Shown piece after piece: positions 1-64,000 of a DNA stretch of 64,000 bases; within the stretch, counting starts at the first letter, position 1; each line of letters starts with the position of its first letter. Origin of the DNA: an uncultured Chitinophagaceae bacterium (GTDB lineage: Bacteria; Bacteroidota; Bacteroidia; Chitinophagales; Chitinophagaceae). The notes beneath the pieces are model-generated. The model searched no databases and was not told the origin of the DNA. It worked only from the letters and a program-made list of their open reading frames with translations. The stretch spans positions 45,448 through 109,447 of the forward strand of contig CALCII010000013.1 in the NCBI GenBank assembly GCA_937907395.1, read 5' to 3'. A program made the position numbers and the translations under genes.

Positions 1-265
1 AGCTGCTTATAGAACCGTTTGGTGCCGGTTCATATAAAATATACCCGAACTCCTGCAATTCATTAATACATTTATTGTATGTATGCCGGGCATTTATTTT
101 TGCGGCTTTCATAATTAATATCCTTTCAATTTTCACAGGATTCTTCCCGCCATTTATATTCCACTGTTGCAATAAAGCCATATAAATACTTATATGAGTA
201 CTGCCTATTCTTGCGTCATCTGCAATGGCGTGGTAAAATCCTGATAATGGCGGAAAAAGTTCCAT
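1..265 (-). CDS. partial CDS (first 88 codons; 3' end runs off the window): small winged-helix-like protein of the kind found beside Bacteroidota conjugation genes
   Basis: Not in the ORF track because there is no stop in the window. ATG at 265-263 on the minus strand. My translation is MELFPPLSGFYHAIADDARIGSTHISIYMALLQQWNINGGKNPVKIERILIMKAAKINARHTYNKCINELQEFGYILYEPAPNGSISS, open to position 1. It starts 5 nt after the stop of the 271-1032 gene. Confidence 0.5.
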   Translation of the reverse strand, partial: MELFPPLSGFYHAIADDARIGSTHISIYMALLQQWNINGGKNPVKIERILIMKAAKINARHTYNKCINELQEFGYILYEPAPNGSISS

Positions 266-270
266 ACTGC

Positions 271-1032
271 TTAATCCTGGTTAACCTTGTTTCTTTTACC
301 TCTTGCGGACTGATTTACTCGACGTTTTTTTAACAAGCCACTTCCCGCTGTTCCGTTTGTTTCGTCGTTATCATTTTCAGAAGTTGCATCTGTTTGTTTC
401 TTTTTCAATTGCAGTTGCTTTTCAAGCCATTTATTTTGCAAAAAACGATATGCTTCATCAACAGATATTCCAACACTATTTTCAGAAAAGTAAAACCGTT
501 GGCTGACATCGGATTTATTCTTCACAGAAGAAATACTTCCAAACATTTCATGATACGGTGCCTGATTCCAAAACTTCAATTTAAGTACAGAGGCAACGGT
601 TCTACCTTTTTCATCTTGTTCAAGAACTGCTAAGCTTTCAATAACAGATTCAACTTTAGCCTCCATTTCCCAGGTTGTTTTATCGGTTGGATCCAATTTC
701 TTTCTCTCATTGAGATCGAATGCCAACCTCCATTCTATTGATGCCATTCTTTTTTCAAGTTCTGATGTATCAATACCTGCAATGATTGATTCTTCAAAAA
801 TATTTTCATAAGGCAGTGTTACGTCATAATACAGTAACACATAAGCGTCATTTTGCTTTTGCTTTTCAAAATATAACCGGAACTCCAATTGCACATTATC
901 CTTTGCAATTTTCTGGTTCAAATAAAAATTATCAGGTTTGAAACAAATCCGTTTCAATAGTAAACTTCCAAGATTATCAAATCCCAGCGTTTGTAATTGT
1001 CCTGCCAGTTCGATTATATTCTGAATATTCAT
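271..1032 (-). CDS. hypothetical protein of the conjugative element (acidic/basic C-terminal tail)
   Basis: 253-aa ORF with an ATG start, co-directional and closely spaced with the tra operon. I recognised no motif. Confidence 0.55.
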   Translation of the reverse strand: MNIQNIIELAGQLQTLGFDNLGSLLLKRICFKPDNFYLNQKIAKDNVQLEFRLYFEKQKQNDAYVLLYYDVTLPYENIFEESIIAGIDTSELEKRMASIEWRLAFDLNERKKLDPTDKTTWEMEAKVESVIESLAVLEQDEKGRTVASVLKLKFWNQAPYHEMFGSISSVKNKSDVSQRFYFSENSVGISVDEAYRFLQNKWLEKQLQLKKKQTDATSENDNDETNGTAGSGLLKKRRVNQSARGKRNKVNQD

Positions 1033-1072
1033 GATAGTACTGTTGATTGTTAGAAAATGATCGAGGGATGTA

Positions 1073-2302
1073 CTATGACACTCCTAAACCTTTGCCTTTG
1101 CTTTCCCTTTTTTTTGGCAGCAGGCTTTGTCCATTCTTTTTCTCCAGCTTTTCCTTTTCAGTTTTCGTTACTGGCTTCAAATCTTTTTTTTTATCATTTT
1201 CCTGGCCTTCCTTGACTTCTTGGCTGCCTTTATCTATTCCGGATTTGTATTGCTCCAGTGATTCTTTAGCCACCATTTTCATATTTGAATCGTATAGTGT
1301 TACTTTCTTATACTGTGGGTCTGCTTCCATAAACATTTTGTGGCTGCTGCCATCCTTTTCAATGGTTACCGATTGTACATTTCCTTTTTCCAGTGATTGC
1401 ATCAGCACCTTAGCTTTATCAGGGTCATTTAACTCGGCCACGGCAAATTTTTCTACAGCGGCTTTCAAATCATAGCCATAGTTTTCATGGAATTGTCTTA
1501 CCTCAAAATTGTTGTTCTTGTCTTTGTTCTCAAAGTCAAGCTGTATCCATGCCTTATATGGTTGGCCTTCCTTTGTCACAAGATCTTTGTGAACAGGACG
1601 GCCATCCAGCAAGTTATAAGCTTCTTTCGCCGTTACCCCTTTCCCTTTATTCAGGTAGAATGTTTGCTCATTCTTTTCTCCATTACTTTTTTCTAATGAA
1701 GCATGGTAGTTGTTGAAAAAATACATGTCCGTAGAATCAGATTTACGGAAATTAAGAGTTGCCTCAAATGGCTTCTTGTTAACCTCCGCTTTAAAATGAA
1801 GTTGAAATTCTCCTTTACCCTCACTCATATTTCTTTCCAACTCTGCTTTAAGTGTTTCACCAAAGCCCATGTATTTGATGTTGTCGGTCAAATACTGAAG
1901 ATTTTCATTGTTCATAAAATTTGTTTTTAATTGTTTATCGAATATTGATAATTGTTGTGATTCAAAGTGGTCAATCAATGCATCTGTAAAATCGTTACCA
2001 TCTTTGTTGTACAAACTATTGGCGTCAGGATCAAGATTTAACTGATGGCTTATACTTTCGCCGTATGGGATTTTCTCAAGAATGTCTTTGATTGAGTTGA
2101 AATGAAGGACAGAGAAATTGTCCCGGTCGCTGATATTAGCTGTAGAAAAATCACTTGCTTCTTCCTTAGTGCTAAAAAAATGAACATCATCTTTATCAAT
2201 AAAGTACAGACTGTTATTATAAGCCATATAATGTTCGCCCTTTGATAAAGCGATAGTTATCAGGTCAAGCACCTCATCAGCTATGGGATGTTCACTTTTC
2301 AT
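1073..2302 (-). CDS. DUF3945/DUF4099-like conjugative-element protein (tentative)
   Basis: 409-aa ORF whose ATG overlaps the traN stop (ATGA at 2299-2302). The segment GVTAKEAYNLLDGRPVHKDLVTKEGQPYKAWIQLDF resembles the repeat I recall from DUF3945/DUF4099 proteins of Bacteroides CTns. Confidence 0.45.
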   Translation of the reverse strand: MKSEHPIADEVLDLITIALSKGEHYMAYNNSLYFIDKDDVHFFSTKEEASDFSTANISDRDNFSVLHFNSIKDILEKIPYGESISHQLNLDPDANSLYNKDGNDFTDALIDHFESQQLSIFDKQLKTNFMNNENLQYLTDNIKYMGFGETLKAELERNMSEGKGEFQLHFKAEVNKKPFEATLNFRKSDSTDMYFFNNYHASLEKSNGEKNEQTFYLNKGKGVTAKEAYNLLDGRPVHKDLVTKEGQPYKAWIQLDFENKDKNNNFEVRQFHENYGYDLKAAVEKFAVAELNDPDKAKVLMQSLEKGNVQSVTIEKDGSSHKMFMEADPQYKKVTLYDSNMKMVAKESLEQYKSGIDKGSQEVKEGQENDKKKDLKPVTKTEKEKLEKKNGQSLLPKKRESKGKGLGVS

Positions 2303-3063
2303 TTCAAATCGGGCAATACCCTTGCTTTCATTATATCCTTATTGCGAACTTTCAACAGAAAATGCCTGCCTCCATTTTTCTCCATCACCTGAATAGCCAA
2401 ATACTTTTTATCAGGAATGGTAAACTTTTCAAGTGCCACAACAAATACAGTGTTGTTGCTTCCTTTCACTTTGTTATAATTCCCTGTAATGTGCAAGGGC
2501 TTCTGTTCTGATTCCTGTACAGCGGTTCTTTTACTTCTTTTCTTATCCTTAATAAAAAAACGGAGCAGGTCAATATCATAATCAACAGCGCCTTCATTGT
2601 TAATATATATCTGGTAGTAAATAGTATTGTCCTTGATGTATATGCCTTTTACTCCGGCACTCATATTATACTTTTTGTCTTTTATACCTTTCGTAATCCG
2701 TTCATTGTCCAATATGGCATTAGCATAGGAACTTATTGTAGCGGTTCTGTTCACAGGCAGGTAATAAACCCATACAGCAGGCTTATTATCGTAAGTGACT
2801 GTAAAAGCATAAACGCTGCCATCATCTGTTACCACACTTAGATTTGTTTCAGTAAAATCTCTTGCGGCTGCTTTTACTAATAGAATTTCAGGGGCTTCTT
2901 TTACCTGTTGTGCAAGAACTGATGAAGTACCCCTGTCAACATGCTTAATAGCGAATGGAAAAACCAGGCTTGTGGTTTTATCAGTTGTTATCGTCAGTCT
3001 TGTTTGCGCAACAGCAGAAACGAATAACCAACCTGCACACATCATACACACTAATCGTTTCAT
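2299..3063 (-). CDS. traN: conjugative transposon protein TraN (DUF4138)
   Basis: 254 aa with a signal peptide. Its position directly after traM and the segment TTSLVFPFAIKHVDRGTSSVLAQ...LLVKAA...TNLSVVTDDGSVYAF are typical of TraN. Confidence 0.8.
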   Translation of the reverse strand: MKRLVCMMCAGWLFVSAVAQTRLTITTDKTTSLVFPFAIKHVDRGTSSVLAQQVKEAPEILLVKAAARDFTETNLSVVTDDGSVYAFTVTYDNKPAVWVYYLPVNRTATISSYANAILDNERITKGIKDKKYNMSAGVKGIYIKDNTIYYQIYINNEGAVDYDIDLLRFFIKDKKRSKRTAVQESEQKPLHITGNYNKVKGSNNTVFVVALEKFTIPDKKYLAIQVMEKNGGRHFLLKVRNKDIMKARVLPDLK

Positions 3064-3083
3064 TTTATAAAGTTTAAAAGTTA

Positions 3084-4370
3084 TTAATCGGACTCAGTGT
3101 TTTTATCTTTCAGCAAAACTTTGTAGCCTTCTTTCACCATCACTTTTACCTGTTTTACTTTCCGGCTCATTAAATTCTTTACGGTATTGATGCCGGCAGC
3201 GGCGGCCTGTGCTTTCAACGAAGGATCCAGCGTGGTGAGTTCCATCAATTGCAAACTGTTATCAGCAGAATTTTTAGCGACATCCCTTGTGATGGAACCG
3301 GGAATATAAATGCCCGGCAAGCCGTCTATGTCGTACAGTTCTAATTTTACGGGGAATAAAATGTTTTTATAGCGGAGAGAACTTATCTCCACTTCAAGCC
3401 TTTCATTATCAAGTGAGGCAGTACCATTTATTGGGTTGCCTTTAGGAATTAAGACTCCATTGATAAAAATATCTGTTGACAATCTTAGTTGAATAACCGC
3501 ACCGTTTACCAATGTTTGATTACTGTGAACAACAGCTTCAATAGCCAACCCTTCTTCAGTAATCGAGTTGTCCTTCTCTAAGCCGTAAAATTTATTTGCA
3601 GTATTGGTTTTGCTTCTATTCGTATCCATCAACGAAACATTTGCCAATCCAGGTTGGGTAGTTACGGCATAAACCACCCGTTTATGTTGTAATGATTTTT
3701 CTTTCAGTTTTTCCCTTATTCTTTGCGGATGCTGAATATCCAGTATCTTTTCCAATGTGCCGTTTAATTGCTCTATCTCGGGATCGCCGGAATTTGTTTT
3801 ATTCATTGTGAACAGCATGTTTTCCAGTCTATCTACTTCACCGGAAAATTCTTCATCTTGTTTGTAATTGCTTGCATCCGGGTTTTCATTGACTGATGCT
3901 TCCGGCTGTTTATTAATTTCCTTTTGCAGCAATGCCAATTTTTGCATTAGCTTTTGTTCAGGATTATTTGAAGTTGCCTCATACGGTGATGAATTGAGCC
4001 GCTGGTTGTATTTTGAAGCCGAGTTTTGAGTGAGTACTTCCAACTCGTTTACAGGTAAAAAAGAAGTGTCCTCATTTTGTTTGTAATAAGGGTCTGTCCG
4101 CATCCATTCTTCCAGCCTGGCTGAATCTTTATCTGCCTTATCATAAAAGCTAAGCTTATCTGTGAGGTTATCATCCTTCATTTTTGCATCCGGAAGATTC
4201 AGATTTAAACCCTGTTGCTTTGTTGTAGCTATTTCCTCTTTGCCCTCGCCACCACCTAAAGCCCAAAATGCCATTGTAAGAAATGGTATTACCAGTAAGG
4301 GCAACACCAGCATCATTTTTCGTTTACGCAGGAAGGCCTGCGACCTTTGCACACTGCTCATACACTTCAT
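3084..4370 (-). CDS. traM: conjugative transposon protein TraM
   Basis: 428 aa. The N-terminus RKRKMMLVLPLLVIPFLTMAFWALGGG is the TraM hallmark. ATGA overlap with the upstream gene at 4367-4370. Confidence 0.85.
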   Translation of the reverse strand: MKCMSSVQRSQAFLRKRKMMLVLPLLVIPFLTMAFWALGGGEGKEEIATTKQQGLNLNLPDAKMKDDNLTDKLSFYDKADKDSARLEEWMRTDPYYKQNEDTSFLPVNELEVLTQNSASKYNQRLNSSPYEATSNNPEQKLMQKLALLQKEINKQPEASVNENPDASNYKQDEEFSGEVDRLENMLFTMNKTNSGDPEIEQLNGTLEKILDIQHPQRIREKLKEKSLQHKRVVYAVTTQPGLANVSLMDTNRSKTNTANKFYGLEKDNSITEEGLAIEAVVHSNQTLVNGAVIQLRLSTDIFINGVLIPKGNPINGTASLDNERLEVEISSLRYKNILFPVKLELYDIDGLPGIYIPGSITRDVAKNSADNSLQLMELTTLDPSLKAQAAAAGINTVKNLMSRKVKQVKVMVKEGYKVLLKDKNTESD

Positions 4371-4864
4371 TTTTGTTTTTGTGATAAATAGATTTGCTCC
4401 AGCATCTGCACACTGTCCATCAAACCCGGCCGGGCCTGCAGGATGCTGTCGTATTCATTCCTTCTTTTTTGTTTCAGACTATCCATATAATTCCTGAATT
4501 GTTTTACCTGTTGCCAGGTTTCTTCATCCACATAAGCTTCAGGAATTAAATTTTCATCCCCGGTTTTATCAAAGTGTTTTGGTACATCCATTTGCTGCAC
4601 TTCAAAACTGTTTTGCTTTCTATTAGGACTGATGACACTTTTTGCAATAAGGTACATACTATAACCGCCTGCGCAGATGCAGAAAATTATCAGAATGATT
4701 TTTAATCTTTTAAAATCTGTGTTCATAAAAACCCTGTTCATCTTTTCGGCAAATAGTTGTTGTAGTTTAATGCCAAGTCCTGCAATCTTTCCAGCTACCT
4801 TATCAGAAACAGTTACTTTGTCCACAGTTTCTTTGTCTTTTTGCTTTGCTTTGTACAACCACAT
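4367..4864 (-). CDS. TraL-position small membrane protein
   Basis: The ORF track gives 4367-4918, but that extension overlaps traK. The internal ATG at 4864 (MWLYKAKQKDKE...) sits 1 nt after the traK stop. One TM segment (LKIILIIFCICAGGYSMYLIA). Confidence 0.5.
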   Translation of the reverse strand: MWLYKAKQKDKETVDKVTVSDKVAGKIAGLGIKLQQLFAEKMNRVFMNTDFKRLKIILIIFCICAGGYSMYLIAKSVISPNRKQNSFEVQQMDVPKHFDKTGDENLIPEAYVDEETWQQVKQFRNYMDSLKQKRRNEYDSILQARPGLMDSVQMLEQIYLSQKQK

Positions 4865-4865
4865 A

Positions 4866-5483
4866 TTACCGGTTTTGAATATTGATATCAGTATTCTCCA
4901 ACGTCCGCCACTTCTCAATCAAAAAACCATGTGAATTATTGTCACTACGGGATACGTTTCTTAAATAACCTTCCGTAACAAGATTCCTGGTTACAATAGT
5001 TGTGGGACGAATTATTTTCTGTTCACCTTTATACCTGAAATAAAATGGATATACATCCGTATTAATAATGATACTGTCCATAGTAATTTCCTGGCTGATA
5101 TTACCTGATATGAGGTTAGAATAATAACCATTCTCCTTCAGGTTATCATATTGTTGCTTTGCTGACGCATCAGCCAGGTATAAAGCCTTGGTGATATTTG
5201 CCTGTATTACTTTATCATCGGGATCGAGGGTAAAGAAAAAGTGATGAAACATTTTTACATGATCTCTTGCTTCCACGGGAATATTGTCTTTTCTATCGGC
5301 TGCATAAGCCTCTAATGCCTTTCCATTTGCCAATATGAAAACCTTATTTTGAGATTGGGATGAAAGCTGATAGCTTTTGTAAGCAATAAAAAGAGATATG
5401 ACAACACAGGCAACTAAGAACGCCACACTGAATAGCCGGATGTACCTAAAAGCGGTGTCTATATTTTTTGTTTTTTGAAACAT
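4866..5483 (-). CDS. traK: conjugative transposon protein TraK
   Basis: About 205 aa with an N-terminal TM. Size, position between traJ and traM, and the sequence (FHHFFFTLDPD..., GFLIEKW) fit TraK. The first ATG is at 5483; the track start at 5486 is GTG. Confidence 0.85.
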   Translation of the reverse strand: MFQKTKNIDTAFRYIRLFSVAFLVACVVISLFIAYKSYQLSSQSQNKVFILANGKALEAYAADRKDNIPVEARDHVKMFHHFFFTLDPDDKVIQANITKALYLADASAKQQYDNLKENGYYSNLISGNISQEITMDSIIINTDVYPFYFRYKGEQKIIRPTTIVTRNLVTEGYLRNVSRSDNNSHGFLIEKWRTLENTDINIQNR

Positions 5484-5569
5484 CACTTACACATTTCTAC
5501 ATACTATATAACTGAAAGCAAATTAAATTCCAATACCACTATATGCTGGGGTAAAGAAAGTAGGCCTAC

Positions 5570-6766
5570 CTAACTCTTTCCTCTTAACTTATCCTTCATA
5601 TATCCAGTTCCACCGTTGTTACTATTGCCGCCTTTAAAGTAACCATCTGATGCGCCTGCATCAGCCATGCTATTAGCAATTTTATTATAGCCACCGCCAA
5701 GCGCATCTCTTGTCATTGAAGCACCTCCTGAAGCAACAGTACGAGTGGAAGTGCTCATCATATTGGTTACCTTATACAGCAATGTATTACCACCGCCAGC
5801 ATGAATGATGTAGTTAGCTACTGAAGGCACAGTGAAATAGCCAATGATTCCTATAATCATAAAAATGAGATAAGCAGTATCCGATGAACTGAAGAAAGTA
5901 TCGCCATTGGTTGCTATCTGTTGCAAATCTTCTTTCAGCATATTTTCCTGGATTTTACCCATAATGCCGCCGAAAATATTAGCAACAGGCAACCACAGGA
6001 AGATGTTGAGATAGCGGGCAATCCAAACTGTGAGTGTATGTTGAAAGCCATCGAACACGGCAATGCCAAATACCAATGGACCGAGGATTGCCAACACAAT
6101 TAAATAAAACGTTCTGATGGTATTGATACAGAGTGCAGCGGCCTCAAATAAAACCTTTAATACTTCAGCCATCCATTGCTTGATGGAATTTCTAAAATTG
6201 TAAGAGAATTTTGCAAACGCAAACTTGATATCATTGCCTATGCTTTTTATCCAGCCTTCGCTTTTATCTCCATAGTGATATTTGTACCACTTATCTCTAT
6301 CCCCTGATCCATTTGTACCCACATACATTTGCCAGTAAGCAGTTTTCTTGATCGCTTCTTCTTTCATCTTCAAGAGCTGAGCTACGGCTTTATCCGAATC
6401 TGTTACCATTGCTGCTGTAGAAGTTACAGTTGGCTTCATTACACCATTAATCATAGCAATTAAAGAAGGGAATATTAATACGGCAAAGCCTAATACAAAG
6501 GGACGAAACAAAGGATAAAAATCTACAGGCTCGGCCCTGGCAATATGGCCCCACACCCTTGAAGCAATATACCAGGTGGCGGCAAAGCCTGCGATACCAC
6601 GACCAACACCAATCAAACGGCTACACAGCGGCATCATATCATCATATAGTTTTTCAAGCACTTCATGCAGGCTGTGGATTCTATTGGCCATGCCCTGGGC
6701 TTCTGCAAAACGAGGAATAAGCAATACAGCGATTGCAATACAAATTATTCTTACACACAATTTCAT
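5570..6766 (-). CDS. traJ: conjugative transposon protein TraJ (VirB6-like polytopic membrane protein)
   Basis: About 398 aa with a signal peptide, multiple TM segments and a Gly/Asn-rich tail. It lies between the TraI-like genes and traK. ATG at 6766; the track start at 6772 is GTG. Confidence 0.85.
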   Translation of the reverse strand: MKLCVRIICIAIAVLLIPRFAEAQGMANRIHSLHEVLEKLYDDMMPLCSRLIGVGRGIAGFAATWYIASRVWGHIARAEPVDFYPLFRPFVLGFAVLIFPSLIAMINGVMKPTVTSTAAMVTDSDKAVAQLLKMKEEAIKKTAYWQMYVGTNGSGDRDKWYKYHYGDKSEGWIKSIGNDIKFAFAKFSYNFRNSIKQWMAEVLKVLFEAAALCINTIRTFYLIVLAILGPLVFGIAVFDGFQHTLTVWIARYLNIFLWLPVANIFGGIMGKIQENMLKEDLQQIATNGDTFFSSSDTAYLIFMIIGIIGYFTVPSVANYIIHAGGGNTLLYKVTNMMSTSTRTVASGGASMTRDALGGGYNKIANSMADAGASDGYFKGGNSNNGGTGYMKDKLRGKS

Positions 6767-6794
6767 ACTCACGACTTTATAAGTGGAATAAATT

Positions 6795-7421
6795 CTATTT
6801 CTTCAATCCGTATAGTCTTCGGGACATTTCAATCTGCGCCTGCTCTGATTTTCTTTGCAGCGAAAGCACAGTGGTATTATTGGTAAAATCTTTTAGAAAA
6901 GAATACTGTTCTTCCACAGACAGGTAAATTTTATCAATAGCCTGCAGCCGTTCATCATCACTCATTCGCAGCTTTCCTGATGTAATGATCATAGCCAGTT
7001 CATCCAGACTTTTTAAACTCTCATTAAACAGGTTGCTATACACTTTATCGAGGTAATCAATTTCTTCAGCAGTAAACTGCTTTTCTTCTTTAAACCGGCT
7101 AAAGGCAAGTTTATATTCTTTAGCTATCCGTAGTTGATAGCTGATAATATCCGCAATGCGTTTATATTTTTTAACTGCCGGGCTTACCTCCATTAAACCA
7201 TCTAAGAAAGTTTTATGGATGTTGAAATTTCCTTCGGATATGTTTTTAACCGCAGTATATCCTTTATTCAGAAGTTTATACCCATCATACATATTCTGCA
7301 AAATCTTTTTAAACTGTGCCAGCTTTTCAATATTAAGCAACAGTTGCTGCACTTCGTCGCTTTGTGCTTTTAGTTGGAAACTCATACCGCACATAATTAT
7401 AATCACAAACAGTTTTTTCAT
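6795..7421 (-). CDS. TraI/DUF4141-like secreted coiled-coil protein, paralogue 3
   Basis: 208 aa with a signal peptide. Motifs FTAEEIDYLDKVY, KLRMSDDERLQAIDKIY and RRLYGLKK are shared with 8098-8778 and, more loosely, 7418-8062. ATGA overlap at 7418-7421. Confidence 0.6.
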   Translation of the reverse strand: MKKLFVIIIMCGMSFQLKAQSDEVQQLLLNIEKLAQFKKILQNMYDGYKLLNKGYTAVKNISEGNFNIHKTFLDGLMEVSPAVKKYKRIADIISYQLRIAKEYKLAFSRFKEEKQFTAEEIDYLDKVYSNLFNESLKSLDELAMIITSGKLRMSDDERLQAIDKIYLSVEEQYSFLKDFTNNTTVLSLQRKSEQAQIEMSRRLYGLKK

Positions 7422-8062
7422 TTTATTCCATTTATAAGTTTAGAACGATTGATTTCTATCTGCTCTCCCAAACGTTGTACAGCCAGCAAACCCATATCTT
7501 CACTAAAGGAGCATGCAAATGAATATTTATCTTGTACATCCGCATATAATCCGTCAATCCGTTTCATCCTTTCATCATCCTTCATTTCCAATTCACCTGA
7601 TGTTGTAACCAGTATTAATTCTTCCACTGTTTTTATACATTCATCCAAAAGGGTGTCAAATACCTGTTTGCAATAATTCAGTTCAGCTTCCGTAAATTGT
7701 TTTGTTTCCCTGATTTGCGGAAGAACAAGTTTTGTTTGTTTGATGATTTTTACCTGGTAAGCAATTATATCCGCTACTTTAGCATACCGGTGGATGGCAG
7801 GATTTACATTTTTGAGCCGGTTAAAGAAATCCCGGTGCAGGTTAAGATCTCCGTTTTTTATGTTACGAATAGTATTAACTCCACTGGTTACAATGTTGTA
7901 CCCTTTTTTGGCATAACCGAGATAAACTTGCAAAGCTGCAATTTGTTGCAACAGGTATTTCTTTTGCGTCGAGCTTTGATTGAGCCATTCATCTGTGGTT
8001 TGGGCATTTGATGAGTGAATGGCAAACAGACCTACTGTTGCCAATAGCAATATTCTTTTCAT
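7418..8062 (-). CDS. TraI/DUF4141-like secreted coiled-coil protein, paralogue 2
   Basis: 214 aa with a signal peptide. FTEAELNYCKQVF and ELEMKDDERMKRIDGLY are colinear with the neighbouring paralogues. Confidence 0.6.
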   Translation of the reverse strand: MKRILLLATVGLFAIHSSNAQTTDEWLNQSSTQKKYLLQQIAALQVYLGYAKKGYNIVTSGVNTIRNIKNGDLNLHRDFFNRLKNVNPAIHRYAKVADIIAYQVKIIKQTKLVLPQIRETKQFTEAELNYCKQVFDTLLDECIKTVEELILVTTSGELEMKDDERMKRIDGLYADVQDKYSFACSFSEDMGLLAVQRLGEQIEINRSKLINGIK

Positions 8063-8097
8063 ACTTCACATTTTCGTTCTACACAATATTGTTCCAG

Positions 8098-8778
8098 CTA
8101 ACGGCTGATACCATATAGCCTTTTTACATATTCAATTTCGCCCCGCTCAGAAGCCCGTTGAATACTCAACATCTTATTTTGATTATTGAAGTCTTTCAAA
8201 TCAACATATTGCTGCTCAAGATTGCCAGAAACTGTATTAATAATTTCCAACCTTTTGGCATCACTCATTTGTGTAGCAAAAGCATTCACCACTAAAAATA
8301 ACTGGTCAATGCTTTTCAGACTTTCATCCATCATGCCAATATAGATATTGTACATATAATCCAGTTCCTCGGCTGTAAAGTTTTTGTCCTGTCTGAATAA
8401 AGCCCAGGCACCCTTGTATTCATTGACCATTAGCACCTGCCGTTCAATTATATCTTTAACCCGGTTATAATATGCAAGAGCAGCTTTTACTTTCCATAGT
8501 TCCTGAAAATAGTCATCATACAGCTTTCGCTGCTTTTCCACCCAGTCTTTAATTTCATTCAGCTTTAGCTGGCTCATTTTATTCTCCAATGTCTTTTGGG
8601 CGTTTTGCAGCCAAATTGTTTTATTCTGCAACCGCTGCATCTGAAGGTCAATTGCCTTTATTACTTTTTTAACTGCCGCTTTGATAATGTCTGCAATGGG
8701 AACCTGAGCCTTAGTTTCCTGTATTGGCAAAAACATACAGCACATACTCAATCCCACAACTGCCAATATTCTTTTCAT
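8098..8778 (-). CDS. TraI/DUF4141-like secreted coiled-coil protein, paralogue 1
   Basis: 226 aa with a signal peptide. Motifs FTAEELDYMYNIY, QMSDAKRLEIINTV and KRLYGISR. Confidence 0.6.
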   Translation of the reverse strand: MKRILAVVGLSMCCMFLPIQETKAQVPIADIIKAAVKKVIKAIDLQMQRLQNKTIWLQNAQKTLENKMSQLKLNEIKDWVEKQRKLYDDYFQELWKVKAALAYYNRVKDIIERQVLMVNEYKGAWALFRQDKNFTAEELDYMYNIYIGMMDESLKSIDQLFLVVNAFATQMSDAKRLEIINTVSGNLEQQYVDLKDFNNQNKMLSIQRASERGEIEYVKRLYGISR

Positions 8779-8784
8779 ATACTG

Positions 8785-9165
8785 TTATTTTATTTTTTTA
8801 AACTTATTCGTTCCATTAAATAGAGATTTTTCTTTCACATCAAAAGAGTAATGATCTAAGGTTTCTGCTTCTTCCAGCAACTTTGTTTCAGCATTGTAAA
8901 TTCCTGATGTTTCTTTCACTTTATATTCAGGAACATTGGCTTCGCCTTCTACCTGCCTGATATAATGCCAGCGGTTTTGAATCTTGAATTCCTTTGCTGC
9001 AGGATTTTGGATAGTGATAACAAGGGTGTCAAATTCTTTCCCGAATTCGTTTTGACCAGTCCTAACATAAGTGCCGGGGATGAATTCGATGATTTCATCC
9101 TTGCTGCTGGTATTACAGCCATAGATAATTACTGTTGCTGAAAGGATAAGCACTACTGTTTTCAT
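8785..9165 (-). CDS. small lipoprotein at the TraH position
   Basis: 126 aa with the lipobox LSATVIIYGC. It lies immediately downstream of traG. Confidence 0.5.
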   Translation of the reverse strand: MKTVVLILSATVIIYGCNTSSKDEIIEFIPGTYVRTGQNEFGKEFDTLVITIQNPAAKEFKIQNRWHYIRQVEGEANVPEYKVKETSGIYNAETKLLEEAETLDHYSFDVKEKSLFNGTNKFKKIK

Positions 9166-9169
9166 ACTA

Positions 9170-11614
9170 TCAGTTTTTGGAGTGAATAATCTCGTCGGCT
9201 AAAGCCTTAATCCCTTTTTCAATATCCCCATCAAACTTTGCAGCATAAGCCTGTACTTTCACTTTTTCCTTTTCCTCTGTTGTATACGCCAGGTACTCTT
9301 CCGGCGATACTTCTGTACGATATACTTTGCTCAACACCCCTCCAAGAGAAATGAAGACCTCTTTATATTTTTTTGTCGGATCATTGGACTTGTTGATTGA
9401 TAAAACCAATGCCTTTTCTTTTTCTGTTAGTCCAAGCAATTCCTGTATCTGGTCGAATTTGTTTTGATACTTGCTTTGGTCTAACAATATCTTGCAATCA
9501 CTGTTATTGATAATCGCCTGCTTTACCACAGGCGATGAGATAATATCTTCCACTTCCTGAGTCACCACAATAGCTTCACCAAAGAATTTTCTGACTGTTT
9601 TAAATAAATACTTGATGTATTCCGCCATTCCTTCTTTAGCAATTGCTTTCCACGCTTCTTCAATCAGGATCATTTTGCGAATGCCTTTCAGCTTTCTCAT
9701 TTTGGAAATAAAAACTTCCATAATAATGATGGTTACAACGGGGAACAGAATTGGATGATCCTTGATATTATCCAGTTCAAATACAATAAACCGTTGCTGT
9801 AATAAATCCAGGTTCTCCTTTGCGTTTAACAGATAATCAAATTCACCACCTTTATAATATGGTCTCAGCACATACAGGAAGTTGGATACATCAAAATCTT
9901 TATCCTTCACATTGTCACCCTTCAGCACATTTACAAACTCATCTTTCAGAAAATCATAGAAACTATCAAAGCAGGGAAAGATGCTTTTATTATTTTCAAC
10001 TTTCTCAAAATATAATTGCAGTGCATTTGAAAGCGCCACATATTCACTTCGATTAAACGTTTCATTATCTTTTTTCCATAGTGCTAGCAAAAGCGTCTTG
10101 ATACTTTCCTTCTTCTCCGTATCCAAGATGTCTCCTTCACCTATGTAAAAAGGGTTAAACTTAATTGGTTTGGTTTCAGAATAGGTGAAGTAGTAGCCTT
10201 TCACCATATCGCATAGGCCCTTGTAGCTATGACCGACATCCACCAGTACAATATGTGTGCCTTTTTCATAGTAACTCCTCACCATGTGATTGGTAAAGAA
10301 AGATTTTCCGCTGCCGGATGGCCCCAAAATGAATTTATTCCTATTGGTGCAAATGCCTTTATCCATTGGTTCATCCGAAATATCCACATGCAAGGGTTTA
10401 CCTGTAAGCCGATCTCCAAGACGAATCCCTACGGGGCTTAAGGATGACCGGTAGTTGGTTTCCAAGTTGAAGAAGCAGCAAGCCTGTGGACTAAACGTAT
10501 CGAAAGTATCATTCATAGGAAAGTCAGCAGCATTGCCGGGAATGCCTGCCCAAAAGATTTGCGCTGATCCCTCGGTTTCTAATTTGGGTGTAGCATCCAT
10601 TTGTGTAAGTGCCGATGAACAGAGATTACGGATACTCTTTAATTCATCTCTGTTATCTGTCCATGCCAAAATATTAAAATGAGCTTTAACCGGAAGCCGT
10701 TGTTCACTAATGGCTTCGTTGAGAAAATCATCCGTGGCCTGTTTGCTGATGGCATTTTCCCTGCTGTACGCAGAAAGTGATTGGAGTCGCAGTCTTTTAC
10801 TTTCCAGTTTCTGCATTGTTTTCTGTACATCCTCGATAAATACATATTGGTTGTAGATATGATTGCAGGAAAGTAACTGACCAATTGGCGAAGCAAAGCC
10901 CATGCTGAATTTTGTTTTATCAGTAGAGTATTTATCATAGTTTATGCGTGAGCCACATAAAGCAGGTACAAATTCTGCATCCGCTATTGTATAGACCTGG
11001 CAATGGTTTTCGCCAATCTTCCATTCGGGTTTAAATTCAATATCTCTTAGAGTGACGGAATCGTTGCCAAGATTAAGATAGCGGAGAATGAAATCAGCCA
11101 GCAACTCATTCGCCATTATTTTCATTGTTACAAAACCACTGTCAAATAGTATCTTTTGAAACTGACCCACATGATTCATGAAATCATGAAAATGTTTTGG
11201 CTGTAACGTTTCTTCTGGAACAATTGTTCTGCGGAGCAGGCTGCTAAAAATGGAAGAACCCAATTTTCGGTTAGCCGGTTTTTTTGTAAGTATGATATAA
11301 CAACGATGGTCTAAATAAGGCCGTTCATTAAAGAACCTGTCGCTGCTTCTGGTAAGAAAACTATTGTCTTCCTGAATAAACGAAGGCTTATACTTTGCCT
11401 CGGTGAACCAATCCTGTTTATGCAATACACTATTCACTGGTAAAACCTTTATAGCTTTTATCCAGGCATGATGAAAGGCTTCGTATTCGTCATTGCTTAG
11501 TGTAAACAATTCAGGTAACTGCACATCAAATACAACTGTCACATCACCCATCTTGGAAAGGATAGCATTATTTTCAATAGAATAAACCGGCAGTATCTCA
11601 TTAAGATTTTTCAT
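9170..11614 (-). CDS. traG: TraG-family conjugative transposon ATPase (VirB4-like)
   Basis: 814 aa. Walker A GPSGSGKS is encoded at 10301-10324 (verified on the DNA). Size and position are typical. Its start overlaps the traF stop by 14 nt. Confidence 0.92.
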   Translation of the reverse strand: MKNLNEILPVYSIENNAILSKMGDVTVVFDVQLPELFTLSNDEYEAFHHAWIKAIKVLPVNSVLHKQDWFTEAKYKPSFIQEDNSFLTRSSDRFFNERPYLDHRCYIILTKKPANRKLGSSIFSSLLRRTIVPEETLQPKHFHDFMNHVGQFQKILFDSGFVTMKIMANELLADFILRYLNLGNDSVTLRDIEFKPEWKIGENHCQVYTIADAEFVPALCGSRINYDKYSTDKTKFSMGFASPIGQLLSCNHIYNQYVFIEDVQKTMQKLESKRLRLQSLSAYSRENAISKQATDDFLNEAISEQRLPVKAHFNILAWTDNRDELKSIRNLCSSALTQMDATPKLETEGSAQIFWAGIPGNAADFPMNDTFDTFSPQACCFFNLETNYRSSLSPVGIRLGDRLTGKPLHVDISDEPMDKGICTNRNKFILGPSGSGKSFFTNHMVRSYYEKGTHIVLVDVGHSYKGLCDMVKGYYFTYSETKPIKFNPFYIGEGDILDTEKKESIKTLLLALWKKDNETFNRSEYVALSNALQLYFEKVENNKSIFPCFDSFYDFLKDEFVNVLKGDNVKDKDFDVSNFLYVLRPYYKGGEFDYLLNAKENLDLLQQRFIVFELDNIKDHPILFPVVTIIIMEVFISKMRKLKGIRKMILIEEAWKAIAKEGMAEYIKYLFKTVRKFFGEAIVVTQEVEDIISSPVVKQAIINNSDCKILLDQSKYQNKFDQIQELLGLTEKEKALVLSINKSNDPTKKYKEVFISLGGVLSKVYRTEVSPEEYLAYTTEEKEKVKVQAYAAKFDGDIEKGIKALADEIIHSKN

Positions 11615-11933
11615 TCAGCAACATCTTTTTCAATTTCACTTTTGAATAACTCTTTATCACATCCGGCACTGAACGGCGTGCAATCTTTTTCATCATGCCA
11701 TGTTCGCCATAAGTCCGGCTCAGTTTATAGATACGCATAAATAAGGCGGTAGTAAGCACTGCAATAAATGGCAGACAAAAGAAAATACCCAGGCCGCTGA
11801 TATAGAGTATTGCAAATAGTATCAGCAACACTACTAAGCCGCCGCCCAGGTACCAGATATATTGAGCTTTAAGCCCTTTGAACTCAATGCTCCTGTTAAT
11901 CCCTTTATTGATTTGATAAACGCTGTTAGACAT
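11601..11933 (-). CDS. traF: TraF-like small membrane protein (DUF4133)
   Basis: The ATG at 11933 gives MSNSVYQINKGINRSIEFKGLKAQYIWYLGGG followed by 2 TM segments. The track start at 11972 is TTG. Confidence 0.75.
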   Translation of the reverse strand: MSNSVYQINKGINRSIEFKGLKAQYIWYLGGGLVVLLILFAILYISGLGIFFCLPFIAVLTTALFMRIYKLSRTYGEHGMMKKIARRSVPDVIKSYSKVKLKKMLLNEKS

Positions 11934-12112
11934 ATCTATTTGCTTTAGCGGATGGAGCAAATAGTTTTCCAAATACAGAATTAATGGGGTAAGGAAGGTA
12001 GCACTAACTGATAGTAGTGCTCTTTCAGTTTCCTTTTGAATTGTGATTGCAGTACATTTTTTGAATAAATCCTATATCTTACTTATTCATTTGAAAAAGC
12101 AGCTATTATCTA

Positions 12113-12742
12113 ATGAAGATTATTGGTAAATTATTTTCACTATTTAAGAAAGATTGTATGGTAGAAGAACTTTATAAAATTGGTGCTTACCATGAAGCCG
12201 GACATGCGGTATTAGGATTTTACTCAGGATTTGAAGTCAAAAGCATTTCATTAATAATCGCCGATCCCGGCAGCGGTATCACAAGGTTTGATTATGGTAT
12301 AGACAATTTATTAATTACTGGAATTTTAAATGCAAAGAAAGACCCTGCATTTTTCAATTCACTTTCACAACCTGTCAGAGCAAGGACTCCTCAAACGTGT
12401 TTAAAAATATGCAATACACTAATTGCAGGACCTGTTGCAGAAGCCATAAATAAATTTGGCATTGACTACACTGGCAATATGGAAGTTGGTATTAAAGATC
12501 CGGATGCCGAGGGGATTGAAGCTGCTGATTATGTACTTTCAATAATTGACAAGAACCATAGTAAAACATATTTACAAGAAACAATTATTTCAATAACTGA
12601 GATTTTAAGAAATGAACAATTTTGGAAGGTTGTAATCAGCTTATCCGATAAGTTGTTAAGCTCCAAAGCTAAAATGCTTACACAGCAAGAAATTGAAGCT
12701 GTTTTCGAAAAGCATAATTTCACTCAATATGACAGATTATAA
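12113..12742 (+). CDS. stand-alone FtsH-type (peptidase M41-like) zinc metalloprotease domain with no AAA+ module
   Basis: 209 aa. AYHEAGHAVLG has HEAGH encoded at 12191-12205 (verified). Downstream, IAGPVAEA...DPDAEGIEAADYVL is colinear with the FtsH GGRAAEE...ASNDIxxAT region. It is the only plus-strand gene inside the tra block. Confidence 0.6.
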   Translation: MKIIGKLFSLFKKDCMVEELYKIGAYHEAGHAVLGFYSGFEVKSISLIIADPGSGITRFDYGIDNLLITGILNAKKDPAFFNSLSQPVRARTPQTCLKICNTLIAGPVAEAINKFGIDYTGNMEVGIKDPDAEGIEAADYVLSIIDKNHSKTYLQETIISITEILRNEQFWKVVISLSDKLLSSKAKMLTQQEIEAVFEKHNFTQYDRL

Positions 12743-12786
12743 ATTATATAAGGGCAAACTTCATCAGCATAGAGATAATGCAGCAA

Positions 12787-15700
12787 CTAAATCCTAATGC
12801 CCTTTGTTTTTCCTTCGCTTACCTTTCTCTTTGCTAATAAGGATTTTTCATCTTTTTGTGTTTTAATTTCCAACTTTACTACCGGAGTTTCAACTGCTAC
12901 TTCAGCAGTCTCATGCTGCTTAATCTGGTTTGCCTGTATCTTCATCGTAATCTCCCTTTCCAATCTTGAAACGTCTTTCTTTAACTGTGCCAACTCATCT
13001 TCTTTATCAAAAGGCTTTGCTGCTATTTTTTCGAGCATTGGAATATTTTGATTGAGCTCGTTGAGTTCTTTTTGATATTTTTCTTTTAAGCTTTCAATCC
13101 GGTCAATGGCATTTAGTAAATACCGGGCGGCCAATTTTGGATTATCAATATTGATATGGCCCTGGTTCCAGGAGTATTTTATGCCAGTTTGTTTACTCTC
13201 TGCATAGAACACATTACTGTATTTGTATTCAAACAACCCTTTGTCCTCATAAGTTTCTTTTTGCCTGCGGATAAATAAATCAAAGCCATGCAGTTCTCCA
13301 ATCTTTTTATTATCATGGTCACCAATATCAGGTTTCCAGTCTGTGTAGAGACGTATTAAATGGTTGCCGATAGTTTCTGCATCTGCACTATTTAGACCTT
13401 CAAGATGAATAGGGTTAATTTTTATTCCGTCTTTATCATACTGTAACTGATTTTTGTATTGCTTTTCATCTATGCTCAACTTGTCTAAAGTCTGCAGTGT
13501 TTTACCTTTTACTTCCTGAAGATTTTCTAATTTAAACCTTGACCGGAATATTTCTTTATGGTGAGCATTGCGTAAGCTTTCTAAAACCGCTATCTTTTTT
13601 TCCATCTTTGATTTTTCCAGTAGCGTAGTATCTCCAGAAAGTATGGCGATGTATTCGGAGAAATTCATACCACTTTTTTCGTCAATGCTTCCTTCATCAA
13701 TTGTTCTTACATTTAATTCGCAATTCTTCATCTGGCTGATAAAGGTTTGCTTATTCTTCAAAAGGTTGAACTTATAGTTATCCAGCGATTGCTCAACGGC
13801 GTAGATAAAATTCTTAACCTTATTATTGTAAAATTCTTTGGCAACAATATTTCCCTGTCTTGCACCACGACCATCTCTTTGCTCCAGTTCAGAAGGTTTC
13901 CAGGGAATATCCAAATGGTGCATGGCAACTACCTTCGCCTGCACATTTAAACCAGTGCCTGCCTTCTCCGTGCTGCCTAACATAATCCTTATTTCACCAT
14001 TATTCATCTTACGAAACAGTTCTGGCTTTTGCTTATCTGTCCAGTCATGTATGAATGTGATATGATAGGCAGGAATTTTAAAATCGTTAATTAGTTTTTC
14101 TTTCAGGGCATCATAAATATTAAATTCATCAGGCTTGGGAGTACCAATATCACAGAATATAATTTGTGTTCCATTTTGCTCTTTGCTCAGGTCATAAATT
14201 TCAGCTACTTTTCTTGCACAGACATTTACTTTATTATTTGGATGGTCGTTGTATTTACCGGAGTCAATCAGTCGCATATCAGCGGCCATTTTTTTTGCAT
14301 AGTTCGTTGCAATCAGCATACGACCTTTATCTTCTTCATCTGTCAGTCTTGGCCTGCCGATTAATTCGCCGTCACCTGTTTTGGCAAATTGCATCAGTCG
14401 TTTTGTAAATTCCTGTTGCTCTGGTGTTGGTGGAATATTGATTAACTGTTCATCAATTTCAGGTTTATCCAAATTAATATGCTTGGCCGTTTTATAATCA
14501 GTAATCTCATTATAGAACAATGCCAGTTCAGGAACTTTTATAAAATGACGAAACCTTTCTTTCGCAATGATTTCATTTGTTACTGAAAATTCAAAGTCGG
14601 TTGTTTTCTTCGCAAACACAGCAGCCCATGCATCAAAATTTTCAATCCGTTGCCGCTCCATTTCTTTTGGGCGCAGGTATTTAAACAGCAGGTACATTTC
14701 AGTCAAGCTGTTGCTGATAGGTGTGCCGGAAAGAAAGGTAACACACAGGTCGCTGTTAAATCTTGTTTGCAGTTCCCGAACAGCAAACAACATATTCAGT
14801 GCTTTCTGGCTTCCTTCTTTATTTCCCAGCCCAGCAACTCTATCATGTCGTGTAGTGTAAGTAAGATTTTTATATTTGTGGGCCTCATCTACAAACAAAT
14901 GATCAACTCCGAGTTCCCGGAAGTTGATCCCCGCATCTTTCTTTTCTTCAATATTTTTTCTAAGTTCCTGGAGCTTCACAGCAAGATTTGTTTTTCGTAT
15001 CTCCAGTCCTTTCAACATACGGCGGGAGATTTCTCCGCCCATTTCTTTAAGGGTATGCAAATCTCTTTCTACATTATCCAGCTCTGTCTCAAAAATCTGC
15101 TTTTGTATTTCAGGGCTTTGGGGAATTTTTCCAAACTGGTCATGCGTGAGAATAATGCAATCCCAATTATTATTTTTTATTTCATGAAATAAGCGCAATC
15201 GTTTAGCTGGAGTAAAATCATTTTCGTCCGGAGCCAATATTCTTGCATTGGGGTATGCTTTTCTGTAAGTTTCTGCAATCTGCCGCACATTAGCTTTAAG
15301 TGCAAGTATCATTGGCTTGTTTACAATCTTCAGCCTTTTCATTTCATGTGAAGCAACCACCATCGTCAATGTTTTTCCCAAGCCCACTTCATGGTCAATC
15401 AATGCTCCACGATTTTGCACAATACGCCAAACCGAGTTTTTTTGTGAACTATACAAGTCATCAATACTTAACCTTCTCTTGTCAAGACCTGGAAATTGTA
15501 AATGGCTACCATCATATTCTCTCAATACATAACAATTGAATGTATCGTTATACAGGGCCTCTAATTCTTTTTTGTCATTTGCTGGTAACTCTTTTAACCA
15601 GTCAATAAAGCCATTGCGGATAGATTCTATTTTCTGGTGTGCCAACTGAATGGCTTCATTATCCGGAACCCGGATTGTTTTATCACCCAGATCAACTTCG

Positions 15701-18291
15701 TAAGTGTAGAAGGGTGTAGTATTCTCCAACGCATGTTCTAATAGCAAAGCTCCGTACGTAGTTTTTCCGCTCTTGGTTGTTACTGCATACTCCTGGTTTG
15801 TTTTTGCATTGCTGCTGAAGGGTTTTACTTTAAATGAATCAACAGAAGGGAAATAGCTAACATCGGTGTTCATCTCAAAAAGATGAGTAGCAAAACGATT
15901 GTAGTAATCATTAGGTATCCAACGTTCGCCAAGGTTGAAGTCTAGTAATTCAAAAGGAATTTTTTCAGGCTGTACTTTTTGTAAAGCAGAGAGGCTTTTA
16001 AACAATTGCAGATTATCTGGATTCTTCTCTGCTGCTTCTGACGCTACTCGTAGCTTACTCACCACATTGCCGCTTAGAAACTGGTCGGCTGTTTCCCATT
16101 CATTGTTAGCCGGATTAATGTAAATATGGTTACCCAAAGCGGCAATAGTTTCAGGTTCTGTACTGTCTGTTGCCGCAGCAATAAACTCTATATCCACCTT
16201 GCCTTTATCATTCAAGCTTTTTGCCAGGGCTTCTAAAGGATTGTCGGTTGTATAAACTTCCTGTTTCGGTAATAATGATTGTGTGAGAATATCAGCCTTT
16301 ACAAATTGTTCGCCGTATTTTCTTTCGAGAGAAGAAAGCATGGTTAATCCAAATGCTTCATCTTTTAGAATGCGTTGCCTGTTGGCAGGTGAATTCAAAA
16401 GACCAAATCCTTTAATCAATGCTTCATAAGCTTCGTTCAAATCCCTCCTTACATTCTCATCTACGTGAGTTCCTGTATTTTCTTTTTCGGAAAGCGCCAG
16501 GTACATATCTCGTATGGTGCTGTATTGCTGATAAAACCCCAGGTCTTTCTTATCATGCAGGCTGGGCATAAAGACCGGTTTGTCATCATCCGATGCCATG
16601 TAGGAAACAAAGCCAACACGGTTGTTATGTACAATCAGCGTTCCTTCTTTGTAAAAAGGATTAGCGTTATGTAATGTATCCAGTTTATCATCGTCTCCCA
16701 ATGAAACATGAAACACAGTGTCACCATCATTGTAAAACTGTTGGTCATATTTTTTGAGTGCATTGGTTAAGCCTGTCAATTCATGTTGGAGTAGGCCAGC
16801 ATTCATCCAGTTAGCTGAGAACTGTAATTCTTCGGCATTGGAGTAAAGTTTATAAACATATTGTTTGAAAGCTGTTGATTTGGCCGTCATCAAAACAATA
16901 AGTTCATGCTCTGGCTTGTCAACTGGCCGGATAATATTGAGAATTCTCGCCGTTTTTTTGTCAACAACCGTCAAATCAAGAGGATTGATATAGGCGTTAG
17001 CCCTGTTGATACTTGTAGCAGACCCATTATCAAACAAACCCAATTGCACCGAGCTGCTATCCGGCTTGTTGTCAGGCATAGCTGTATAAGTGAGTTGTCT
17101 TTCTTTTGACTTATCAATCTGTTTTATTTGCCTGTTGAAATTATCGGCATTAAATCTTTTGTCAATCCCTTTGCTGATTGAATCAGCAAGCTTTGGCATT
17201 ATAAGTTTAATATTTCCGGTTTGCCAGACCGTTTCATGTGCCTTCCCATATTGGTCCTTACCAGGCTTAATTTGGTTGCCAAGAATTATTTCAGGATGAA
17301 GAACAACGTATTGATTGAGGGAGTAATTACCAAATTCATTTTCCTGATCAACTGATTTTATCAGTTGCTGTTCTTCTTCTGTTAAAGATTGTTTGTCTTT
17401 ATTTTTTTGCACAATCAGCAAATGACTGGAAGCTTCTGTATTACCCGTATCTTTCATCAGGTTATCCGGCATTATATTCAGGCTGACAAAATCGGAATTG
17501 CCGAATAAATATTCTCTTGCTGATTGATTAGACGGACTATTTAAAAAGGAATCAGTGCTGATGTATGCCATCAGCCCGCCATCCTTTAGCTTATCAAGTC
17601 CCTTTGCAAAGAAATAGTTATGTATTTTATCTGTTAGCCCTCTCTCATTTATCGTATCATCATACACTTTAAAATTCCCAAAGGGAATATTGCTCACAAT
17701 TAAATCATACTGCCCATTCTCTGAAGAAGCCGTTTCTTCAAAGCCTTTTATTTCAATGGACGTAGGAACAGATATAGAACTACTTAATGCAGTTAATACT
17801 TTGCCTGTTATAAGATCTTTCTCAACTGCGGTGATTGTCTTCAATGACGGAAATGTCGCTGCGGCCTCGGTTACAAACACACCGGCACCGGCGCTGGGTT
17901 CGTACAAGGATCTTGGTTCAACACCTCTTTCTTTTAAGATGCTAAACAACGTCTGAGGAATGAAGTCGGGTGTATAAAAAGCTGTTAGAATGCTGTTGCG
18001 GATTGAATCAATTGCATCTTTATATTCTTTGTCTGTAAGTTTTTGCTGCAATATCTCATGCAGCTCCATTATTTGTGGGTATAGTTTTAAATCTTCCTTC
18101 GATGCATTTAGCTTCTTCCATTCTTCTTTAACAGCTTTTGGAAACAGAACAGCTTTCAACCCACCAAAACCGGAATACTTCTTTAATGCAGAAATCTGGT
18201 CAGAGGACAACACCATTCCTTCTGACCAGTTCAAAGAAATCCGAATAGCTTCGATATTGTCTTTAAGTTTCTGCTGACTGTTGTAACTCAT
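12787..18291 (-). CDS. polyvalent N6-adenine DNA methyltransferase / SNF2-DEAH helicase fusion protein
   Basis: 1834 aa. SAM motif I YEPSAGAGVF at 17875-17901. Catalytic NIPF at 17680-17691 (verified). Helicase motif I HEVGLGKTL, motif II DEAH at 14878-14889 (verified), LSGTPISNS and QRDGRGARQGN. Confidence 0.9.
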   Translation of the reverse strand: MSYNSQQKLKDNIEAIRISLNWSEGMVLSSDQISALKKYSGFGGLKAVLFPKAVKEEWKKLNASKEDLKLYPQIMELHEILQQKLTDKEYKDAIDSIRNSILTAFYTPDFIPQTLFSILKERGVEPRSLYEPSAGAGVFVTEAAATFPSLKTITAVEKDLITGKVLTALSSSISVPTSIEIKGFEETASSENGQYDLIVSNIPFGNFKVYDDTINERGLTDKIHNYFFAKGLDKLKDGGLMAYISTDSFLNSPSNQSAREYLFGNSDFVSLNIMPDNLMKDTGNTEASSHLLIVQKNKDKQSLTEEEQQLIKSVDQENEFGNYSLNQYVVLHPEIILGNQIKPGKDQYGKAHETVWQTGNIKLIMPKLADSISKGIDKRFNADNFNRQIKQIDKSKERQLTYTAMPDNKPDSSSVQLGLFDNGSATSINRANAYINPLDLTVVDKKTARILNIIRPVDKPEHELIVLMTAKSTAFKQYVYKLYSNAEELQFSANWMNAGLLQHELTGLTNALKKYDQQFYNDGDTVFHVSLGDDDKLDTLHNANPFYKEGTLIVHNNRVGFVSYMASDDDKPVFMPSLHDKKDLGFYQQYSTIRDMYLALSEKENTGTHVDENVRRDLNEAYEALIKGFGLLNSPANRQRILKDEAFGLTMLSSLERKYGEQFVKADILTQSLLPKQEVYTTDNPLEALAKSLNDKGKVDIEFIAAATDSTEPETIAALGNHIYINPANNEWETADQFLSGNVVSKLRVASEAAEKNPDNLQLFKSLSALQKVQPEKIPFELLDFNLGERWIPNDYYNRFATHLFEMNTDVSYFPSVDSFKVKPFSSNAKTNQEYAVTTKSGKTTYGALLLEHALENTTPFYTYEVDLGDKTIRVPDNEAIQLAHQKIESIRNGFIDWLKELPANDKKELEALYNDTFNCYVLREYDGSHLQFPGLDKRRLSIDDLYSSQKNSVWRIVQNRGALIDHEVGLGKTLTMVVASHEMKRLKIVNKPMILALKANVRQIAETYRKAYPNARILAPDENDFTPAKRLRLFHEIKNNNWDCIILTHDQFGKIPQSPEIQKQIFETELDNVERDLHTLKEMGGEISRRMLKGLEIRKTNLAVKLQELRKNIEEKKDAGINFRELGVDHLFVDEAHKYKNLTYTTRHDRVAGLGNKEGSQKALNMLFAVRELQTRFNSDLCVTFLSGTPISNSLTEMYLLFKYLRPKEMERQRIENFDAWAAVFAKKTTDFEFSVTNEIIAKERFRHFIKVPELALFYNEITDYKTAKHINLDKPEIDEQLINIPPTPEQQEFTKRLMQFAKTGDGELIGRPRLTDEEDKGRMLIATNYAKKMAADMRLIDSGKYNDHPNNKVNVCARKVAEIYDLSKEQNGTQIIFCDIGTPKPDEFNIYDALKEKLINDFKIPAYHITFIHDWTDKQKPELFRKMNNGEIRIMLGSTEKAGTGLNVQAKVVAMHHLDIPWKPSELEQRDGRGARQGNIVAKEFYNNKVKNFIYAVEQSLDNYKFNLLKNKQTFISQMKNCELNVRTIDEGSIDEKSGMNFSEYIAILSGDTTLLEKSKMEKKIAVLESLRNAHHKEIFRSRFKLENLQEVKGKTLQTLDKLSIDEKQYKNQLQYDKDGIKINPIHLEGLNSADAETIGNHLIRLYTDWKPDIGDHDNKKIGELHGFDLFIRRQKETYEDKGLFEYKYSNVFYAESKQTGIKYSWNQGHINIDNPKLAARYLLNAIDRIESLKEKYQKELNELNQNIPMLEKIAAKPFDKEDELAQLKKDVSRLEREITMKIQANQIKQHETAEVAVETPVVKLEIKTQKDEKSLLAKRKVSEGKTKGIRI

Positions 18292-18745
18292 TGCTCACAG
18301 TTTCATTCACACGGTTACTTTCCAGGTATTCACTCACTGCACCGGTTATGGCATAGCGGATAAATTGGTTATCCTCGTTTTCCTCTACGAATCGTAAATC
18401 ATCAAAAATGGAATTGCAGTAGTTAATCATATTGATAATCTCATGCTGAAGTAATCCTGATTGAAGAAGCTGTTCATAATCCCTTTCAAATTCCATTTCC
18501 AGAATGTTAAGGATGTAATTGTACAGTGAAGGCCGCAAATCCCTTGTCATTTCTTCAAGGCATATTTCCTCAATGATGTAATCAAGTTGTTTATCGCTTT
18601 TTAACTGCTGGATTAATGGCTCTGCACTGTATGCTTTATCATATAGCCAGGATCGTAGTTTATCTTCTGCTTCTAGTGCAAAAAGTATATCCGGGTTATT
18701 ATCCCTGATATACTCCAATAATTTGCCGATTAAGATTTCTTTCAT
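18263..18745 (-). CDS. DUF1896-like protein (usual upstream partner of the methylase/helicase in Bacteroidota CTns)
   Basis: The ATG at 18745 (MKEILIGKLLEYIRDNNPD...) avoids overlap with traE. The track start at 18823 would overlap traE. The ORF ends 29 nt inside the methylase ORF. Confidence 0.55.
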   Translation of the reverse strand: MKEILIGKLLEYIRDNNPDILFALEAEDKLRSWLYDKAYSAEPLIQQLKSDKQLDYIIEEICLEEMTRDLRPSLYNYILNILEMEFERDYEQLLQSGLLQHEIINMINYCNSIFDDLRFVEENEDNQFIRYAITGAVSEYLESNRVNETVSNELQQSAET

Positions 18746-18756
18746 ACACAATGGTT

Positions 18757-19077
18757 TTATACACCAAAGAATGAGCGGATAACGGTGGCTACTATCACCA
18801 GGAATACACAACTCCCAAACCATGCAGCTGCAACTTTACCGGTATCATGGTCGCCGCTGTTCCATTTTTGATAGACTTTTACAGCGCCGATCAACCCTAC
18901 AATAGCACCCACCGCATACATCAGGTTTACACCAGCAGCAAAATAGCTTCTTACTTTAGTGTTAGCTTCGTTTATACCAGCGTTGCCATCCTGGGCCAAC
19001 GCTGATACTGTAACCAGCAGCAACAAAAAAGAGACTGTTCCATAAATCAATTTTCTTCTTGCAATCACTGTTTTCAT
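18757..19077 (-). CDS. traE: TraE-like pilin-type small membrane protein (DUF4134)
   Basis: The ATG at 19077 gives MKTVIARRK..., a signal/TM segment, AGINEANTKVRSYF and two hydrophobic helices. This is typical of DUF4134. Confidence 0.75.
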   Translation of the reverse strand: MKTVIARRKLIYGTVSFLLLLVTVSALAQDGNAGINEANTKVRSYFAAGVNLMYAVGAIVGLIGAVKVYQKWNSGDHDTGKVAAAWFGSCVFLVIVATVIRSFFGV

Positions 19078-19080
19078 ACA

Positions 19081-19171
19081 CACATTAATTTGAAAAATGA
19101 ATAAAAAAAAGAATGCTTCATTATGCTAACCCATCGCACTTGATTTTCTTGCCCGCAGATAATGAAGCATT
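19081..19171 (-). terminator. 13-bp perfect inverted repeat followed (in the minus-strand sense) by C+T8: terminator/attenuator-like element just upstream of traE
   Basis: AATGCTTCATTAT at 19112-19124 and ATAATGAAGCATT at 19159-19171, with a 34-nt spacer. The A8 run at 19103-19110 on the plus strand becomes a U8 run after the hairpin on the minus-strand RNA. Confidence 0.4.
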
Positions 19172-19178
19172 ACTTTCA

Positions 19179-19640
19179 TCAGCGCCAAAACTGCTGAATG
19201 TCTTGTAGGTTAATAATTCCAGAATTGTATTTTTCAACTTCCTTTAGTACAAACAGGTTCAATTCATCACTATTGTCTGAACTTTTCAATACCGGATATT
19301 TCTGACATATTTGTTGTAGAGTGGATAGTAAGGAAACCTTGTCTTTGCCGTTTCCTGCTTCTTGCAAAAAAGCTTTTATTTCGTCTTCAAATGCATTGAT
19401 AACGGGGGTAAAATCAGTGTCAGTTACCTCTTTCGGCAAGTAATCGGAATGGCTTTCCGAAACAAATTGTTTTTTAATATCAGCAACTGCAATAGGGATA
19501 GCACCTGCATCCACTTTCTTTATACCAATAAGTGCCAGTAATTCCCAATGAAAATATTTGTACCCGACATAAGCGTAATAGCAAATCAGGGAAATAAGTA
19601 ATGATGAAAGGTATTGGCCCCATGATATTGAACTAAGCAT
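19179..19640 (-). CDS. small membrane protein, first gene of the tra-proximal transcription unit
   Basis: 153 aa with an N-terminal TM (LSSLLISLICYYAYVGY) and an ATG start. Confidence 0.5.
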   Translation of the reverse strand: MLSSISWGQYLSSLLISLICYYAYVGYKYFHWELLALIGIKKVDAGAIPIAVADIKKQFVSESHSDYLPKEVTDTDFTPVINAFEDEIKAFLQEAGNGKDKVSLLSTLQQICQKYPVLKSSDNSDELNLFVLKEVEKYNSGIINLQDIQQFWR

Positions 19641-19745
19641 AGTAAACGTTTTTTGTTTGAAGTGTTAATACAAATACATGCCCAAAGTTTTTAAAACCGG
19701 GTAAGACAGGTAGTGCTTACCCATGCAAAAAGAGTGAATGTTATA

Positions 19746-20951
19746 TCATAATTTCCCAACTATCACCACCCATTTTTGCAACATCTCCTTCATTATATTC
19801 AATGTTGCTTTATCAGGTGCATGATATTTAGTTTCCATGCTGCCAAACGAGATATCATCTTTTTGTAAAGTGGTAAACAGTTTAGCAATTGTACGAAGCA
19901 TTGGTGCCACACTTTTGTTGATAATGATTTTATCGGCTACCAGAAGGCGAATCAATACAGCCAATTTTGCAACAGATAACGAAGTCTGAATTTTAGATTC
20001 AGGATCTATTTGCAAGTCCTTGTCCTTTCTTTTAAGTTTAGTGAATTCTTCATTTTTTATTTTCTCAATTACCCACTCGGTCAATTGTTTTTTAACAGCA
20101 GGCTGGTTTAATTCATAGCCAACGCCTGGTCTATCTTTTAATTGGGCTATCCGAAACTGTTCAGTCTTCAATAAAGCAATATTTTCATCGATACTATTTT
20201 CAACATTTAGCTTGTTCTTGATAAGACTGGTTTCATAATCAATAAAACCTGTTGAGTTAAAGTTGTAGTTAATAAGTAATTCCCGGATAAATACCTCATT
20301 AATGACAGTGGTTGAACATTCAATCCGGCGGAATATATTTTTAAGATAATTGACCTTTCGGAAGCTGAGATAGTTTTCAGGCGTTGCAAACTTTTCATAG
20401 ATGCATTCTTGCAACACATCAATAATTGGTGATTGAGATAACTTGATTTTCCAGTATTCCAGTTTGAGACTTATGCTATTCTGAAAATATTTCAAGTAGT
20501 ACACAGAAACCTTGAAATCAAAATCAAAATGCTGGTACAGGAAATTCTGTATAAACTGCAATACGGTCTCCGCTTCATTGCATAATTGCTCATGCATTTC
20601 TGATTCTGGTATAATGTCAGACAGGTTAATCAACAATGCCTGTACTAACCTTATGTATTGCCCTTTGTCTGAAATACCAGTATTGTTAATTAGCTCATCC
20701 ATCAACAACCCAGGTATCAATTCCAGATCGGCCTGCAGACTTTTCAGAATACCTTCATTTTTTGTGTCCTCAAAAAGGCTTCCAGAGAATTCTTTTCTGA
20801 AACTATTGGTTTTAAGTAAGCCATACCATTTGCACAGCGCTTGCTGAACAGTTAGTCTATTGTGCAATGAATTTTCTGAATATTGACTGAGCAATGGCAG
20901 CCCTAACATCAGGTCACCTGAATGACCGTTTACACTCATCACTGTTTCCAT
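19746..20951 (-). CDS. hypothetical protein; the C-terminal 80 aa weakly resemble the RteC-type regulator C-terminus
   Basis: 401 aa. LSVAKLAVLIRLLVADKIIINKSVAPMLRTIAKLFTTLQKDDISFGSMETKY is spaced like the RteC C-terminal helix bundle as I remember it. The N-terminus is unrecognised. Confidence 0.35.
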   Translation of the reverse strand: METVMSVNGHSGDLMLGLPLLSQYSENSLHNRLTVQQALCKWYGLLKTNSFRKEFSGSLFEDTKNEGILKSLQADLELIPGLLMDELINNTGISDKGQYIRLVQALLINLSDIIPESEMHEQLCNEAETVLQFIQNFLYQHFDFDFKVSVYYLKYFQNSISLKLEYWKIKLSQSPIIDVLQECIYEKFATPENYLSFRKVNYLKNIFRRIECSTTVINEVFIRELLINYNFNSTGFIDYETSLIKNKLNVENSIDENIALLKTEQFRIAQLKDRPGVGYELNQPAVKKQLTEWVIEKIKNEEFTKLKRKDKDLQIDPESKIQTSLSVAKLAVLIRLLVADKIIINKSVAPMLRTIAKLFTTLQKDDISFGSMETKYHAPDKATLNIMKEMLQKWVVIVGKL

Positions 20952-20997
20952 AGTAAAACTTTATGAATGCAAACGGCAAATGACAAACCAACTATAG

Positions 20998-21041
20998 TAC
21001 GTTAACCTGAGTATTTTAATACGTAAACCAGCGTATTTTAT
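20998..21041. repeat. two tandem copies of a 22-bp direct repeat (18/22 identical)
   Basis: TACGTTAACCTGAGTATTTTAA at 20998-21019 and TACGTAAACCAGCGTATTTTAT at 21020-21041. They lie 47 nt upstream of the ATG at 20951. Confidence 0.6.
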
Positions 21042-21054
21042 TATTAAACTGTAG

Positions 21055-22053
21055 CTAACCGGGTTGTCCAACGGCAGTAGCTCCCAGCTTGTTGAGCAAT
21101 TCGAGTTTATTAGAGACTTTTACTTTATCAAAAATATTCTGCACATGTTTCGTTACAGTTCTTTCAGCAATAAACAACGTTTCGGCAATTTGCCTGTATG
21201 AGTTGCCCCGGCAAATGAAAAGGACGATTTCCTTTTCCCTTGCGGTTAGTCGATGAATTTGACAATTTTGTAAAGCCCTTTCTTCGGCACTTATACGTTC
21301 AAGTTCTTTTGTTCTTTTGTTTACTTCCTCCAGTAGTTGTTCATTCCATGTTAAAAGCTGGGTTTCCGAGGCAATTAACCGCTTATGTTCGTTCTTTACT
21401 TGTTCCACTGTTTGTTTTACATGAAGAGCAAGTAATAATAAAAAGCCTGTATTGGTTACTGTTGCCTCCACCGATTGGCTCAGGTTGAAATAAGCAATAA
21501 AAGGCAAACCAACCCATGGCGTTAAACTGAAAAAGAGTACACCGGCTTCCTCTTTTACATCACGGGATGCAAGTGAATAGCTGTACTTATACCGGATAGA
21601 TTTTTGCAGCGAAGCCAATACCCAAAGTGCATAAACCACCGGAATAACCAAGATGTTTTTTGCATGATCGAGATCGTTACTTATGGCAAATACAGTTACA
21701 AATAATAAATAGGGCAGTACAAGAAAATAAACTACTCCACGCCTGGCATGGAACTCCATTTTTTCCAATCCAAAGGCTTTGTATACGTAATAAGGAAAGT
21801 AGGCAGGTGTAATAAAACCTGTTGCGTAGGCAATACATTCTTGAACAAAAAAGGAGCCCGGTAAATTCGGGTCCGGAAGTAATCCACCAGTGATATTATA
21901 TACAAGTAGTAACGCTATGAGAGATATATCTAAACTTATAGTTCTGTTATCTGGTCTTGCAAAACGGTGAATAAGCAGGTAGAAAAATATTACCAGCTCC
22001 ACGCAGACAAACCCGAAGGTGACCCAATGCATTTCTGTTCCCGGCAATAACAT
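21055..22053 (-). CDS. membrane-anchored LuxR-family transcriptional regulator (about 7 TM, coiled coil, LuxR HTH)
   Basis: 332 aa. The C-terminus LTAREKEIVLFICRGNSYRQIAETLFIAERTVTKHVQNIFDKVKVSNKLELL is a LuxR/GerE HTH. The N-terminal 200 aa are hydrophobic. Confidence 0.75.
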   Translation of the reverse strand: MLLPGTEMHWVTFGFVCVELVIFFYLLIHRFARPDNRTISLDISLIALLLVYNITGGLLPDPNLPGSFFVQECIAYATGFITPAYFPYYVYKAFGLEKMEFHARRGVVYFLVLPYLLFVTVFAISNDLDHAKNILVIPVVYALWVLASLQKSIRYKYSYSLASRDVKEEAGVLFFSLTPWVGLPFIAYFNLSQSVEATVTNTGFLLLLALHVKQTVEQVKNEHKRLIASETQLLTWNEQLLEEVNKRTKELERISAEERALQNCQIHRLTAREKEIVLFICRGNSYRQIAETLFIAERTVTKHVQNIFDKVKVSNKLELLNKLGATAVGQPG

Positions 22054-22068
22054 AGCTCAACAATTATC

Positions 22069-22638
22069 TTAACCTCTTTTCATGCAGTATAACGTATATC
22101 CAAAATCGAGATCCAGGTATGTTTTAAATCCATGCTTTTCATACCAGGGCAGATTTTTTATAGCAGATGTTTCGAGACAGATTGTTCTTTTTTGAGAAAG
22201 CCCCTCCTGAATGACGGACTCCAATAATTTACTTCCAACTCCGTTGCCTTGATCTGTTGGATCAACGCCAATAAACCACAGGTAATAAATTATTCCATCC
22301 GGATGAATTTTGTTTATCGCAGCTTCACGTTTCATTGCCTTTTTTATATTGGCAAGGCCAATTGCTGATACTGTCAGTTTAGTATCCAGAAAAACAGAAC
22401 GAAGAGTTGTTTTCTTTTTGTCGGGCAAAAGTATCAACGCACAACCTTTTTTATCCTCCGACATAAAAACATCACCGAATGAATGGCAGAGGTCAAACGA
22501 ATATGCCATCAGGTTCCTGATTCGTTGCTTTCTTTTTGCATCCTGTTGAATGATATAGTTAACACTTTTGTTGTCATCAAAAGCATTAGAAAGTATGTTA
22601 ACAATTCGATTCTTATCTTCAATACCGGCTCTTATCAT
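22069..22638 (-). CDS. GNAT-family N-acetyltransferase
   Basis: 189 aa with the acetyl-CoA motif DQGNGVGSKLLESVIQE. Confidence 0.75.
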   Translation of the reverse strand: MIRAGIEDKNRIVNILSNAFDDNKSVNYIIQQDAKRKQRIRNLMAYSFDLCHSFGDVFMSEDKKGCALILLPDKKKTTLRSVFLDTKLTVSAIGLANIKKAMKREAAINKIHPDGIIYYLWFIGVDPTDQGNGVGSKLLESVIQEGLSQKRTICLETSAIKNLPWYEKHGFKTYLDLDFGYTLYCMKRG

Positions 22639-22833
22639 AAGACCATTTTTTGAGGCAAATTTCCTCCTAATTAAATCTCAAAATTCGTTCCGTTTGGTTT
22701 GAAAAAGTTTTGCGTATGAGCAGAAATGTTTTGCAATCGGGATTTTTTTCAGCTATGTTCTGCTGATTTTAATAAAACCCCAAGCCGATTGTTGTTATTG
22801 GGATTTGTTTTGAGTAAGAATGTCTTCAAATAT

Positions 22834-22874
22834 CCGGTTTGTTACATTTTTGGAGAAATTTGTAACAAACTCGG
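22834..22874 (-). terminator. hairpin directly after the stop of the 177-aa gene
   Basis: CCGGTTTGTTACA at 22834-22846 pairs with TGTAACAAACTCGG at 22861-22874. There are 10 perfect bp, extendable with one bulge. The U tract on the minus strand is weak. Confidence 0.4.
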
Positions 22875-22876
22875 TT

Positions 22877-23410
22877 TTAGTTAAGCATTTTTTTCAACTC
22901 ATTATCAGTTGCTTTGTAGTTATATTCCTTCAGATATTTAATGATTGCAGAAAGACGGAGAATATCTTCTGCACCTGCATTTCTCAATGCCTTAAATAGT
23001 TTTTTGAACCTCACATCATCTTTGCTATTTATGGTCTTTGATTCTTTTCGAAATAATTCCAAATCTTCAGGAAGCTCAAAATCTATAGGCGATAATCCTG
23101 CATCGGCCAGGCAATTGAAAATAAACCGTTCCATACCGGGCACAATCTGGATAATATAATGGTGCCTTATTTTATGTTTATGCAAAATCAGCCCGTCCGA
23201 CTTACCGACTTCAGTGAACTCCTTCAGGTAATCTACTTCTTTTTTGTCCTTATCAATAACACCCACAGCAAAGCTATCGGTAAACTTTTCCTTCATCACT
23301 TTAGTAACAGTGCCGCACCCTTTCTGATGATTGTATTGCTTTTGTGGAGGAACCAATGTCTCCACAAGATTAGTGTCCACGTAGCATTCAGGGATAACAG
23401 CCAGATCCAT
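22877..23410 (-). CDS. mini Toprim-like protein (DUF4435/DUF4276/RloB-like pattern), partner of the upstream ATPase
   Basis: 177 aa. E8 lies in AVIPECYVDTNLVE, followed by KGCGTV and DxD in VGVIDKDKK (GAT AAG GAC at 23246-23254, verified). Its ATG overlaps the ATPase stop (TAATG at 23408-23412). Confidence 0.5.
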   Translation of the reverse strand: MDLAVIPECYVDTNLVETLVPPQKQYNHQKGCGTVTKVMKEKFTDSFAVGVIDKDKKEVDYLKEFTEVGKSDGLILHKHKIRHHYIIQIVPGMERFIFNCLADAGLSPIDFELPEDLELFRKESKTINSKDDVRFKKLFKALRNAGAEDILRLSAIIKYLKEYNYKATDNELKKMLN

Positions 23411-24396
23411 TAAACGAAACTTTCATTGTTGGTAAATAAGTCCACTCCACTTTGAAACACATCGTGCATCTCATCGTCGCTTAACTTTCTCAATCTTGTT
23501 TCATGATGTTCGTAATGCACAACAAAAACTGAAAGCTCTGACCTGCTGTTTTCGAGCAAATCATTTAAGATAAAAGGACTATGTGTAGCAATGAAGTATT
23601 GATTATCCTTTTTATAGATCATTTCCTGAGTCAGATGAGCCATATAAGGAGGAAAGGAATGAGCTTCAGGTTCTTCAAAAAGAAGAATACTATTATTATT
23701 TGATGCAATTGCAGCCTTAAAGAAAATAATGCGTTGCAGGGTATCTGCAATCGAATTATACGGGATCAGAAATATTGAATTTTGTTCTTCTGATTGAATG
23801 ATTTTAATTGTTTGGCTGCTTTTGTCAAATGCAATTTCAAGATTGTATTCTTTAAAAAGGCGAAGTACCTGCTGCTTTAGTTCATCATAGTTTTCAATTA
23901 CGCTTAAGAGATTAAATCCAAACGGAGGTATTAGATATTTTGAGTGCGACCTACGGTATTTAATTTCGGTTTTGAAAACGTATTTCTTAATTGGTGCTTC
24001 GTATAGTTCATTCTTAAAGCCACCTTTTACATTAAATTTTTCATCAACTTTATAATTAAACGAATTACTATAAAAATTAAGCTCAATTTTTAAACCCTCT
24101 TTGGGATTATATCCTAGTCTGCATTCGCCTTCGTTTGTCTTAATTTTTGCATCTCTTTCGATGTTCCCATTATAAAATAATTCTGTTTCATTCTCAAGCC
24201 TGATGAGATTAGAAAGTCTTTTTGAGGTGTTTTCTTTCAAATAAGGGATAGAGAACAAAGAGAGGGCCTCGATAATGTTTGACTTACCGACATTAGGACG
24301 ACCAATAAAAAGATTTATCCTTTTAAGATTATCAATTTCAAGTTGCTTGATTGACTTAAAATTTTCTATTGAAATATGATCAAGAAAATTCCTCAT
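23410..24396 (-). CDS. OLD/ABC-type (AAA_15/AAA_21-like) ATPase without a fused nuclease domain
   Basis: 328 aa. Walker A GRPNVGKS at 24280-24303, signature-like SIADTLQR, Walker B ILLFEEPEAH and H-loop IATHSPF. Confidence 0.8.
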   Translation of the reverse strand: MRNFLDHISIENFKSIKQLEIDNLKRINLFIGRPNVGKSNIIEALSLFSIPYLKENTSKRLSNLIRLENETELFYNGNIERDAKIKTNEGECRLGYNPKEGLKIELNFYSNSFNYKVDEKFNVKGGFKNELYEAPIKKYVFKTEIKYRRSHSKYLIPPFGFNLLSVIENYDELKQQVLRLFKEYNLEIAFDKSSQTIKIIQSEEQNSIFLIPYNSIADTLQRIIFFKAAIASNNNSILLFEEPEAHSFPPYMAHLTQEMIYKKDNQYFIATHSPFILNDLLENSRSELSVFVVHYEHHETRLRKLSDDEMHDVFQSGVDLFTNNESFV

Positions 24397-24407
24397 GATG
24401 TGAAGCC

Positions 24408-24698
24408 TTACTTGGCTTTATCTTTTTTAATTTTTTGTCCAGAATTTATATCATTGATTACAAGACGAAAAACTTCGACCGGATCTACCTCAAATAAAGA
24501 AGCCAGTGAGGTTATATCTTTAACCGTAAGCATATCTCCGGTGTTAACTCGTCTTCGAAGAGTATTATAATTTATCTTCATATCCTCCCTAACGGTAGAC
24601 AAAGGAATGATTGTAAACACATCCTTTAAACCGTTAATTCCCTTTGAATCAATCAAAGATTTAATGGCCTTGTAGCGCTGATCTTTAAATGCTTTCAT
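24408..24698 (-). CDS. small (96 aa) probable DNA-binding protein, first gene of the ATPase operon
   Basis: ATG start, 11 nt upstream of the ATPase ATG. IPLSTVREDMKINYNTLRRRVNTGDMLTVKDITSLASLFEVDPVEVFRLV looks like an HTH-type fold with a basic tail. The assignment is weak. Confidence 0.4.
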   Translation of the reverse strand: MKAFKDQRYKAIKSLIDSKGINGLKDVFTIIPLSTVREDMKINYNTLRRRVNTGDMLTVKDITSLASLFEVDPVEVFRLVINDINSGQKIKKDKAK

Positions 24699-24875
24699 TT
24701 TCTATTTGTAAAATAGGCCACCGGGCTTGAGCAAGGATGAGATTTTACTATTATTGAATTATAATAATTCTTAAATAGAAAATAATAGTCTATATTTGAA
24801 TTGTTTGGAGTTCTATTTAGTTCAGGTACTTGCTGCCTGTGAATTATGTGAATTCACTTTTCAAATGCATATCCC

Positions 24876-25478
24876 TTGAGTTTGCGTTCTGTAGATACTT
24901 CCACTTTTAACGAGTATGCCTCATTGTTTCAAAGAGGTGACGAAAAAGCACTGGCCTTCTTTTACCACGAGTTCCACCCCACTTTAGCCCTCCATGCCCA
25001 CCGCTGGATAGAAGACCGCTCTATTGCTGAGGAAATAGCCTCAGAAGCCCTTGTAAAAACCTGGAAGATGCACTGGAAGCTGGACAGCTATGGAGCCATC
25101 CGGGCATACCTGTATAAGGTCGTTCAAAGGGACAGTCTTGCGTACATCCGCAAGGAAAAGAAAAGAACAGCCATGCACCAGCAATCGCAGCCTTACCAAT
25201 CCATTTCAGATACCCCGTTTGACCATGTAGTACGCAGCGAGGTGTACCGTATCATTCATACCGCCCTTAAAGACCTTTCTCCAGCCAACCGCAAGGTAAT
25301 CGTCATGCATTACCTGGAAGGCAAAACCACCGGGCAGATAGCACGGGAACTTAAATTACATCGCAGTACTGTTAATACACAAAAAACCAAAGGATTGGCG
25401 GCCCTTCGCAAAAGCCTGCTGCGGCCAATGTTAATCCTGTTTTATCTTATTGTAAAAATTTTCTTTCCTTTTTCGTAG
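24876..25478 (+). CDS. ECF-type RNA polymerase sigma-70 family factor
   Basis: 200 aa. Region 2 (ALAFFYHEFHPTL...YLYKVVQRDSLAYIRK) and region 4 (NRKVIVMHYLEGKTTGQIARELKLHRSTVNTQKTKGL). It starts at TTG with no in-frame ATG nearby. Confidence 0.8.
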   Translation: MSLRSVDTSTFNEYASLFQRGDEKALAFFYHEFHPTLALHAHRWIEDRSIAEEIASEALVKTWKMHWKLDSYGAIRAYLYKVVQRDSLAYIRKEKKRTAMHQQSQPYQSISDTPFDHVVRSEVYRIIHTALKDLSPANRKVIVMHYLEGKTTGQIARELKLHRSTVNTQKTKGLAALRKSLLRPMLILFYLIVKIFFPFS

Positions 25479-25531
25479 TACATTTTCTCCTGACTTTACT
25501 TTCTCTTATTTGCTTGTTTTAACTTAATAGC

Positions 25532-26731
25532 ATGAAACAAAATCCTTACAGCGATATGGATCAACCGGCATACCGTATTGCCTATCTCATAGCGGCTTTT
25601 ATCAGGAATACAATTACAGAAAAAGAGCATGATGAACTGGATGATTGGGTAAACGAAAGCGATGATAATATGCGGCTCTTTGAAGAATTGACGGATGAAC
25701 GAAACCTTGAAGCCAATCTTGCATGGATGGACAAGGTACAAACGGAACAATCATATAAGACCTTGCAGGAAAAAGGTGCATTTGATATACCTCGAAAAAA
25801 GTTTCAGCTAAGCCCGGTATGGATAGCGGCGGCAAGTGTTATTCTTATTGTTGGTGTATTTATTATTTATCGCTTTGCAGGAAACAGCAGTACGGATGAT
25901 AATAACGTTGCTGTTTCTGATACCACTCAGTTAAAGCCTGGTGGCAACCGGGCAACACTGACCCTTCCCGATGGTTCCGTTATTGATTTAACAACGGCTA
26001 ACAACGGAATAATTGAAATTGGTAAAGGCTCTCATGTGAACAAACCGGCCGCTGGAGAGTTAGTGTATGATGCGGGTGTTAGTACTGATGAAACTCCGTC
26101 TATTCATACACTCTCCACACCGGTGGGTGGTCAGTATCAGCTCACACTACCGGATGGTAGTAAAGTGTGGCTGAATGCGGCAACAAAATTGAAGTATCCA
26201 TCGAGGTTTGTTTCCAGTGAACGCAAAGTGGAAATTGATGGCGAAGCTTATTTTGAAGTAGTAAAAAATGATAAGCAGCCGTTTCGTTTAGTGATGCAGG
26301 ATGGTTCTACTGTAACAGTATTGGGTACTCATTTTAACGTAATGTCCTACGCTAACGAAACGCAAAAAGAAATAACACTGCTGGAAGGAAAAGTAGCAGT
26401 TGCAAAAAATAATAGTATAGAAAATCTTGAGCCTGGAACACAGGCGATTGTTAAAACAGATGCAATAACCAAAAGAACCGGAATTGATACGGAAGAAATA
26501 ACAGCATGGAAAAACGGGCTATTTGTTTTTCATGATGCAACGATTGAATCTATCATGAAGCAGGTAGAAAGATGGTATGATGCAAAGGTGGTGTACAAAG
26601 GAGATGTGAAACAATTATTCAATGCCAGCATATTGCGGAGCGAACCATTGTCAAAGCTTCTGCGTTTGCTGGAACTTAACGGATATGTACATTTTAAAAT
26701 TGAAAACAAAACGATTTATGTATTACCCTGA
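25532..26731 (+). CDS. FecR-family anti-sigma factor / transmembrane sensor
   Basis: 399 aa. It has an N-terminal cytoplasmic part, one TM (VWIAAASVILIVGVFIIY) and a FecR domain (LTLPDGSKVWLNAATKLKYP...EAYFEV). Confidence 0.85.
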   Translation: MKQNPYSDMDQPAYRIAYLIAAFIRNTITEKEHDELDDWVNESDDNMRLFEELTDERNLEANLAWMDKVQTEQSYKTLQEKGAFDIPRKKFQLSPVWIAAASVILIVGVFIIYRFAGNSSTDDNNVAVSDTTQLKPGGNRATLTLPDGSVIDLTTANNGIIEIGKGSHVNKPAAGELVYDAGVSTDETPSIHTLSTPVGGQYQLTLPDGSKVWLNAATKLKYPSRFVSSERKVEIDGEAYFEVVKNDKQPFRLVMQDGSTVTVLGTHFNVMSYANETQKEITLLEGKVAVAKNNSIENLEPGTQAIVKTDAITKRTGIDTEEITAWKNGLFVFHDATIESIMKQVERWYDAKVVYKGDVKQLFNASILRSEPLSKLLRLLELNGYVHFKIENKTIYVLP

Positions 26732-26864
26732 CGATTAAATAAACCAACGGTTAATACAAACAAAAAGCCGGAAGTGTTACTAGCACTGCCGGCGGAGTTT
26801 GGGTTAACCCTTACTATCAACTGAGGCTATCAACTGAATTCAGAAACCCAAACATTACAAAGCT

Positions 26865-29800
26865 ATGCAAATTATTACTGCGGGGGAAAGACTAAAGTGC
26901 ATACTAACTATGAAACTTTTAATCCTGTTTACCGTAATCACCTGCCTTCAGGCTTCTGCAAGAAGCTATGGTCAAACAGTATCTTTATCTCTCCAAAACG
27001 CTCCGTTAGAAAAAGCCTTTAAAGAAATAAAAAGGCAAACCGGTTACTCATTTGTTTATACAAGGGCACAACTTAAAAACACCAGCCCTATTACATACCA
27101 GGTAACCAACGGCTCTTTAAAAGATGTTCTTGAACAGTGTTTCCGTAATCAACCGCTTTCTTTCGTAATAGAAGATAAGTATATCGTTGTGCAGAATAAA
27201 AGCAGTACAACTTTTGCTGTGCCACCCGAAACGAAACAAATTCCAATTGATATCAGAGGAAAAGTTGTTGGAGAAAATGGGGAGCCATTACCAGGTGTAA
27301 CTATTACTGCAAAAAAATCAAACAAAGTAACTTCTACAAACGAACAAGGTGAATTTCTCCTGAAAGGGATAGATGAAGAAGATATTCTTGCAATATCAAG
27401 TGTAGGGTATTATAAAGAAGAAGTTGAAGTAAATAGCCAAACTTTCATATTAATACGACTTAGGCTTTTCATAGGAAATCTTGATGAGACGATTGTTATT
27501 GGGTATGGCAAAACCACAAGGAGACTTAGTACAGGAAATGTGAGTAAAGTGTCATCGCAAGAAATCAACCGTCAACCTGTATCAAATCCACTTGCCACAT
27601 TACACGGAAGAGTTCCTGGCCTGATCGTAACACAATCAAGCGGCATCTCTGGTTCCTCCATTAAAATTCAGATAAGGGGTCAAAATTCATTAACACAAGG
27701 CTCTGAGCCATTGTTTATTATTGATGGAGTACCCTTTGCTGCAAACAACCAGTCAGTTAACAATCTCACTTCAATTCTAACCACTGGAATTGCCGCTGGC
27801 TTGAGTCCGTTTTCCAGCATTAATCCGCAGGATATAGAAAGTATAGAAATTTTAAAGGACGCTGATGCCACTGCGATCTACGGAAGTCGAGGTGCAAATG
27901 GGGTGGTTTTAATTACAACAAAAAAAGGGAAGGCAGGTAAAACTAAAGTAACTGCAAATTTTTATTCAGGTTGGAGCAAAGTCACACGGACAATGAACAT
28001 GCTTACTACCAAAAGCTATTTACAAATGCGGAGAGAAGCATTTGCAAACGATGGACTAACTCCATCATCCGATCCAGCTTCTGTCGGATATGCACCAGAT
28101 CTGTTGCTATGGGACACGTTAAGAAATACAGATTTCAAAAAACTGATGATAGGCGGAACTGCTTTTGCCTATAATGGCCAGGCAACAATCTCCGGCGGAA
28201 ATCAAAATATTCAATTCTTATTGAGTAATAATTTTAATCATGAAGGCACTGTATTTCCGGGAGACATGGCACTTAACAGAGTGTCATTTAATAACAATAT
28301 TAGTTATACAGGGGATAACAAAAAATTCTCCGTTCAATTTACCGGCAATTATTCTAATACAAAAAACAATCTTATCAACGCTTCGGTATCTTCATTTTTG
28401 TTATTGCCACCAAATGCGCCTCCCCTTTATACTGATGACGGAAAATTAAACTGGGAAGAAAACAGCATCGCTTTTGAGAATCCATTGGCATATTTACTTC
28501 GAAAATATTCCGCAGAAACTGAAAACTTGTTAAGCCGAATACAGATTGAATATAAAGTTCTTCCGGAACTTTCTTTAAAAGCAAGTTTTGGTTACAACTC
28601 GATGTTAGTTGCTGAAGAATCAATTAGTCCGATTGCCGCTCAAAATCCAATAAATAATCCAGTGGGGACTTTAAGTTTAGGAAATAATAATTTCAAAAGT
28701 TGGATTGTAGAACCTCAGGCTGAATATCGATGTAACATCGGTAAAGGAACACTCAGCATTCTCGCAGGAACATCATTTCAGAAAAACATAAGAAAGGGAT
28801 TGTTTATCGAAGCGTCTGGTTATGTAAATGACAACCTAATTAGGTCGCTTGTTGGTGGTACAATAACTGCGAAACGTAACAATCTTACAGAATATAAGTA
28901 TCAAGCTGTTTTTGGAAGAATCAATTACAATCTAAATAAAAAATATTTGTTCAATCTTACAGGAAGAAGGGATGGCTCAAGTCGTTTTGGCCCAGGAAAG
29001 CAGTTTGCGAATTTTGGCGCAGTAGGATTTGGCTGGCTGTTTCACAAGGAGCGATTCCTTGAAAAAAACCTCCATTTTCTCAGCTATGGAAAACTAAGAT
29101 CGAGCTATGGAATAACTGGGAATGATCAGATCGGAGATTACAATTATTTAGACTTTTGGAATATCAATAGTAACACCTATCAGGGTTCGCAAACATTAAA
29201 TCCATCTGGTCTTTTTAATGCAGATTATGGATGGGAATCCAATCGGAAATTTGAAATAGGACTTGAATTAGGATTTATTAAAGACCGCATATTGCTTACT
29301 GCATCGTTCTTTGACAATAAAAGCGATAACCAGCTTGTTAGTTACAGGTTACCTGGTCAAACGGGTTTCCCAAGCATTACGAAAAATTTTCCTGCACTTA
29401 TTCAGAATAAAGGATTTGAATTTGAATTTATTGCCTATCCATATAAAAGCGAGTATCTAATCTGGATGACTTCTATAAACATAAGCATTCCCAAAAACAA
29501 GTTGATTTCATTTCCGTTACTTTCTAGTTCAAGCTATGCTTCAACTTATGTAGAAGGCAAATCGCTGAACTTGATTTATCAGTTACATTCACTTGGTGTT
29601 GATCCAACAAGCGGAGTTTTCAATTTCGAAGACGTTAATAGGGACAATGTAATAAGCATACCGGGCGATTTCAGAGTTATGGGAAATATTGATCCGGTTT
29701 ATTATGGTGGATTTCGTAATAATATTTCTTATAAAAACATAGAGCTTGATTTTTTATTTGAGTTCAAAAAGCAAACCGGAAGAAATTTTTTGTATTCAAT

Positions 29801-30185
29801 CTATGGAAACAACTTCCTTCCAGGATTTATGAGTAATCAGCCAGTAGCGGTTTTAAACCGCTGGCAAAAAACAGGCGACTTAAGTGACGTACAAAAATTT
29901 ACTGCAGTAACTACAAGCCTTGCGTATGAAAACAGAAACAACTTCCGGGCTTCTAACGGGGTATATAGCGATGCGTCATTTGCGAGATTAAAAACTCTTT
30001 CTCTTTCCTGGCACTTACCAACATCGCTCTTTGGGAAATCAAAATCAATCGAATCACGTATTTATATTCATGGGCAAAATCTACTTACACTAACAAAGTA
30101 TAAAGGATCAGATCCTGAAGTGCAGAATTTATATGTTTTGCCGCCATTAAAAACAATTGCAGCTGGAGTTCAAATAACTTTTTAA
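26865..30185 (+). CDS. susC: SusC/RagA-family TonB-dependent receptor with an N-terminal STN signalling domain
   Basis: 1106 aa. STN (LSLQNAPLEKAFKEIKRQTGYSFVY), CarboxypepD_reg (IRGKVVGENGEPLPGVTITAK), plug (DAxAxxIYGSRGANGVVLITTKKG) and a C-terminal beta-barrel ending in F. The true start may be M16 at 26910. Confidence 0.9.
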   Translation: MQIITAGERLKCILTMKLLILFTVITCLQASARSYGQTVSLSLQNAPLEKAFKEIKRQTGYSFVYTRAQLKNTSPITYQVTNGSLKDVLEQCFRNQPLSFVIEDKYIVVQNKSSTTFAVPPETKQIPIDIRGKVVGENGEPLPGVTITAKKSNKVTSTNEQGEFLLKGIDEEDILAISSVGYYKEEVEVNSQTFILIRLRLFIGNLDETIVIGYGKTTRRLSTGNVSKVSSQEINRQPVSNPLATLHGRVPGLIVTQSSGISGSSIKIQIRGQNSLTQGSEPLFIIDGVPFAANNQSVNNLTSILTTGIAAGLSPFSSINPQDIESIEILKDADATAIYGSRGANGVVLITTKKGKAGKTKVTANFYSGWSKVTRTMNMLTTKSYLQMRREAFANDGLTPSSDPASVGYAPDLLLWDTLRNTDFKKLMIGGTAFAYNGQATISGGNQNIQFLLSNNFNHEGTVFPGDMALNRVSFNNNISYTGDNKKFSVQFTGNYSNTKNNLINASVSSFLLLPPNAPPLYTDDGKLNWEENSIAFENPLAYLLRKYSAETENLLSRIQIEYKVLPELSLKASFGYNSMLVAEESISPIAAQNPINNPVGTLSLGNNNFKSWIVEPQAEYRCNIGKGTLSILAGTSFQKNIRKGLFIEASGYVNDNLIRSLVGGTITAKRNNLTEYKYQAVFGRINYNLNKKYLFNLTGRRDGSSRFGPGKQFANFGAVGFGWLFHKERFLEKNLHFLSYGKLRSSYGITGNDQIGDYNYLDFWNINSNTYQGSQTLNPSGLFNADYGWESNRKFEIGLELGFIKDRILLTASFFDNKSDNQLVSYRLPGQTGFPSITKNFPALIQNKGFEFEFIAYPYKSEYLIWMTSINISIPKNKLISFPLLSSSSYASTYVEGKSLNLIYQLHSLGVDPTSGVFNFEDVNRDNVISIPGDFRVMGNIDPVYYGGFRNNISYKNIELDFLFEFKKQTGRNFLYSIYGNNFLPGFMSNQPVAVLNRWQKTGDLSDVQKFTAVTTSLAYENRNNFRASNGVYSDASFARLKTLSLSWHLPTSLFGKSKSIESRIYIHGQNLLTLTKYKGSDPEVQNLYVLPPLKTIAAGVQITF

Positions 30186-30194
30186 AAGATTCTT

Positions 30195-31580
30195 ATGAAA
30201 AAAATAAAGATATTCCGAATTATAGCGATAACAGTAATATTGTTTCAAAGTAGTTCCTGTAAAAAAATGCTTGAAGTTGATGAACCAATTGACAGAACAT
30301 CTTCTGAGTTGATTTTTTCAAATGATAAGACCGCAACAGCAGCGGTATTAGGAATATATACACAGATGATGATTACATTTCCAGTGATTTCATCGGGAGG
30401 AGTGACAATATTTACAGCTCTTACATCAGACGAACTTTATAACACAAGTATCGCCGATCCTAATATCACTGAATTTACCAATAATGCTATATCACCTGCT
30501 AATGGCATTTCTGCTGCTGATTTCTGGTTAAAAGGATATAACATTATATACCAAGCAAATGCCTGTATAGAGGGTCTTTCAAACAATACATTCTTGACAG
30601 CTTCCGTAAAAAATCAATTACTAGGAGAGTCAAAGTTCATTAGGGCATTCATTTATTTCTACTTGATTAATATATATGGGGATGTCCCTTTAGTTACAAG
30701 AACAGACTATAGAGAGAATATGAGCATGCCAAGAACAAACAAAGATTTAGTCTATGAACAAATCATTAATGACTTAAAGGATGCAAAGACTTTGCTCTTA
30801 GCTTCATACCCCACACAAGGTGCTGTACGACCAAATAGGTGGACTGCGTCGGCATTATTAAGCAGAGTTTTTTTATACCAGCAAAAATGGCAATTAGCAG
30901 AAGCTGAAGCGACGGCCATTATCAATTCAGGAAGTTACACACTTCATAATAACTTGAACAGTGTATTCTTATCCGGTAGTAGTGAAGCTATATGGCAAAT
31001 TATTCCCGCAACTCCAGGATTTAACACTACTGAAGCCAGGTATTTGATTCCTACTGCATCAGCTTCTACCAGACCGAATTATCCAATTACAAGTTATTTG
31101 TTGAATAGTTTTGAAGCAGGAGATCAAAGAAAAGTTAGCTGGACTAAATCGAAAACTGTTTCAGGACAAACCTACTTTTACCCGTATAAATATAAGGTGA
31201 GAAATTTGAACGAACCTGTAACAGAATACTACATGGTGTTCAGATTAACTGAACAATTCCTAATCAGAGCTGAATGTTATGCTCACCTAAATGATTTAAG
31301 TCGCTCAAAAGCTGATATAGATCTAATTCGAAGCAGAGCATCGCTTCCCAGCACATCTGCATCGACACAAACGGATTTATTACTTGCAATAGAACGAGAA
31401 AGGCGGATCGAGTTTTTTGCCGAATGGGGACATCGGTGGTTTGATCTTAATAGAACAGGAAGGTCTGATCAGATTCTCCCCCCAATTAAAAGTGGATGGC
31501 AAGCGACTGATAAGCTTTATCCAATTCCTCTCACAGAGATAAGGTTAAACCCGTCACTGACACAAAATCCGGGATACTAA
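30195..31580 (+). CDS. susD: SusD/RagB-family outer-membrane lipoprotein
   Basis: 461 aa with the lipobox FQSSSC. The C-terminal motifs ERRIEFFAEWGHRWFDLNR and YPIP are typical of SusD. Confidence 0.85.
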   Translation: MKKIKIFRIIAITVILFQSSSCKKMLEVDEPIDRTSSELIFSNDKTATAAVLGIYTQMMITFPVISSGGVTIFTALTSDELYNTSIADPNITEFTNNAISPANGISAADFWLKGYNIIYQANACIEGLSNNTFLTASVKNQLLGESKFIRAFIYFYLINIYGDVPLVTRTDYRENMSMPRTNKDLVYEQIINDLKDAKTLLLASYPTQGAVRPNRWTASALLSRVFLYQQKWQLAEAEATAIINSGSYTLHNNLNSVFLSGSSEAIWQIIPATPGFNTTEARYLIPTASASTRPNYPITSYLLNSFEAGDQRKVSWTKSKTVSGQTYFYPYKYKVRNLNEPVTEYYMVFRLTEQFLIRAECYAHLNDLSRSKADIDLIRSRASLPSTSASTQTDLLLAIERERRIEFFAEWGHRWFDLNRTGRSDQILPPIKSGWQATDKLYPIPLTEIRLNPSLTQNPGY

Positions 31581-31613
31581 CAAAGTTTTATTCAACGTAA
31601 AAAAATAATTGGT

Positions 31614-32876
31614 ATGAAATTATTCAGGCCATACAGGCTGTTACTTGTCCTTACAACACTATTTACTAATGAAAATATAGCTCAAGGTATACAGATTGGC
31701 GATAATTGCCCAGATATAGAAATCAAGCAAATCATTAACTATCCATCAGGCACTGCAAGGCTTTCAGATTTTAAAGGTAAAGCTATCTTAGTTGATTTCT
31801 GGTTCTCTGCCTGTTCCGCATGTATTGAAGTAATGCCCAAACTTGATTCTCTCCAAAGGGAATTCGGCAAAGATCTTCAGATATTATTAGTCAACTATGA
31901 ATCTGAGGAAAAGGTTCGAAATACCTTTAAAAAAATACAGCGACTAAACGGAGTCAATCTTCCGTCTGTTGTATCTGACACATTGTTAAGTCTATTATTT
32001 CCACATCGGTCATCGCCTCATGAGATTTGGATTGATAAAAACGGTAAGGTTAAAGCTATCACTGACCATATTTCCGTGACTCGAAAAAATATTAAGGACT
32101 TAATTGCTGGAAAAGAAATAAGTCTTCCAATAAAAAAAGACGATATGGAATATAGTAGCGACGCACTCCTAGCAACCAGCTCTAAGGATGAATTTTTATT
32201 AAGATACTCATGCATTACAACTTATCAGTCAGGACTATCAGGATCAATTGGCATGAACTTAAGACCAGATAATTCTATTTTGCAGGCAAGGGCGAAGAAT
32301 GCATCCTTGCAAGCACTTTATATCTTGGCATATGGCCAATGGGCTAAAGACTTTCACAACAACCGTGTTATTCTCGATATAAAAGACTCAATCATGTTCA
32401 AGCCCAACACAAATAATTCTCACCTCTTTTGTTATGATAGTTGGTGGAAAGATACCTCCCGATCTAAGGCCCTGAAAGAAATGCAGCACCAGTTAGACAT
32501 TTTTTTCAATATTAAGAGTAATATGAAAAAAAGAGAAATGCCGTGTTTAATACTCAAAAGAATCATTAGCACTCGCAGCCCAATATCGGAGGACAAAAAG
32601 AAAAGAGCCGATAGTTACATAGAGAATAACGAACTAATTGTAGTAAATGTTCGTCTAAAACAATTGATAGAAAACCACTTGAATTATGGCCTTTATGCAT
32701 GGGCACCATTTCAGTTTATTGACGAAACCGGAATAACTGAACGAGTATCGGTTGTTCTGCCCGCAAAATTTGAAAGTATCGATCAGACAAACCGGTACTT
32801 AAAAAAATATGGATTAGAACTATTTTTAGAGCAGCGACTTATAGAAGTTATAGTATTAAGTGATAATGAGCATTAA
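31614..32876 (+). CDS. TlpA/AhpC-like thioredoxin-fold protein with a roughly 240-aa C-terminal extension
   Basis: 420 aa. GKAILVDFWFSACSACIEVMPKL carries the CxxC. The C-terminal half is unrecognised. Confidence 0.7.
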   Translation: MKLFRPYRLLLVLTTLFTNENIAQGIQIGDNCPDIEIKQIINYPSGTARLSDFKGKAILVDFWFSACSACIEVMPKLDSLQREFGKDLQILLVNYESEEKVRNTFKKIQRLNGVNLPSVVSDTLLSLLFPHRSSPHEIWIDKNGKVKAITDHISVTRKNIKDLIAGKEISLPIKKDDMEYSSDALLATSSKDEFLLRYSCITTYQSGLSGSIGMNLRPDNSILQARAKNASLQALYILAYGQWAKDFHNNRVILDIKDSIMFKPNTNNSHLFCYDSWWKDTSRSKALKEMQHQLDIFFNIKSNMKKREMPCLILKRIISTRSPISEDKKKRADSYIENNELIVVNVRLKQLIENHLNYGLYAWAPFQFIDETGITERVSVVLPAKFESIDQTNRYLKKYGLELFLEQRLIEVIVLSDNEH

Positions 32877-32890
32877 TGAATGTAATAAAT

Positions 32891-32929
32891 CATAGGAGCA
32901 ACAGACATTGGTTTACTGTTGCTCCTATG
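32891..32929. terminator. 14-bp perfect hairpin between convergent genes
   Basis: CATAGGAGCAACAG at 32891-32904, an 11-nt loop, and CTGTTGCTCCTATG at 32916-32929. Confidence 0.55.
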
Positions 32930-32951
32930 CAAAGCCCTCTAAAAATTGAAG

Positions 32952-33221
32952 CTATTGACCTCCAGTTTTAAGCATGTCCGAGAGTCTGGTTCCTGCAGGT
33001 TCTTCTTCGGGAGTAATGCTTGTCCAGACCTGGGCGCAAAAAATCTGATTGCCCGGGCAAAGTTGAGCATCTAAAGTAGCATACTCCCCACTTCCAAGAA
33101 AGTTTCCATTGGCGTCAAACGCATAAACAGTGGAGAATGTTGATTTTGACTGTGGTGTCGCAAAAGCGAAGCTAACCGTGGCCACAATCAATGCCAAGAA
33201 TAGAAAACGAAATCTTTTCAT
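32952..33221 (-). CDS. small secreted protein with one Cys pair (possibly DUF6520-like)
   Basis: 89 aa with a signal peptide (FLFLALIVATVSFAFA). The mature part contains LCPGNQIFCAQ. Confidence 0.5.
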   Translation of the reverse strand: MKRFRFLFLALIVATVSFAFATPQSKSTFSTVYAFDANGNFLGSGEYATLDAQLCPGNQIFCAQVWTSITPEEEPAGTRLSDMLKTGGQ

Positions 33222-33258
33222 AAAATTGTTTTTAATGATTACTAAAATGCCTACTTTT

Positions 33259-33723
33259 TTATGCAGGTGTTCGGCGATGCCTGTTTATTGCAATAAGAAC
33301 GTTATTTGATTTTTTAGACAATATCCATGCAATAGCAGAAAATATCAGTAATACTATATTCAGAATTAAGTGTTGCTGCCAGGACAATAATTTGATTACA
33401 CCCCCGCAATTGCATGGAAGATTTGATGTTGTTGATATCATGTAGGCGATATAAATAGTAAATAATAAAATCAACAGCAAAGATGATAAGAGCCCGATTT
33501 TTCTTGTTGCTGAGAAGCACAGTAAAAAGACAATTACTATTTCAACAAGTGGCACTGCGTATGAGATCGGTAAAGCGAACTTTCCAAGAATAGGAGATTG
33601 ACGAAGTGAAACTCTAAATGTCTCGACATCTACTATTTTATTAATGGCTGTATATATAAAAAGAATTATTAGCAATGAGGAAACAATTTCAATTACCCAT
33701 TTAATAAGTGCTACGTGTTTCAT
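33259..33723 (-). CDS. MauE/DoxX-family membrane redox-associated protein
   Basis: 154 aa with 4 TM segments and LPCNCGGVIKLLSWQQH, a motif typical of MauE-like proteins. Confidence 0.65.
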   Translation of the reverse strand: MKHVALIKWVIEIVSSLLIILFIYTAINKIVDVETFRVSLRQSPILGKFALPISYAVPLVEIVIVFLLCFSATRKIGLLSSLLLILLFTIYIAYMISTTSNLPCNCGGVIKLLSWQQHLILNIVLLIFSAIAWILSKKSNNVLIAINRHRRTPA

Positions 33724-33821
33724 GTATAGGAGTTATGTGCAGCACAAAGTTCCTCTGTTATTCAATTCATTTTTTACAAATAGATTTGCCTGAAACAATA
33801 GAAGTTTTGCGAACGGGATTA

Positions 33822-34784
33822 TTATCTGCGTAGAGAGCCTGGAGTCATTCCAAATCGCCTGCGAAAGGCAGTAATGAAGTTTGTTGTGCGTGGGTAACCT
33901 ACCATAGCACAGATATCTTTTATGGGTCGGTTTGTTGTTAAGATAAGATACCTGGCATGTTGCATTTTCCGATCAATTAACCAGTCAAAAATGCTTGTAT
34001 TAAAGTATTGCTTAAAGCCGGTCTTTAATTTGTATTCATTCAAAGCCACTTTTCTTGATAAAAAGCGGATAGAAGGTGGTTTCTTAGATATGTATGATTC
34101 AAGAATATCTCTTACTTCGTGAATACGGGCTATTTCAAATGGCGTAAAGTATTGCTGTGAGGGATTTTTTTTAAATGTTGTTTCGAGTAATTGATACAAA
34201 AGTTCCCTCACTTTCAAATCAAAATAAAATTGCCTGGTAGCTTTATCATAAGGGCAATTAAGAACTTGGTTGATAATTTCTTTCATACATGGCAGGCTCC
34301 AGCACGGTTTCCCAGGTAATATTATTCCCGATGATGAAAGCAACACATTCTTCAGTTCAGGAAAGAAAGGCAGCAGTTCTTCTAACAATTTTGGCGAATA
34401 AAAAACATCGAGTGCCCTGAATTCATTAGTCTTTTCAAATACTGCACTGCAGTCTGAAGATTCTGTATAGAAACAGGCATATTGATCTTGCCTTATGTGC
34501 AGGTTCCCCATAGTATTGATCCGTTTGCGGGTTCCATTCTTAAGCATAAAGTAACTGTACAGCCCGTTGGAATGTATCCAACCTTTTGCATTAACTTTTT
34601 TCAAAAACTTTCCAATAAGAAAACGAATCGTATAATACTCCCCGTGCAATTCCTGGATAACCAGCTCCGCAAGATTTGATTTGGCTTGAAATGAAGTAGC
34701 TCCACGAAGAATTGGTCCGGAGTAATCAGAAGGTAATCCAGATTCAAATTTCAGGGGATTCCCATTGGATAAAGTTAATTCCAT
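33822..34784 (-). CDS. AraC-family transcriptional regulator
   Basis: The C-terminal HTH pair is LSRKVALNEYKLKTGFKQYF...IKDICAMVGYPRTTNFITAFRRRFGMTPGSLR. ATG at 34784; the track start at 34790 is TTG. Confidence 0.8.
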   Translation of the reverse strand: MELTLSNGNPLKFESGLPSDYSGPILRGATSFQAKSNLAELVIQELHGEYYTIRFLIGKFLKKVNAKGWIHSNGLYSYFMLKNGTRKRINTMGNLHIRQDQYACFYTESSDCSAVFEKTNEFRALDVFYSPKLLEELLPFFPELKNVLLSSSGIILPGKPCWSLPCMKEIINQVLNCPYDKATRQFYFDLKVRELLYQLLETTFKKNPSQQYFTPFEIARIHEVRDILESYISKKPPSIRFLSRKVALNEYKLKTGFKQYFNTSIFDWLIDRKMQHARYLILTTNRPIKDICAMVGYPRTTNFITAFRRRFGMTPGSLRR

Positions 34785-35065
34785 ACTCAAGTATTTTCAT
34801 TTAGCAACAAACAACTAATCAAAACCCTATAACAGTCAGGTGTGTTATGTTCACGGATTTACAATATGGAACAACCGATTCAAAATTAATATTTCTGATT
34901 GAAAGCTTATAGGGTAATGGAAATTGTTTATTTATTTTAATAGCTCTGCCTAAGAAGACTGCGCTTTGGATTTCTTTAGTTTTTTGCTGTTTAAAGGGGT
35001 TGAAATTCAACTAATTAACGGGAGCCATAGACTTAGTATCTTCGCCTCCTTAATAAATAGTATCA

Positions 35066-35635
35066 ATGATCCTGTATATCAAAAACATGGTCTGCAATCG
35101 TTGTATCCTGGTTGTAAGACAAGAACTGGAAAAACTACATCTTCAAATCAATAATATCAGTTTGGGAGAAGCAGAACTTGCAAAAGTTCCAACGAAAAAA
35201 CAAATCGAACAGCTTAACGAAGCCTTGGAAAAGTTGGGTTTCGAATTATTAGATAACCAGAAACAGAAACAAATTGAACAAATAAAAAACCTGCTGATCA
35301 AGAAAGTGCAGTCTGGTGAGGTAGAAGAACATTTTAGCATTAGCGGTTTTCTAAGCAAATCACTGAATAAAGATTATAGTTATATCTCCCGTTTGTTTTC
35401 TGAAGTTGAAGGCATTACGATTGAACAGTTTTTTATTTTGCAAAAGATAGAAAAGGTAAAAGAATGGATTGTATATGGAGAATTAAACCTTAGTGAAATT
35501 TCTTACAGGTTAGGTTATAGCAGCGTTTCTCATTTATCTGCACAGTTTAAGAAAGTGACCGGCCTTACGCCACGTCATTTTAAAAAAATTGGTAGTACCC
35601 ATCGCCAATCATTGGATAAGGTTCATTACAAATAG
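35066..35635 (+). CDS. AraC-family regulator with an N-terminal HMA-like (CxxC) domain
   Basis: 189 aa. The N-terminus is MILYIKNMVCNRCILVVRQELEKL...GEAEL...LNEALEKLGFELL (ferredoxin-like HMA pattern, CNRC). The C-terminus is an AraC HTH (ISYRLGYSSVSHLSAQFKKVTGLTPRHF). Confidence 0.75.
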   Translation: MILYIKNMVCNRCILVVRQELEKLHLQINNISLGEAELAKVPTKKQIEQLNEALEKLGFELLDNQKQKQIEQIKNLLIKKVQSGEVEEHFSISGFLSKSLNKDYSYISRLFSEVEGITIEQFFILQKIEKVKEWIVYGELNLSEISYRLGYSSVSHLSAQFKKVTGLTPRHFKKIGSTHRQSLDKVHYK

Positions 35636-35711
35636 GTATAACTCTTTCCCATAATTCTATAACATTGTTACGGCCCTGCTGCGGGAACTTTGTGTCATTA
35701 ATATTATTACT

Positions 35712-36452
35712 ATGACACATACTTATAACGTTAGCGGAATGACCTGCGGTGGTTGCCAGGCTAAAGTGCAGGGACTTTTATCAAAAGTCTCAGGAGTTAA
35801 AAATGTTAGTATTGATTTATCAAAAGGAGAAGCGGTTATTGATATGGATAAGCATATAGCAACTGAGGATTTGAAAGCTGCCCTAAATGATTATCCTAAA
35901 TACCAATTATCAGAAACGCATCCTCAAATTCATACTGTTGTTTCGGCGATAGAAAAAGAAGAGGGAAAGTCATGGATAGCGACTTATAAACCAATCTTGT
36001 TGATATTCGGTTATATTACGGGTGTTACTTTTCTTACAGAGTATATAAATGGAAATTTTATCTGGATGCGTTGGATGAATCATTTTATGGCCGGGTTTTT
36101 CTTGGTGTTTTCATTTTTTAAGCTGCTTAACCTGAAAGGTTTTGCTGAGAGCTACAGCATGTATGATATTGTTGCAAAAAAATGGAATGGCTGGGGTTAC
36201 GTGTATGCTTTCACTGAACTGGCTTTGGGTATAGCCTTTCTTGTCGGCTTCAATCCCATCCTCACCAATTCTGTTACCTTTGTGGTGATGACGGTAAGCA
36301 TTATTGGAGTTTTACAAAGTGTTTCAAATAAACGTAAAATAAAATGTGCCTGCCTTGGTGATGTATTTAATTTGCCTATGAGCACCGTCACTATTATTGA
36401 AGATGCACTTATGATTGGTATGAGTGCAATTATGTTAACAACAATGCTGTAA
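35712..36452 (+). CDS. HMA domain fused to a MauE/DoxX-like membrane domain
   Basis: 246 aa. The N-terminal part is YNVSGMTCGGCQAKVQGLL, followed by 4 TM segments with KCACLGDVF. Confidence 0.75.
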   Translation: MTHTYNVSGMTCGGCQAKVQGLLSKVSGVKNVSIDLSKGEAVIDMDKHIATEDLKAALNDYPKYQLSETHPQIHTVVSAIEKEEGKSWIATYKPILLIFGYITGVTFLTEYINGNFIWMRWMNHFMAGFFLVFSFFKLLNLKGFAESYSMYDIVAKKWNGWGYVYAFTELALGIAFLVGFNPILTNSVTFVVMTVSIIGVLQSVSNKRKIKCACLGDVFNLPMSTVTIIEDALMIGMSAIMLTTML

Positions 36453-36678
36453 TGACCATAGCAAAATCAATAGGACAATTTTTCTGGAAAGTATTCAAAG
36501 CGATCTTTGTAAGAAAGAAGGATTGCTGTAAATAATTGTCTTATAGTCGATATACTTACAAAACTCATGTGCCGGGCTGATATTTGTCATATACTTAATA
36601 GAGTTAAATTTATCCCTTTGTATCGGGGTAATAGAAATGGGGGAAAAATCTAAATAGATTATTATAACTTTGATATAG

Positions 36679-37077
36679 ATGAAAAAGTTCGCAGCAGTCA
36701 TATTAGCAGTCTTGTACATCAGTACTTCCGCTGGTGCTACTGTGCATATGCACTACTGTATGGGCAAGCTTTCTGAATGGGGTTTGGGGCATAAAGAATC
36801 CAAAACCTGTGGCAGCTGCGGAATGAAAACCAGTGAGGCCAAAGAAAAGGGGTGCTGCAAGGATGAACTTAAATTTGTAAAGAATAGCAGCGATCAGAAA
36901 ATTGTCGAATCTTCATTTCAGTTGATGGGAATAATGGGAACAGCCTTTATTCCTGAATATGTTGAATTACCTTCTATAAAAATTTCTTCTGTAACTGAAG
37001 AAAACCCCGTCAGCAATGCACCTCCCCGAAGTAATGCTGTTGCTGTTTATATTCTCCACAGAACTTTCCTGATTTAA
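36679..37077 (+). CDS. small secreted Cys-rich protein with HYC / CC / PP motifs
   Basis: 132 aa. Motifs VHMHYCMGK, CGSCGM, KGCCKDE and NAPPRS. This matches my recollection of the RefSeq HYC_CC_PP family. Confidence 0.55.
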   Translation: MKKFAAVILAVLYISTSAGATVHMHYCMGKLSEWGLGHKESKTCGSCGMKTSEAKEKGCCKDELKFVKNSSDQKIVESSFQLMGIMGTAFIPEYVELPSIKISSVTEENPVSNAPPRSNAVAVYILHRTFLI

Positions 37078-37172
37078 AGATTATATTTTTTTAGAAGCCG
37101 GACAATCCCTTTGTCGGGCTATTGGCATTTCCATGTGTCAAAAAAAATTTCCTAACATTTAAAATTTAAAAA

Positions 37173-37544
37173 ATGAAAACGCTAAAAACGCTTTTTACTG
37201 TAGCCGTTTTAGTAGTTACAGTGTCATTTGCCAATGCACAAAGCGACAAAACAGAAAGAACCATTGGCATCAAAACAGAAAAAATAAAAGTCTCTGGTAC
37301 ATGCGGTATGGATAAAAGACGAATTGAAACTGCGGCATATTCTGTAGATGGAGTGAAGTCGGCTGTATGGAATGAGTACACACAAATACTTGTTTTGAAG
37401 TACAGCGTATTCAAAAAAGATGCTGGAGATAAAGCCCAAAGAAGCATAGCATCTGCGGGTAATGATACCGAAAAGTACAAAGCTGAAGATGCAGTTTACA
37501 ACAAGCTGCCAGATTGTTGCCATTACAGAACTATGAAAATGTAA
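37173..37544 (+). CDS. periplasmic HMA-like protein with C-terminal LPDCCHY; paralogue of 55625-55996
   Basis: 123 aa with a signal peptide. KVSGTCGMDKRRIE has the second Cys of the CxxC replaced by Asp. The C-terminus is YNKLPDCCHYRT. Confidence 0.6.
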   Translation: MKTLKTLFTVAVLVVTVSFANAQSDKTERTIGIKTEKIKVSGTCGMDKRRIETAAYSVDGVKSAVWNEYTQILVLKYSVFKKDAGDKAQRSIASAGNDTEKYKAEDAVYNKLPDCCHYRTMKM

Positions 37545-37559
37545 CAATTCAAGATTGAG

Positions 37560-38024
37560 ATGAATAACTTAAAAAATAAATTATCAAACAACATGAAAGC
37601 TTTCAAAATGCTGGTGATGGCAGCGTTAACCATCATGACCGTTTCTGCCCATGCCCAAGAAAAAGCAGGCAAAAAAGACACACTAAAACATGTTACACTT
37701 TATAGTTGCCCAATGCATGATACAGTCGCTATGAAGAAACCAGGCAATTGTCCTGTTTGCGGCATGAAGCTGGAACGTTCGAAAAAAGAACAAATGAAGG
37801 CAGCGGTAACAAAGAATTACTCATGCCCTATGCATGCTGAAGTTACCAGTAATAAACCCGGAAAGTGTTCTAAATGCGGCATGGATCTTAACTTATCACC
37901 GAAAGAAAAAATGAAAAGGGAGGTAATGAAAACGTACTCATGCCCCATGCATTCAGATATTACAAGTGATAAACCAGGCAAGTGTTCCAAATGCGGCATG
38001 GACTTAAAAAAGAAAACTAACTAA
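37560..38024 (+). CDS. periplasmic protein made of three heavy-metal-binding (HMBD, CPMH...PGxCxxCGM) modules
   Basis: 154 aa. The modules are YSCPMHDTVAMKKPGNCPVCGMKL, YSCPMHAEVTSNKPGKCSKCGMDL and YSCPMHSDITSDKPGKCSKCGMDL. Confidence 0.8.
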   Translation: MNNLKNKLSNNMKAFKMLVMAALTIMTVSAHAQEKAGKKDTLKHVTLYSCPMHDTVAMKKPGNCPVCGMKLERSKKEQMKAAVTKNYSCPMHAEVTSNKPGKCSKCGMDLNLSPKEKMKREVMKTYSCPMHSDITSDKPGKCSKCGMDLKKKTN

Positions 38025-38061
38025 GTACGGTTGTACTGCTTTGAATACCTAAAATCAAGTT

Positions 38062-39351
38062 ATGGTTCAAAAATTTATTGAGCTGGCTTTACGCAACAGG
38101 CTTATAGTTCTGCTCCTGGCAGGCGGCCTGTTTGCGTATGGCATTTACTCGGTCAGGCAAAACCCCATTGATGCCATTCCTGATTTGAGTGAGAACCAGG
38201 TAATCGTTTTTACAGAGTGGATGGGTCGCAGTCCGCAGGTGATGGAAGACCAGGTAACATATCCGTTGGTGAGCAATTTGCAGGGCATTCCGAAAATCAA
38301 AAACATCCGGGGCTCTTCCATGTTCGGGATGAGTTTCGTGTATGTGATTTTTGAAGACAATGTTGATATCTATTGGGCGAGAACAAGAGTATTGGAACGT
38401 TTAAATTTTGCACAACGTCTATTGCCGCAAGGAGTAACACCATCACTTGGACCTGATGGAACAGGGGTTGGTCATATCTATTGGTATCATCTTGATGCAC
38501 CGAAAATGGATTTGGGCGAACAACGTGCATTGCAGGATTGGTACATCAAGTTTGCATTACAAACAGTGCCGGGTGTTGCTGAAGTTGCATCATTCGGTGG
38601 TTTTGAAAAACAATACCAGTTAATCGTTGACCCGGTGAAGTTGCAGTATTATAATATTTCGCTGATGGATGTAATGAACAAAGTAAAAGCAAATAACAAT
38701 GACGTTGGCGGCAGGAAATTTGAAATGGCTGATATGGCTTATATCATCCGGGGGTTGGGCTATATCAAAAACAAAGAGGATGTAGAGAATATTGCATTGA
38801 GCAACTACAATGGCATTCCTGTTCGTGTAAAAGATATTGGTTCTGTACAAATGGGTGGTGATTTACGTCTTGGCATTTTTGACATGGACGGCAAGGGCGA
38901 AGTGGTAGGTGGTATTGTAGTTATGCGTTATAATGAAAATGCCAATAAAGTAATTGAAACAGTAAAAGCAAAAATGAAAGAAGTTGAGAAAGGACTACCT
39001 GACGGCGTAACCTTTAAAACTTCCTATGATCGCAGCACCTTAATTCAGGAAGCCATTGATTCTGTAAAAGGGACGTTGATTGAGGAGATGATTGCAGTTT
39101 CCTTAATAGTGCTCATCTTTCTTTTCCATTGGCGCAGTGCAGTTATCATTCTTATCCAATTGCCCATTTCAGTTGCCGCCGGTTTCATTTTTCTTGAACT
39201 ATTTGGTATCTCTTCCAACATCATGTCATTAACTGGTATTGCACTCGCAATTGGTGTTGTGGTAGATGATGGCATTGTGATGGTAGAAAATGCGTACAGG
39301 CATATCAGCGAGTCACAAACAGCTAAAATTAATTCATCAGATAAAGCATAA
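38062..39351 (+). CDS. cusA: CusA/CzcA-family RND heavy-metal efflux pump, N-terminal fragment (TM1-TM4)
   Basis: 429 aa. It ends shortly after the conserved GVVVDDGIVMVENAYRH. Stop TAA at 39349-39351. Confidence 0.8.
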   Translation: MVQKFIELALRNRLIVLLLAGGLFAYGIYSVRQNPIDAIPDLSENQVIVFTEWMGRSPQVMEDQVTYPLVSNLQGIPKIKNIRGSSMFGMSFVYVIFEDNVDIYWARTRVLERLNFAQRLLPQGVTPSLGPDGTGVGHIYWYHLDAPKMDLGEQRALQDWYIKFALQTVPGVAEVASFGGFEKQYQLIVDPVKLQYYNISLMDVMNKVKANNNDVGGRKFEMADMAYIIRGLGYIKNKEDVENIALSNYNGIPVRVKDIGSVQMGGDLRLGIFDMDGKGEVVGGIVVMRYNENANKVIETVKAKMKEVEKGLPDGVTFKTSYDRSTLIQEAIDSVKGTLIEEMIAVSLIVLIFLFHWRSAVIILIQLPISVAAGFIFLELFGISSNIMSLTGIALAIGVVVDDGIVMVENAYRHISESQTAKINSSDKA

Positions 39352-39353
39352 AC

Positions 39354-41279
39354 ATGGCAAAGTGGTTCAAACGAAATAAAGACCCGCTGACATCAGAAGA
39401 AAGAAATGACATTATTGAAAAGTCATCTAAACAAGTAGGCCCTGGTGTTTTCTATTCTACCATTATTGTGGTTACTTCTTTCCTTCCTGTTTTCCTGCTT
39501 ACAGGCATGGAGGGCAAACTATTCCATCCGCTGGCCTGGACTAAAACTTTCATCCTTTTAATAGATGCCTTTTTAGCAATTACATTGACACCGGTATTGA
39601 TTTCCTTTTTTTTGAAGGGTCGATTAAAACCAGAAAGCGCCAATCCAATTACAAGAACATTGGAAAGAATTTATACACCGATATTGAAATGGTGTTTGAA
39701 ATGGCGTAAAACAACCATTGGTATCAATATAGTCGCACTCACTGTGGGCATTGTTATGATGACCCGCCTGGGTTCAGAATTTATGCCACCATTAGATGAA
39801 GGTTCTTTGTTGTTCATGCCGGTTACCTTGCCGGATGTTTCTAACTCAGAAGCAAAACGATTGTTGCAGGTACAGGATAAACTCATTCGCACAATTCCTG
39901 AAGTAGTACATGTGTTGGGTAAAGCTGGGCGTGCTAATACTGCAACCGATAATTCTCCCATCAGCATGATTGAAACCATCATTCTCTTAAAACCAAAAAG
40001 TGAATGGCGGAATGGCATGACCAAAGATGGCATCATCAATGAGCTGAATGCAAAAATGCAGATACCCGGTGTTACCAACGGATGGACACAGCCCATCATC
40101 AACCGTATCAATATGCTTTCCACAGGTATCCGTACCGATGTAGGATTGAAAGTATACGGACAAAACCTCGACAGTATTTATGTATTTGCGCAAACCATCA
40201 AAAAACAACTGGAAGGAATTGATGGTGTGAAAGATCTGTATGTTGAACCGATCACCGGCGGTAAATACATCGATATTGAAGTGAAGCGTGAAGAGATCGG
40301 ACGTTATGGCTTGAGTGTTGATGATGTAAATCTTGTCATTGAAAGTGCATTGGGTGGTATGAAACTCACAACAACGATTGAAGGCCGCCAACGCTTCTCT
40401 GTAAATGCTCGCTATGGACAGGATTTCCGTAATAATCTCTCAGCATTAAAACGTTTACAGGTACAAACAATGGACTTCGGCCCCATTCCATTAGAAGCAG
40501 TGGCAGATATTAAATTGAGTGATGGCCCACCGATGATCAACTCAGAAAACGCAATGTTAAGAGGAACCGTATTGTTCAATGTTCGTGAAAGAGATTTGGG
40601 CAGCACTGTTAAAGAAGCGCAGACAAAGCTGAACCAAATGATCACTAAACTACCCAAAGGTTATTTTCTTGAATGGAGCGGTCAATGGGAAAACCAGATT
40701 CGGGCCAACCAAACGTTAAAGACGATTCTGCCCATTGTGCTTATCATCATCTTCATGGTGTTATATTTCACGTATCATTCATTTAAAGAAGCAGCAGTAA
40801 CCATGCTCACTGTTCCGTTTGCATTAATCGGCGGTGTGTTTATGGTGTACTTCTATGGTATTAATTTATCAGTGGCTGTTGCTGTTGGCTTCATCGCTTT
40901 ATTTGGTATGGCCATTGAAACAGCGATGCTGATGACGATCTATCTCAATGAAGCCATGCAGAACATGGTGGCCAAACATGGTAACAGTAAGGCAACACTT
41001 ACACCGGCCATCATTCGTGAATTTGTAATTGAAGGTTCTGCAAAAAGATTAAGGCCCAAACTAATGACGGTATCTGTTGGGCTGTTTGGTTTGATCCCCA
41101 TTCTTTGGGCTACAGGGGTAGGCAGTGATATTATGCGCCCAATCACCATCCCATTAATTGGCGGCACCATTTCATCTACTATTTATGTGCTACTAATTAC
41201 TCCGGTGATTTTTGAAATGATAAAGGAAAGAGAATTAAAACGTAACGGTAAAATTGATTTGATTGATGTTAAAGAATAA
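39354..41279 (+). CDS. cusA: CusA/CzcA-family RND heavy-metal efflux pump, C-terminal fragment (TM5-TM12)
   Basis: 641 aa. The ATG lies 2 nt after the preceding stop, in a different frame. It continues with KQVGPGVFYSTIIVVTSFLPVFLLTGMEGKLFHPLAWTKT, colinear with the intact paralogue. Confidence 0.8.
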   Translation: MAKWFKRNKDPLTSEERNDIIEKSSKQVGPGVFYSTIIVVTSFLPVFLLTGMEGKLFHPLAWTKTFILLIDAFLAITLTPVLISFFLKGRLKPESANPITRTLERIYTPILKWCLKWRKTTIGINIVALTVGIVMMTRLGSEFMPPLDEGSLLFMPVTLPDVSNSEAKRLLQVQDKLIRTIPEVVHVLGKAGRANTATDNSPISMIETIILLKPKSEWRNGMTKDGIINELNAKMQIPGVTNGWTQPIINRINMLSTGIRTDVGLKVYGQNLDSIYVFAQTIKKQLEGIDGVKDLYVEPITGGKYIDIEVKREEIGRYGLSVDDVNLVIESALGGMKLTTTIEGRQRFSVNARYGQDFRNNLSALKRLQVQTMDFGPIPLEAVADIKLSDGPPMINSENAMLRGTVLFNVRERDLGSTVKEAQTKLNQMITKLPKGYFLEWSGQWENQIRANQTLKTILPIVLIIIFMVLYFTYHSFKEAAVTMLTVPFALIGGVFMVYFYGINLSVAVAVGFIALFGMAIETAMLMTIYLNEAMQNMVAKHGNSKATLTPAIIREFVIEGSAKRLRPKLMTVSVGLFGLIPILWATGVGSDIMRPITIPLIGGTISSTIYVLLITPVIFEMIKERELKRNGKIDLIDVKE

Positions 41280-41285
41280 TAACCA

Positions 41286-41495
41286 ATGAAGATGTTACTT
41301 ACATCAACCATTACCTGTCCTTATTGCAAACATCAGCAAGAGGAAGAAATGCCCGTTGGTGCTTGTCAATATTTTTATGAGTGTAAAAATTGCAAAACGA
41401 TTTTAATGCCAAAGCAGGGTGATTGTTGTGTGTTTTGTTCTTTTGGTTCCGCCGCATGTCCGCCTGTTCAAAAAGATAAAGATTGTTGTTCTTAA
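41286..41495 (+). CDS. GDCCVxC-domain Cys-rich mini-protein
   Basis: 69 aa with 12 Cys. Motifs CPYC, CKNC, GDCCVFCS and a terminal DCCS. Confidence 0.7.
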   Translation: MKMLLTSTITCPYCKHQQEEEMPVGACQYFYECKNCKTILMPKQGDCCVFCSFGSAACPPVQKDKDCCS

Positions 41496-41506
41496 ATTAG
41501 TTACTA

Positions 41507-42772
41507 ATGAAGAAGATCCTATTCATGCTTTTGTTTATTCTATCTGTTTCAACCATTTCGGCTCAGAAGGTAATGAGCCTGCGTGAGATAACAGACAGCA
41601 TCAGGACACAACATCCTGTTGTAAAAATGTACAACTATGAGATCCGCTCGATGGATGAAGCAGCAAAAGGTGCAAAAAGCTGGATGCCGCCTGAATTCAG
41701 TAGTGGCTTGTGGATGACGCCATACAATCCCAATCGTTGGAAAAAAATGGATGATGGCATGGGTAGTTTCAAAGAAGGTATGGGTCAGTATATGATCGGT
41801 GGGCAACAAATGTTTCCCAATAAACAAAAACAAAATGCCGATGCAAAGTATATGGAAGCCATGTCATCTGTGGAGAAAGAAAAAAAGAATGCGTCGCTTA
41901 ACGAATTGATAAATGATGCAAAGCAGTTTTATTATGAATGGATCATTTTGAAAAAGAAACTGGTAATTCTTGATCAAAACGAGAAGCTGCTGGATTTCAT
42001 GATCAAAAATGCGGAGATACGTTATAAAAATGGTTTAGAAAAAATAAGTGCTTATTACAAAGCCAAAGCTGCATTGGGTAATGTGCAGAACATGCGTTTG
42101 ATGTTTGAAAACGACATTAAAGAAAAACGCATTCGCATCAACTCATTAATGGGTCGAAATGCAATGATCAATTTCGATATTGATACTACTTATAAACTGA
42201 ACGATTACTCATCACTTGTATTTGACAGCACACTCCTGTACAACAACCGAAGTGATCTGAAAGCAATTGATAAAGACATTACGCTTACATGGTTAAAGCA
42301 GGAAACAGAAAAGCAAAGTCTCAAACCCCAATTCGGTATCCGCTATGAACACATGTTTGGCTTTGGAGGGTTACCCATGCAATTTTCATTAATGGGCATG
42401 ATGAAATTGCCACTTACCAAATGGTCATCCAAAATGAATAAAGCAAATATGGAGAGTTTGAAGTGGAAAGCCAGCGCCCTTCAATCGCAAAAAGAAATGA
42501 TGTTAAATGAATATAGTGGCATGGCTTATGGCATGCGCAACGAACTGGAGTTGAAAAGCAAACAACTCAAGCTCTATGATGATAACATTATTCCTGCATT
42601 GAAGAATAATTACAAAACCATGCAGTTGGGCTATGAACAAAATACAGAAGAACTGTTTATGCTTTATGATGCATGGGAAACTTTGTATATGACGCAACTG
42701 GAATATACAGAGTTGCTCAACCAGGCTTTGAAACTGCAGGTAACAATTGAACGGTTAATTGAAAAGAAATGA
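41507..42772 (+). CDS. TolC-family outer-membrane efflux protein
   Basis: 421 aa with a signal peptide and two-repeat coiled-coil/beta architecture. ATGA overlap with the next gene at 42769-42772. Confidence 0.8.
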
Positions 42773-44148
42773 AACAACTGATTTATATAACAGCAATTCT
42801 CTTTGTATTCATTGCAGGTGCCTGCAAGAATAACAAAGACCCGCATGACAGCCATCAGCAAGAGGTTACAAAAGACATGTACACATGTCCCATGCCAGAG
42901 GATTCCGTATTCAGAGATAAGCCTGGCACTTGCCCCAAGTGTGGAATGGAATTGGTAAAGATGAAGCAACCTGCTATGCCGCAAAATCATGAGCAGGAGA
43001 ATAAAGCAGTGGAATATACCTGTCCCATGCATCCGGAAGTTATTCGGGATAAACCCGGGCAATGCCCTATTTGCGGAATGGATTTGGTCAAGAAAGAAAC
43101 TGGTGGCACAGCATCAACTGAAATTGGTTTGGATGCCTTACTTAAACCAACCAACGAGTTTGTAGTTTCTTCCATTCCTGTTACTGCAATTGAAAAAAGA
43201 GAGGAGCAGATTGAAATAGAAGCATTGGGAACCATTGCTTACGACACAAAAGAAGTTGGAACTATTTCAGCGAGAGTAAACGGACGGATTGAAAAACTGT
43301 ACGTACGTCACCGTTACCAGAAGATTAGTAAAGGACAGCGCATCATGGATATCTATAGTCCGGAAATATTGACGGCTCAACAGAATTTATTGTTCCTGTT
43401 GAAGAATGATGCAGCTAACGAAACGATGATTGAAGCAGCGAAAGAAAAATTATTATTACTGGGCATGAGCAGCCGGCAATTGCAAGAGGTGATACAAACC
43501 AAACAAACTGCTTTTACAATTGCTGTGTACAGTAATTACAGCGGACATATTCATGAATCAGCCGGTGCTTCAATGAATTTATCACCCGAACGAATGAAAG
43601 ATGTATCGCAATTAACAGAAGAGCTTTCACTAAAAGAAGGCATGTATGTAAACAAAGGCCAATCGGTTTTTATCGTCTACAACCCAAATAAAGCATGGGC
43701 ATTACTAAACATTTTTGGAGACAACCAGGGCTTGGTTAAAAAAGGAAACAGCGTAAGAATAGTTCCCGAAACAGCACCCAACAAAGATTTCAGGGCAAGT
43801 GTTGATTTTATTGAACCTTTCTACCGGAAAGAGAGTAAAACTTTAACAGCAAGAGTGTACTTTAATAACAACAATTTAAAAATTCCTATCGGCAGCCAGG
43901 TAAGAGCCTTCATTTATGGTAATTCAAAAGATGCTTACTGGTTACCTAAAGAAGCAGTGTTATCACTTGGGCTTGACAAAGTGGTGTTTCAAAAAGTGGA
44001 CGGAGGGTTTAAAGCACACAAAGTGAACACCGGGATTTTACACATGGAACATATTCAAATCATCAGCGGATTAACATCAACTGATTCGGTTGCTGTTAAT
44101 GCTCAATATTTAATGGACAGCGAAAGCTTTATTAAAGTAAAACAATAA
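42769..44148 (+). CDS. cusB: efflux RND periplasmic adaptor (CusB-like) with two N-terminal HMBD modules
   Basis: 459 aa. [26 protein letters not shown] and [25 protein letters not shown] are followed by an HlyD-like barrel-sandwich region. Confidence 0.85.
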
Positions 44149-44150
44149 TT

Positions 44151-45347
44151 ATGCGGTATCTTTTTATACTTCTGATTTCTGCTTCTGTTCTTTTTTCATG
44201 CAAGAGCAAATCACATGAGCATACAGAAAGCGATGTGTACTATACCTGCTCAATGGACCCGCAGGTGATTGAACATAAGCCCGGCAAATGCCCCATCTGT
44301 AAAATGGATCTTACGCCAGTTAAGAAAAGCAACGGGGAAAAGAAAGATGAAATACAGTTGAGTGAACAACAGATACAGTTGGGCAATATTCAAACCGACA
44401 CTATTCGCAGTGGTACAATCGGTGATCAGTTGGTATTAACTGCCAGCCTCAACTTCGACCAGATGAAAACATCATCTGTGAGTTCAAGAGTAATGGGAAG
44501 AGTTGAAAAGCTATATTTCAAAAACCTGGGCGATTATGTAAGCAAGGGGGCAGCGTTATATGCGATCTACAGCGAAGACCTCAACAACGCCAAGCAGGAA
44601 TACCTTCTTGCATTGGATCGGAAGGGAACATTTGCTAATGAAACAGCTATCGACTTCGATCAGTTATTGCAGAGTGCCAAAAACAAATTACTGTTGTGGG
44701 GATTGAGTGAATCCCAAATCAATGAACTGGCGAAAACAAAGAAAAACCCGGCTCTTACAACGTTTTACAGTACGGCATCTGGCTACATCACTGCACTCGA
44801 TATTCGTGAAGGCGATTATGTGATGGAAGGAGGAACTATTGTAAAGCTGGCTGATCTCTCTACTCTCTGGGCAGAAGCACAAGTGTACACTTCGCAACTT
44901 TCAGAAATTGATCTCAACGGAACAGCTACTGTTCAATTGCCCGATATAGAGGACAAAGAAATTAAAGGACGTATTGAATTTGTAAACCCTGAGATCAACC
45001 CTGATACAAGAATCAATCTCATTCGTGTATCTATTCCAAACACCGGCAATCAATTGAAACCCGGCATGCCAGCTTATGTGTTACTGAAAAGTTCGCAACG
45101 CAAAACACTTGCATTACCTATCAATGCTGTCATCCGTGATGGAAAGGGTGCAACAGTATGGATACAAACAACCAGCAAAACCTATAAAAGTGTGATGGTT
45201 GAAACTGGTTTGGAAAGTGATGACAGAATAGAGATAAAATCCGGATTAAATGTTGGCGATGTGGTAGTAATAACAGGTGCTTACCTGTTGCAAAGCGAAT
45301 ATATTTTTAAAAAAGGAGCCAACCCGATGGAGGGTATGAAGATGTAA
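44151..45347 (+). CDS. cusB: second efflux RND periplasmic adaptor (CusB-like) with one HMBD module
   Basis: 398 aa. YYTCSMDPQVIEHKPGKCPICKMDLTPV is followed by an adaptor core (RVEKLYFKNLGDYVSKGAALYAIYS...). Confidence 0.85.
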   Translation: MRYLFILLISASVLFSCKSKSHEHTESDVYYTCSMDPQVIEHKPGKCPICKMDLTPVKKSNGEKKDEIQLSEQQIQLGNIQTDTIRSGTIGDQLVLTASLNFDQMKTSSVSSRVMGRVEKLYFKNLGDYVSKGAALYAIYSEDLNNAKQEYLLALDRKGTFANETAIDFDQLLQSAKNKLLLWGLSESQINELAKTKKNPALTTFYSTASGYITALDIREGDYVMEGGTIVKLADLSTLWAEAQVYTSQLSEIDLNGTATVQLPDIEDKEIKGRIEFVNPEINPDTRINLIRVSIPNTGNQLKPGMPAYVLLKSSQRKTLALPINAVIRDGKGATVWIQTTSKTYKSVMVETGLESDDRIEIKSGLNVGDVVVITGAYLLQSEYIFKKGANPMEGMKM

Positions 45348-45552
45348 AACCGGACATAAGTATTATTGGATTAATGTTGTTGAAAAAACTTACAGCATTA
45401 TTTCTTTTTTTTTGATTTATATGAACAACTGATAAAAGAAATTGAATTTTTAAAGCTATTATATCAGGCTAAAAAATGCTACTGCTGCATCTGCACCGAC
45501 TATCATTAAATGAGAATGTTTGAGAAAAAGAAGACCCCGCTACAAGCAAAAT

Positions 45553-45570
45553 ATACCACTTTCGTGGTAT
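45553..45570. promoter_or_regulatory. 7-bp perfect inverted repeat ATACCAC-N4-GTGGTAT, with a third GTGGTAT half-site at 45589-45595; candidate operator upstream of the tyrosinase gene
   Basis: Read directly from the sequence, 140-157 nt upstream of the ATG at 45710. No known consensus was matched. Confidence 0.2.
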
Positions 45571-45709
45571 TGATATCTTCATACATCGGTGGTATATTTA
45601 AGTTTCGAATAGTGTAATGTCGCTTGACACCCCTTCTTCGCTATAAGTAATACGAGACGTTTATTCTTTTTTAGCATTAAAATAACGTAAACCTTAAACC
45701 TTTCATATC

Positions 45710-46630
45710 ATGGCACACGGTAAATTATTCCCCCGCAAAACAAAAAGTATAAAGGAATGGACAATCAGCCCAGTTCAAATGAGGCAACTTTTAAAAGAAG
45801 CTCCAAAAGAAATTGGCAAACAAAAAATCAAATCACCTGGATTAAAAATCGACGTTGAAGATTTACAGTTTATTCCTGAAAAGTTTTCGCATAAAGATTT
45901 ACTTGACCCACATTGGTTTTGGCATAAATATTTTTGCAGGCCAAAATACCGCCGTCGGAAAAATCAAAAAAATCTTACTCCATTAGAATGGAGTCGTTTT
46001 ATTTATGCTATTGAAGCATTAGCCGATACGGATACACCTGCACCAACTTACCAGGAATTTGTACAAATACATGTGCAGGCAATGACAACACCTGCCGGGC
46101 ACATGTGGGGTGCACATGGAGGTGTAAATTTTTTAACATGGCACAGGGAATACATGGCAAAATTGGAAGCAAGATTAATAGCTATCAATCCCTTGGTAAC
46201 AATTCCTTACTGGAACTGGATAGAAGACAGGTATATACCACCTCAGTTAAACAACAGTGCTGACTTTACCCGTTGGGGAATTACAAGAGGCGGTTCATTC
46301 AACGATACTTTATTGCCAACGGCCGCCCAGCATGCTGCCCTTATGACGAATACCGCTTTTGCTTCTTTTTCTTCTCAGTTAGAAGCATCACCTTTCCATA
46401 ACAGGCTGCATGGTTTAGTAGGCGGCACCATGGGAACGGCTTCATCACCTGCCGATCCAATCTTCTGGTTACATCATGGTTTTATAGATAAGTTATTTGC
46501 AGACTGGCAGGTGTTAAACCCCGCTGCTACACATCCTAATCCTTCAGAAGTATTAAAGCCATCGCCCATTATGACAAGAACAAATGCACAAGTATGGAGC
46601 ACATTGGCATTAGGATATGTATATGCTTAA
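45710..46630 (+). CDS. tyrosinase / polyphenol oxidase (type-3 copper protein)
   Basis: 306 aa. CuA region HVQAMTTPAGHMWGAHGGVNFLTWHREYM. CuB region FHNRLHGLVGGTMGTASSPADPIFWLHHGFIDKLFADWQ. Confidence 0.85.
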   Translation: MAHGKLFPRKTKSIKEWTISPVQMRQLLKEAPKEIGKQKIKSPGLKIDVEDLQFIPEKFSHKDLLDPHWFWHKYFCRPKYRRRKNQKNLTPLEWSRFIYAIEALADTDTPAPTYQEFVQIHVQAMTTPAGHMWGAHGGVNFLTWHREYMAKLEARLIAINPLVTIPYWNWIEDRYIPPQLNNSADFTRWGITRGGSFNDTLLPTAAQHAALMTNTAFASFSSQLEASPFHNRLHGLVGGTMGTASSPADPIFWLHHGFIDKLFADWQVLNPAATHPNPSEVLKPSPIMTRTNAQVWSTLALGYVYA

Positions 46631-46806
46631 TCTTTAAAAAAATAAAGCCAGGTGCAGACTTATTTTAGAACAGGTAATTCTTATTATAAAAACATTTATT
46701 CAGGTAGCCAGGGATATAGCAAGAACAGTTTGTGAATGGGCATGAAGTTCAAGATCTGTAACATTCTGCTTAATGGATATTTATAACTGATACAAAAGAT
46801 TTACTT

Positions 46807-46842
46807 AAATTACCGCTGTTTAAAAGGAGCGGTAATTTTTTT
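46807..46842 (+). terminator. rho-independent terminator-like hairpin plus T7
   Basis: AAATTACCGCT at 46807-46817 pairs with AGCGGTAATTT at 46828-46838, followed by a T run to 46842. It lies 25 nt upstream of the ATG at 46868. Confidence 0.55.
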
Positions 46843-46867
46843 AAATGCTAACTTATTAAGTAGTCAA

Positions 46868-48115
46868 ATGTCTGAAAATCCTTCCCAACTCATACGGCAA
46901 TACAAAGAGGATAAACAATCAGTTTACAATACCTGGTTTATCAATAATGAAGAAAGACTTAAAGCTTTTCGTTCCATCCGGCGAGGAGTAATGCAGGTGA
47001 TTGAGGATATTAAGAGTAAAAAATTCCCCAACGATTTCAAAGGTTCCTCCCTTGAGTTTGTCCTTACCTGCATCACTGAGCAAAAGCAGGTATTTGAAGG
47101 AGCATCTCATCCGTTTTACTGGAAGCCTAAACTTAGGATACCCGATATATATGAGAACGAAAACAATAAGCAGGCTTTCGGACAGTTTTTAGAAAACTGT
47201 TTGAATGCAAAATCAGAAGAACAGATTATTAAAGAAATCATCAGGCTTGATAGTTTAAAAATAAAAGGACTTGGACCTGCAGTTGCAAGCATTCTTTATT
47301 TTCTGCATCCCACTATTATTCCCCCGTTTAACACAGCTATCATTAACGGCTTTAATTTTTTATACAAAGACAAAAAGAAATTAGGTAGCTGGAGTGAATA
47401 CCTGAAGCTGAGAGAGGTAATGATTGATACCAATAGCCAGCACCGATCCGAATTATCATCCGATCTGGGAGCTATTGCAGGCTTATTGTTTGAGATTGGA
47501 ACACAGAAACTGATTTTAGGAAGTGATGTATATTTATCAGAACCCGAACGCAAAAAGTTAGAAAAACTAATAGAGAAGCGTCAGGAAAGTGTGCAGCAGG
47601 AAAAAGACGAAGAAAATCTGCATACAGAAATGCAATATCATTTGTTAAAAATTGGGAATGCTTTGGGCTATGACGTTATTGCTGCATCGAATGACCGTTC
47701 CAAATCACATTGTGGTAACAGTTTTTCATTTATGAGTTTACCGCAATTCCCTGAAATTGATTTGGAAAGAGACACTTTGAATACGGTAAAGCTGATTGAT
47801 GTATTGTGGTTTCAGAAAGGAACTAATAATGTTACCGCAGCTTTTGAAGTGGAAAAAAGTACCAGTATTTATTCAGGTATTTTGCGGCTGACCGATTTAA
47901 GCTATACTATAGCCGATGGTGATGAAGTATTCTACCTGATAGTACCTGATAAAAGAGAGAAGGACGTTTGCCTTCAACTTTCCCGCCCTGCAATTAAACA
48001 AAACAATGTAGTAATTAAATACATCCTGTTTTCGGAACTCCGCAGTCATTGCGATGCACTTTGTAAGTTTGGAGAAAGTCATCACATTATGGAAAAAATA
48101 GCGAAGGCTGTATAA
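46868..48115 (+). CDS. solitary two-domain protein: HhH-glycosylase-like N-terminal domain plus PD-(D/E)xK nuclease-like C-terminal domain
   Basis: 415 aa. KIKGLGPAVASILYFLHPTIIPPFN has GLGPA at 47267-47281. The C-terminal part is HTEMQYHLLKIGNALGYDV...LIDVLWF...AAFEVEKS, with EVEK at 47846-47857 (verified). There is no adjacent methyltransferase. Confidence 0.45.
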   Translation: MSENPSQLIRQYKEDKQSVYNTWFINNEERLKAFRSIRRGVMQVIEDIKSKKFPNDFKGSSLEFVLTCITEQKQVFEGASHPFYWKPKLRIPDIYENENNKQAFGQFLENCLNAKSEEQIIKEIIRLDSLKIKGLGPAVASILYFLHPTIIPPFNTAIINGFNFLYKDKKKLGSWSEYLKLREVMIDTNSQHRSELSSDLGAIAGLLFEIGTQKLILGSDVYLSEPERKKLEKLIEKRQESVQQEKDEENLHTEMQYHLLKIGNALGYDVIAASNDRSKSHCGNSFSFMSLPQFPEIDLERDTLNTVKLIDVLWFQKGTNNVTAAFEVEKSTSIYSGILRLTDLSYTIADGDEVFYLIVPDKREKDVCLQLSRPAIKQNNVVIKYILFSELRSHCDALCKFGESHHIMEKIAKAV

Positions 48116-48117
48116 AT

Positions 48118-48153
48118 AAAAAAGCGGCAGTAAATATTTCTGCCGCTTTTCTT
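48118..48153. terminator. bidirectional rho-independent terminator between convergent genes
   Basis: AAAGCGGCAG at 48121-48130, a 9-nt loop, and CTGCCGCTTT at 48140-48149. It is flanked by an A run upstream and TTTTCTTTT downstream. Confidence 0.7.
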
Positions 48154-50358
48154 TTAGAGTTTTGCCCCGACTGATATAAAGAACGTTCTTCCATCTGCCG
48201 GTAAAGCCCCCGGCCCCGGATAACCACCTGCACGACGGGTAAAATATCTTTCATCAAATAAATTATTTATTCCTGCTTTAAGATTTAACCCTTTTGAAAA
48301 TTTGTATGTAGCTGTTAAGTCAGTTACAGTATAAGATGGAATCAAACCTGTATTTCCATTAGCAGAAGCAGCAACCGTATTATTCGCATCGCTGAATGTT
48401 TCTCCAACACTGCTTATCTGTGCTGTTAATAAAAATCCTTTATAACCGCCGGTTATACCACCCCTGAAAATATGGGCAGGCGCATTTTCTACCTTCTTAC
48501 CCTTTGTATTGGCATCTTTATGGTCGCCGCTGTATTTGGCATCTGTGTATCCATAAGATCCGAAAATAATTACATCTGTATGTTTGCTTTTTGTAAATGC
48601 CCTGATGGGATTAAATTCAACATAACCTTCAAAACCCTTACTGGTGCTGGCTCCCACATTTGTAATTAAACGGTAAGTAGCCCCGGTTGGTGTAATAGTG
48701 CCTACACGGTTATTGTATTGTAAATAAAACCCGCTTACATCAAATTGAATAAAACTTTTCAATTTGCCCCGATAGCCTAAGTCAATATTATAACCTTTGG
48801 CATCTTTCAAATCAGGATCAACTACATCTGTTGTTGGTGGCGCCTGCAGGTTTGCAAATTGAATAGGGCGATATGCCTGTGAAATATTTGCATATACTTC
48901 CGTAGCTTTTGTAACATGGAATTCTGCACCCACACCTGCCAATACGAAACTGCGGCTGCGTGTAATATTTTGCAAAATTATTTCTGCACCACCGGAAGTG
49001 TATCCGTTTCGTCCTGAAGAAGAACCTTCCAGCCACTCATAGCGAATGCCCGGAATAATCAACAACTTATCTGTAACACGAAAAATATTTTCTGCAAAAG
49101 CGGCAGCATTTTTAGAATTAAATTCTATATCCCTGGGATAGTTGCCTGACACAGTTACATCATACCCTGTACCGGTAGTTCCTTTACCATCTGCTTGCCT
49201 TGTGGTAGTACCGGTATATAAACGAATGCCGCCTGAAAAAGTATTTTTCATTTTACCAATGGCATAATCAGTTATGATGCGGCTTTCTAAACCATAATTT
49301 CTGTATTGGTCAAGGTTAACAACCCTGTTATTATAATTAAGAGTTGTTGCATTAATGCTGTCCCTTGTGGTTATTGATTGCAAAAAACCTACGCTGTTTC
49401 TGTCGCCAACTGTACCAAAGAGTTTTGTATTCCACCGGGTCTTTTCATTTATTTGATAGTTGGCGATTAATGCAGGCGTTGTCCATGTTATGTCAAACCA
49501 GTTGCGGCTGCGGAAACTTTGTTGTGCATCCTGTTTTATTTGTGCATCTGTTAAGCCACCGGGCTGTTGGCTACGGATATGCGAACGCATAATTTCAGCA
49601 GTTAAAGAAAATTTAGAACTGAAATTGTAGGTTACTGTTCCATAACCTGCATTGGTATAGTATTGACTGTTCTCTCTCCAGCCATTTCCATTGCGATGAT
49701 CAAAAAAAGTATAGTAATGAACTTTCCCTTTTTTACCGCCTATCGCATTATAACTATTAAACAGTCCATTGCTGCCAACTGTTTGCTGTGTTTCAAATTC
49801 AAAGGGTTTGTTGATCTCATTACCATTACGCAAAATATAGTTTATCAATCCACCAAACTGAGGGCCGTATTGGAGAGAGCCTTGCCCCCGAACAATTTCA
49901 ATGCGCTGTACCGCCTGTAGCTGTGGATTATAATAAGCTTCAGGATAGCCAAAAGGATCTGCTGCGATATCGTAGCCATTTTGCCGCACGTTAAATTCCC
50001 AGCTACGATTAGGGCTTAATCCACGGGCAGCAATACCAATTTGAATACCGCTTGGATCGCTTTCCCAAATATGGATACCAGGCACTTTTGCAAGTACCTG
50101 ACGCATGGTATTGGTCACTACATTTCCCTGTACATTATCCAACACTATCAACGCATTTTTCTTACCAGCATAAATATTAGTGCCTACAATTTCCGGCATT
50201 TGCTGATAATCGCTTTTGCTGTTTCTACCAACAACAGTCACATCAGGTAAATACTTCAAATGGTTTGTATCAGCATTTTGTACCTTTTCCTTTGTTTGCG
50301 CTTTTGCTACACTAAAAATTGACAGAGCAATAACTACTATAACACCTTTCTTTCTCAT
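48154..50358 (-). CDS. TonB-dependent outer-membrane receptor (metal/siderophore-type)
   Basis: About 734 aa from the ATG at 50358 (the track start at 50394 is TTG). It has a signal peptide, plug (VEIVRGQGSLQYGPQFGGLINY) and a C-terminal barrel ending FISVGAKL. Confidence 0.85.
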   Translation of the reverse strand: MRKKGVIVVIALSIFSVAKAQTKEKVQNADTNHLKYLPDVTVVGRNSKSDYQQMPEIVGTNIYAGKKNALIVLDNVQGNVVTNTMRQVLAKVPGIHIWESDPSGIQIGIAARGLSPNRSWEFNVRQNGYDIAADPFGYPEAYYNPQLQAVQRIEIVRGQGSLQYGPQFGGLINYILRNGNEINKPFEFETQQTVGSNGLFNSYNAIGGKKGKVHYYTFFDHRNGNGWRENSQYYTNAGYGTVTYNFSSKFSLTAEIMRSHIRSQQPGGLTDAQIKQDAQQSFRSRNWFDITWTTPALIANYQINEKTRWNTKLFGTVGDRNSVGFLQSITTRDSINATTLNYNNRVVNLDQYRNYGLESRIITDYAIGKMKNTFSGGIRLYTGTTTRQADGKGTTGTGYDVTVSGNYPRDIEFNSKNAAAFAENIFRVTDKLLIIPGIRYEWLEGSSSGRNGYTSGGAEIILQNITRSRSFVLAGVGAEFHVTKATEVYANISQAYRPIQFANLQAPPTTDVVDPDLKDAKGYNIDLGYRGKLKSFIQFDVSGFYLQYNNRVGTITPTGATYRLITNVGASTSKGFEGYVEFNPIRAFTKSKHTDVIIFGSYGYTDAKYSGDHKDANTKGKKVENAPAHIFRGGITGGYKGFLLTAQISSVGETFSDANNTVAASANGNTGLIPSYTVTDLTATYKFSKGLNLKAGINNLFDERYFTRRAGGYPGPGALPADGRTFFISVGAKL

Positions 50359-50557
50359 GAGCCTTTTTTTAGGCTGCAAATTGCTGTATAACAAAGTATT
50401 AGCCGTTACGCAATTAGGAAATGCGTTTACGTATTCGGGAAAACAATTTTATAAGTTTTTTTCAAAATTCTGTAACTTTCCAATCATAAGCCCTGTTACC
50501 TTTACACTTCGGCAAGTATTGTCATTCAAAGAATTGCCCTATTTTTACAGCGTCTAA

Positions 50558-51088
50558 ATGAAACGTAGATTATCCATACAACTAAAAGCATTATTTCTGC
50601 TGATTGTGTTTGCATCAAATACAGCGGTGGGGTTTGCCTGTGCTTTGGGTGTGAATATGGGCTACAATACTTCTAACCATAATGCTGCTGAAGAAGCAAC
50701 TGAAATACATATACATGCAGATGGTAAAAAACATGTGCATGAAAAAGAGGCGTCAGCAACTACCACTCATGAGCATAAGGATGGTACTAAACATCAACAT
50801 GATAGTGAGCCCGCAAAACAAGTCCCAGCTGGAGATAGTAAGTCATTCACCAAAAGCCCAGGTGGATGTTGCAGTGATGACGTACAAAAATTTCAAAATT
50901 TAGATAAGAATCTCAATCAAAATGTGAATGCTGGTATTGATGTGCCGGCGTTTGTTGCAATTGTAAGCACATTTTTGGGAATTGATTTATCACAGGGAAA
51001 TAAGGACTTTCCTCCAAAATACAAAGCCAGGTTTTTTTATCCTCCTCCCCCCGATATACGTATAGTGATACAGAGTTTTCAGATTTGA
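50558..51088 (+). CDS. His-rich secreted protein with CC and PPPP motifs (related in style to 36679-37077)
   Basis: 176 aa. Motifs IHIHADGKKHVHEKE...THEHKDGTKHQHD, GGCCSDD and FFYPPPPD. Confidence 0.5.
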   Translation: MKRRLSIQLKALFLLIVFASNTAVGFACALGVNMGYNTSNHNAAEEATEIHIHADGKKHVHEKEASATTTHEHKDGTKHQHDSEPAKQVPAGDSKSFTKSPGGCCSDDVQKFQNLDKNLNQNVNAGIDVPAFVAIVSTFLGIDLSQGNKDFPPKYKARFFYPPPPDIRIVIQSFQI

Positions 51089-51181
51089 TTACAGTAAAAC
51101 AGGTGAAGCTTTAGCGGCTTCATCCACCTGCATTTTGCATCCAGCAAATTGAGGTTATTTGTTTTACCGTAATCATTTTTT

Positions 51182-52372
51182 ATGCTCAGAAATAGTATCA
51201 TAGTTTTTCTTATCGGAATTATTGCATTACCGGCTGCCGCACAGCAAGTGCTTACTGAAAGTGAAGCTGTAAGTAAAGCTTTAGCCAATAATAAAAATAT
51301 TCAGTCTGCTTCGTTGCAGGTTAAGCAGCAGCAGCAATTGCTGAAGTCAGCTATTAACCTGCCAAACCCGGAGTTCTTTTGGGAAAGCCCTACTGGCAAT
51401 TTTTACACAGGTAGTATCACACAGTCATTTGAGTTTCCCACTGTTTACAGCAATCAATACCGCTTGCAAAAGCAGCAAATTGGTGTAGCCCAAAAGGAAC
51501 AACAAATTACACAGGCCGATTTGAAATATAGAATAAAAGCCCTCTACCTCGAAGCTCAGTTTACAGATTCCCTGGTAAAACAATTGTATATACAGGATAC
51601 ACTATACGAAAAAATTAAGTTGTCTGCGATCCGGCAGTTTAATGCAGGCCAAATAGATTACCTGCAACAGACATTTGCTGAAACACAATACGGCGAAATT
51701 CATAACCTGTACCTGCAATCCATCACAAGATCGAAAGCAATAAAAGCACAGTTGCAATGGCTGACTGGTATTAAAGATTCCATTATAGTGGAGCCATTGG
51801 TAATTAATATCACGCAGGCTCCATTTCCAATCGTTCCGGATTCAATGGCTTTACTTGCTAATCCGACTGTGCAATTATTACAACAACAGCAAGCAGTAGC
51901 AAAGCAAAATATAGCATTACAAAAAAGTAAAGCATTGCCCGGTTTGGCTTTTGGCTATTTTAACCAGGGTGAACGGGATACTAAATGGAACAACCGTTTT
52001 CGTTTCGGGATTACCATTCCGCTGTGGTTTGGCCAGTATAAGAGTAATATCAATGCTGCTAAAACTGAGCAGCAGGTTATACAAAGCAAACAGGAAGGTT
52101 TGCAGCAGGAATTATCTGCACAGGTTATTAATGCAAGCAGCGAAATGCATGCTAACTGGCAATCAGTACAATACTATCAGCAAACGGGTTTAAGAAAAGC
52201 CCAGGAAGTAATTACAACTTCACAAAGGTTTTTTGTAAGCGGGGAAATAGACTATATCAGTTTGATGCGGAATAATAACGATGCCTACAACATTTATCAG
52301 AAATACCTCGAAGCCGTAAGAAATTACAATCTAAGTGTCATCAATTATCAATACTTAATGGGTCAGTTATGA
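51182..52372 (+). CDS. TolC-family outer-membrane efflux protein
   Basis: 396 aa with a signal peptide and Gln-rich coiled-coil repeats. ATGA overlap with the next gene at 52369-52372. Confidence 0.8.
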   Translation: MLRNSIIVFLIGIIALPAAAQQVLTESEAVSKALANNKNIQSASLQVKQQQQLLKSAINLPNPEFFWESPTGNFYTGSITQSFEFPTVYSNQYRLQKQQIGVAQKEQQITQADLKYRIKALYLEAQFTDSLVKQLYIQDTLYEKIKLSAIRQFNAGQIDYLQQTFAETQYGEIHNLYLQSITRSKAIKAQLQWLTGIKDSIIVEPLVINITQAPFPIVPDSMALLANPTVQLLQQQQAVAKQNIALQKSKALPGLAFGYFNQGERDTKWNNRFRFGITIPLWFGQYKSNINAAKTEQQVIQSKQEGLQQELSAQVINASSEMHANWQSVQYYQQTGLRKAQEVITTSQRFFVSGEIDYISLMRNNNDAYNIYQKYLEAVRNYNLSVINYQYLMGQL

Positions 52373-54036
52373 AAAGAATAATTATTCTATTACTATTATC
52401 ATTGCCTGTAATGGCATTTGCACACGGTGGTGAAGATCATGGTGATGCAAAGAAAACAATCGCTGCATCAACCAGCTATTTTTCCACAGAAGCCGTTTCT
52501 GATAAGTATGAGTTACTGCTCAGATACAACCCCATTACTCCGGGCAAAGAAACAATACTGAAATTATTTATCAGCGAATTTGATACGAATAGACCGATCG
52601 ACAGTGCAACGCTGAATGTAACCGTAAGCGGCAATCCAAATTTAAAAGTGGCTGTTTCAAGAATAGAAAAAGGAATTTATGAATTAAAAACAACCTTCCC
52701 TGAAAAGAAAGCTTACAGTCTTGTAGTAAGCATAAACAGCCATGCCGGGATCGATTTAATTCAGTTAAATAATATCGAAACGGGTAAAGAACTCACTGTT
52801 GCTGCAACTGAAAATACAGCTCATACACACTGGTACAGCAGCAATTGGTTTTTTGGTCTGATAGGTTTGCTTATTGGTTTACTTGTTATGTTTTTCATCA
52901 ATAAAACCAGGAGCAGAAAAATTATCGCTACTGCAATTATTCTTTTTTGCCTTTTGCCAACAGCCACTTATAATTCAGTGTCTGCACACGATGGCCACGA
53001 TGAAGCTGGTGCCAAAAAGAGCGGAGGCTCATCCACCATATTTATTGTAGAAAAAGAAACACAATTTCTTTTCAATATACAAACCCAAAAGATCGGTACA
53101 GGAGATTTTAACGAGTCATCTGTTTTATTGGGAACTGTAACTGCTGCACCACAAGGAAGAGCGGTAATACAATCACCCCAGGCAGGTAAAATAGTTTCAT
53201 TGAGAGTTACACCTGGTCAACGGGTTGGCAAGGGCCAGGTAGTGGCGGTAATTGAACAACAGGTGGATGCCGGAACACAGATCGGTATCATTTCTCAAAG
53301 CAACTCTGTAAATGCAGAATACGAAGCAGCCAAAGCTCAGTATGAAAGACTGAAAGCTATTGAGGATATCGCAGCAAAGAAAGATATAACAGAGGCAAAA
53401 GCCAGGTACGAAAGTGCTAAACGGAACAAAGCCCTCTTTGATGCTAATACCGGCAGAAATACCGGCAATACTAAAGCAATAACTCTTACATCACCTGTTA
53501 GTGGTGTGGTAGGCACTTTTAATTATGCAATAGGCGCAGTAGTGAATGGCGGCGAAACGCTGTTTGAAATAACCAATCTTGAACAGGTATTTGTAGAAGC
53601 ACAGGTATTTACTGCGGATGTTGAGAAGATGAAATCAGCTACTGCATTTACCACTACCAGCAACACTGATACTGCTACTTACAAATTGAAAATAGTTAGC
53701 ACAGCACAAGCTGTTAATGCCGGTAATCAATCGCAAAAAGTAGTTTTTGAACTCATCAATCCGAAAGGCCAGTTTAAAATTGGTGAAAATATAAATGTGC
53801 GGATGACAGGGAGCAGTGTTGTAAGACAAGTGGTAATACCAAACGAAGCCATCGCAGAAGTAAATGGTAAGCCTGCCATTTTTATAAAAGATAAAGCAGA
53901 GCAATATAGTATCAGCTTTATTGTGAAGGGAGAAAGCAATGACAAATTTACTGTTGTCACTAAAGGAACTGAAGATGGTGAAAGGATTGTTACAGCAAAT
54001 GTGTACCAAATGAAAATGATGTATTTAAATCAATAA
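52369..54036 (+). CDS. efflux RND periplasmic adaptor with a roughly 220-aa N-terminal extension carrying two His/Asp-rich motifs
   Basis: 555 aa. AFAHGGEDHGDAKK follows the signal peptide, then an Ig-like segment and 2 TM segments, then SAHDGHDEAGAKK and an HlyD-like core (GKIVSLRVTPGQRVGKGQVVAVIE). Confidence 0.8.
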   Translation: MKRIIILLLLSLPVMAFAHGGEDHGDAKKTIAASTSYFSTEAVSDKYELLLRYNPITPGKETILKLFISEFDTNRPIDSATLNVTVSGNPNLKVAVSRIEKGIYELKTTFPEKKAYSLVVSINSHAGIDLIQLNNIETGKELTVAATENTAHTHWYSSNWFFGLIGLLIGLLVMFFINKTRSRKIIATAIILFCLLPTATYNSVSAHDGHDEAGAKKSGGSSTIFIVEKETQFLFNIQTQKIGTGDFNESSVLLGTVTAAPQGRAVIQSPQAGKIVSLRVTPGQRVGKGQVVAVIEQQVDAGTQIGIISQSNSVNAEYEAAKAQYERLKAIEDIAAKKDITEAKARYESAKRNKALFDANTGRNTGNTKAITLTSPVSGVVGTFNYAIGAVVNGGETLFEITNLEQVFVEAQVFTADVEKMKSATAFTTTSNTDTATYKLKIVSTAQAVNAGNQSQKVVFELINPKGQFKIGENINVRMTGSSVVRQVVIPNEAIAEVNGKPAIFIKDKAEQYSISFIVKGESNDKFTVVTKGTEDGERIVTANVYQMKMMYLNQ

Positions 54037-54054
54037 TTAAAAAAAACAAACAAC

Positions 54055-54504
54055 ATGAGAAAATTAATAATGATGTTCCTGCTGCTTTCATCTGCTATAG
54101 CAGTCTTTGCACAAACAAACGACAAAGAAGCGGTAAAAAATGTATTGAACAACTATAAAAAAGCAATTGAAAAACTGGACACAACTGGTGTAATAAATCT
54201 GTTTGTAAAAGATTCGAAAGTATTTGAACAGGCCAAAGATGAAGGCACCATTGGGCATTACCTGGAGCATCACCTCGGGCCCGAATTGAAAGATTTTAAG
54301 TCTTTCACTTTTAGCGATTACAAGGTAGATGTGATTGTAACAGGCGACTACGCTTTCTCAACAGAAACTTATATCTACACTATCATTCTTGCAAAAGATG
54401 GTAAAGAAATCAAAAGCCAGGGTGTAGCCACTTCTGTATTAAGGAAAACCAAAGAAGGCTGGAAAATTATACAAACACATTCGTCATTCAGAAAAGCGAA
54501 ATAA
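54055..54504 (+). CDS. NTF2/SnoaL-like (DUF4440-like) secreted protein
   Basis: 149 aa with a signal peptide. AVKNVLNNYKKAIEKLDTTGVINLF...KEGWKIIQTHSS matches the NTF2-like pattern. Confidence 0.55.
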   Translation: MRKLIMMFLLLSSAIAVFAQTNDKEAVKNVLNNYKKAIEKLDTTGVINLFVKDSKVFEQAKDEGTIGHYLEHHLGPELKDFKSFTFSDYKVDVIVTGDYAFSTETYIYTIILAKDGKEIKSQGVATSVLRKTKEGWKIIQTHSSFRKAK

Positions 54505-54535
54505 TATTCATTTCAAATGTCAAAAACCAAATAAA

Positions 54536-55597
54536 ATGAAAGCAACGACAACGTTTATGAGTTTGATAGCCATCGCAGCTATCGCTTTTGCTTCATGTAA
54601 AAAGAAACATGACATGGATGCTATGGAGGAAAAAAATATCAATTACCCTGCAGCTTATGTAGTGAATGGAGAAAGCAGTACGATCTCTGTTATTAAATTA
54701 AGCAACAACACACTTTCAGACAGCATTACGCTGATGGGAAGCGGCAGCAACATGATTATGTGGCCGCACCATATTTATCATCATCAAAATGTAGACCTGC
54801 ATCACATGACTATTGGTGTGCCGGGTATGGACTTAAGTGGAGGACACACTGGCGGTATGCCGGGTATGAAAGGCAGAGTAGTTGTAATGGATGCGGTAAA
54901 AGGAACAGTTTTAAAAAACTTTGAAGTACCTACTATGAATCACAATGCAGTGTATTCGCCTGATGGTTCAGAAATCTGGACCTCGTTGATGGATATGGCG
55001 GGTAAAGTATTGGTCTATGATGCTACTACTTATGCGTTGAAAAATACTATCAATGTAGGTATGGAACCTGCAGAAGTAACATTTAGCGCCGATGGGTCAA
55101 AAGCTTATGTATGCAATGGTATGGATAACACAGTATCCGTGATCAATCCTTCTACAAAGTCAATTATTACCACAATCAATGTTGATATGAACCCCGTTGG
55201 TGCATGGCCTTCTTCCATCGGTAAAATGTTTATAGATAATGAAGATGGACAAAGTATTTCGGTGATTGATGTGGCTAGTAACAGTAATGTAGCAACCATT
55301 ACGCTCAATTTTAAACCGGGTTATGCAGCTTACAATTCTGCAACAAGCGAGCTATGGGTAAGTAATGCAACAGACGGCAAGGTAGCTTACTACATGGATA
55401 TGGGAGCTAATACATGGATGAAACATGGCGAGTTTGCAACTGGTGCAGATGCACATGCCATCGCATTTTATGGAAATTATGGTTATGTAACTAATCAGGG
55501 AGCTAACACCGTTTCCGTAATCAATGCAACTACCCATGCAAAGGTGAAAGACATTCCAGTTGGTAAAAAACCAAATGGTATTGTATTCAAATTTTAA
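54536..55597 (+). CDS. YVTN/YncE-type beta-propeller repeat lipoprotein
   Basis: 353 aa with the lipobox AFASC. Repeats include SPDGSEIWTS...VLVYDATT, SADGSKAYVCNGMDNTVSVINPST and YGYVTNQGANTVSVINATT. Confidence 0.7.
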   Translation: MKATTTFMSLIAIAAIAFASCKKKHDMDAMEEKNINYPAAYVVNGESSTISVIKLSNNTLSDSITLMGSGSNMIMWPHHIYHHQNVDLHHMTIGVPGMDLSGGHTGGMPGMKGRVVVMDAVKGTVLKNFEVPTMNHNAVYSPDGSEIWTSLMDMAGKVLVYDATTYALKNTINVGMEPAEVTFSADGSKAYVCNGMDNTVSVINPSTKSIITTINVDMNPVGAWPSSIGKMFIDNEDGQSISVIDVASNSNVATITLNFKPGYAAYNSATSELWVSNATDGKVAYYMDMGANTWMKHGEFATGADAHAIAFYGNYGYVTNQGANTVSVINATTHAKVKDIPVGKKPNGIVFKF

Positions 55598-55624
55598 TTC
55601 CTTAAAAAACAAAATCAAACGAAT

Positions 55625-55996
55625 ATGAAACAAATCAAATCAATCATTCTGCTACTTATAGCAACAATAGCTCTCAGTGCAGCAAAAGCGCAGGATGTAA
55701 AAACTGACACTTTTAAAGTGTGGGGTAATTGTGGCATGTGTAAAAAAACTATTGAGAAAGCGGCCAACGTAACTGGTGTGCAAAAAGCAGAATGGAACAG
55801 AGAGACAAAAGTTTTCACCTTGCTGTATAACCCTGCTGTAACAACGAATGAAAAAATTCAAAAAGCCATTGCTGCCGCCGGGTACGATACAGAAAAATTT
55901 ACCGGTGATGATAAAGCGTATGAAAAGCTTCCCGGTTGCTGCCACTACGATAGAAAGAAAAAAGATGAAGGCAGTCAAACCAATCATCAGCATTAA
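55625..55996 (+). CDS. periplasmic HMA-like protein with C-terminal LPGCCHY; paralogue of 37173-37544
   Basis: 123 aa. KVWGNCGMCKKTIEKAA has an intact CxxC. The C-terminus is YEKLPGCCHYDRKKK with a His-rich end. Confidence 0.6.
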   Translation: MKQIKSIILLLIATIALSAAKAQDVKTDTFKVWGNCGMCKKTIEKAANVTGVQKAEWNRETKVFTLLYNPAVTTNEKIQKAIAAAGYDTEKFTGDDKAYEKLPGCCHYDRKKKDEGSQTNHQH

Positions 55997-56024
55997 TAAT
56001 TACTCAATTAAAATTTAAAACTAT

Positions 56025-56459
56025 ATGAAAAAGATAATCTCTATATCCCTGCTTTTTTTTGCGATGCTAATGTCTTCGCAAATATTTGCCCAGCATAATG
56101 CAAAAGGACATGCACATGCTGCGGGTCCGCACGGAGGAACCGTTGAATCAACAACAGAAGGCTACCACAGTGAAATAGTTACCAAAGATGCCAAACTGTA
56201 TTTCTATCTCTTAGATGCAAACGGAAAGACTACGATCAGTAAAGGTGTAACAGGTGAAGTATTGCTACAGTTTGCAGATGGAACAACAAAAACGGTGGCG
56301 CTCACATCCAGTGGCGATGGCTTTTTAGCAAAGGAACCCAAAGCCACAACTTTTGCTAACGCCATAGTTACATTTCAAACCGGTGGTAAAACAGTGTCAG
56401 TAAAGTTCAAGCCCCAACCTCCTGCAAAAGCAGCAGACAATCATAATCATCAACATTAA
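56025..56459 (+). CDS. small periplasmic His-rich protein (possible metal chaperone)
   Basis: 144 aa with a signal peptide. Motifs HNAKGHAHAAGPHGG and a C-terminal DNHNHQH. Confidence 0.45.
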   Translation: MKKIISISLLFFAMLMSSQIFAQHNAKGHAHAAGPHGGTVESTTEGYHSEIVTKDAKLYFYLLDANGKTTISKGVTGEVLLQFADGTTKTVALTSSGDGFLAKEPKATTFANAIVTFQTGGKTVSVKFKPQPPAKAADNHNHQH

Positions 56460-56476
56460 AAAACAAATAAACGGAA

Positions 56477-57520
56477 ATGAAAAAACTATTTTTTGCCTTT
56501 AGTGCAGTTATTGCCATTGGTATAATAGCAGTAAGCTGTAACAACAACGCCTCTACGTCAAAAGAAACTGCAGCAACAGGCACAGACACTGCAGCACATG
56601 CACACAAATATCGTTGCCCGATGAATTGTGAAAAAGGAAAGACTTATGATAAAGAAGGTAACTGCCCGGTGTGCGGTATGAAATTGGAACATTTTGATGG
56701 TACAGATAACGGTCTTACTTATAAAATGCAATATGCCTCTACTCCGGCACAATTAGAATCCGGTAAATCAGCGACTCTTTTATTTACACCTAAAGTAGTT
56801 GGCAAGGAGAATGAAGCTGTGGCGCTGGATGTGCAGCATGAAAAGAAAATACACCTGATTGTTGTAAGTAACGACCTCAGCTATTTTGAACATATTCATC
56901 CGGATCTCCAGGCTGACGGTTCTTATAAAATAGGAGTATTAGAAAGTGGGAAGGCTTATACCAATGGCCCCGGCAAGAATGAAACCCGTTTTGACAATGG
57001 TGGCGATTACACCCTTTTTGCTGATTATCTGCCAAGCGGTGGCAGTCATCAGGTTGAAAAAATTTCGGTAAATGTAAAAGGCGCACCAAAGCCTGCTGTT
57101 ACTTACACTGCCGATAAGCTAACCGGTAAATCAGACAATTTTACTGTAATGCTGAATGCAACAGGCGGTAAATTAATTACGGGTGCACAAATGCATATTT
57201 CAGGAATGTTGATGAAAGACGGTAAAGAGATTGACGTAAATACGCTGGAAAATTATTTGGGTGCTAAAGCACACATGGTGGTTGTTAGTCTTAGTGACAA
57301 AGAGTATTTGCATGTGCATCCTGATGTTAGCGGTGGCAAGTTTGACTTACATACTACATTTAAAATGCCCGGTATCTATCGTGGTTGGATTCAGTTTCAA
57401 AGTGGCGGTAAAGTGCATACAGTTGATTTTACCATGAATGTAAAAGAAGGAACCGCAGATGAAATTAAAAAAACTACAGAAGGCCATGACGGTAAAGAAG
57501 CTGGCCATGATGAACATTAA
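56477..57520 (+). CDS. lipoprotein with one HMBD module plus Ig-like (YtkA/FixH-style) domains and a His-rich tail
   Basis: 347 aa with the lipobox IIAVSC. Motifs YRCPMNCEKGKTYDKEGNCPVCGMKLE, FEHIHPD / LHVHPD and a terminal GHDGKEAGHDEH. Confidence 0.7.
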   Translation: MKKLFFAFSAVIAIGIIAVSCNNNASTSKETAATGTDTAAHAHKYRCPMNCEKGKTYDKEGNCPVCGMKLEHFDGTDNGLTYKMQYASTPAQLESGKSATLLFTPKVVGKENEAVALDVQHEKKIHLIVVSNDLSYFEHIHPDLQADGSYKIGVLESGKAYTNGPGKNETRFDNGGDYTLFADYLPSGGSHQVEKISVNVKGAPKPAVTYTADKLTGKSDNFTVMLNATGGKLITGAQMHISGMLMKDGKEIDVNTLENYLGAKAHMVVVSLSDKEYLHVHPDVSGGKFDLHTTFKMPGIYRGWIQFQSGGKVHTVDFTMNVKEGTADEIKKTTEGHDGKEAGHDEH

Positions 57521-57533
57521 TCTTGTGTTTTAA

Positions 57534-57565
57534 AATCATGACAGGCAGTTTGCCTGTCATGATTA
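57534..57565 (+). terminator. 14-bp perfect hairpin with a 4-nt loop between the HMBD lipoprotein gene and cusA
   Basis: AATCATGACAGGCA at 57534-57547, loop GTTT, and TGCCTGTCATGATT at 57552-57565. There is no T run after it. Confidence 0.45.
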
Positions 57566-57621
57566 ATTCCAACTCCTGAATCTGACTATTATAAGAAGCC
57601 GGAATATTTAAAGAAGTTTTT

Positions 57622-60600
57622 ATGCTAAACAAACTCATTCTTTTTTCTCTCAAGAACCGGATGCTGGTGGTATCAATGGCTGCATTGCTGATGGTGTACG
57701 GTGTATTTACGCTGGTAAATCTTCCGGTAGATGTGTTGCCTGATTTGAACAGGCCAAGAGTAACCATTTTTTTAGAAGCAAATGGTATGGCTCCTGAAGA
57801 AATTGAAGCCCAGGTAAATCTTCCGGTGGAAACGCAACTCAATGGTGCACCTGGTGTGGAAGTGGTTCGCTCTGTAGCATCACCGGGATTGGGGATGGTG
57901 TTTGTAGAATTTGACTGGAATACAGATGTGTACAGGGCAAGGCAATTAACGGCTGAAAAACTACAGAACATTCAATTGCCAAAAGGGATTACACCGGTGA
58001 TGGGCCCTATCAGTTCCATCATGGGACAGATCATGATGATAGCTGTAACCAGCGATACCACTTCGCCTGCTGATTTGCGGACACTGGCCGACTTTACTAT
58101 TCGCAGAAGACTGATGAGTGTAAAAGGTGTAAGCCAGGTAATACCGATTGGTGGAGAGAGAATGCAGTACCAGGTTTTGATTTCAAGTGAAAAATTGCGA
58201 CAGTATAATTTATCCATTGATGATATTGACAATGCCTTACAATTAACCAATCAAAATACCACCGGTGGCTTTGTTGATAATAAGGGTTCGGAAACACTTA
58301 TCCGAAATATTGGTCGTGCAAATACATTAGAAGACCTGGCCAATACTGTTGTAAGCAACAGGAATGCAGCTCCAATACTTTTAAAGCAAGTTGCTGAAGT
58401 AAAATTCGGTGGGCCTATAAAAAGAGGCGACGGCTCTTTCAATGGCAAACCGGCGGTGATTCTCAGTATTGAAAAACAACCAGGTTCCAGTACACTCACC
58501 GTAACAGATGAAGCATTAAAGGCAATTGAAGAAATCAAAACATCTCTTCCCAAAAACATTCACATCCACACAGATGTTTTCCAACAAAAGAATTTTATTG
58601 TTAACTCTATCACGAATGTAGAAGAGGCATTAAGAGATGGGTTTATTCTTGTGATCATTATTCTGTTCCTGTTCCTGCTTAATTTCCGTACTACGATTAT
58701 TACGCTTTCGGCTATTCCATTATCACTCATTATCACAGCTATCGTTTTTAAATTTTTCGATATTTCAATTAATACTCTTACTCTTGGCGGATTGGCAATT
58801 GCCATTGGTGAGTTGGTGGATGATGCTATTGTGGATGTTGAGAATGTTTACAGGAGGCTAAAAGAGAATTGGGTAAGCGACAAACCCAAACCTTTGCTTA
58901 AAGTAATATATGAGGCCAGCAGCGAGGTAAGAAATTCAATTGTATATGCCACCATTATTGTAGTGTTGGTTTTTATTCCTCTGTTTTATTTACAAGGCAT
59001 TGAAGGAAGAATATTTGCACCATTAGGTATCGCTTATATTACTTCGATTATTGCATCATTGGTGGTATCACTAACAGTAACACCTGCATTATGTAGTTAT
59101 TTACTGGAGAAGAAAAATCACTTAAAACATATTAATCTTGCGTTCTGGAAAAAGAAACAAAAAGCTTCTTCCGTTGACGCACCACATGAACCTGACAGCG
59201 CATTGGTTCGCTGGTTAAAGAAACAGGATCTTAAATTATTGCATTGGGGATTAAAACGGACCAAATTGGTTACAGGATTTGCTATTGCTTTAATTATTGC
59301 ATCTGTCAGTATCATACCTTTTTTTGGAACAGAATTTCTGCCCCCCTTTAATGAAGGAAGTTTTACGGTGAATGTATTAGCTCCCGCAGGCACATCCCTG
59401 GAAGAAAGCAATAAAATCGGTACGATAGCAGAGAAACAAATCCTGAATGTACCTGAAGTGGCTCTTACCTCCCGCCGTACCGGCAGAGCAGAACTGGATG
59501 AACATGCAGAACCACCAAGCTACACAGAAATAGATGTGGCGCTAAAACCCGGCGGACGCAGCAGGGCTAAAGTGCTTGAAGATATTCGTAATAATTTAGC
59601 AGTAATAAAGGGAGTAACAATAAATATTGGTCAACCCATTTCTCACAGGCTCGATCATTTGCTTTCAGGAGTCAGAGCACAGGTAGCGGTAAAAATCTTT
59701 GGTAATGATTTGTTGACGCTTCGCTCCAATGCAGATCAGTTGAAGTCAATCATCAGTAATGTACCAGGTGTGGTTGACGTACAGGTAGAAAACCAGGTGA
59801 TGGTTCCTCAATTAATGATTAAGCTTGACCGCATGGCGGTGCAGCGATACGGTTTACAAGTGGGAAAGGTAGCTGATGAACTCGAAGTTTTTTACAATGG
59901 CAAAGTAGTAAGCCAGATATTAGATGGACAAAAAAGTTTTGATATTGTTTTAAGAACAGACGACAGTACAAGAAAAAATATAGAGGCTATCCGCAATACA
60001 CAAATTGCAGCTTCTGATGGCTCCTTAATTCCACTCCAGCAAATTGCATCGATAGAAATAGAAAACAGCATTAATGCAGTGAATCACGAAAACACCCAGC
60101 GCCGGATTGTTGTTTCTGCAAATGTGCAGGGCCGTGACCTGGGCAGCACTGTAAAAGAAATGCAGGAAACAGTAAAAAAGAAATTGCCTTTACAGGAAGG
60201 CTACTACCTGCAATGGGGCGGTCAGTTTGAAAGCCAGCAATCGGCGTCAAAACTCATTACCATTCTTAGTATTTTTTCCGTGGCAGGTATTTTCTTAGTT
60301 CTGTACAGCCATTTTAAAAGCAGCCGTATTGCTTTGCAGATAATGCTGAATATCCCATTGGCATTAATAGGCAGCGTAATAGCAGTAATACTTACAGGAG
60401 GTGTTTTTTCTATTGCTACAATGGTTGGATTTATTACCCTCACAGGTATTGCATCAAGAAATGGAATTATGATGATAAGCCACTATATCCATTTGGTACA
60501 GCATGAAGGTGAGGTATTTGGTGACAAAATGATTATTCGTGGTTCGTTAGAACGATTAGTGCCTGTATTAATGACAGCACTGGTTGCAGCATTTGCGCTG

Positions 60601-60789
60601 ATACCACTAACACTGGATGCTACGGCTCCAGGTAAAGAAATCCTGTACCCTGTTGCTACAGTTATTCTGGGCGGCTTAGTTAGTTCAACTTTATTAGACA
60701 TGATTGTAACTCCTGTTGTATTTAAAATATTTGGCGAAAAAGCCCTAAAGAAATATCTGGAAGAGCAACAGAAGAAAGAATTTGAATAA
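57622..60789 (+). CDS. cusA: CusA/CzcA-family RND heavy-metal efflux pump (intact)
   Basis: 1055 aa with 12-TM RND architecture. LAIAIGELVDDAIVDVENVYRRL runs continuously into SSEVRNSIVYATIIVVLVFIPLF. Confidence 0.92.
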   Translation: MLNKLILFSLKNRMLVVSMAALLMVYGVFTLVNLPVDVLPDLNRPRVTIFLEANGMAPEEIEAQVNLPVETQLNGAPGVEVVRSVASPGLGMVFVEFDWNTDVYRARQLTAEKLQNIQLPKGITPVMGPISSIMGQIMMIAVTSDTTSPADLRTLADFTIRRRLMSVKGVSQVIPIGGERMQYQVLISSEKLRQYNLSIDDIDNALQLTNQNTTGGFVDNKGSETLIRNIGRANTLEDLANTVVSNRNAAPILLKQVAEVKFGGPIKRGDGSFNGKPAVILSIEKQPGSSTLTVTDEALKAIEEIKTSLPKNIHIHTDVFQQKNFIVNSITNVEEALRDGFILVIIILFLFLLNFRTTIITLSAIPLSLIITAIVFKFFDISINTLTLGGLAIAIGELVDDAIVDVENVYRRLKENWVSDKPKPLLKVIYEASSEVRNSIVYATIIVVLVFIPLFYLQGIEGRIFAPLGIAYITSIIASLVVSLTVTPALCSYLLEKKNHLKHINLAFWKKKQKASSVDAPHEPDSALVRWLKKQDLKLLHWGLKRTKLVTGFAIALIIASVSIIPFFGTEFLPPFNEGSFTVNVLAPAGTSLEESNKIGTIAEKQILNVPEVALTSRRTGRAELDEHAEPPSYTEIDVALKPGGRSRAKVLEDIRNNLAVIKGVTINIGQPISHRLDHLLSGVRAQVAVKIFGNDLLTLRSNADQLKSIISNVPGVVDVQVENQVMVPQLMIKLDRMAVQRYGLQVGKVADELEVFYNGKVVSQILDGQKSFDIVLRTDDSTRKNIEAIRNTQIAASDGSLIPLQQIASIEIENSINAVNHENTQRRIVVSANVQGRDLGSTVKEMQETVKKKLPLQEGYYLQWGGQFESQQSASKLITILSIFSVAGIFLVLYSHFKSSRIALQIMLNIPLALIGSVIAVILTGGVFSIATMVGFITLTGIASRNGIMMISHYIHLVQHEGEVFGDKMIIRGSLERLVPVLMTALVAAFALIPLTLDATAPGKEILYPVATVILGGLVSSTLLDMIVTPVVFKIFGEKALKKYLEEQQKKEFE

Positions 60790-60955
60790 ACATATTGACA
60801 ATTAAAAAAGAAAAACCACATGGGTCGGAGCCCTGCTTTGGTTTCCTTATTTATAATGAAACAATTTCTGGAGCAGGGTTTCCGCACCCGCCAATTGATC
60901 ATTTCGCTTTAAACCGGATTTAATTTGAGTATCACTTTAAAATAAAGTCATTGTT

Positions 60956-61606
60956 GTGGAGCAAATAAAATTCATACCTGCACTCAGATTCAAATGGCTT
61001 ACACCATTGTATGATTTTTTTGTAAGTATTACTATGCCTGAGAAAAAAATTAAACAGGTGTTGATTTCAAATGCTAATATCCATGCCTCCTCAAAGCTGC
61101 TTGATTTTGGTTGCGGCACTGCTACATTAACTATCATGGCAAAACAATCATCACCGGAGGCAAAAGTAACAGGTATTGATATTGATACAGAGATATTGGA
61201 TAAAGCAACAAAAAAGATAAAAGAAGAAAAGCTGGATATTTTTTTGCTTGATTATGATGGAAAACATTTGCCCTTTCAGCGTAATGCTTTTGACAGAGTA
61301 ATATCCTGCCTGGTTTTTCATCACCTTGATACAGATATAAAGCAAACTATGCTGGCAGAGATATTCCGGGTTATGAATAAAGATGGTCATTTACTTATTG
61401 CCGACTTTGGCCGTTCCAAATCATGGGTTCAAAGAACGCTTTTTAATATAATAAGAGGCCTGGATGGATTTAAATCTACAGATGCAAATGCCAGAGGATT
61501 ATTACCTGAAATGATTTCGGATGCCGGGTTTGAAAATGTGGCCATTAAAACCCGTTTTAAAACCATGTTTGGAGAAGTACAAATAATCAGTGGAGAAAAA
61601 ATATAA
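60956..61606 (+). CDS. class I SAM-dependent methyltransferase
   Basis: 216 aa with a GTG start. Motif I is KLLDFGCGTATLT. An acidic residue ends beta-2 (VTGIDID), and FDRVISCLVFHHL follows. Confidence 0.7.
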   Translation: MEQIKFIPALRFKWLTPLYDFFVSITMPEKKIKQVLISNANIHASSKLLDFGCGTATLTIMAKQSSPEAKVTGIDIDTEILDKATKKIKEEKLDIFLLDYDGKHLPFQRNAFDRVISCLVFHHLDTDIKQTMLAEIFRVMNKDGHLLIADFGRSKSWVQRTLFNIIRGLDGFKSTDANARGLLPEMISDAGFENVAIKTRFKTMFGEVQIISGEKI

Positions 61607-61624
61607 ATACAAATAAATAACATC

Positions 61625-62194
61625 ATGAAAAAGAAATTTTATTTACTGCTTTTAATAATAGCAACAGCATTTACAGTAACAGCACAGGAACAAAAGAAAG
61701 AAGAGGTTTGCTACAATCCCAATTTAGTAAAAGATACCAGCAAGAAAAGTATTAAATCCATGGCCGTTGTAGTAATTCATGGCGACAGTATAAAAATCAA
61801 TTATCATTCACCCGGCGTCCGTAAGAGAATAATATGGGGTGGCCTTGTTCCTTATGGTGAAGTATGGGTAACGGGAGCACACGATGCAACAACTCTTGAA
61901 ATCGGCAAAGCGTTTGTTGTTGGAGGTAAGGAAATCCCTGCCGGTAAATACGCCATTTTTACTATTCCCGGGAAATCGGAATGGACAGTTATCATCAATA
62001 AACAATGGAAACAACACTTAGCAACTGAATACGATGAAAAGGATGATGTGGTAAGACTGAAAATAAAGCCAAAGAAAAATACGCATACCGAGAGGCTGCA
62101 ATATTTTATAACGGATAAGAAGAATGGAAGAACAACAATTGATGTTGCATGGGAGAAACTGAAAATAAGTTTTGACATTATACTTAAGCCCTGA
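61625..62194 (+). CDS. DUF2911-like secreted protein
   Basis: 189 aa with a signal peptide. IWGGLVPYGEVWVTGAHDATTLEIGK...IPAGKYAIFTIPGKSEWTVIINKQW matches my recollection of DUF2911. Confidence 0.6.
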   Translation: MKKKFYLLLLIIATAFTVTAQEQKKEEVCYNPNLVKDTSKKSIKSMAVVVIHGDSIKINYHSPGVRKRIIWGGLVPYGEVWVTGAHDATTLEIGKAFVVGGKEIPAGKYAIFTIPGKSEWTVIINKQWKQHLATEYDEKDDVVRLKIKPKKNTHTERLQYFITDKKNGRTTIDVAWEKLKISFDIILKP

Positions 62195-62259
62195 TTGAAG
62201 ATTTGCAGTTGACAGCCTGGAGAAAGTGGCTAATTATTAAACAGTATTAAAAATACTTT

Positions 62260-63171
62260 ATGTTTAAAGACTTTCCATCGCTCCACCCCCTTGTAGTACA
62301 TTTCCCAATTGTGCTAATATTGCTTGCAGCCGCCTTCCAGGTAGTGGTTGTATGGAAACCGCATTGGCGGCAAATCCGCTGGGCCACATTATGCATAATG
62401 GCAGCCGCATTTTTTTCTGCGCTAGCGGCCAGTACCATTTTTCACGCAATGCCTTCTGCTGATGCACCAAAGGCCGCTATGCAAATATTTGAGGAACATG
62501 AGAAATATGCCCAATTAACCTTATGGATGTCAGGTATTACTTTATTACTTAAAAGTATCGGGATTTTCTTTAAGATCAACAGAAGACTATACGAACTAAT
62601 CGTTCTGCTTGCCGCAATCATCGCTGCTATTTTCCTATCCATTGCGGGGCATCATGGGGCAAAACTTACACATGTTGCAGGTGTGGGGCCTATGGGCAGG
62701 TATTTAATGAAAGACCATGGTGCCGGTCATGATGAAAAAGATATGGAAGGCATGGACATGGATGGAGATAGCACGACGCACATGAATGATACACACATGA
62801 ACGATTCAATGCCGGGGATGAAGAATATGCCTGGAATGGATACAATGAAAGGTATGAAGAACATGGATAACATGAAGGACATGGAGGGAATGGACAAGAT
62901 GAAAGACATGAATAATATGCCGGGGATGGATAAAATGAAAGATATGAAGGATATGAAGGATATGAAAAATATGCCCGGTATGGACACTATGAAAAACATG
63001 AAAGGCATGGACAATATGAAGGACATGAAGGATATGCCTGGAATGGACAGCACCATGAAAATGGAGGATATGAAAAACATGAATATGCCGATGAAAAATC
63101 CAATGGACACATTCCGCTTCCCGGACAATAACCCTGCCCGGAAAAAGGCAAAAAAGCCGATTAAACAATAA
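62260..63171 (+). CDS. DUF2231-like membrane protein with a long Met-rich (MxxM/MPGMD) repeat tail
   Basis: 303 aa. The N-terminus is LHPLVVHFPIVLILLAAAF plus 3 further TM segments. Residues 161-282 contain about 39 Met by my count. Confidence 0.7.
   Translation: MFKDFPSLHPLVVHFPIVLILLAAAFQVVVVWKPHWRQIRWATLCIMAAAFFSALAASTIFHAMPSADAPKAAMQIFEEHEKYAQLTLWMSGITLLLKSIGIFFKINRRLYELIVLLAAIIAAIFLSIAGHHGAKLTHVAGVGPMGRYLMKDHGAGHDEKDMEGMDMDGDSTTHMNDTHMNDSMPGMKNMPGMDTMKGMKNMDNMKDMEGMDKMKDMNNMPGMDKMKDMKDMKDMKNMPGMDTMKNMKGMDNMKDMKDMPGMDSTMKMEDMKNMNMPMKNPMDTFRFPDNNPARKKAKKPIKQ
62740..63105 (+). repeat. in-frame degenerate tandem repeats encoding M-(K/D/N)-x-M and MPGMD units
   Basis: ATGAA(A/G)GA(T/C)ATG and ATGCC(T/G/C)GG(A/T/G)ATGGA units recur throughout. 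The mirror-strand ORFs (62727-63176, 62806-63168) are artefacts of this repeat. Confidence 0.7.
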
Positions 63172-63182
63172 AACATTTCACA

Positions 63183-64000
63183 ATGAAAAAGCTATTCTTT
63201 TTTTTATTGTTGATTCCTTTTTGCAGTATGGGACAAATCAACCACTCCATGCACAAGAGTACGGGCAAAGATTCGGTGATGCAAAAAACAACTTCATACA
63301 ATCATCCGTTGCAATCAGCAAAGATTAAATCAGGAATGGCTTACACTGGAAAAAAAGTGGAGTATGATTTATATGTAACGGATACGATGGTGAACTTTAC
63401 CGGTAAGCATCGCCATGCTATTGCAATCAATGGCCAGATACCAGCACCCATTCTTGAATTTACCGAAGGCGACACCGCAATTATCCGTGTGCATAATCTG
63501 ATGAAGATGGAAACTTCCATTCACTGGCATGGCATATTGTTGCCCAATAAAGAAGATGGCGTCCCTTACCTAACCACATCCCCTGTTGAACCCGGCGAAA
63601 CTTATACTTTCACTTTTCCGCTTATTCAAAGTGGCACTTACTGGTATCACTCTCATACCATGCTACAGGAGCAAAGCGGCTTATATGGTTCAATCGTAAT
63701 TCACCCAGCCCAGCCAGAACCTGAACTAAAAGAATATGTTTTGCTATTATCAGACTGGACGGATGAAAATCCACACCAGGTAATGCGTTACCTGAAACGT
63801 GGAGGCGAATGGTATGCCATTAAAAAAGGCGCATTGCAAAGTTATGGCGAAGCCATTGCTGCCGGATCATTTAAAGACAAATTAAAGCAGGAATGGCAAC
63901 GTATGCCTGCAATGGATGTGTCAGATGTGTATTACAATAAATTCCTAATGAACGGGCAGGAAAAAAATTATTTCAAAGATGCAAAGCCAGGCGAGGTAAT
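63183..64000 (+). CDS. multicopper oxidase (CopA/PcoA-like), N-terminal part; runs off the window end
   Basis: Not in the ORF track because there is no stop. My translation from the ATG at 63183 is MKKLFFFLLLIPFCSMGQ...INGQIPAPILEFTEGDTAIIRVHNLMKMETSIHWHGILLP...SGTYWYHSHTMLQEQSGLYGSIVIHP. It contains the HWHG and WYHSH copper motifs. Confidence 0.85.
   Translation, partial: MKKLFFFLLLIPFCSMGQINHSMHKSTGKDSVMQKTTSYNHPLQSAKIKSGMAYTGKKVEYDLYVTDTMVNFTGKHRHAIAINGQIPAPILEFTEGDTAIIRVHNLMKMETSIHWHGILLPNKEDGVPYLTTSPVEPGETYTFTFPLIQSGTYWYHSHTMLQEQSGLYGSIVIHPAQPEPELKEYVLLLSDWTDENPHQVMRYLKRGGEWYAIKKGALQSYGEAIAAGSFKDKLKQEWQRMPAMDVSDVYYNKFLMNGQEKNYFKDAKPGEV

Follow-up and report, generated by a model that had tools for sequence, protein, structure and literature searches.

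The core of the operon located at positions 22834-24698 of the window (i.e. the whole 64,000-nt stretch of DNA that was analysed) is a self-contained two-gene module, in which the gene of a minimal ABC-type ATPase (OLD/AriA/AbiLi-like) is translationally coupled to that of a partner protein of approx. 150-180 aa. The best explanation for this pair, to which we give about an even chance, is a conflict or defence module made up of an ABC ATPase and a nuclease-like partner. A survey of neighbourhood conservation, proposed as a check in the original prediction for this DNA, bore out the pairing: the ATPase gene was found directly upstream of a homologue of the 177-aa partner gene in 79/80 genomic loci and, because this adjacency recurs, the arrangement is not a product of chance.

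In the window, the pair is preceded by a gene encoding a 96-aa protein (the leader). The three ORFs (96, 328 and 177 aa) are co-directional and all are located on the minus strand (Table 1). The first two are separated by an 11-nt gap (24397-24407), while the stop codon of the ATPase gene and the start codon of the 177-aa gene have one base in common (TAATG, 23412-23408). In all 88 loci in which this stop/start junction was measured, the distance fell between -23 and +8 nt, with an overlap of 1 nt in 42/88 and of 4 nt in 10/88. A hairpin begins 2 nt past the stop codon of the 177-aa gene. It consists of a 10-bp perfect stem followed, beyond a 1-nt bulge, by 3 more pairs, and it folds with -14.7 kcal/mol (z = -3.75 relative to 200 shuffled sequences, 1/200 of which folds equally well). 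The hairpin is rich in AT, its U tract is weak, and a consensus terminator scan did not flag it. The co-directional trio, the gap, the overlap and the hairpin were thus all confirmed as originally described.

The intergenic region upstream of the leader gene shows 97% identity among four related contigs (approx. 92% for the locus overall). It contains, approx. 45-85 nt upstream of the leader gene, an imperfect palindrome with 19-nt arms (79% complementary), a 1-nt spacer and the core GAATTAT-T-ATAATTC. The palindrome is a candidate operator for the leader protein, and it could be a chance occurrence because it is AT-rich. Neither the Bacteroidota -7 promoter motif (TAnnTTTG) was found in the 200 nt upstream of the leader gene, nor did a sigma-70 promoter scan give a score higher than that of shuffled sequences.

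Table 1 Features of the operon and of its upstream region (positions of the window)
Feature	Position	Strand	Basis
Stem-loop, probably the operon's terminator or a 3'-end structure of its RNA	22834..22874	-	RNA fold
177-aa partner protein, family undescribed	22877..23410	-	ORF, family searches, AF2
E94 codon, at least 90% conserved, helix N-terminus after strand 83-88	23129..23131	-	alignment, DSSP
D53-K54-D55 codons, invariant DxD, directly after a beta strand	23246..23254	-	alignments, DSSP
E8 codon, invariant, directly after strand beta1	23387..23389	-	alignments, DSSP
328-aa minimal ABC/OLD-type ATPase (AAA_15/AAA_21)	23410..24396	-	Pfam, PADLOC
H-loop T271-HSP274 (ATHSP 270-274)	23575..23586	-	'THSP' at least 95% conserved, 70 homologues
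Walker B and D-loop I237-LLFEEPEAH246	23659..23688	-	'FEEPEAH' at least 95% conserved, 70 homologues
ABC-signature-like motif S215-IADTLQR222	23731..23754	-	sequence, family alignment
Variable insert, residues ~77-190, between Walker A and signature motif	23827..24168	-	alignment
Walker A / P-loop G32-RPNVGK38-S39	24280..24303	-	sequence
96-aa leader gene, putative divergent XRE-like helix-turn-helix (HTH) protein	24408..24698	-	hhalign, PHROG
Imperfect palindrome, candidate operator for the HTH leader	24744..24782	.	repeat search

The ATPase and its variable insert

The original prediction of an OLD/ABC-type ATPase without a nuclease was upheld. In Pfam, the 328-aa protein matched AAA_15 (E-value 2.3e-13, 51.0 bits, cut-off 32.1) and AAA_21 (6.7e-10, 39.9 bits, cut-off 27); it carries no fused effector or nuclease domain and is annotated in one source as 'AAA15 family ATPase/GTPase'. 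The motifs quoted in the prediction (GRPNVGKS with K38, SIADTLQR, ILLFEEPEAH and ATHSP) were all found in place, and their order is complete: (i) Walker A, (ii) the signature-like motif, (iii) Walker B with the D-loop and (iv) the H-loop. These motifs are nearly invariant among 70 homologues; 'IG.PNVGKSN' is at least 95% conserved (archaeal provirus copy included) and 'S.sDtLQR.IF' is kept family-wide, with SDTLQRIIF in the archaeal provirus protein gp15.

A variable insert separates Walker A from the signature motif, and its residues ~81-155 contain zero conserved positions across the family. In one pair of loci (L047 and L048) the insert is swapped, the two versions being unalignable, and the accompanying partner proteins are 100% identical. 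Another pair of loci (L057 and L060) shows a swap of the same kind. The insert is therewith a candidate sensor region. Related loci share approx. 92% DNA identity, yet their ATPases are 99-100% identical, and their partner proteins show 4 differences within residues 1-146. Judged from these sequences, purifying selection on the pair is strong.

The partner protein and its relation to the Toprim fold

No significant match of the partner was found in Pfam, PADLOC, NCBIfam or PHROGs. Its family (552 clusters at 90% identity and 999 representatives at 50%) is composed nearly entirely of stand-alone proteins of approx. 150-190 aa, with an N-terminal alpha/beta part containing acidic residues and a C-terminal helical part, and the C-terminal tail differs among close relatives. 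The motifs IPECYVD (E8), KGCGTV and VIDKDKK (D53, D55), on which the original prediction had drawn, are present in the 177-aa protein. Two alignments (A2, 59 sequences; A6, 67 sequences from both branches of the family) revealed that E8, D53 and D55 are the sole invariant columns, followed by C9, D12, G50 and E94, which are at least 90% conserved. Moreover, E8 and D53xD55 persist down to 18% identity, in bacteria as well as in archaea.

The AF2 model of the partner (pLDDT 86.8, pTM 0.85) is most confident in the C-terminal half, an all-helical bundle, and less so in the N-terminal half, which is the site of the motifs (pLDDT of 58-88 in 10-residue blocks). DSSP assigned beta1 to residues 3-6 and placed a strand (residues 47-52) before DxD. 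The arrangement E...DxD(...E) at the C-terminal ends of beta strands marks the protein as a putative divalent-metal-dependent phosphodiesterase, most likely a nuclease, and the partner is a candidate metal-dependent nuclease effector. Other affiliations were considered and rejected. Searches of the PDB with three profiles of rising diversity gave weak, helical, C-terminal matches to CopM/DUF305 (E ~0.007-0.01), which were judged spurious. A PIN-like (from the 'VDTN' motif) or NERD-like protein yielded spurious hhalign matches of 17-23 columns, and the PIN fold did not appear in the Foldseek output for the model.

In the Toprim signature, a Glu follows beta1 and DxD follows a later strand (PMC12065111), and the original prediction had recognised a minimal version of it in the partner. 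The residues bear this out: E8, invariant in 67 sequences, directly follows the strand of residues 3-6, and DxD stands after a strand that may be the equivalent of Toprim beta3. The predicted Toprim/DUF4276-like fold, however, was not found when the AF2 model was examined. No Toprim was present among the 50 best Foldseek matches in the PDB (best match: E 0.17, probability 0.14, TM 0.26), although a DUF4276 control retrieved the OLD Toprim (6nk8/6njv) with a probability of 1.00 and TM 0.5-0.56. The three-layer alpha/beta architecture with the four-stranded parallel sheet 2-1-3-4 was not recognised in the model, of which the N-terminal half is the less confident one and in which there is no strand between alpha1 and alpha2, where Toprim beta2 belongs, and a beta-hairpin occupies the place of Toprim alpha3. 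Foldseek revealed no fold neighbour of the model in the PDB or BFVD, PDB profile searches with the family did not find Toprim, and the window partner had no match to Toprim, DUF4435, RloB or DUF4276 in Pfam. The "Toprim" identity of the partner is not demonstrated.

The partner may be a derived Toprim near DUF4276, RloB and DUF4435, and the pair a divergent branch of the HEC-01/AbiL/PARIS type, a reading that comes close to an even chance and stays somewhat below it. In its favour are the exact coincidence of the invariant residues with the signature and an hhalign register (E8/E10, G31/G39, D53xD55/D66xD68, E94/E103) that is collinear with DUF4276 over 96-144 columns, far beyond the columns covered by the PIN and NERD comparators; mapped onto two DSSP strings, this register matches 6/8 secondary-structure elements. 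Faint matches point the same way, both to DUF4276 in Pfam (2/59 members, best E 0.027) and to HEC-01B in PADLOC (single members matching two models, 0.019 and 0.029). The alignment with DUF4276 is, however, not significant (E 0.05 and 0.075 in two independent hhalign runs, probability approx. 1%) and 7/100 block-shuffled profiles scored as high, which, together with the Foldseek result, the missing beta2 and the hairpin at the alpha3 position, speaks against this reading. A derived Toprim would refine the best explanation and does not exclude it.

Genomic context and the regulator slot

The leader probably regulates transcription of the pair, as its sequence suggests. It had no match in Pfam (HTH included) or PADLOC, and its PHROG matches to transcriptional regulators or repressors were weak (E 0.0066 and 0.023). 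Comparison of a 5-member leader family with XRE leaders by hhalign gave E 2.4e-5 and a probability of 76% over 47 columns of the HTH core, in agreement with the DNA-binding-like character initially attributed to the protein. What did not hold is the idea of the trio as a conserved unit, since it is the pair that is conserved. The leader was detected by tblastn in 1/80 family loci, and sensitive search (phmmer) added four distant relatives (L066, L036, L029 and L022; 3.5e-7 to 0.014, the latter being marginal), located 3-24 nt upstream of the ATPase gene; a conserved three-gene system was therefore rejected. Elsewhere the slot holds HTH_3 or wHTH genes unrelated to the leader, or is empty, and the leader is a lineage-specific occupant of this variable regulator slot, outside the conserved module.

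Occurrence of the exact leader sequence on 30 contigs, versus 4-6, had given rise to the idea that the leader moves around without the pair. This was rejected, as every locus examined contained the full trio, and the ATPase/partner pair follows the exact 96-aa protein in 7/7 distinct places.

The module is mobile. In the window, it is located between CTnDOT-type tra genes and the metal-resistance cargo of an integrative and conjugative element (ICE), and elsewhere it is carried by the archaeal provirus GahPV1 as gp15/gp16 (hhalign probability 99.1%, E 1.8e-18). A RelE/ParE toxin gene is situated near the pair in this provirus. The pair was also identified in a Methanomassiliicoccales archaeon, KSB1 and Planctomycetes. 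A total of 244 stretches encoding relatives were found among 185,579 species genomes, with a patchy spread. The partner had no match on sequenced plasmids or bacteriophages, and a Parabacteroides replicon carries one truncated ATPase gene, with the partner absent.

The junction between tra genes and cargo is real, but the defence-island position that had been read from it is not general. Among 109 neighbouring ORFs from 37 diverse loci there were one AbiEi/AbiEii pair, one PtuA and one DrmD, the rest being mostly ordinary genes, and no defence-island enrichment was seen in the raw counts within +/-2.5 kb of these 37 loci. In Prolixibacteraceae-type loci of several genera, the pair keeps the same position, flanked by phoH-like and purC-like genes, which looks like stable vertical inheritance and is unusual for defence genes.

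RecF is an ABC-type ATPase and RecR is a small Toprim-containing protein. By the same logic the pair could be a non-immune module for DNA maintenance or repair, or else a stabilisation or addiction module of mobile elements, and we consider this improbable. The steady phoH-like/purC-like synteny and the chiefly non-defence neighbours fit a non-immune role; ICE and provirus carriage is where stabilisation modules are common (the nearby RelE/ParE gene being a case in point), and the N-terminus of the ATPase matches RecF (TIGR00611, 2.1e-7), SMC_N and RecN. Nevertheless, the RecF/SMC matches cover the P-loop region only (30.5 bits against a curated cut-off of 172), and the zinc-finger and helix-hairpin-helix parts of RecR appeared in no search. 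The sparse, patchy spread over phyla and domains argues against a core function, and a hypervariable, swapped insert beside an identical partner typifies conflict systems rather than repair factors.

Relation to named systems and a proposed mode of action

PADLOC scans bore out the expectation that no named system matches the locus end to end, and a literature search did not find a named system matching the pair. The best PADLOC matches of the window ATPase were PDC-M38A (1e-20) and AbiLi (5e-20), with GajA, AriA and HEC-01A at approx. 1e-15 to 1e-16, all of these being partial or superfamily-level. AbiL, consisting of the ATPase AbiLi and the RloB-like Toprim protein AbiLii, is likewise a two-gene operon of an ATPase and a small partner, and its AbiLi model matched the archaeal and KSB1 ATPases over their full length. 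For its second component no counterpart was detected, as AbiLii/RloB gave no PADLOC or Pfam match among the 59 + 6 partner members scanned.

The nearest catalogued analogue is HEC-01, composed of the ABC ATPase HEC-01A and the DUF4276 Toprim protein HEC-01B, for which no protection was seen when it was assayed in E. coli (Payne et al., bioRxiv 10.1101/2024.01.29.577857). In both loci, the first gene encodes an ABC ATPase of the AAA_15/21 type and overlaps with a second one, whose product is a stand-alone protein of approx. 190 aa with E...DxD...E in the same order and at similar spacing; mobile or defence contexts are also common to the two. The differences are as follows: (i) the window partner is not a detectable DUF4276 protein (hhalign, Pfam and Foldseek with a positive control) and had no PADLOC match, HEC-01B included, (ii) the ATPase is shorter (328 versus 395 aa), with HEC-01A models matching it in two partial stretches (3e-15 to 1.5e-12) and BLASTP against the tested HEC-01A aligning the Walker A region only, and (iii) no Hma/MADS system surrounds the pair.

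PARIS combines the ABC ATPase AriA (~55 kDa), whose IS1/IS2 coiled-coil insertions build a hexameric scaffold, with the DUF4435 Toprim nuclease AriB (35 kDa) (PMC11464382). The pair resembles it in its frequent carriage on mobile elements and, by analogy, in that an ABC ATPase carrying a variable insertion would serve as sensor or scaffold next to a separate metal-dependent nuclease. The proteins of the pair are, however, 38 and 20 kDa, and 328 aa is too short for the AriA insertions as described to fit. AriA models matched the ATPases at 5e-16 to 3e-18 (window copy 5e-16, ATPase core only), AriB/DUF4435 had no PADLOC or Pfam match in the window partner, 59 family members or 6 short-branch members, and Foldseek of the partner model did not find AriB. 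In MADS (MAD3/MAD4, an AAA ATPase with a DUF4276 protein) and Menshen (NsnB/NsnC), ABC ATPases are found with interchangeable small nuclease effectors (PMC12065111). NCBIfam MAD3 matched the ATPase C-terminus (1e-8, 34.8 bits against a cut-off of 420) and PADLOC NsnB aligned with full-length ATPases (~1e-13 to 1e-17), but neither a methyltransferase or other MADS genes nor NsnA or NsnC are present here. Membership in PDC-M03 was rejected: PDC-M03B gave an isolated match in 1/59 members (4.5e-5) and none in the 6 short-branch partners, and PDC-M03A was not among the best 25 matches of any ATPase scanned.

For the conflict or defence module that we favour, the following mode of action may be proposed. 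By analogy to PARIS, AbiL and HEC-01, the ATPase, probably a dimer or higher oligomer, would keep the partner in an inactive state. An invader-derived cue might be sensed by the hypervariable insert that separates Walker A of the ATPase from its signature motif, and ATP binding or hydrolysis would then free or activate the partner. The partner could then cut nucleic acid (tRNA or DNA), so that the infection is aborted or a competing mobile element is blocked. In the Terrimonas-type element, the putative divergent XRE-like HTH protein at the head of the operon would be the likely regulator and the stem-loop would end the operon. An ABC ATPase with a separate effector works in this manner in PARIS (PMC11464382) and in HEC-01/02/03 architectures (bioRxiv 10.1101/2024.01.29.577857), and it is by analogy that complex formation, nuclease activity, trigger and defence phenotype are suggested for the pair. 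We infer the defence role from the architecture, the mobile-element carriage and the swapped ATPase insert. That the partner represents a new metal-dependent nuclease fold, or a remodelled Toprim missed by fold and profile searches, and the pair a widespread and so far undescribed system of immunity or conflict, common to Bacteroidota, several other bacterial phyla, Archaea and an archaeal virus and with the insert as specificity sensor, seems conceivable but rather unlikely. It is very improbable that the 177-aa protein has no catalytic role and acts as an adaptor or regulator of the ATPase, with acidic residues binding a metal or nucleotide ligand and the ATPase or an unlinked host factor as the effector. 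In favour of this, no similarity to any enzyme family was detected, the C-terminal helical bundle is as expected of an interaction domain and the tail is variable between close relatives. However, a catalytic two-metal site classically shows just such an invariant E + DxD at strand ends, kept here to 18% identity, and the small partner is the nuclease effector in the characterised ABC-ATPase pairs treated in the literature consulted (PMC12065111, PMC11464382, bioRxiv 10.1101/2024.01.29.577857).

Pairs of an ABC ATPase and an effector (PARIS, AbiL, Septu, Menshen, HEC-01 to HEC-03) are an emerging major class of prokaryotic immunity, of which the pair, if it acts in defence, would be a very compact member (38 + 20 kDa). 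If it does not, a strictly coupled pair of an ATPase and an acidic-motif protein, kept between housekeeping genes in several genera, still marks a conserved function yet to be named. The partner family comprises approx. 1,000 clusters at 50% identity, unannotated and without a structural neighbour in the PDB, and the pair is common to both prokaryotic domains, its carriers including an ICE and an archaeal provirus. As it was missed by every annotation library searched, inventories of Bacteroidota and archaeal defence probably overlook it. The natural insert swap between L047 and L048 provides a handle on how such ATPases encode specificity.

Gene arrangement and the conserved unit

The three genes were found on the minus strand, co-directional and tightly packed as originally predicted: direct reading of the sequence revealed an 11-nt spacer between the leader and ATPase genes, and a TAATG junction in which one base is common to the ATPase stop and the start of the downstream partner gene (encoding a protein with acidic motifs). 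The predicted terminal hairpin also folds (-14.7 kcal/mol, z = -3.75); its U tract is weak and a consensus terminator scan gave no call for it.

Features of the window and of the compared loci (aa, residues of the protein)
Feature	Location	Strand	Description
Leader	24408-24698	-	ORF, 96 aa
ATPase	23410-24396	-	ORF, 328 aa
Partner	22877-23410	-	ORF, 177 aa
Hairpin	22834-22874		10-bp perfect stem and 3 more pairs past a 1-nt bulge
Palindrome	24744-24782		imperfect, core GAATTAT-T-ATAATTC
Direct repeat	24835-24855		GAATTCAC ATAATTCAC
ATPase motif	K38		GRPNVGKS
ATPase motif	aa 215-222		SIADTLQR
ATPase motif	aa 237-246		ILLFEEPEAH
ATPase motif	aa 270-274		ATHSP
Swapped ATPase insert	L047:4934-5995; L048:4982-5995		equivalent window region 23827-24168
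gp14-gp16 (Geoglobus ahangari pleomorphic virus 1)	L082 (BK065157.1):2627-4412		wHTH gp14, 330-aa ATPase gp15, overlapping 149-aa partner homologue gp16
Split ATPase	L094:1362-2360		128-aa and 157-aa ORFs
tra genes	271-19083		CTnDOT-type
Methylase/helicase fusion	12787-18291	-	1834 aa
ECF sigma, FecR and SusC-like genes	24876-30185	+
Metal-resistance cargo	about 28-64 kb		Cus-type
ACR_tran ORFs	38062-39351; 39354-41279	+	429 aa; 641 aa
CusA-type pump	57622-60789		intact, 1055 aa

The 177-nt region between the leader gene and a divergent ECF sigma factor gene, containing the palindrome and, near it, the direct repeat, is 97% conserved among related contigs. At the other end, two additional ORFs separate the partner gene from the GNAT gene in L084, L085, L086 and L089 (5823-6915, versus window 22640-22876), one for a 122-aa response regulator and one of 42 aa. 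Partners of related contigs differ at 13 positions in the last 30 residues (beside the indel), versus 4 in residues 1-146.

Partner relatives are encoded on 244 stretches of species-representative genomes, and in the 80 kept as loci (almost all from Bacteroidota) the ATPase gene lies immediately upstream of the partner gene in all but one, which is cut by a contig end (79/80). The stop/start junction measures -23 to +8 nt in 88 of 88 loci, with overlaps of 1 nt in 42 and 4 nt in 10. The same order occurs in contigs from archaea, KSB1 and Planctomycetes. It also occurs in Geoglobus ahangari pleomorphic virus 1: full-length identity between gp15 and the ATPase is 35%, and hhalign assigns gp16 to the partner family with probability 99.1% and E 1.8e-18. 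Close to these genes, this archaeal pleolipovirus provirus encodes a RelE/ParE toxin and another wHTH protein. At the sequence level, confidence in the pairing and in the motif conservation is high. In a Planctomycetes-type contig (L094) the ATPase gene is split beside an intact partner gene, possibly by pseudogenisation or an assembly error.

The leader is DNA-binding-like, as had been proposed, its family matching the HTH core of XRE-type proteins (hhalign E 2.4e-5, probability 76%), and in its own lineage the three genes stay together in each of 7 distinct places. Across the 80 loci, tblastn recovered it in the same-species locus only; distant relatives lie 3-24 nt upstream of the ATPase gene in 4 other loci (1 marginal). 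Elsewhere, some leaders are clearly HTH_3, many loci have none, and one in the scanned set, presumably that of the archaeal provirus, matches HxlR. Because it is lineage-restricted, and replaced by other HTH leaders or absent elsewhere, the leader would be the occupant of a variable regulator slot and not a system component. A conserved three-gene system, as originally envisaged, is thus ruled out in favour of the pair.

An ATPase with a variable insert

The ATPase exceeded the thresholds of two Pfam models, AAA_15 and AAA_21. Its PADLOC matches (PDC-M38A, AbiLi, GajA, AriA and HEC-01A; 1e-20 to 1e-15) were all partial and confined to the ATPase core, and those in NCBIfam (retron Eco8 effector, MAD3, RecF) fell far below threshold. 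In a set of 70 homologues that contains an archaeal virus copy, conservation reaches at least 95% in four motifs: Walker A (PNVGKSN), a signature-like motif (SDTLQR), Walker B/D-loop (FEEPEAH) and H-loop (THSP). Residues about 81-155 contain no conserved position. Because of these matches, the four retained motifs and the variable stretch, the protein reads as a minimal ABC/OLD-type ATPase that is intact, has a variable insert and lacks a fused effector, in agreement with the complete motif set and missing nuclease domain first described.

In two Mariniphaga genomes (L047 and L048), the partners are 100% identical, the ATPase C-termini identical and the PhoH-like proteins 99% identical; ATPase residues about 77-190 share 32% identity, with indels, and blastn gives no alignment of the insert DNA. 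L057 and L060 follow the same pattern. The insert domain appears to have been exchanged as a cassette, and a specificity-determining sensor would show such a swappable insert beside a fixed effector.

The partner family and the Toprim question

The partner had no significant match in Pfam, PADLOC, NCBIfam or PHROGs. At 90% identity its family forms 552 clusters; at 50% identity there are 999 representatives, nearly all stand-alone and about 150-190 aa long. A branch of shorter proteins (about 150 aa) is found in Methanomassiliicoccales, KSB1, Planctomycetes and Spirosomataceae and in an Archaeoglobi provirus. E8, D53 and D55 alone are invariant in alignments of 59, then 67 sequences (the latter extending to 18% identity); these are exactly the predicted signature residues (all predicted ATPase and partner motifs were found in place). 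C9, D12, G50 and E94 are conserved at at least 90%. As a sequence feature, the acidic metal-site signature is solid, and the partner is a fairly probable candidate for a metal-dependent nuclease effector.

Toprim descent or fold is possible, at a little under an even chance, and not demonstrated. The AlphaFold2 model (30-sequence alignment; pLDDT 86.8, pTM 0.85), weaker over the N-terminal 60 residues (10-residue block means 58-88), places each of the three acidic motifs after a predicted beta strand. Foldseek found nothing in PDB (best E 0.17, probability <=0.14, TM <=0.26) and no match in BFVD. The positive control, the DUF4276 protein HEC-01B (sequence from Supplementary Table 2, bioRxiv 10.1101/2024.01.29.577857; homologues gathered, then modelled), gave a canonical b1-a1-b2-a2-b3-a3-b4 model (pLDDT 93.8), and in the same PDB search its top matches were to the Toprim region of the OLD nuclease (probability 1.00, TM 0.5-0.56). 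The pipeline is therefore able to detect small Toprim partners, and the fold comparison detected none here, an outcome that the original prediction had named as counting against it. Profile-profile comparison with DUF4276 yielded a collinear full-length alignment, with E8/E10, G31/G39, DxD/DxD and E94/E103 in register, at E 0.05 and 0.075 (probability about 1%), and 7 of 100 block-shuffled profiles scored equally well. By our mapping of this register onto DSSP strings, 6 of 8 secondary-structure elements agree; Toprim beta2 is unmodelled in the partner, and a beta-hairpin stands where alpha3 is expected. Of the proposed Toprim-like effector, the invariant acidic residues thus stand, but the fold was unseen by Foldseek and the DUF4276 match non-significant. 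PIN and NERD comparators produced short spurious matches only.

PARIS, AbiL and HEC-01 share the architecture of the pair (HEC-01, an ABC ATPase with a DUF4276 protein, is the closest kind, followed by AbiL and PARIS), and the ATPase belongs to their ATPase superfamily, but the partner fails the defining test of each. Neither partner branch is covered by a model in PADLOC v2, Pfam or NCBIfam, and no named system matching the pair was found in the literature. The pair is classified as combining a minimal ABC ATPase and a member of an undescribed E/DxD effector family, with an optional HTH regulator.

Genomic setting and possible role

A defence or conflict function is slightly favoured, by analogy, because of the PARIS/AbiL/HEC-01-like architecture, carriage on an ICE and on an archaeal provirus, patchy distribution across phyla, strong purifying selection and the insert mosaic. 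In the window the pair indeed lies between ICE transfer genes and cargo. Against this role, ordinary genes dominate the 109 neighbouring ORFs of 37 diverse loci, which does not bear out a defence-island position as typical of the family; known defence genes are sporadic there (one AbiEi/AbiEii pair, one PtuA, one DrmD). Moreover, in Prolixibacteraceae-type loci phoH-like and purC-like genes flank the pair in a synteny shared across genera, the pair is absent from the sequenced plasmids and bacteriophages searched, and HEC-01 was negative in E. coli assays (bioRxiv 10.1101/2024.01.29.577857).

ECF sigma factor genes recur beside the pair, for example in the window, L003, L007 and L092 (7 of the 109 ORFs, plus a KSB1 contig). 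FecR and SusC-like genes often accompany them, and the recurrence may simply reflect the abundance of such genes in Bacteroidota. Within the transfer cluster, between DUF4134 (TraE-like) and DUF4133 (TraF-like) genes, a fusion protein combines Eco57I-like methylase, SNF2/helicase and DUF8437/DUF8438 domains. In the cargo, two adjacent ACR_tran ORFs in different frames jointly equal one CusA-type RND pump and probably represent a single gene that was split or frameshifted; an unbroken copy lies further along.

Overall, the best explanation, about as likely as not, is a defence-type two-gene module of a putative ATPase sensor and a candidate metal-dependent nuclease partner. Directly downstream of the pair in a Sphingobacteriales MAG lies L004:6681-8517, which, judging from position and sizes, is probably the AbiEi/AbiEii pair of the PADLOC neighbour scan; if so, this locus would be among the few that place the pair next to a known defence or toxin-antitoxin system.
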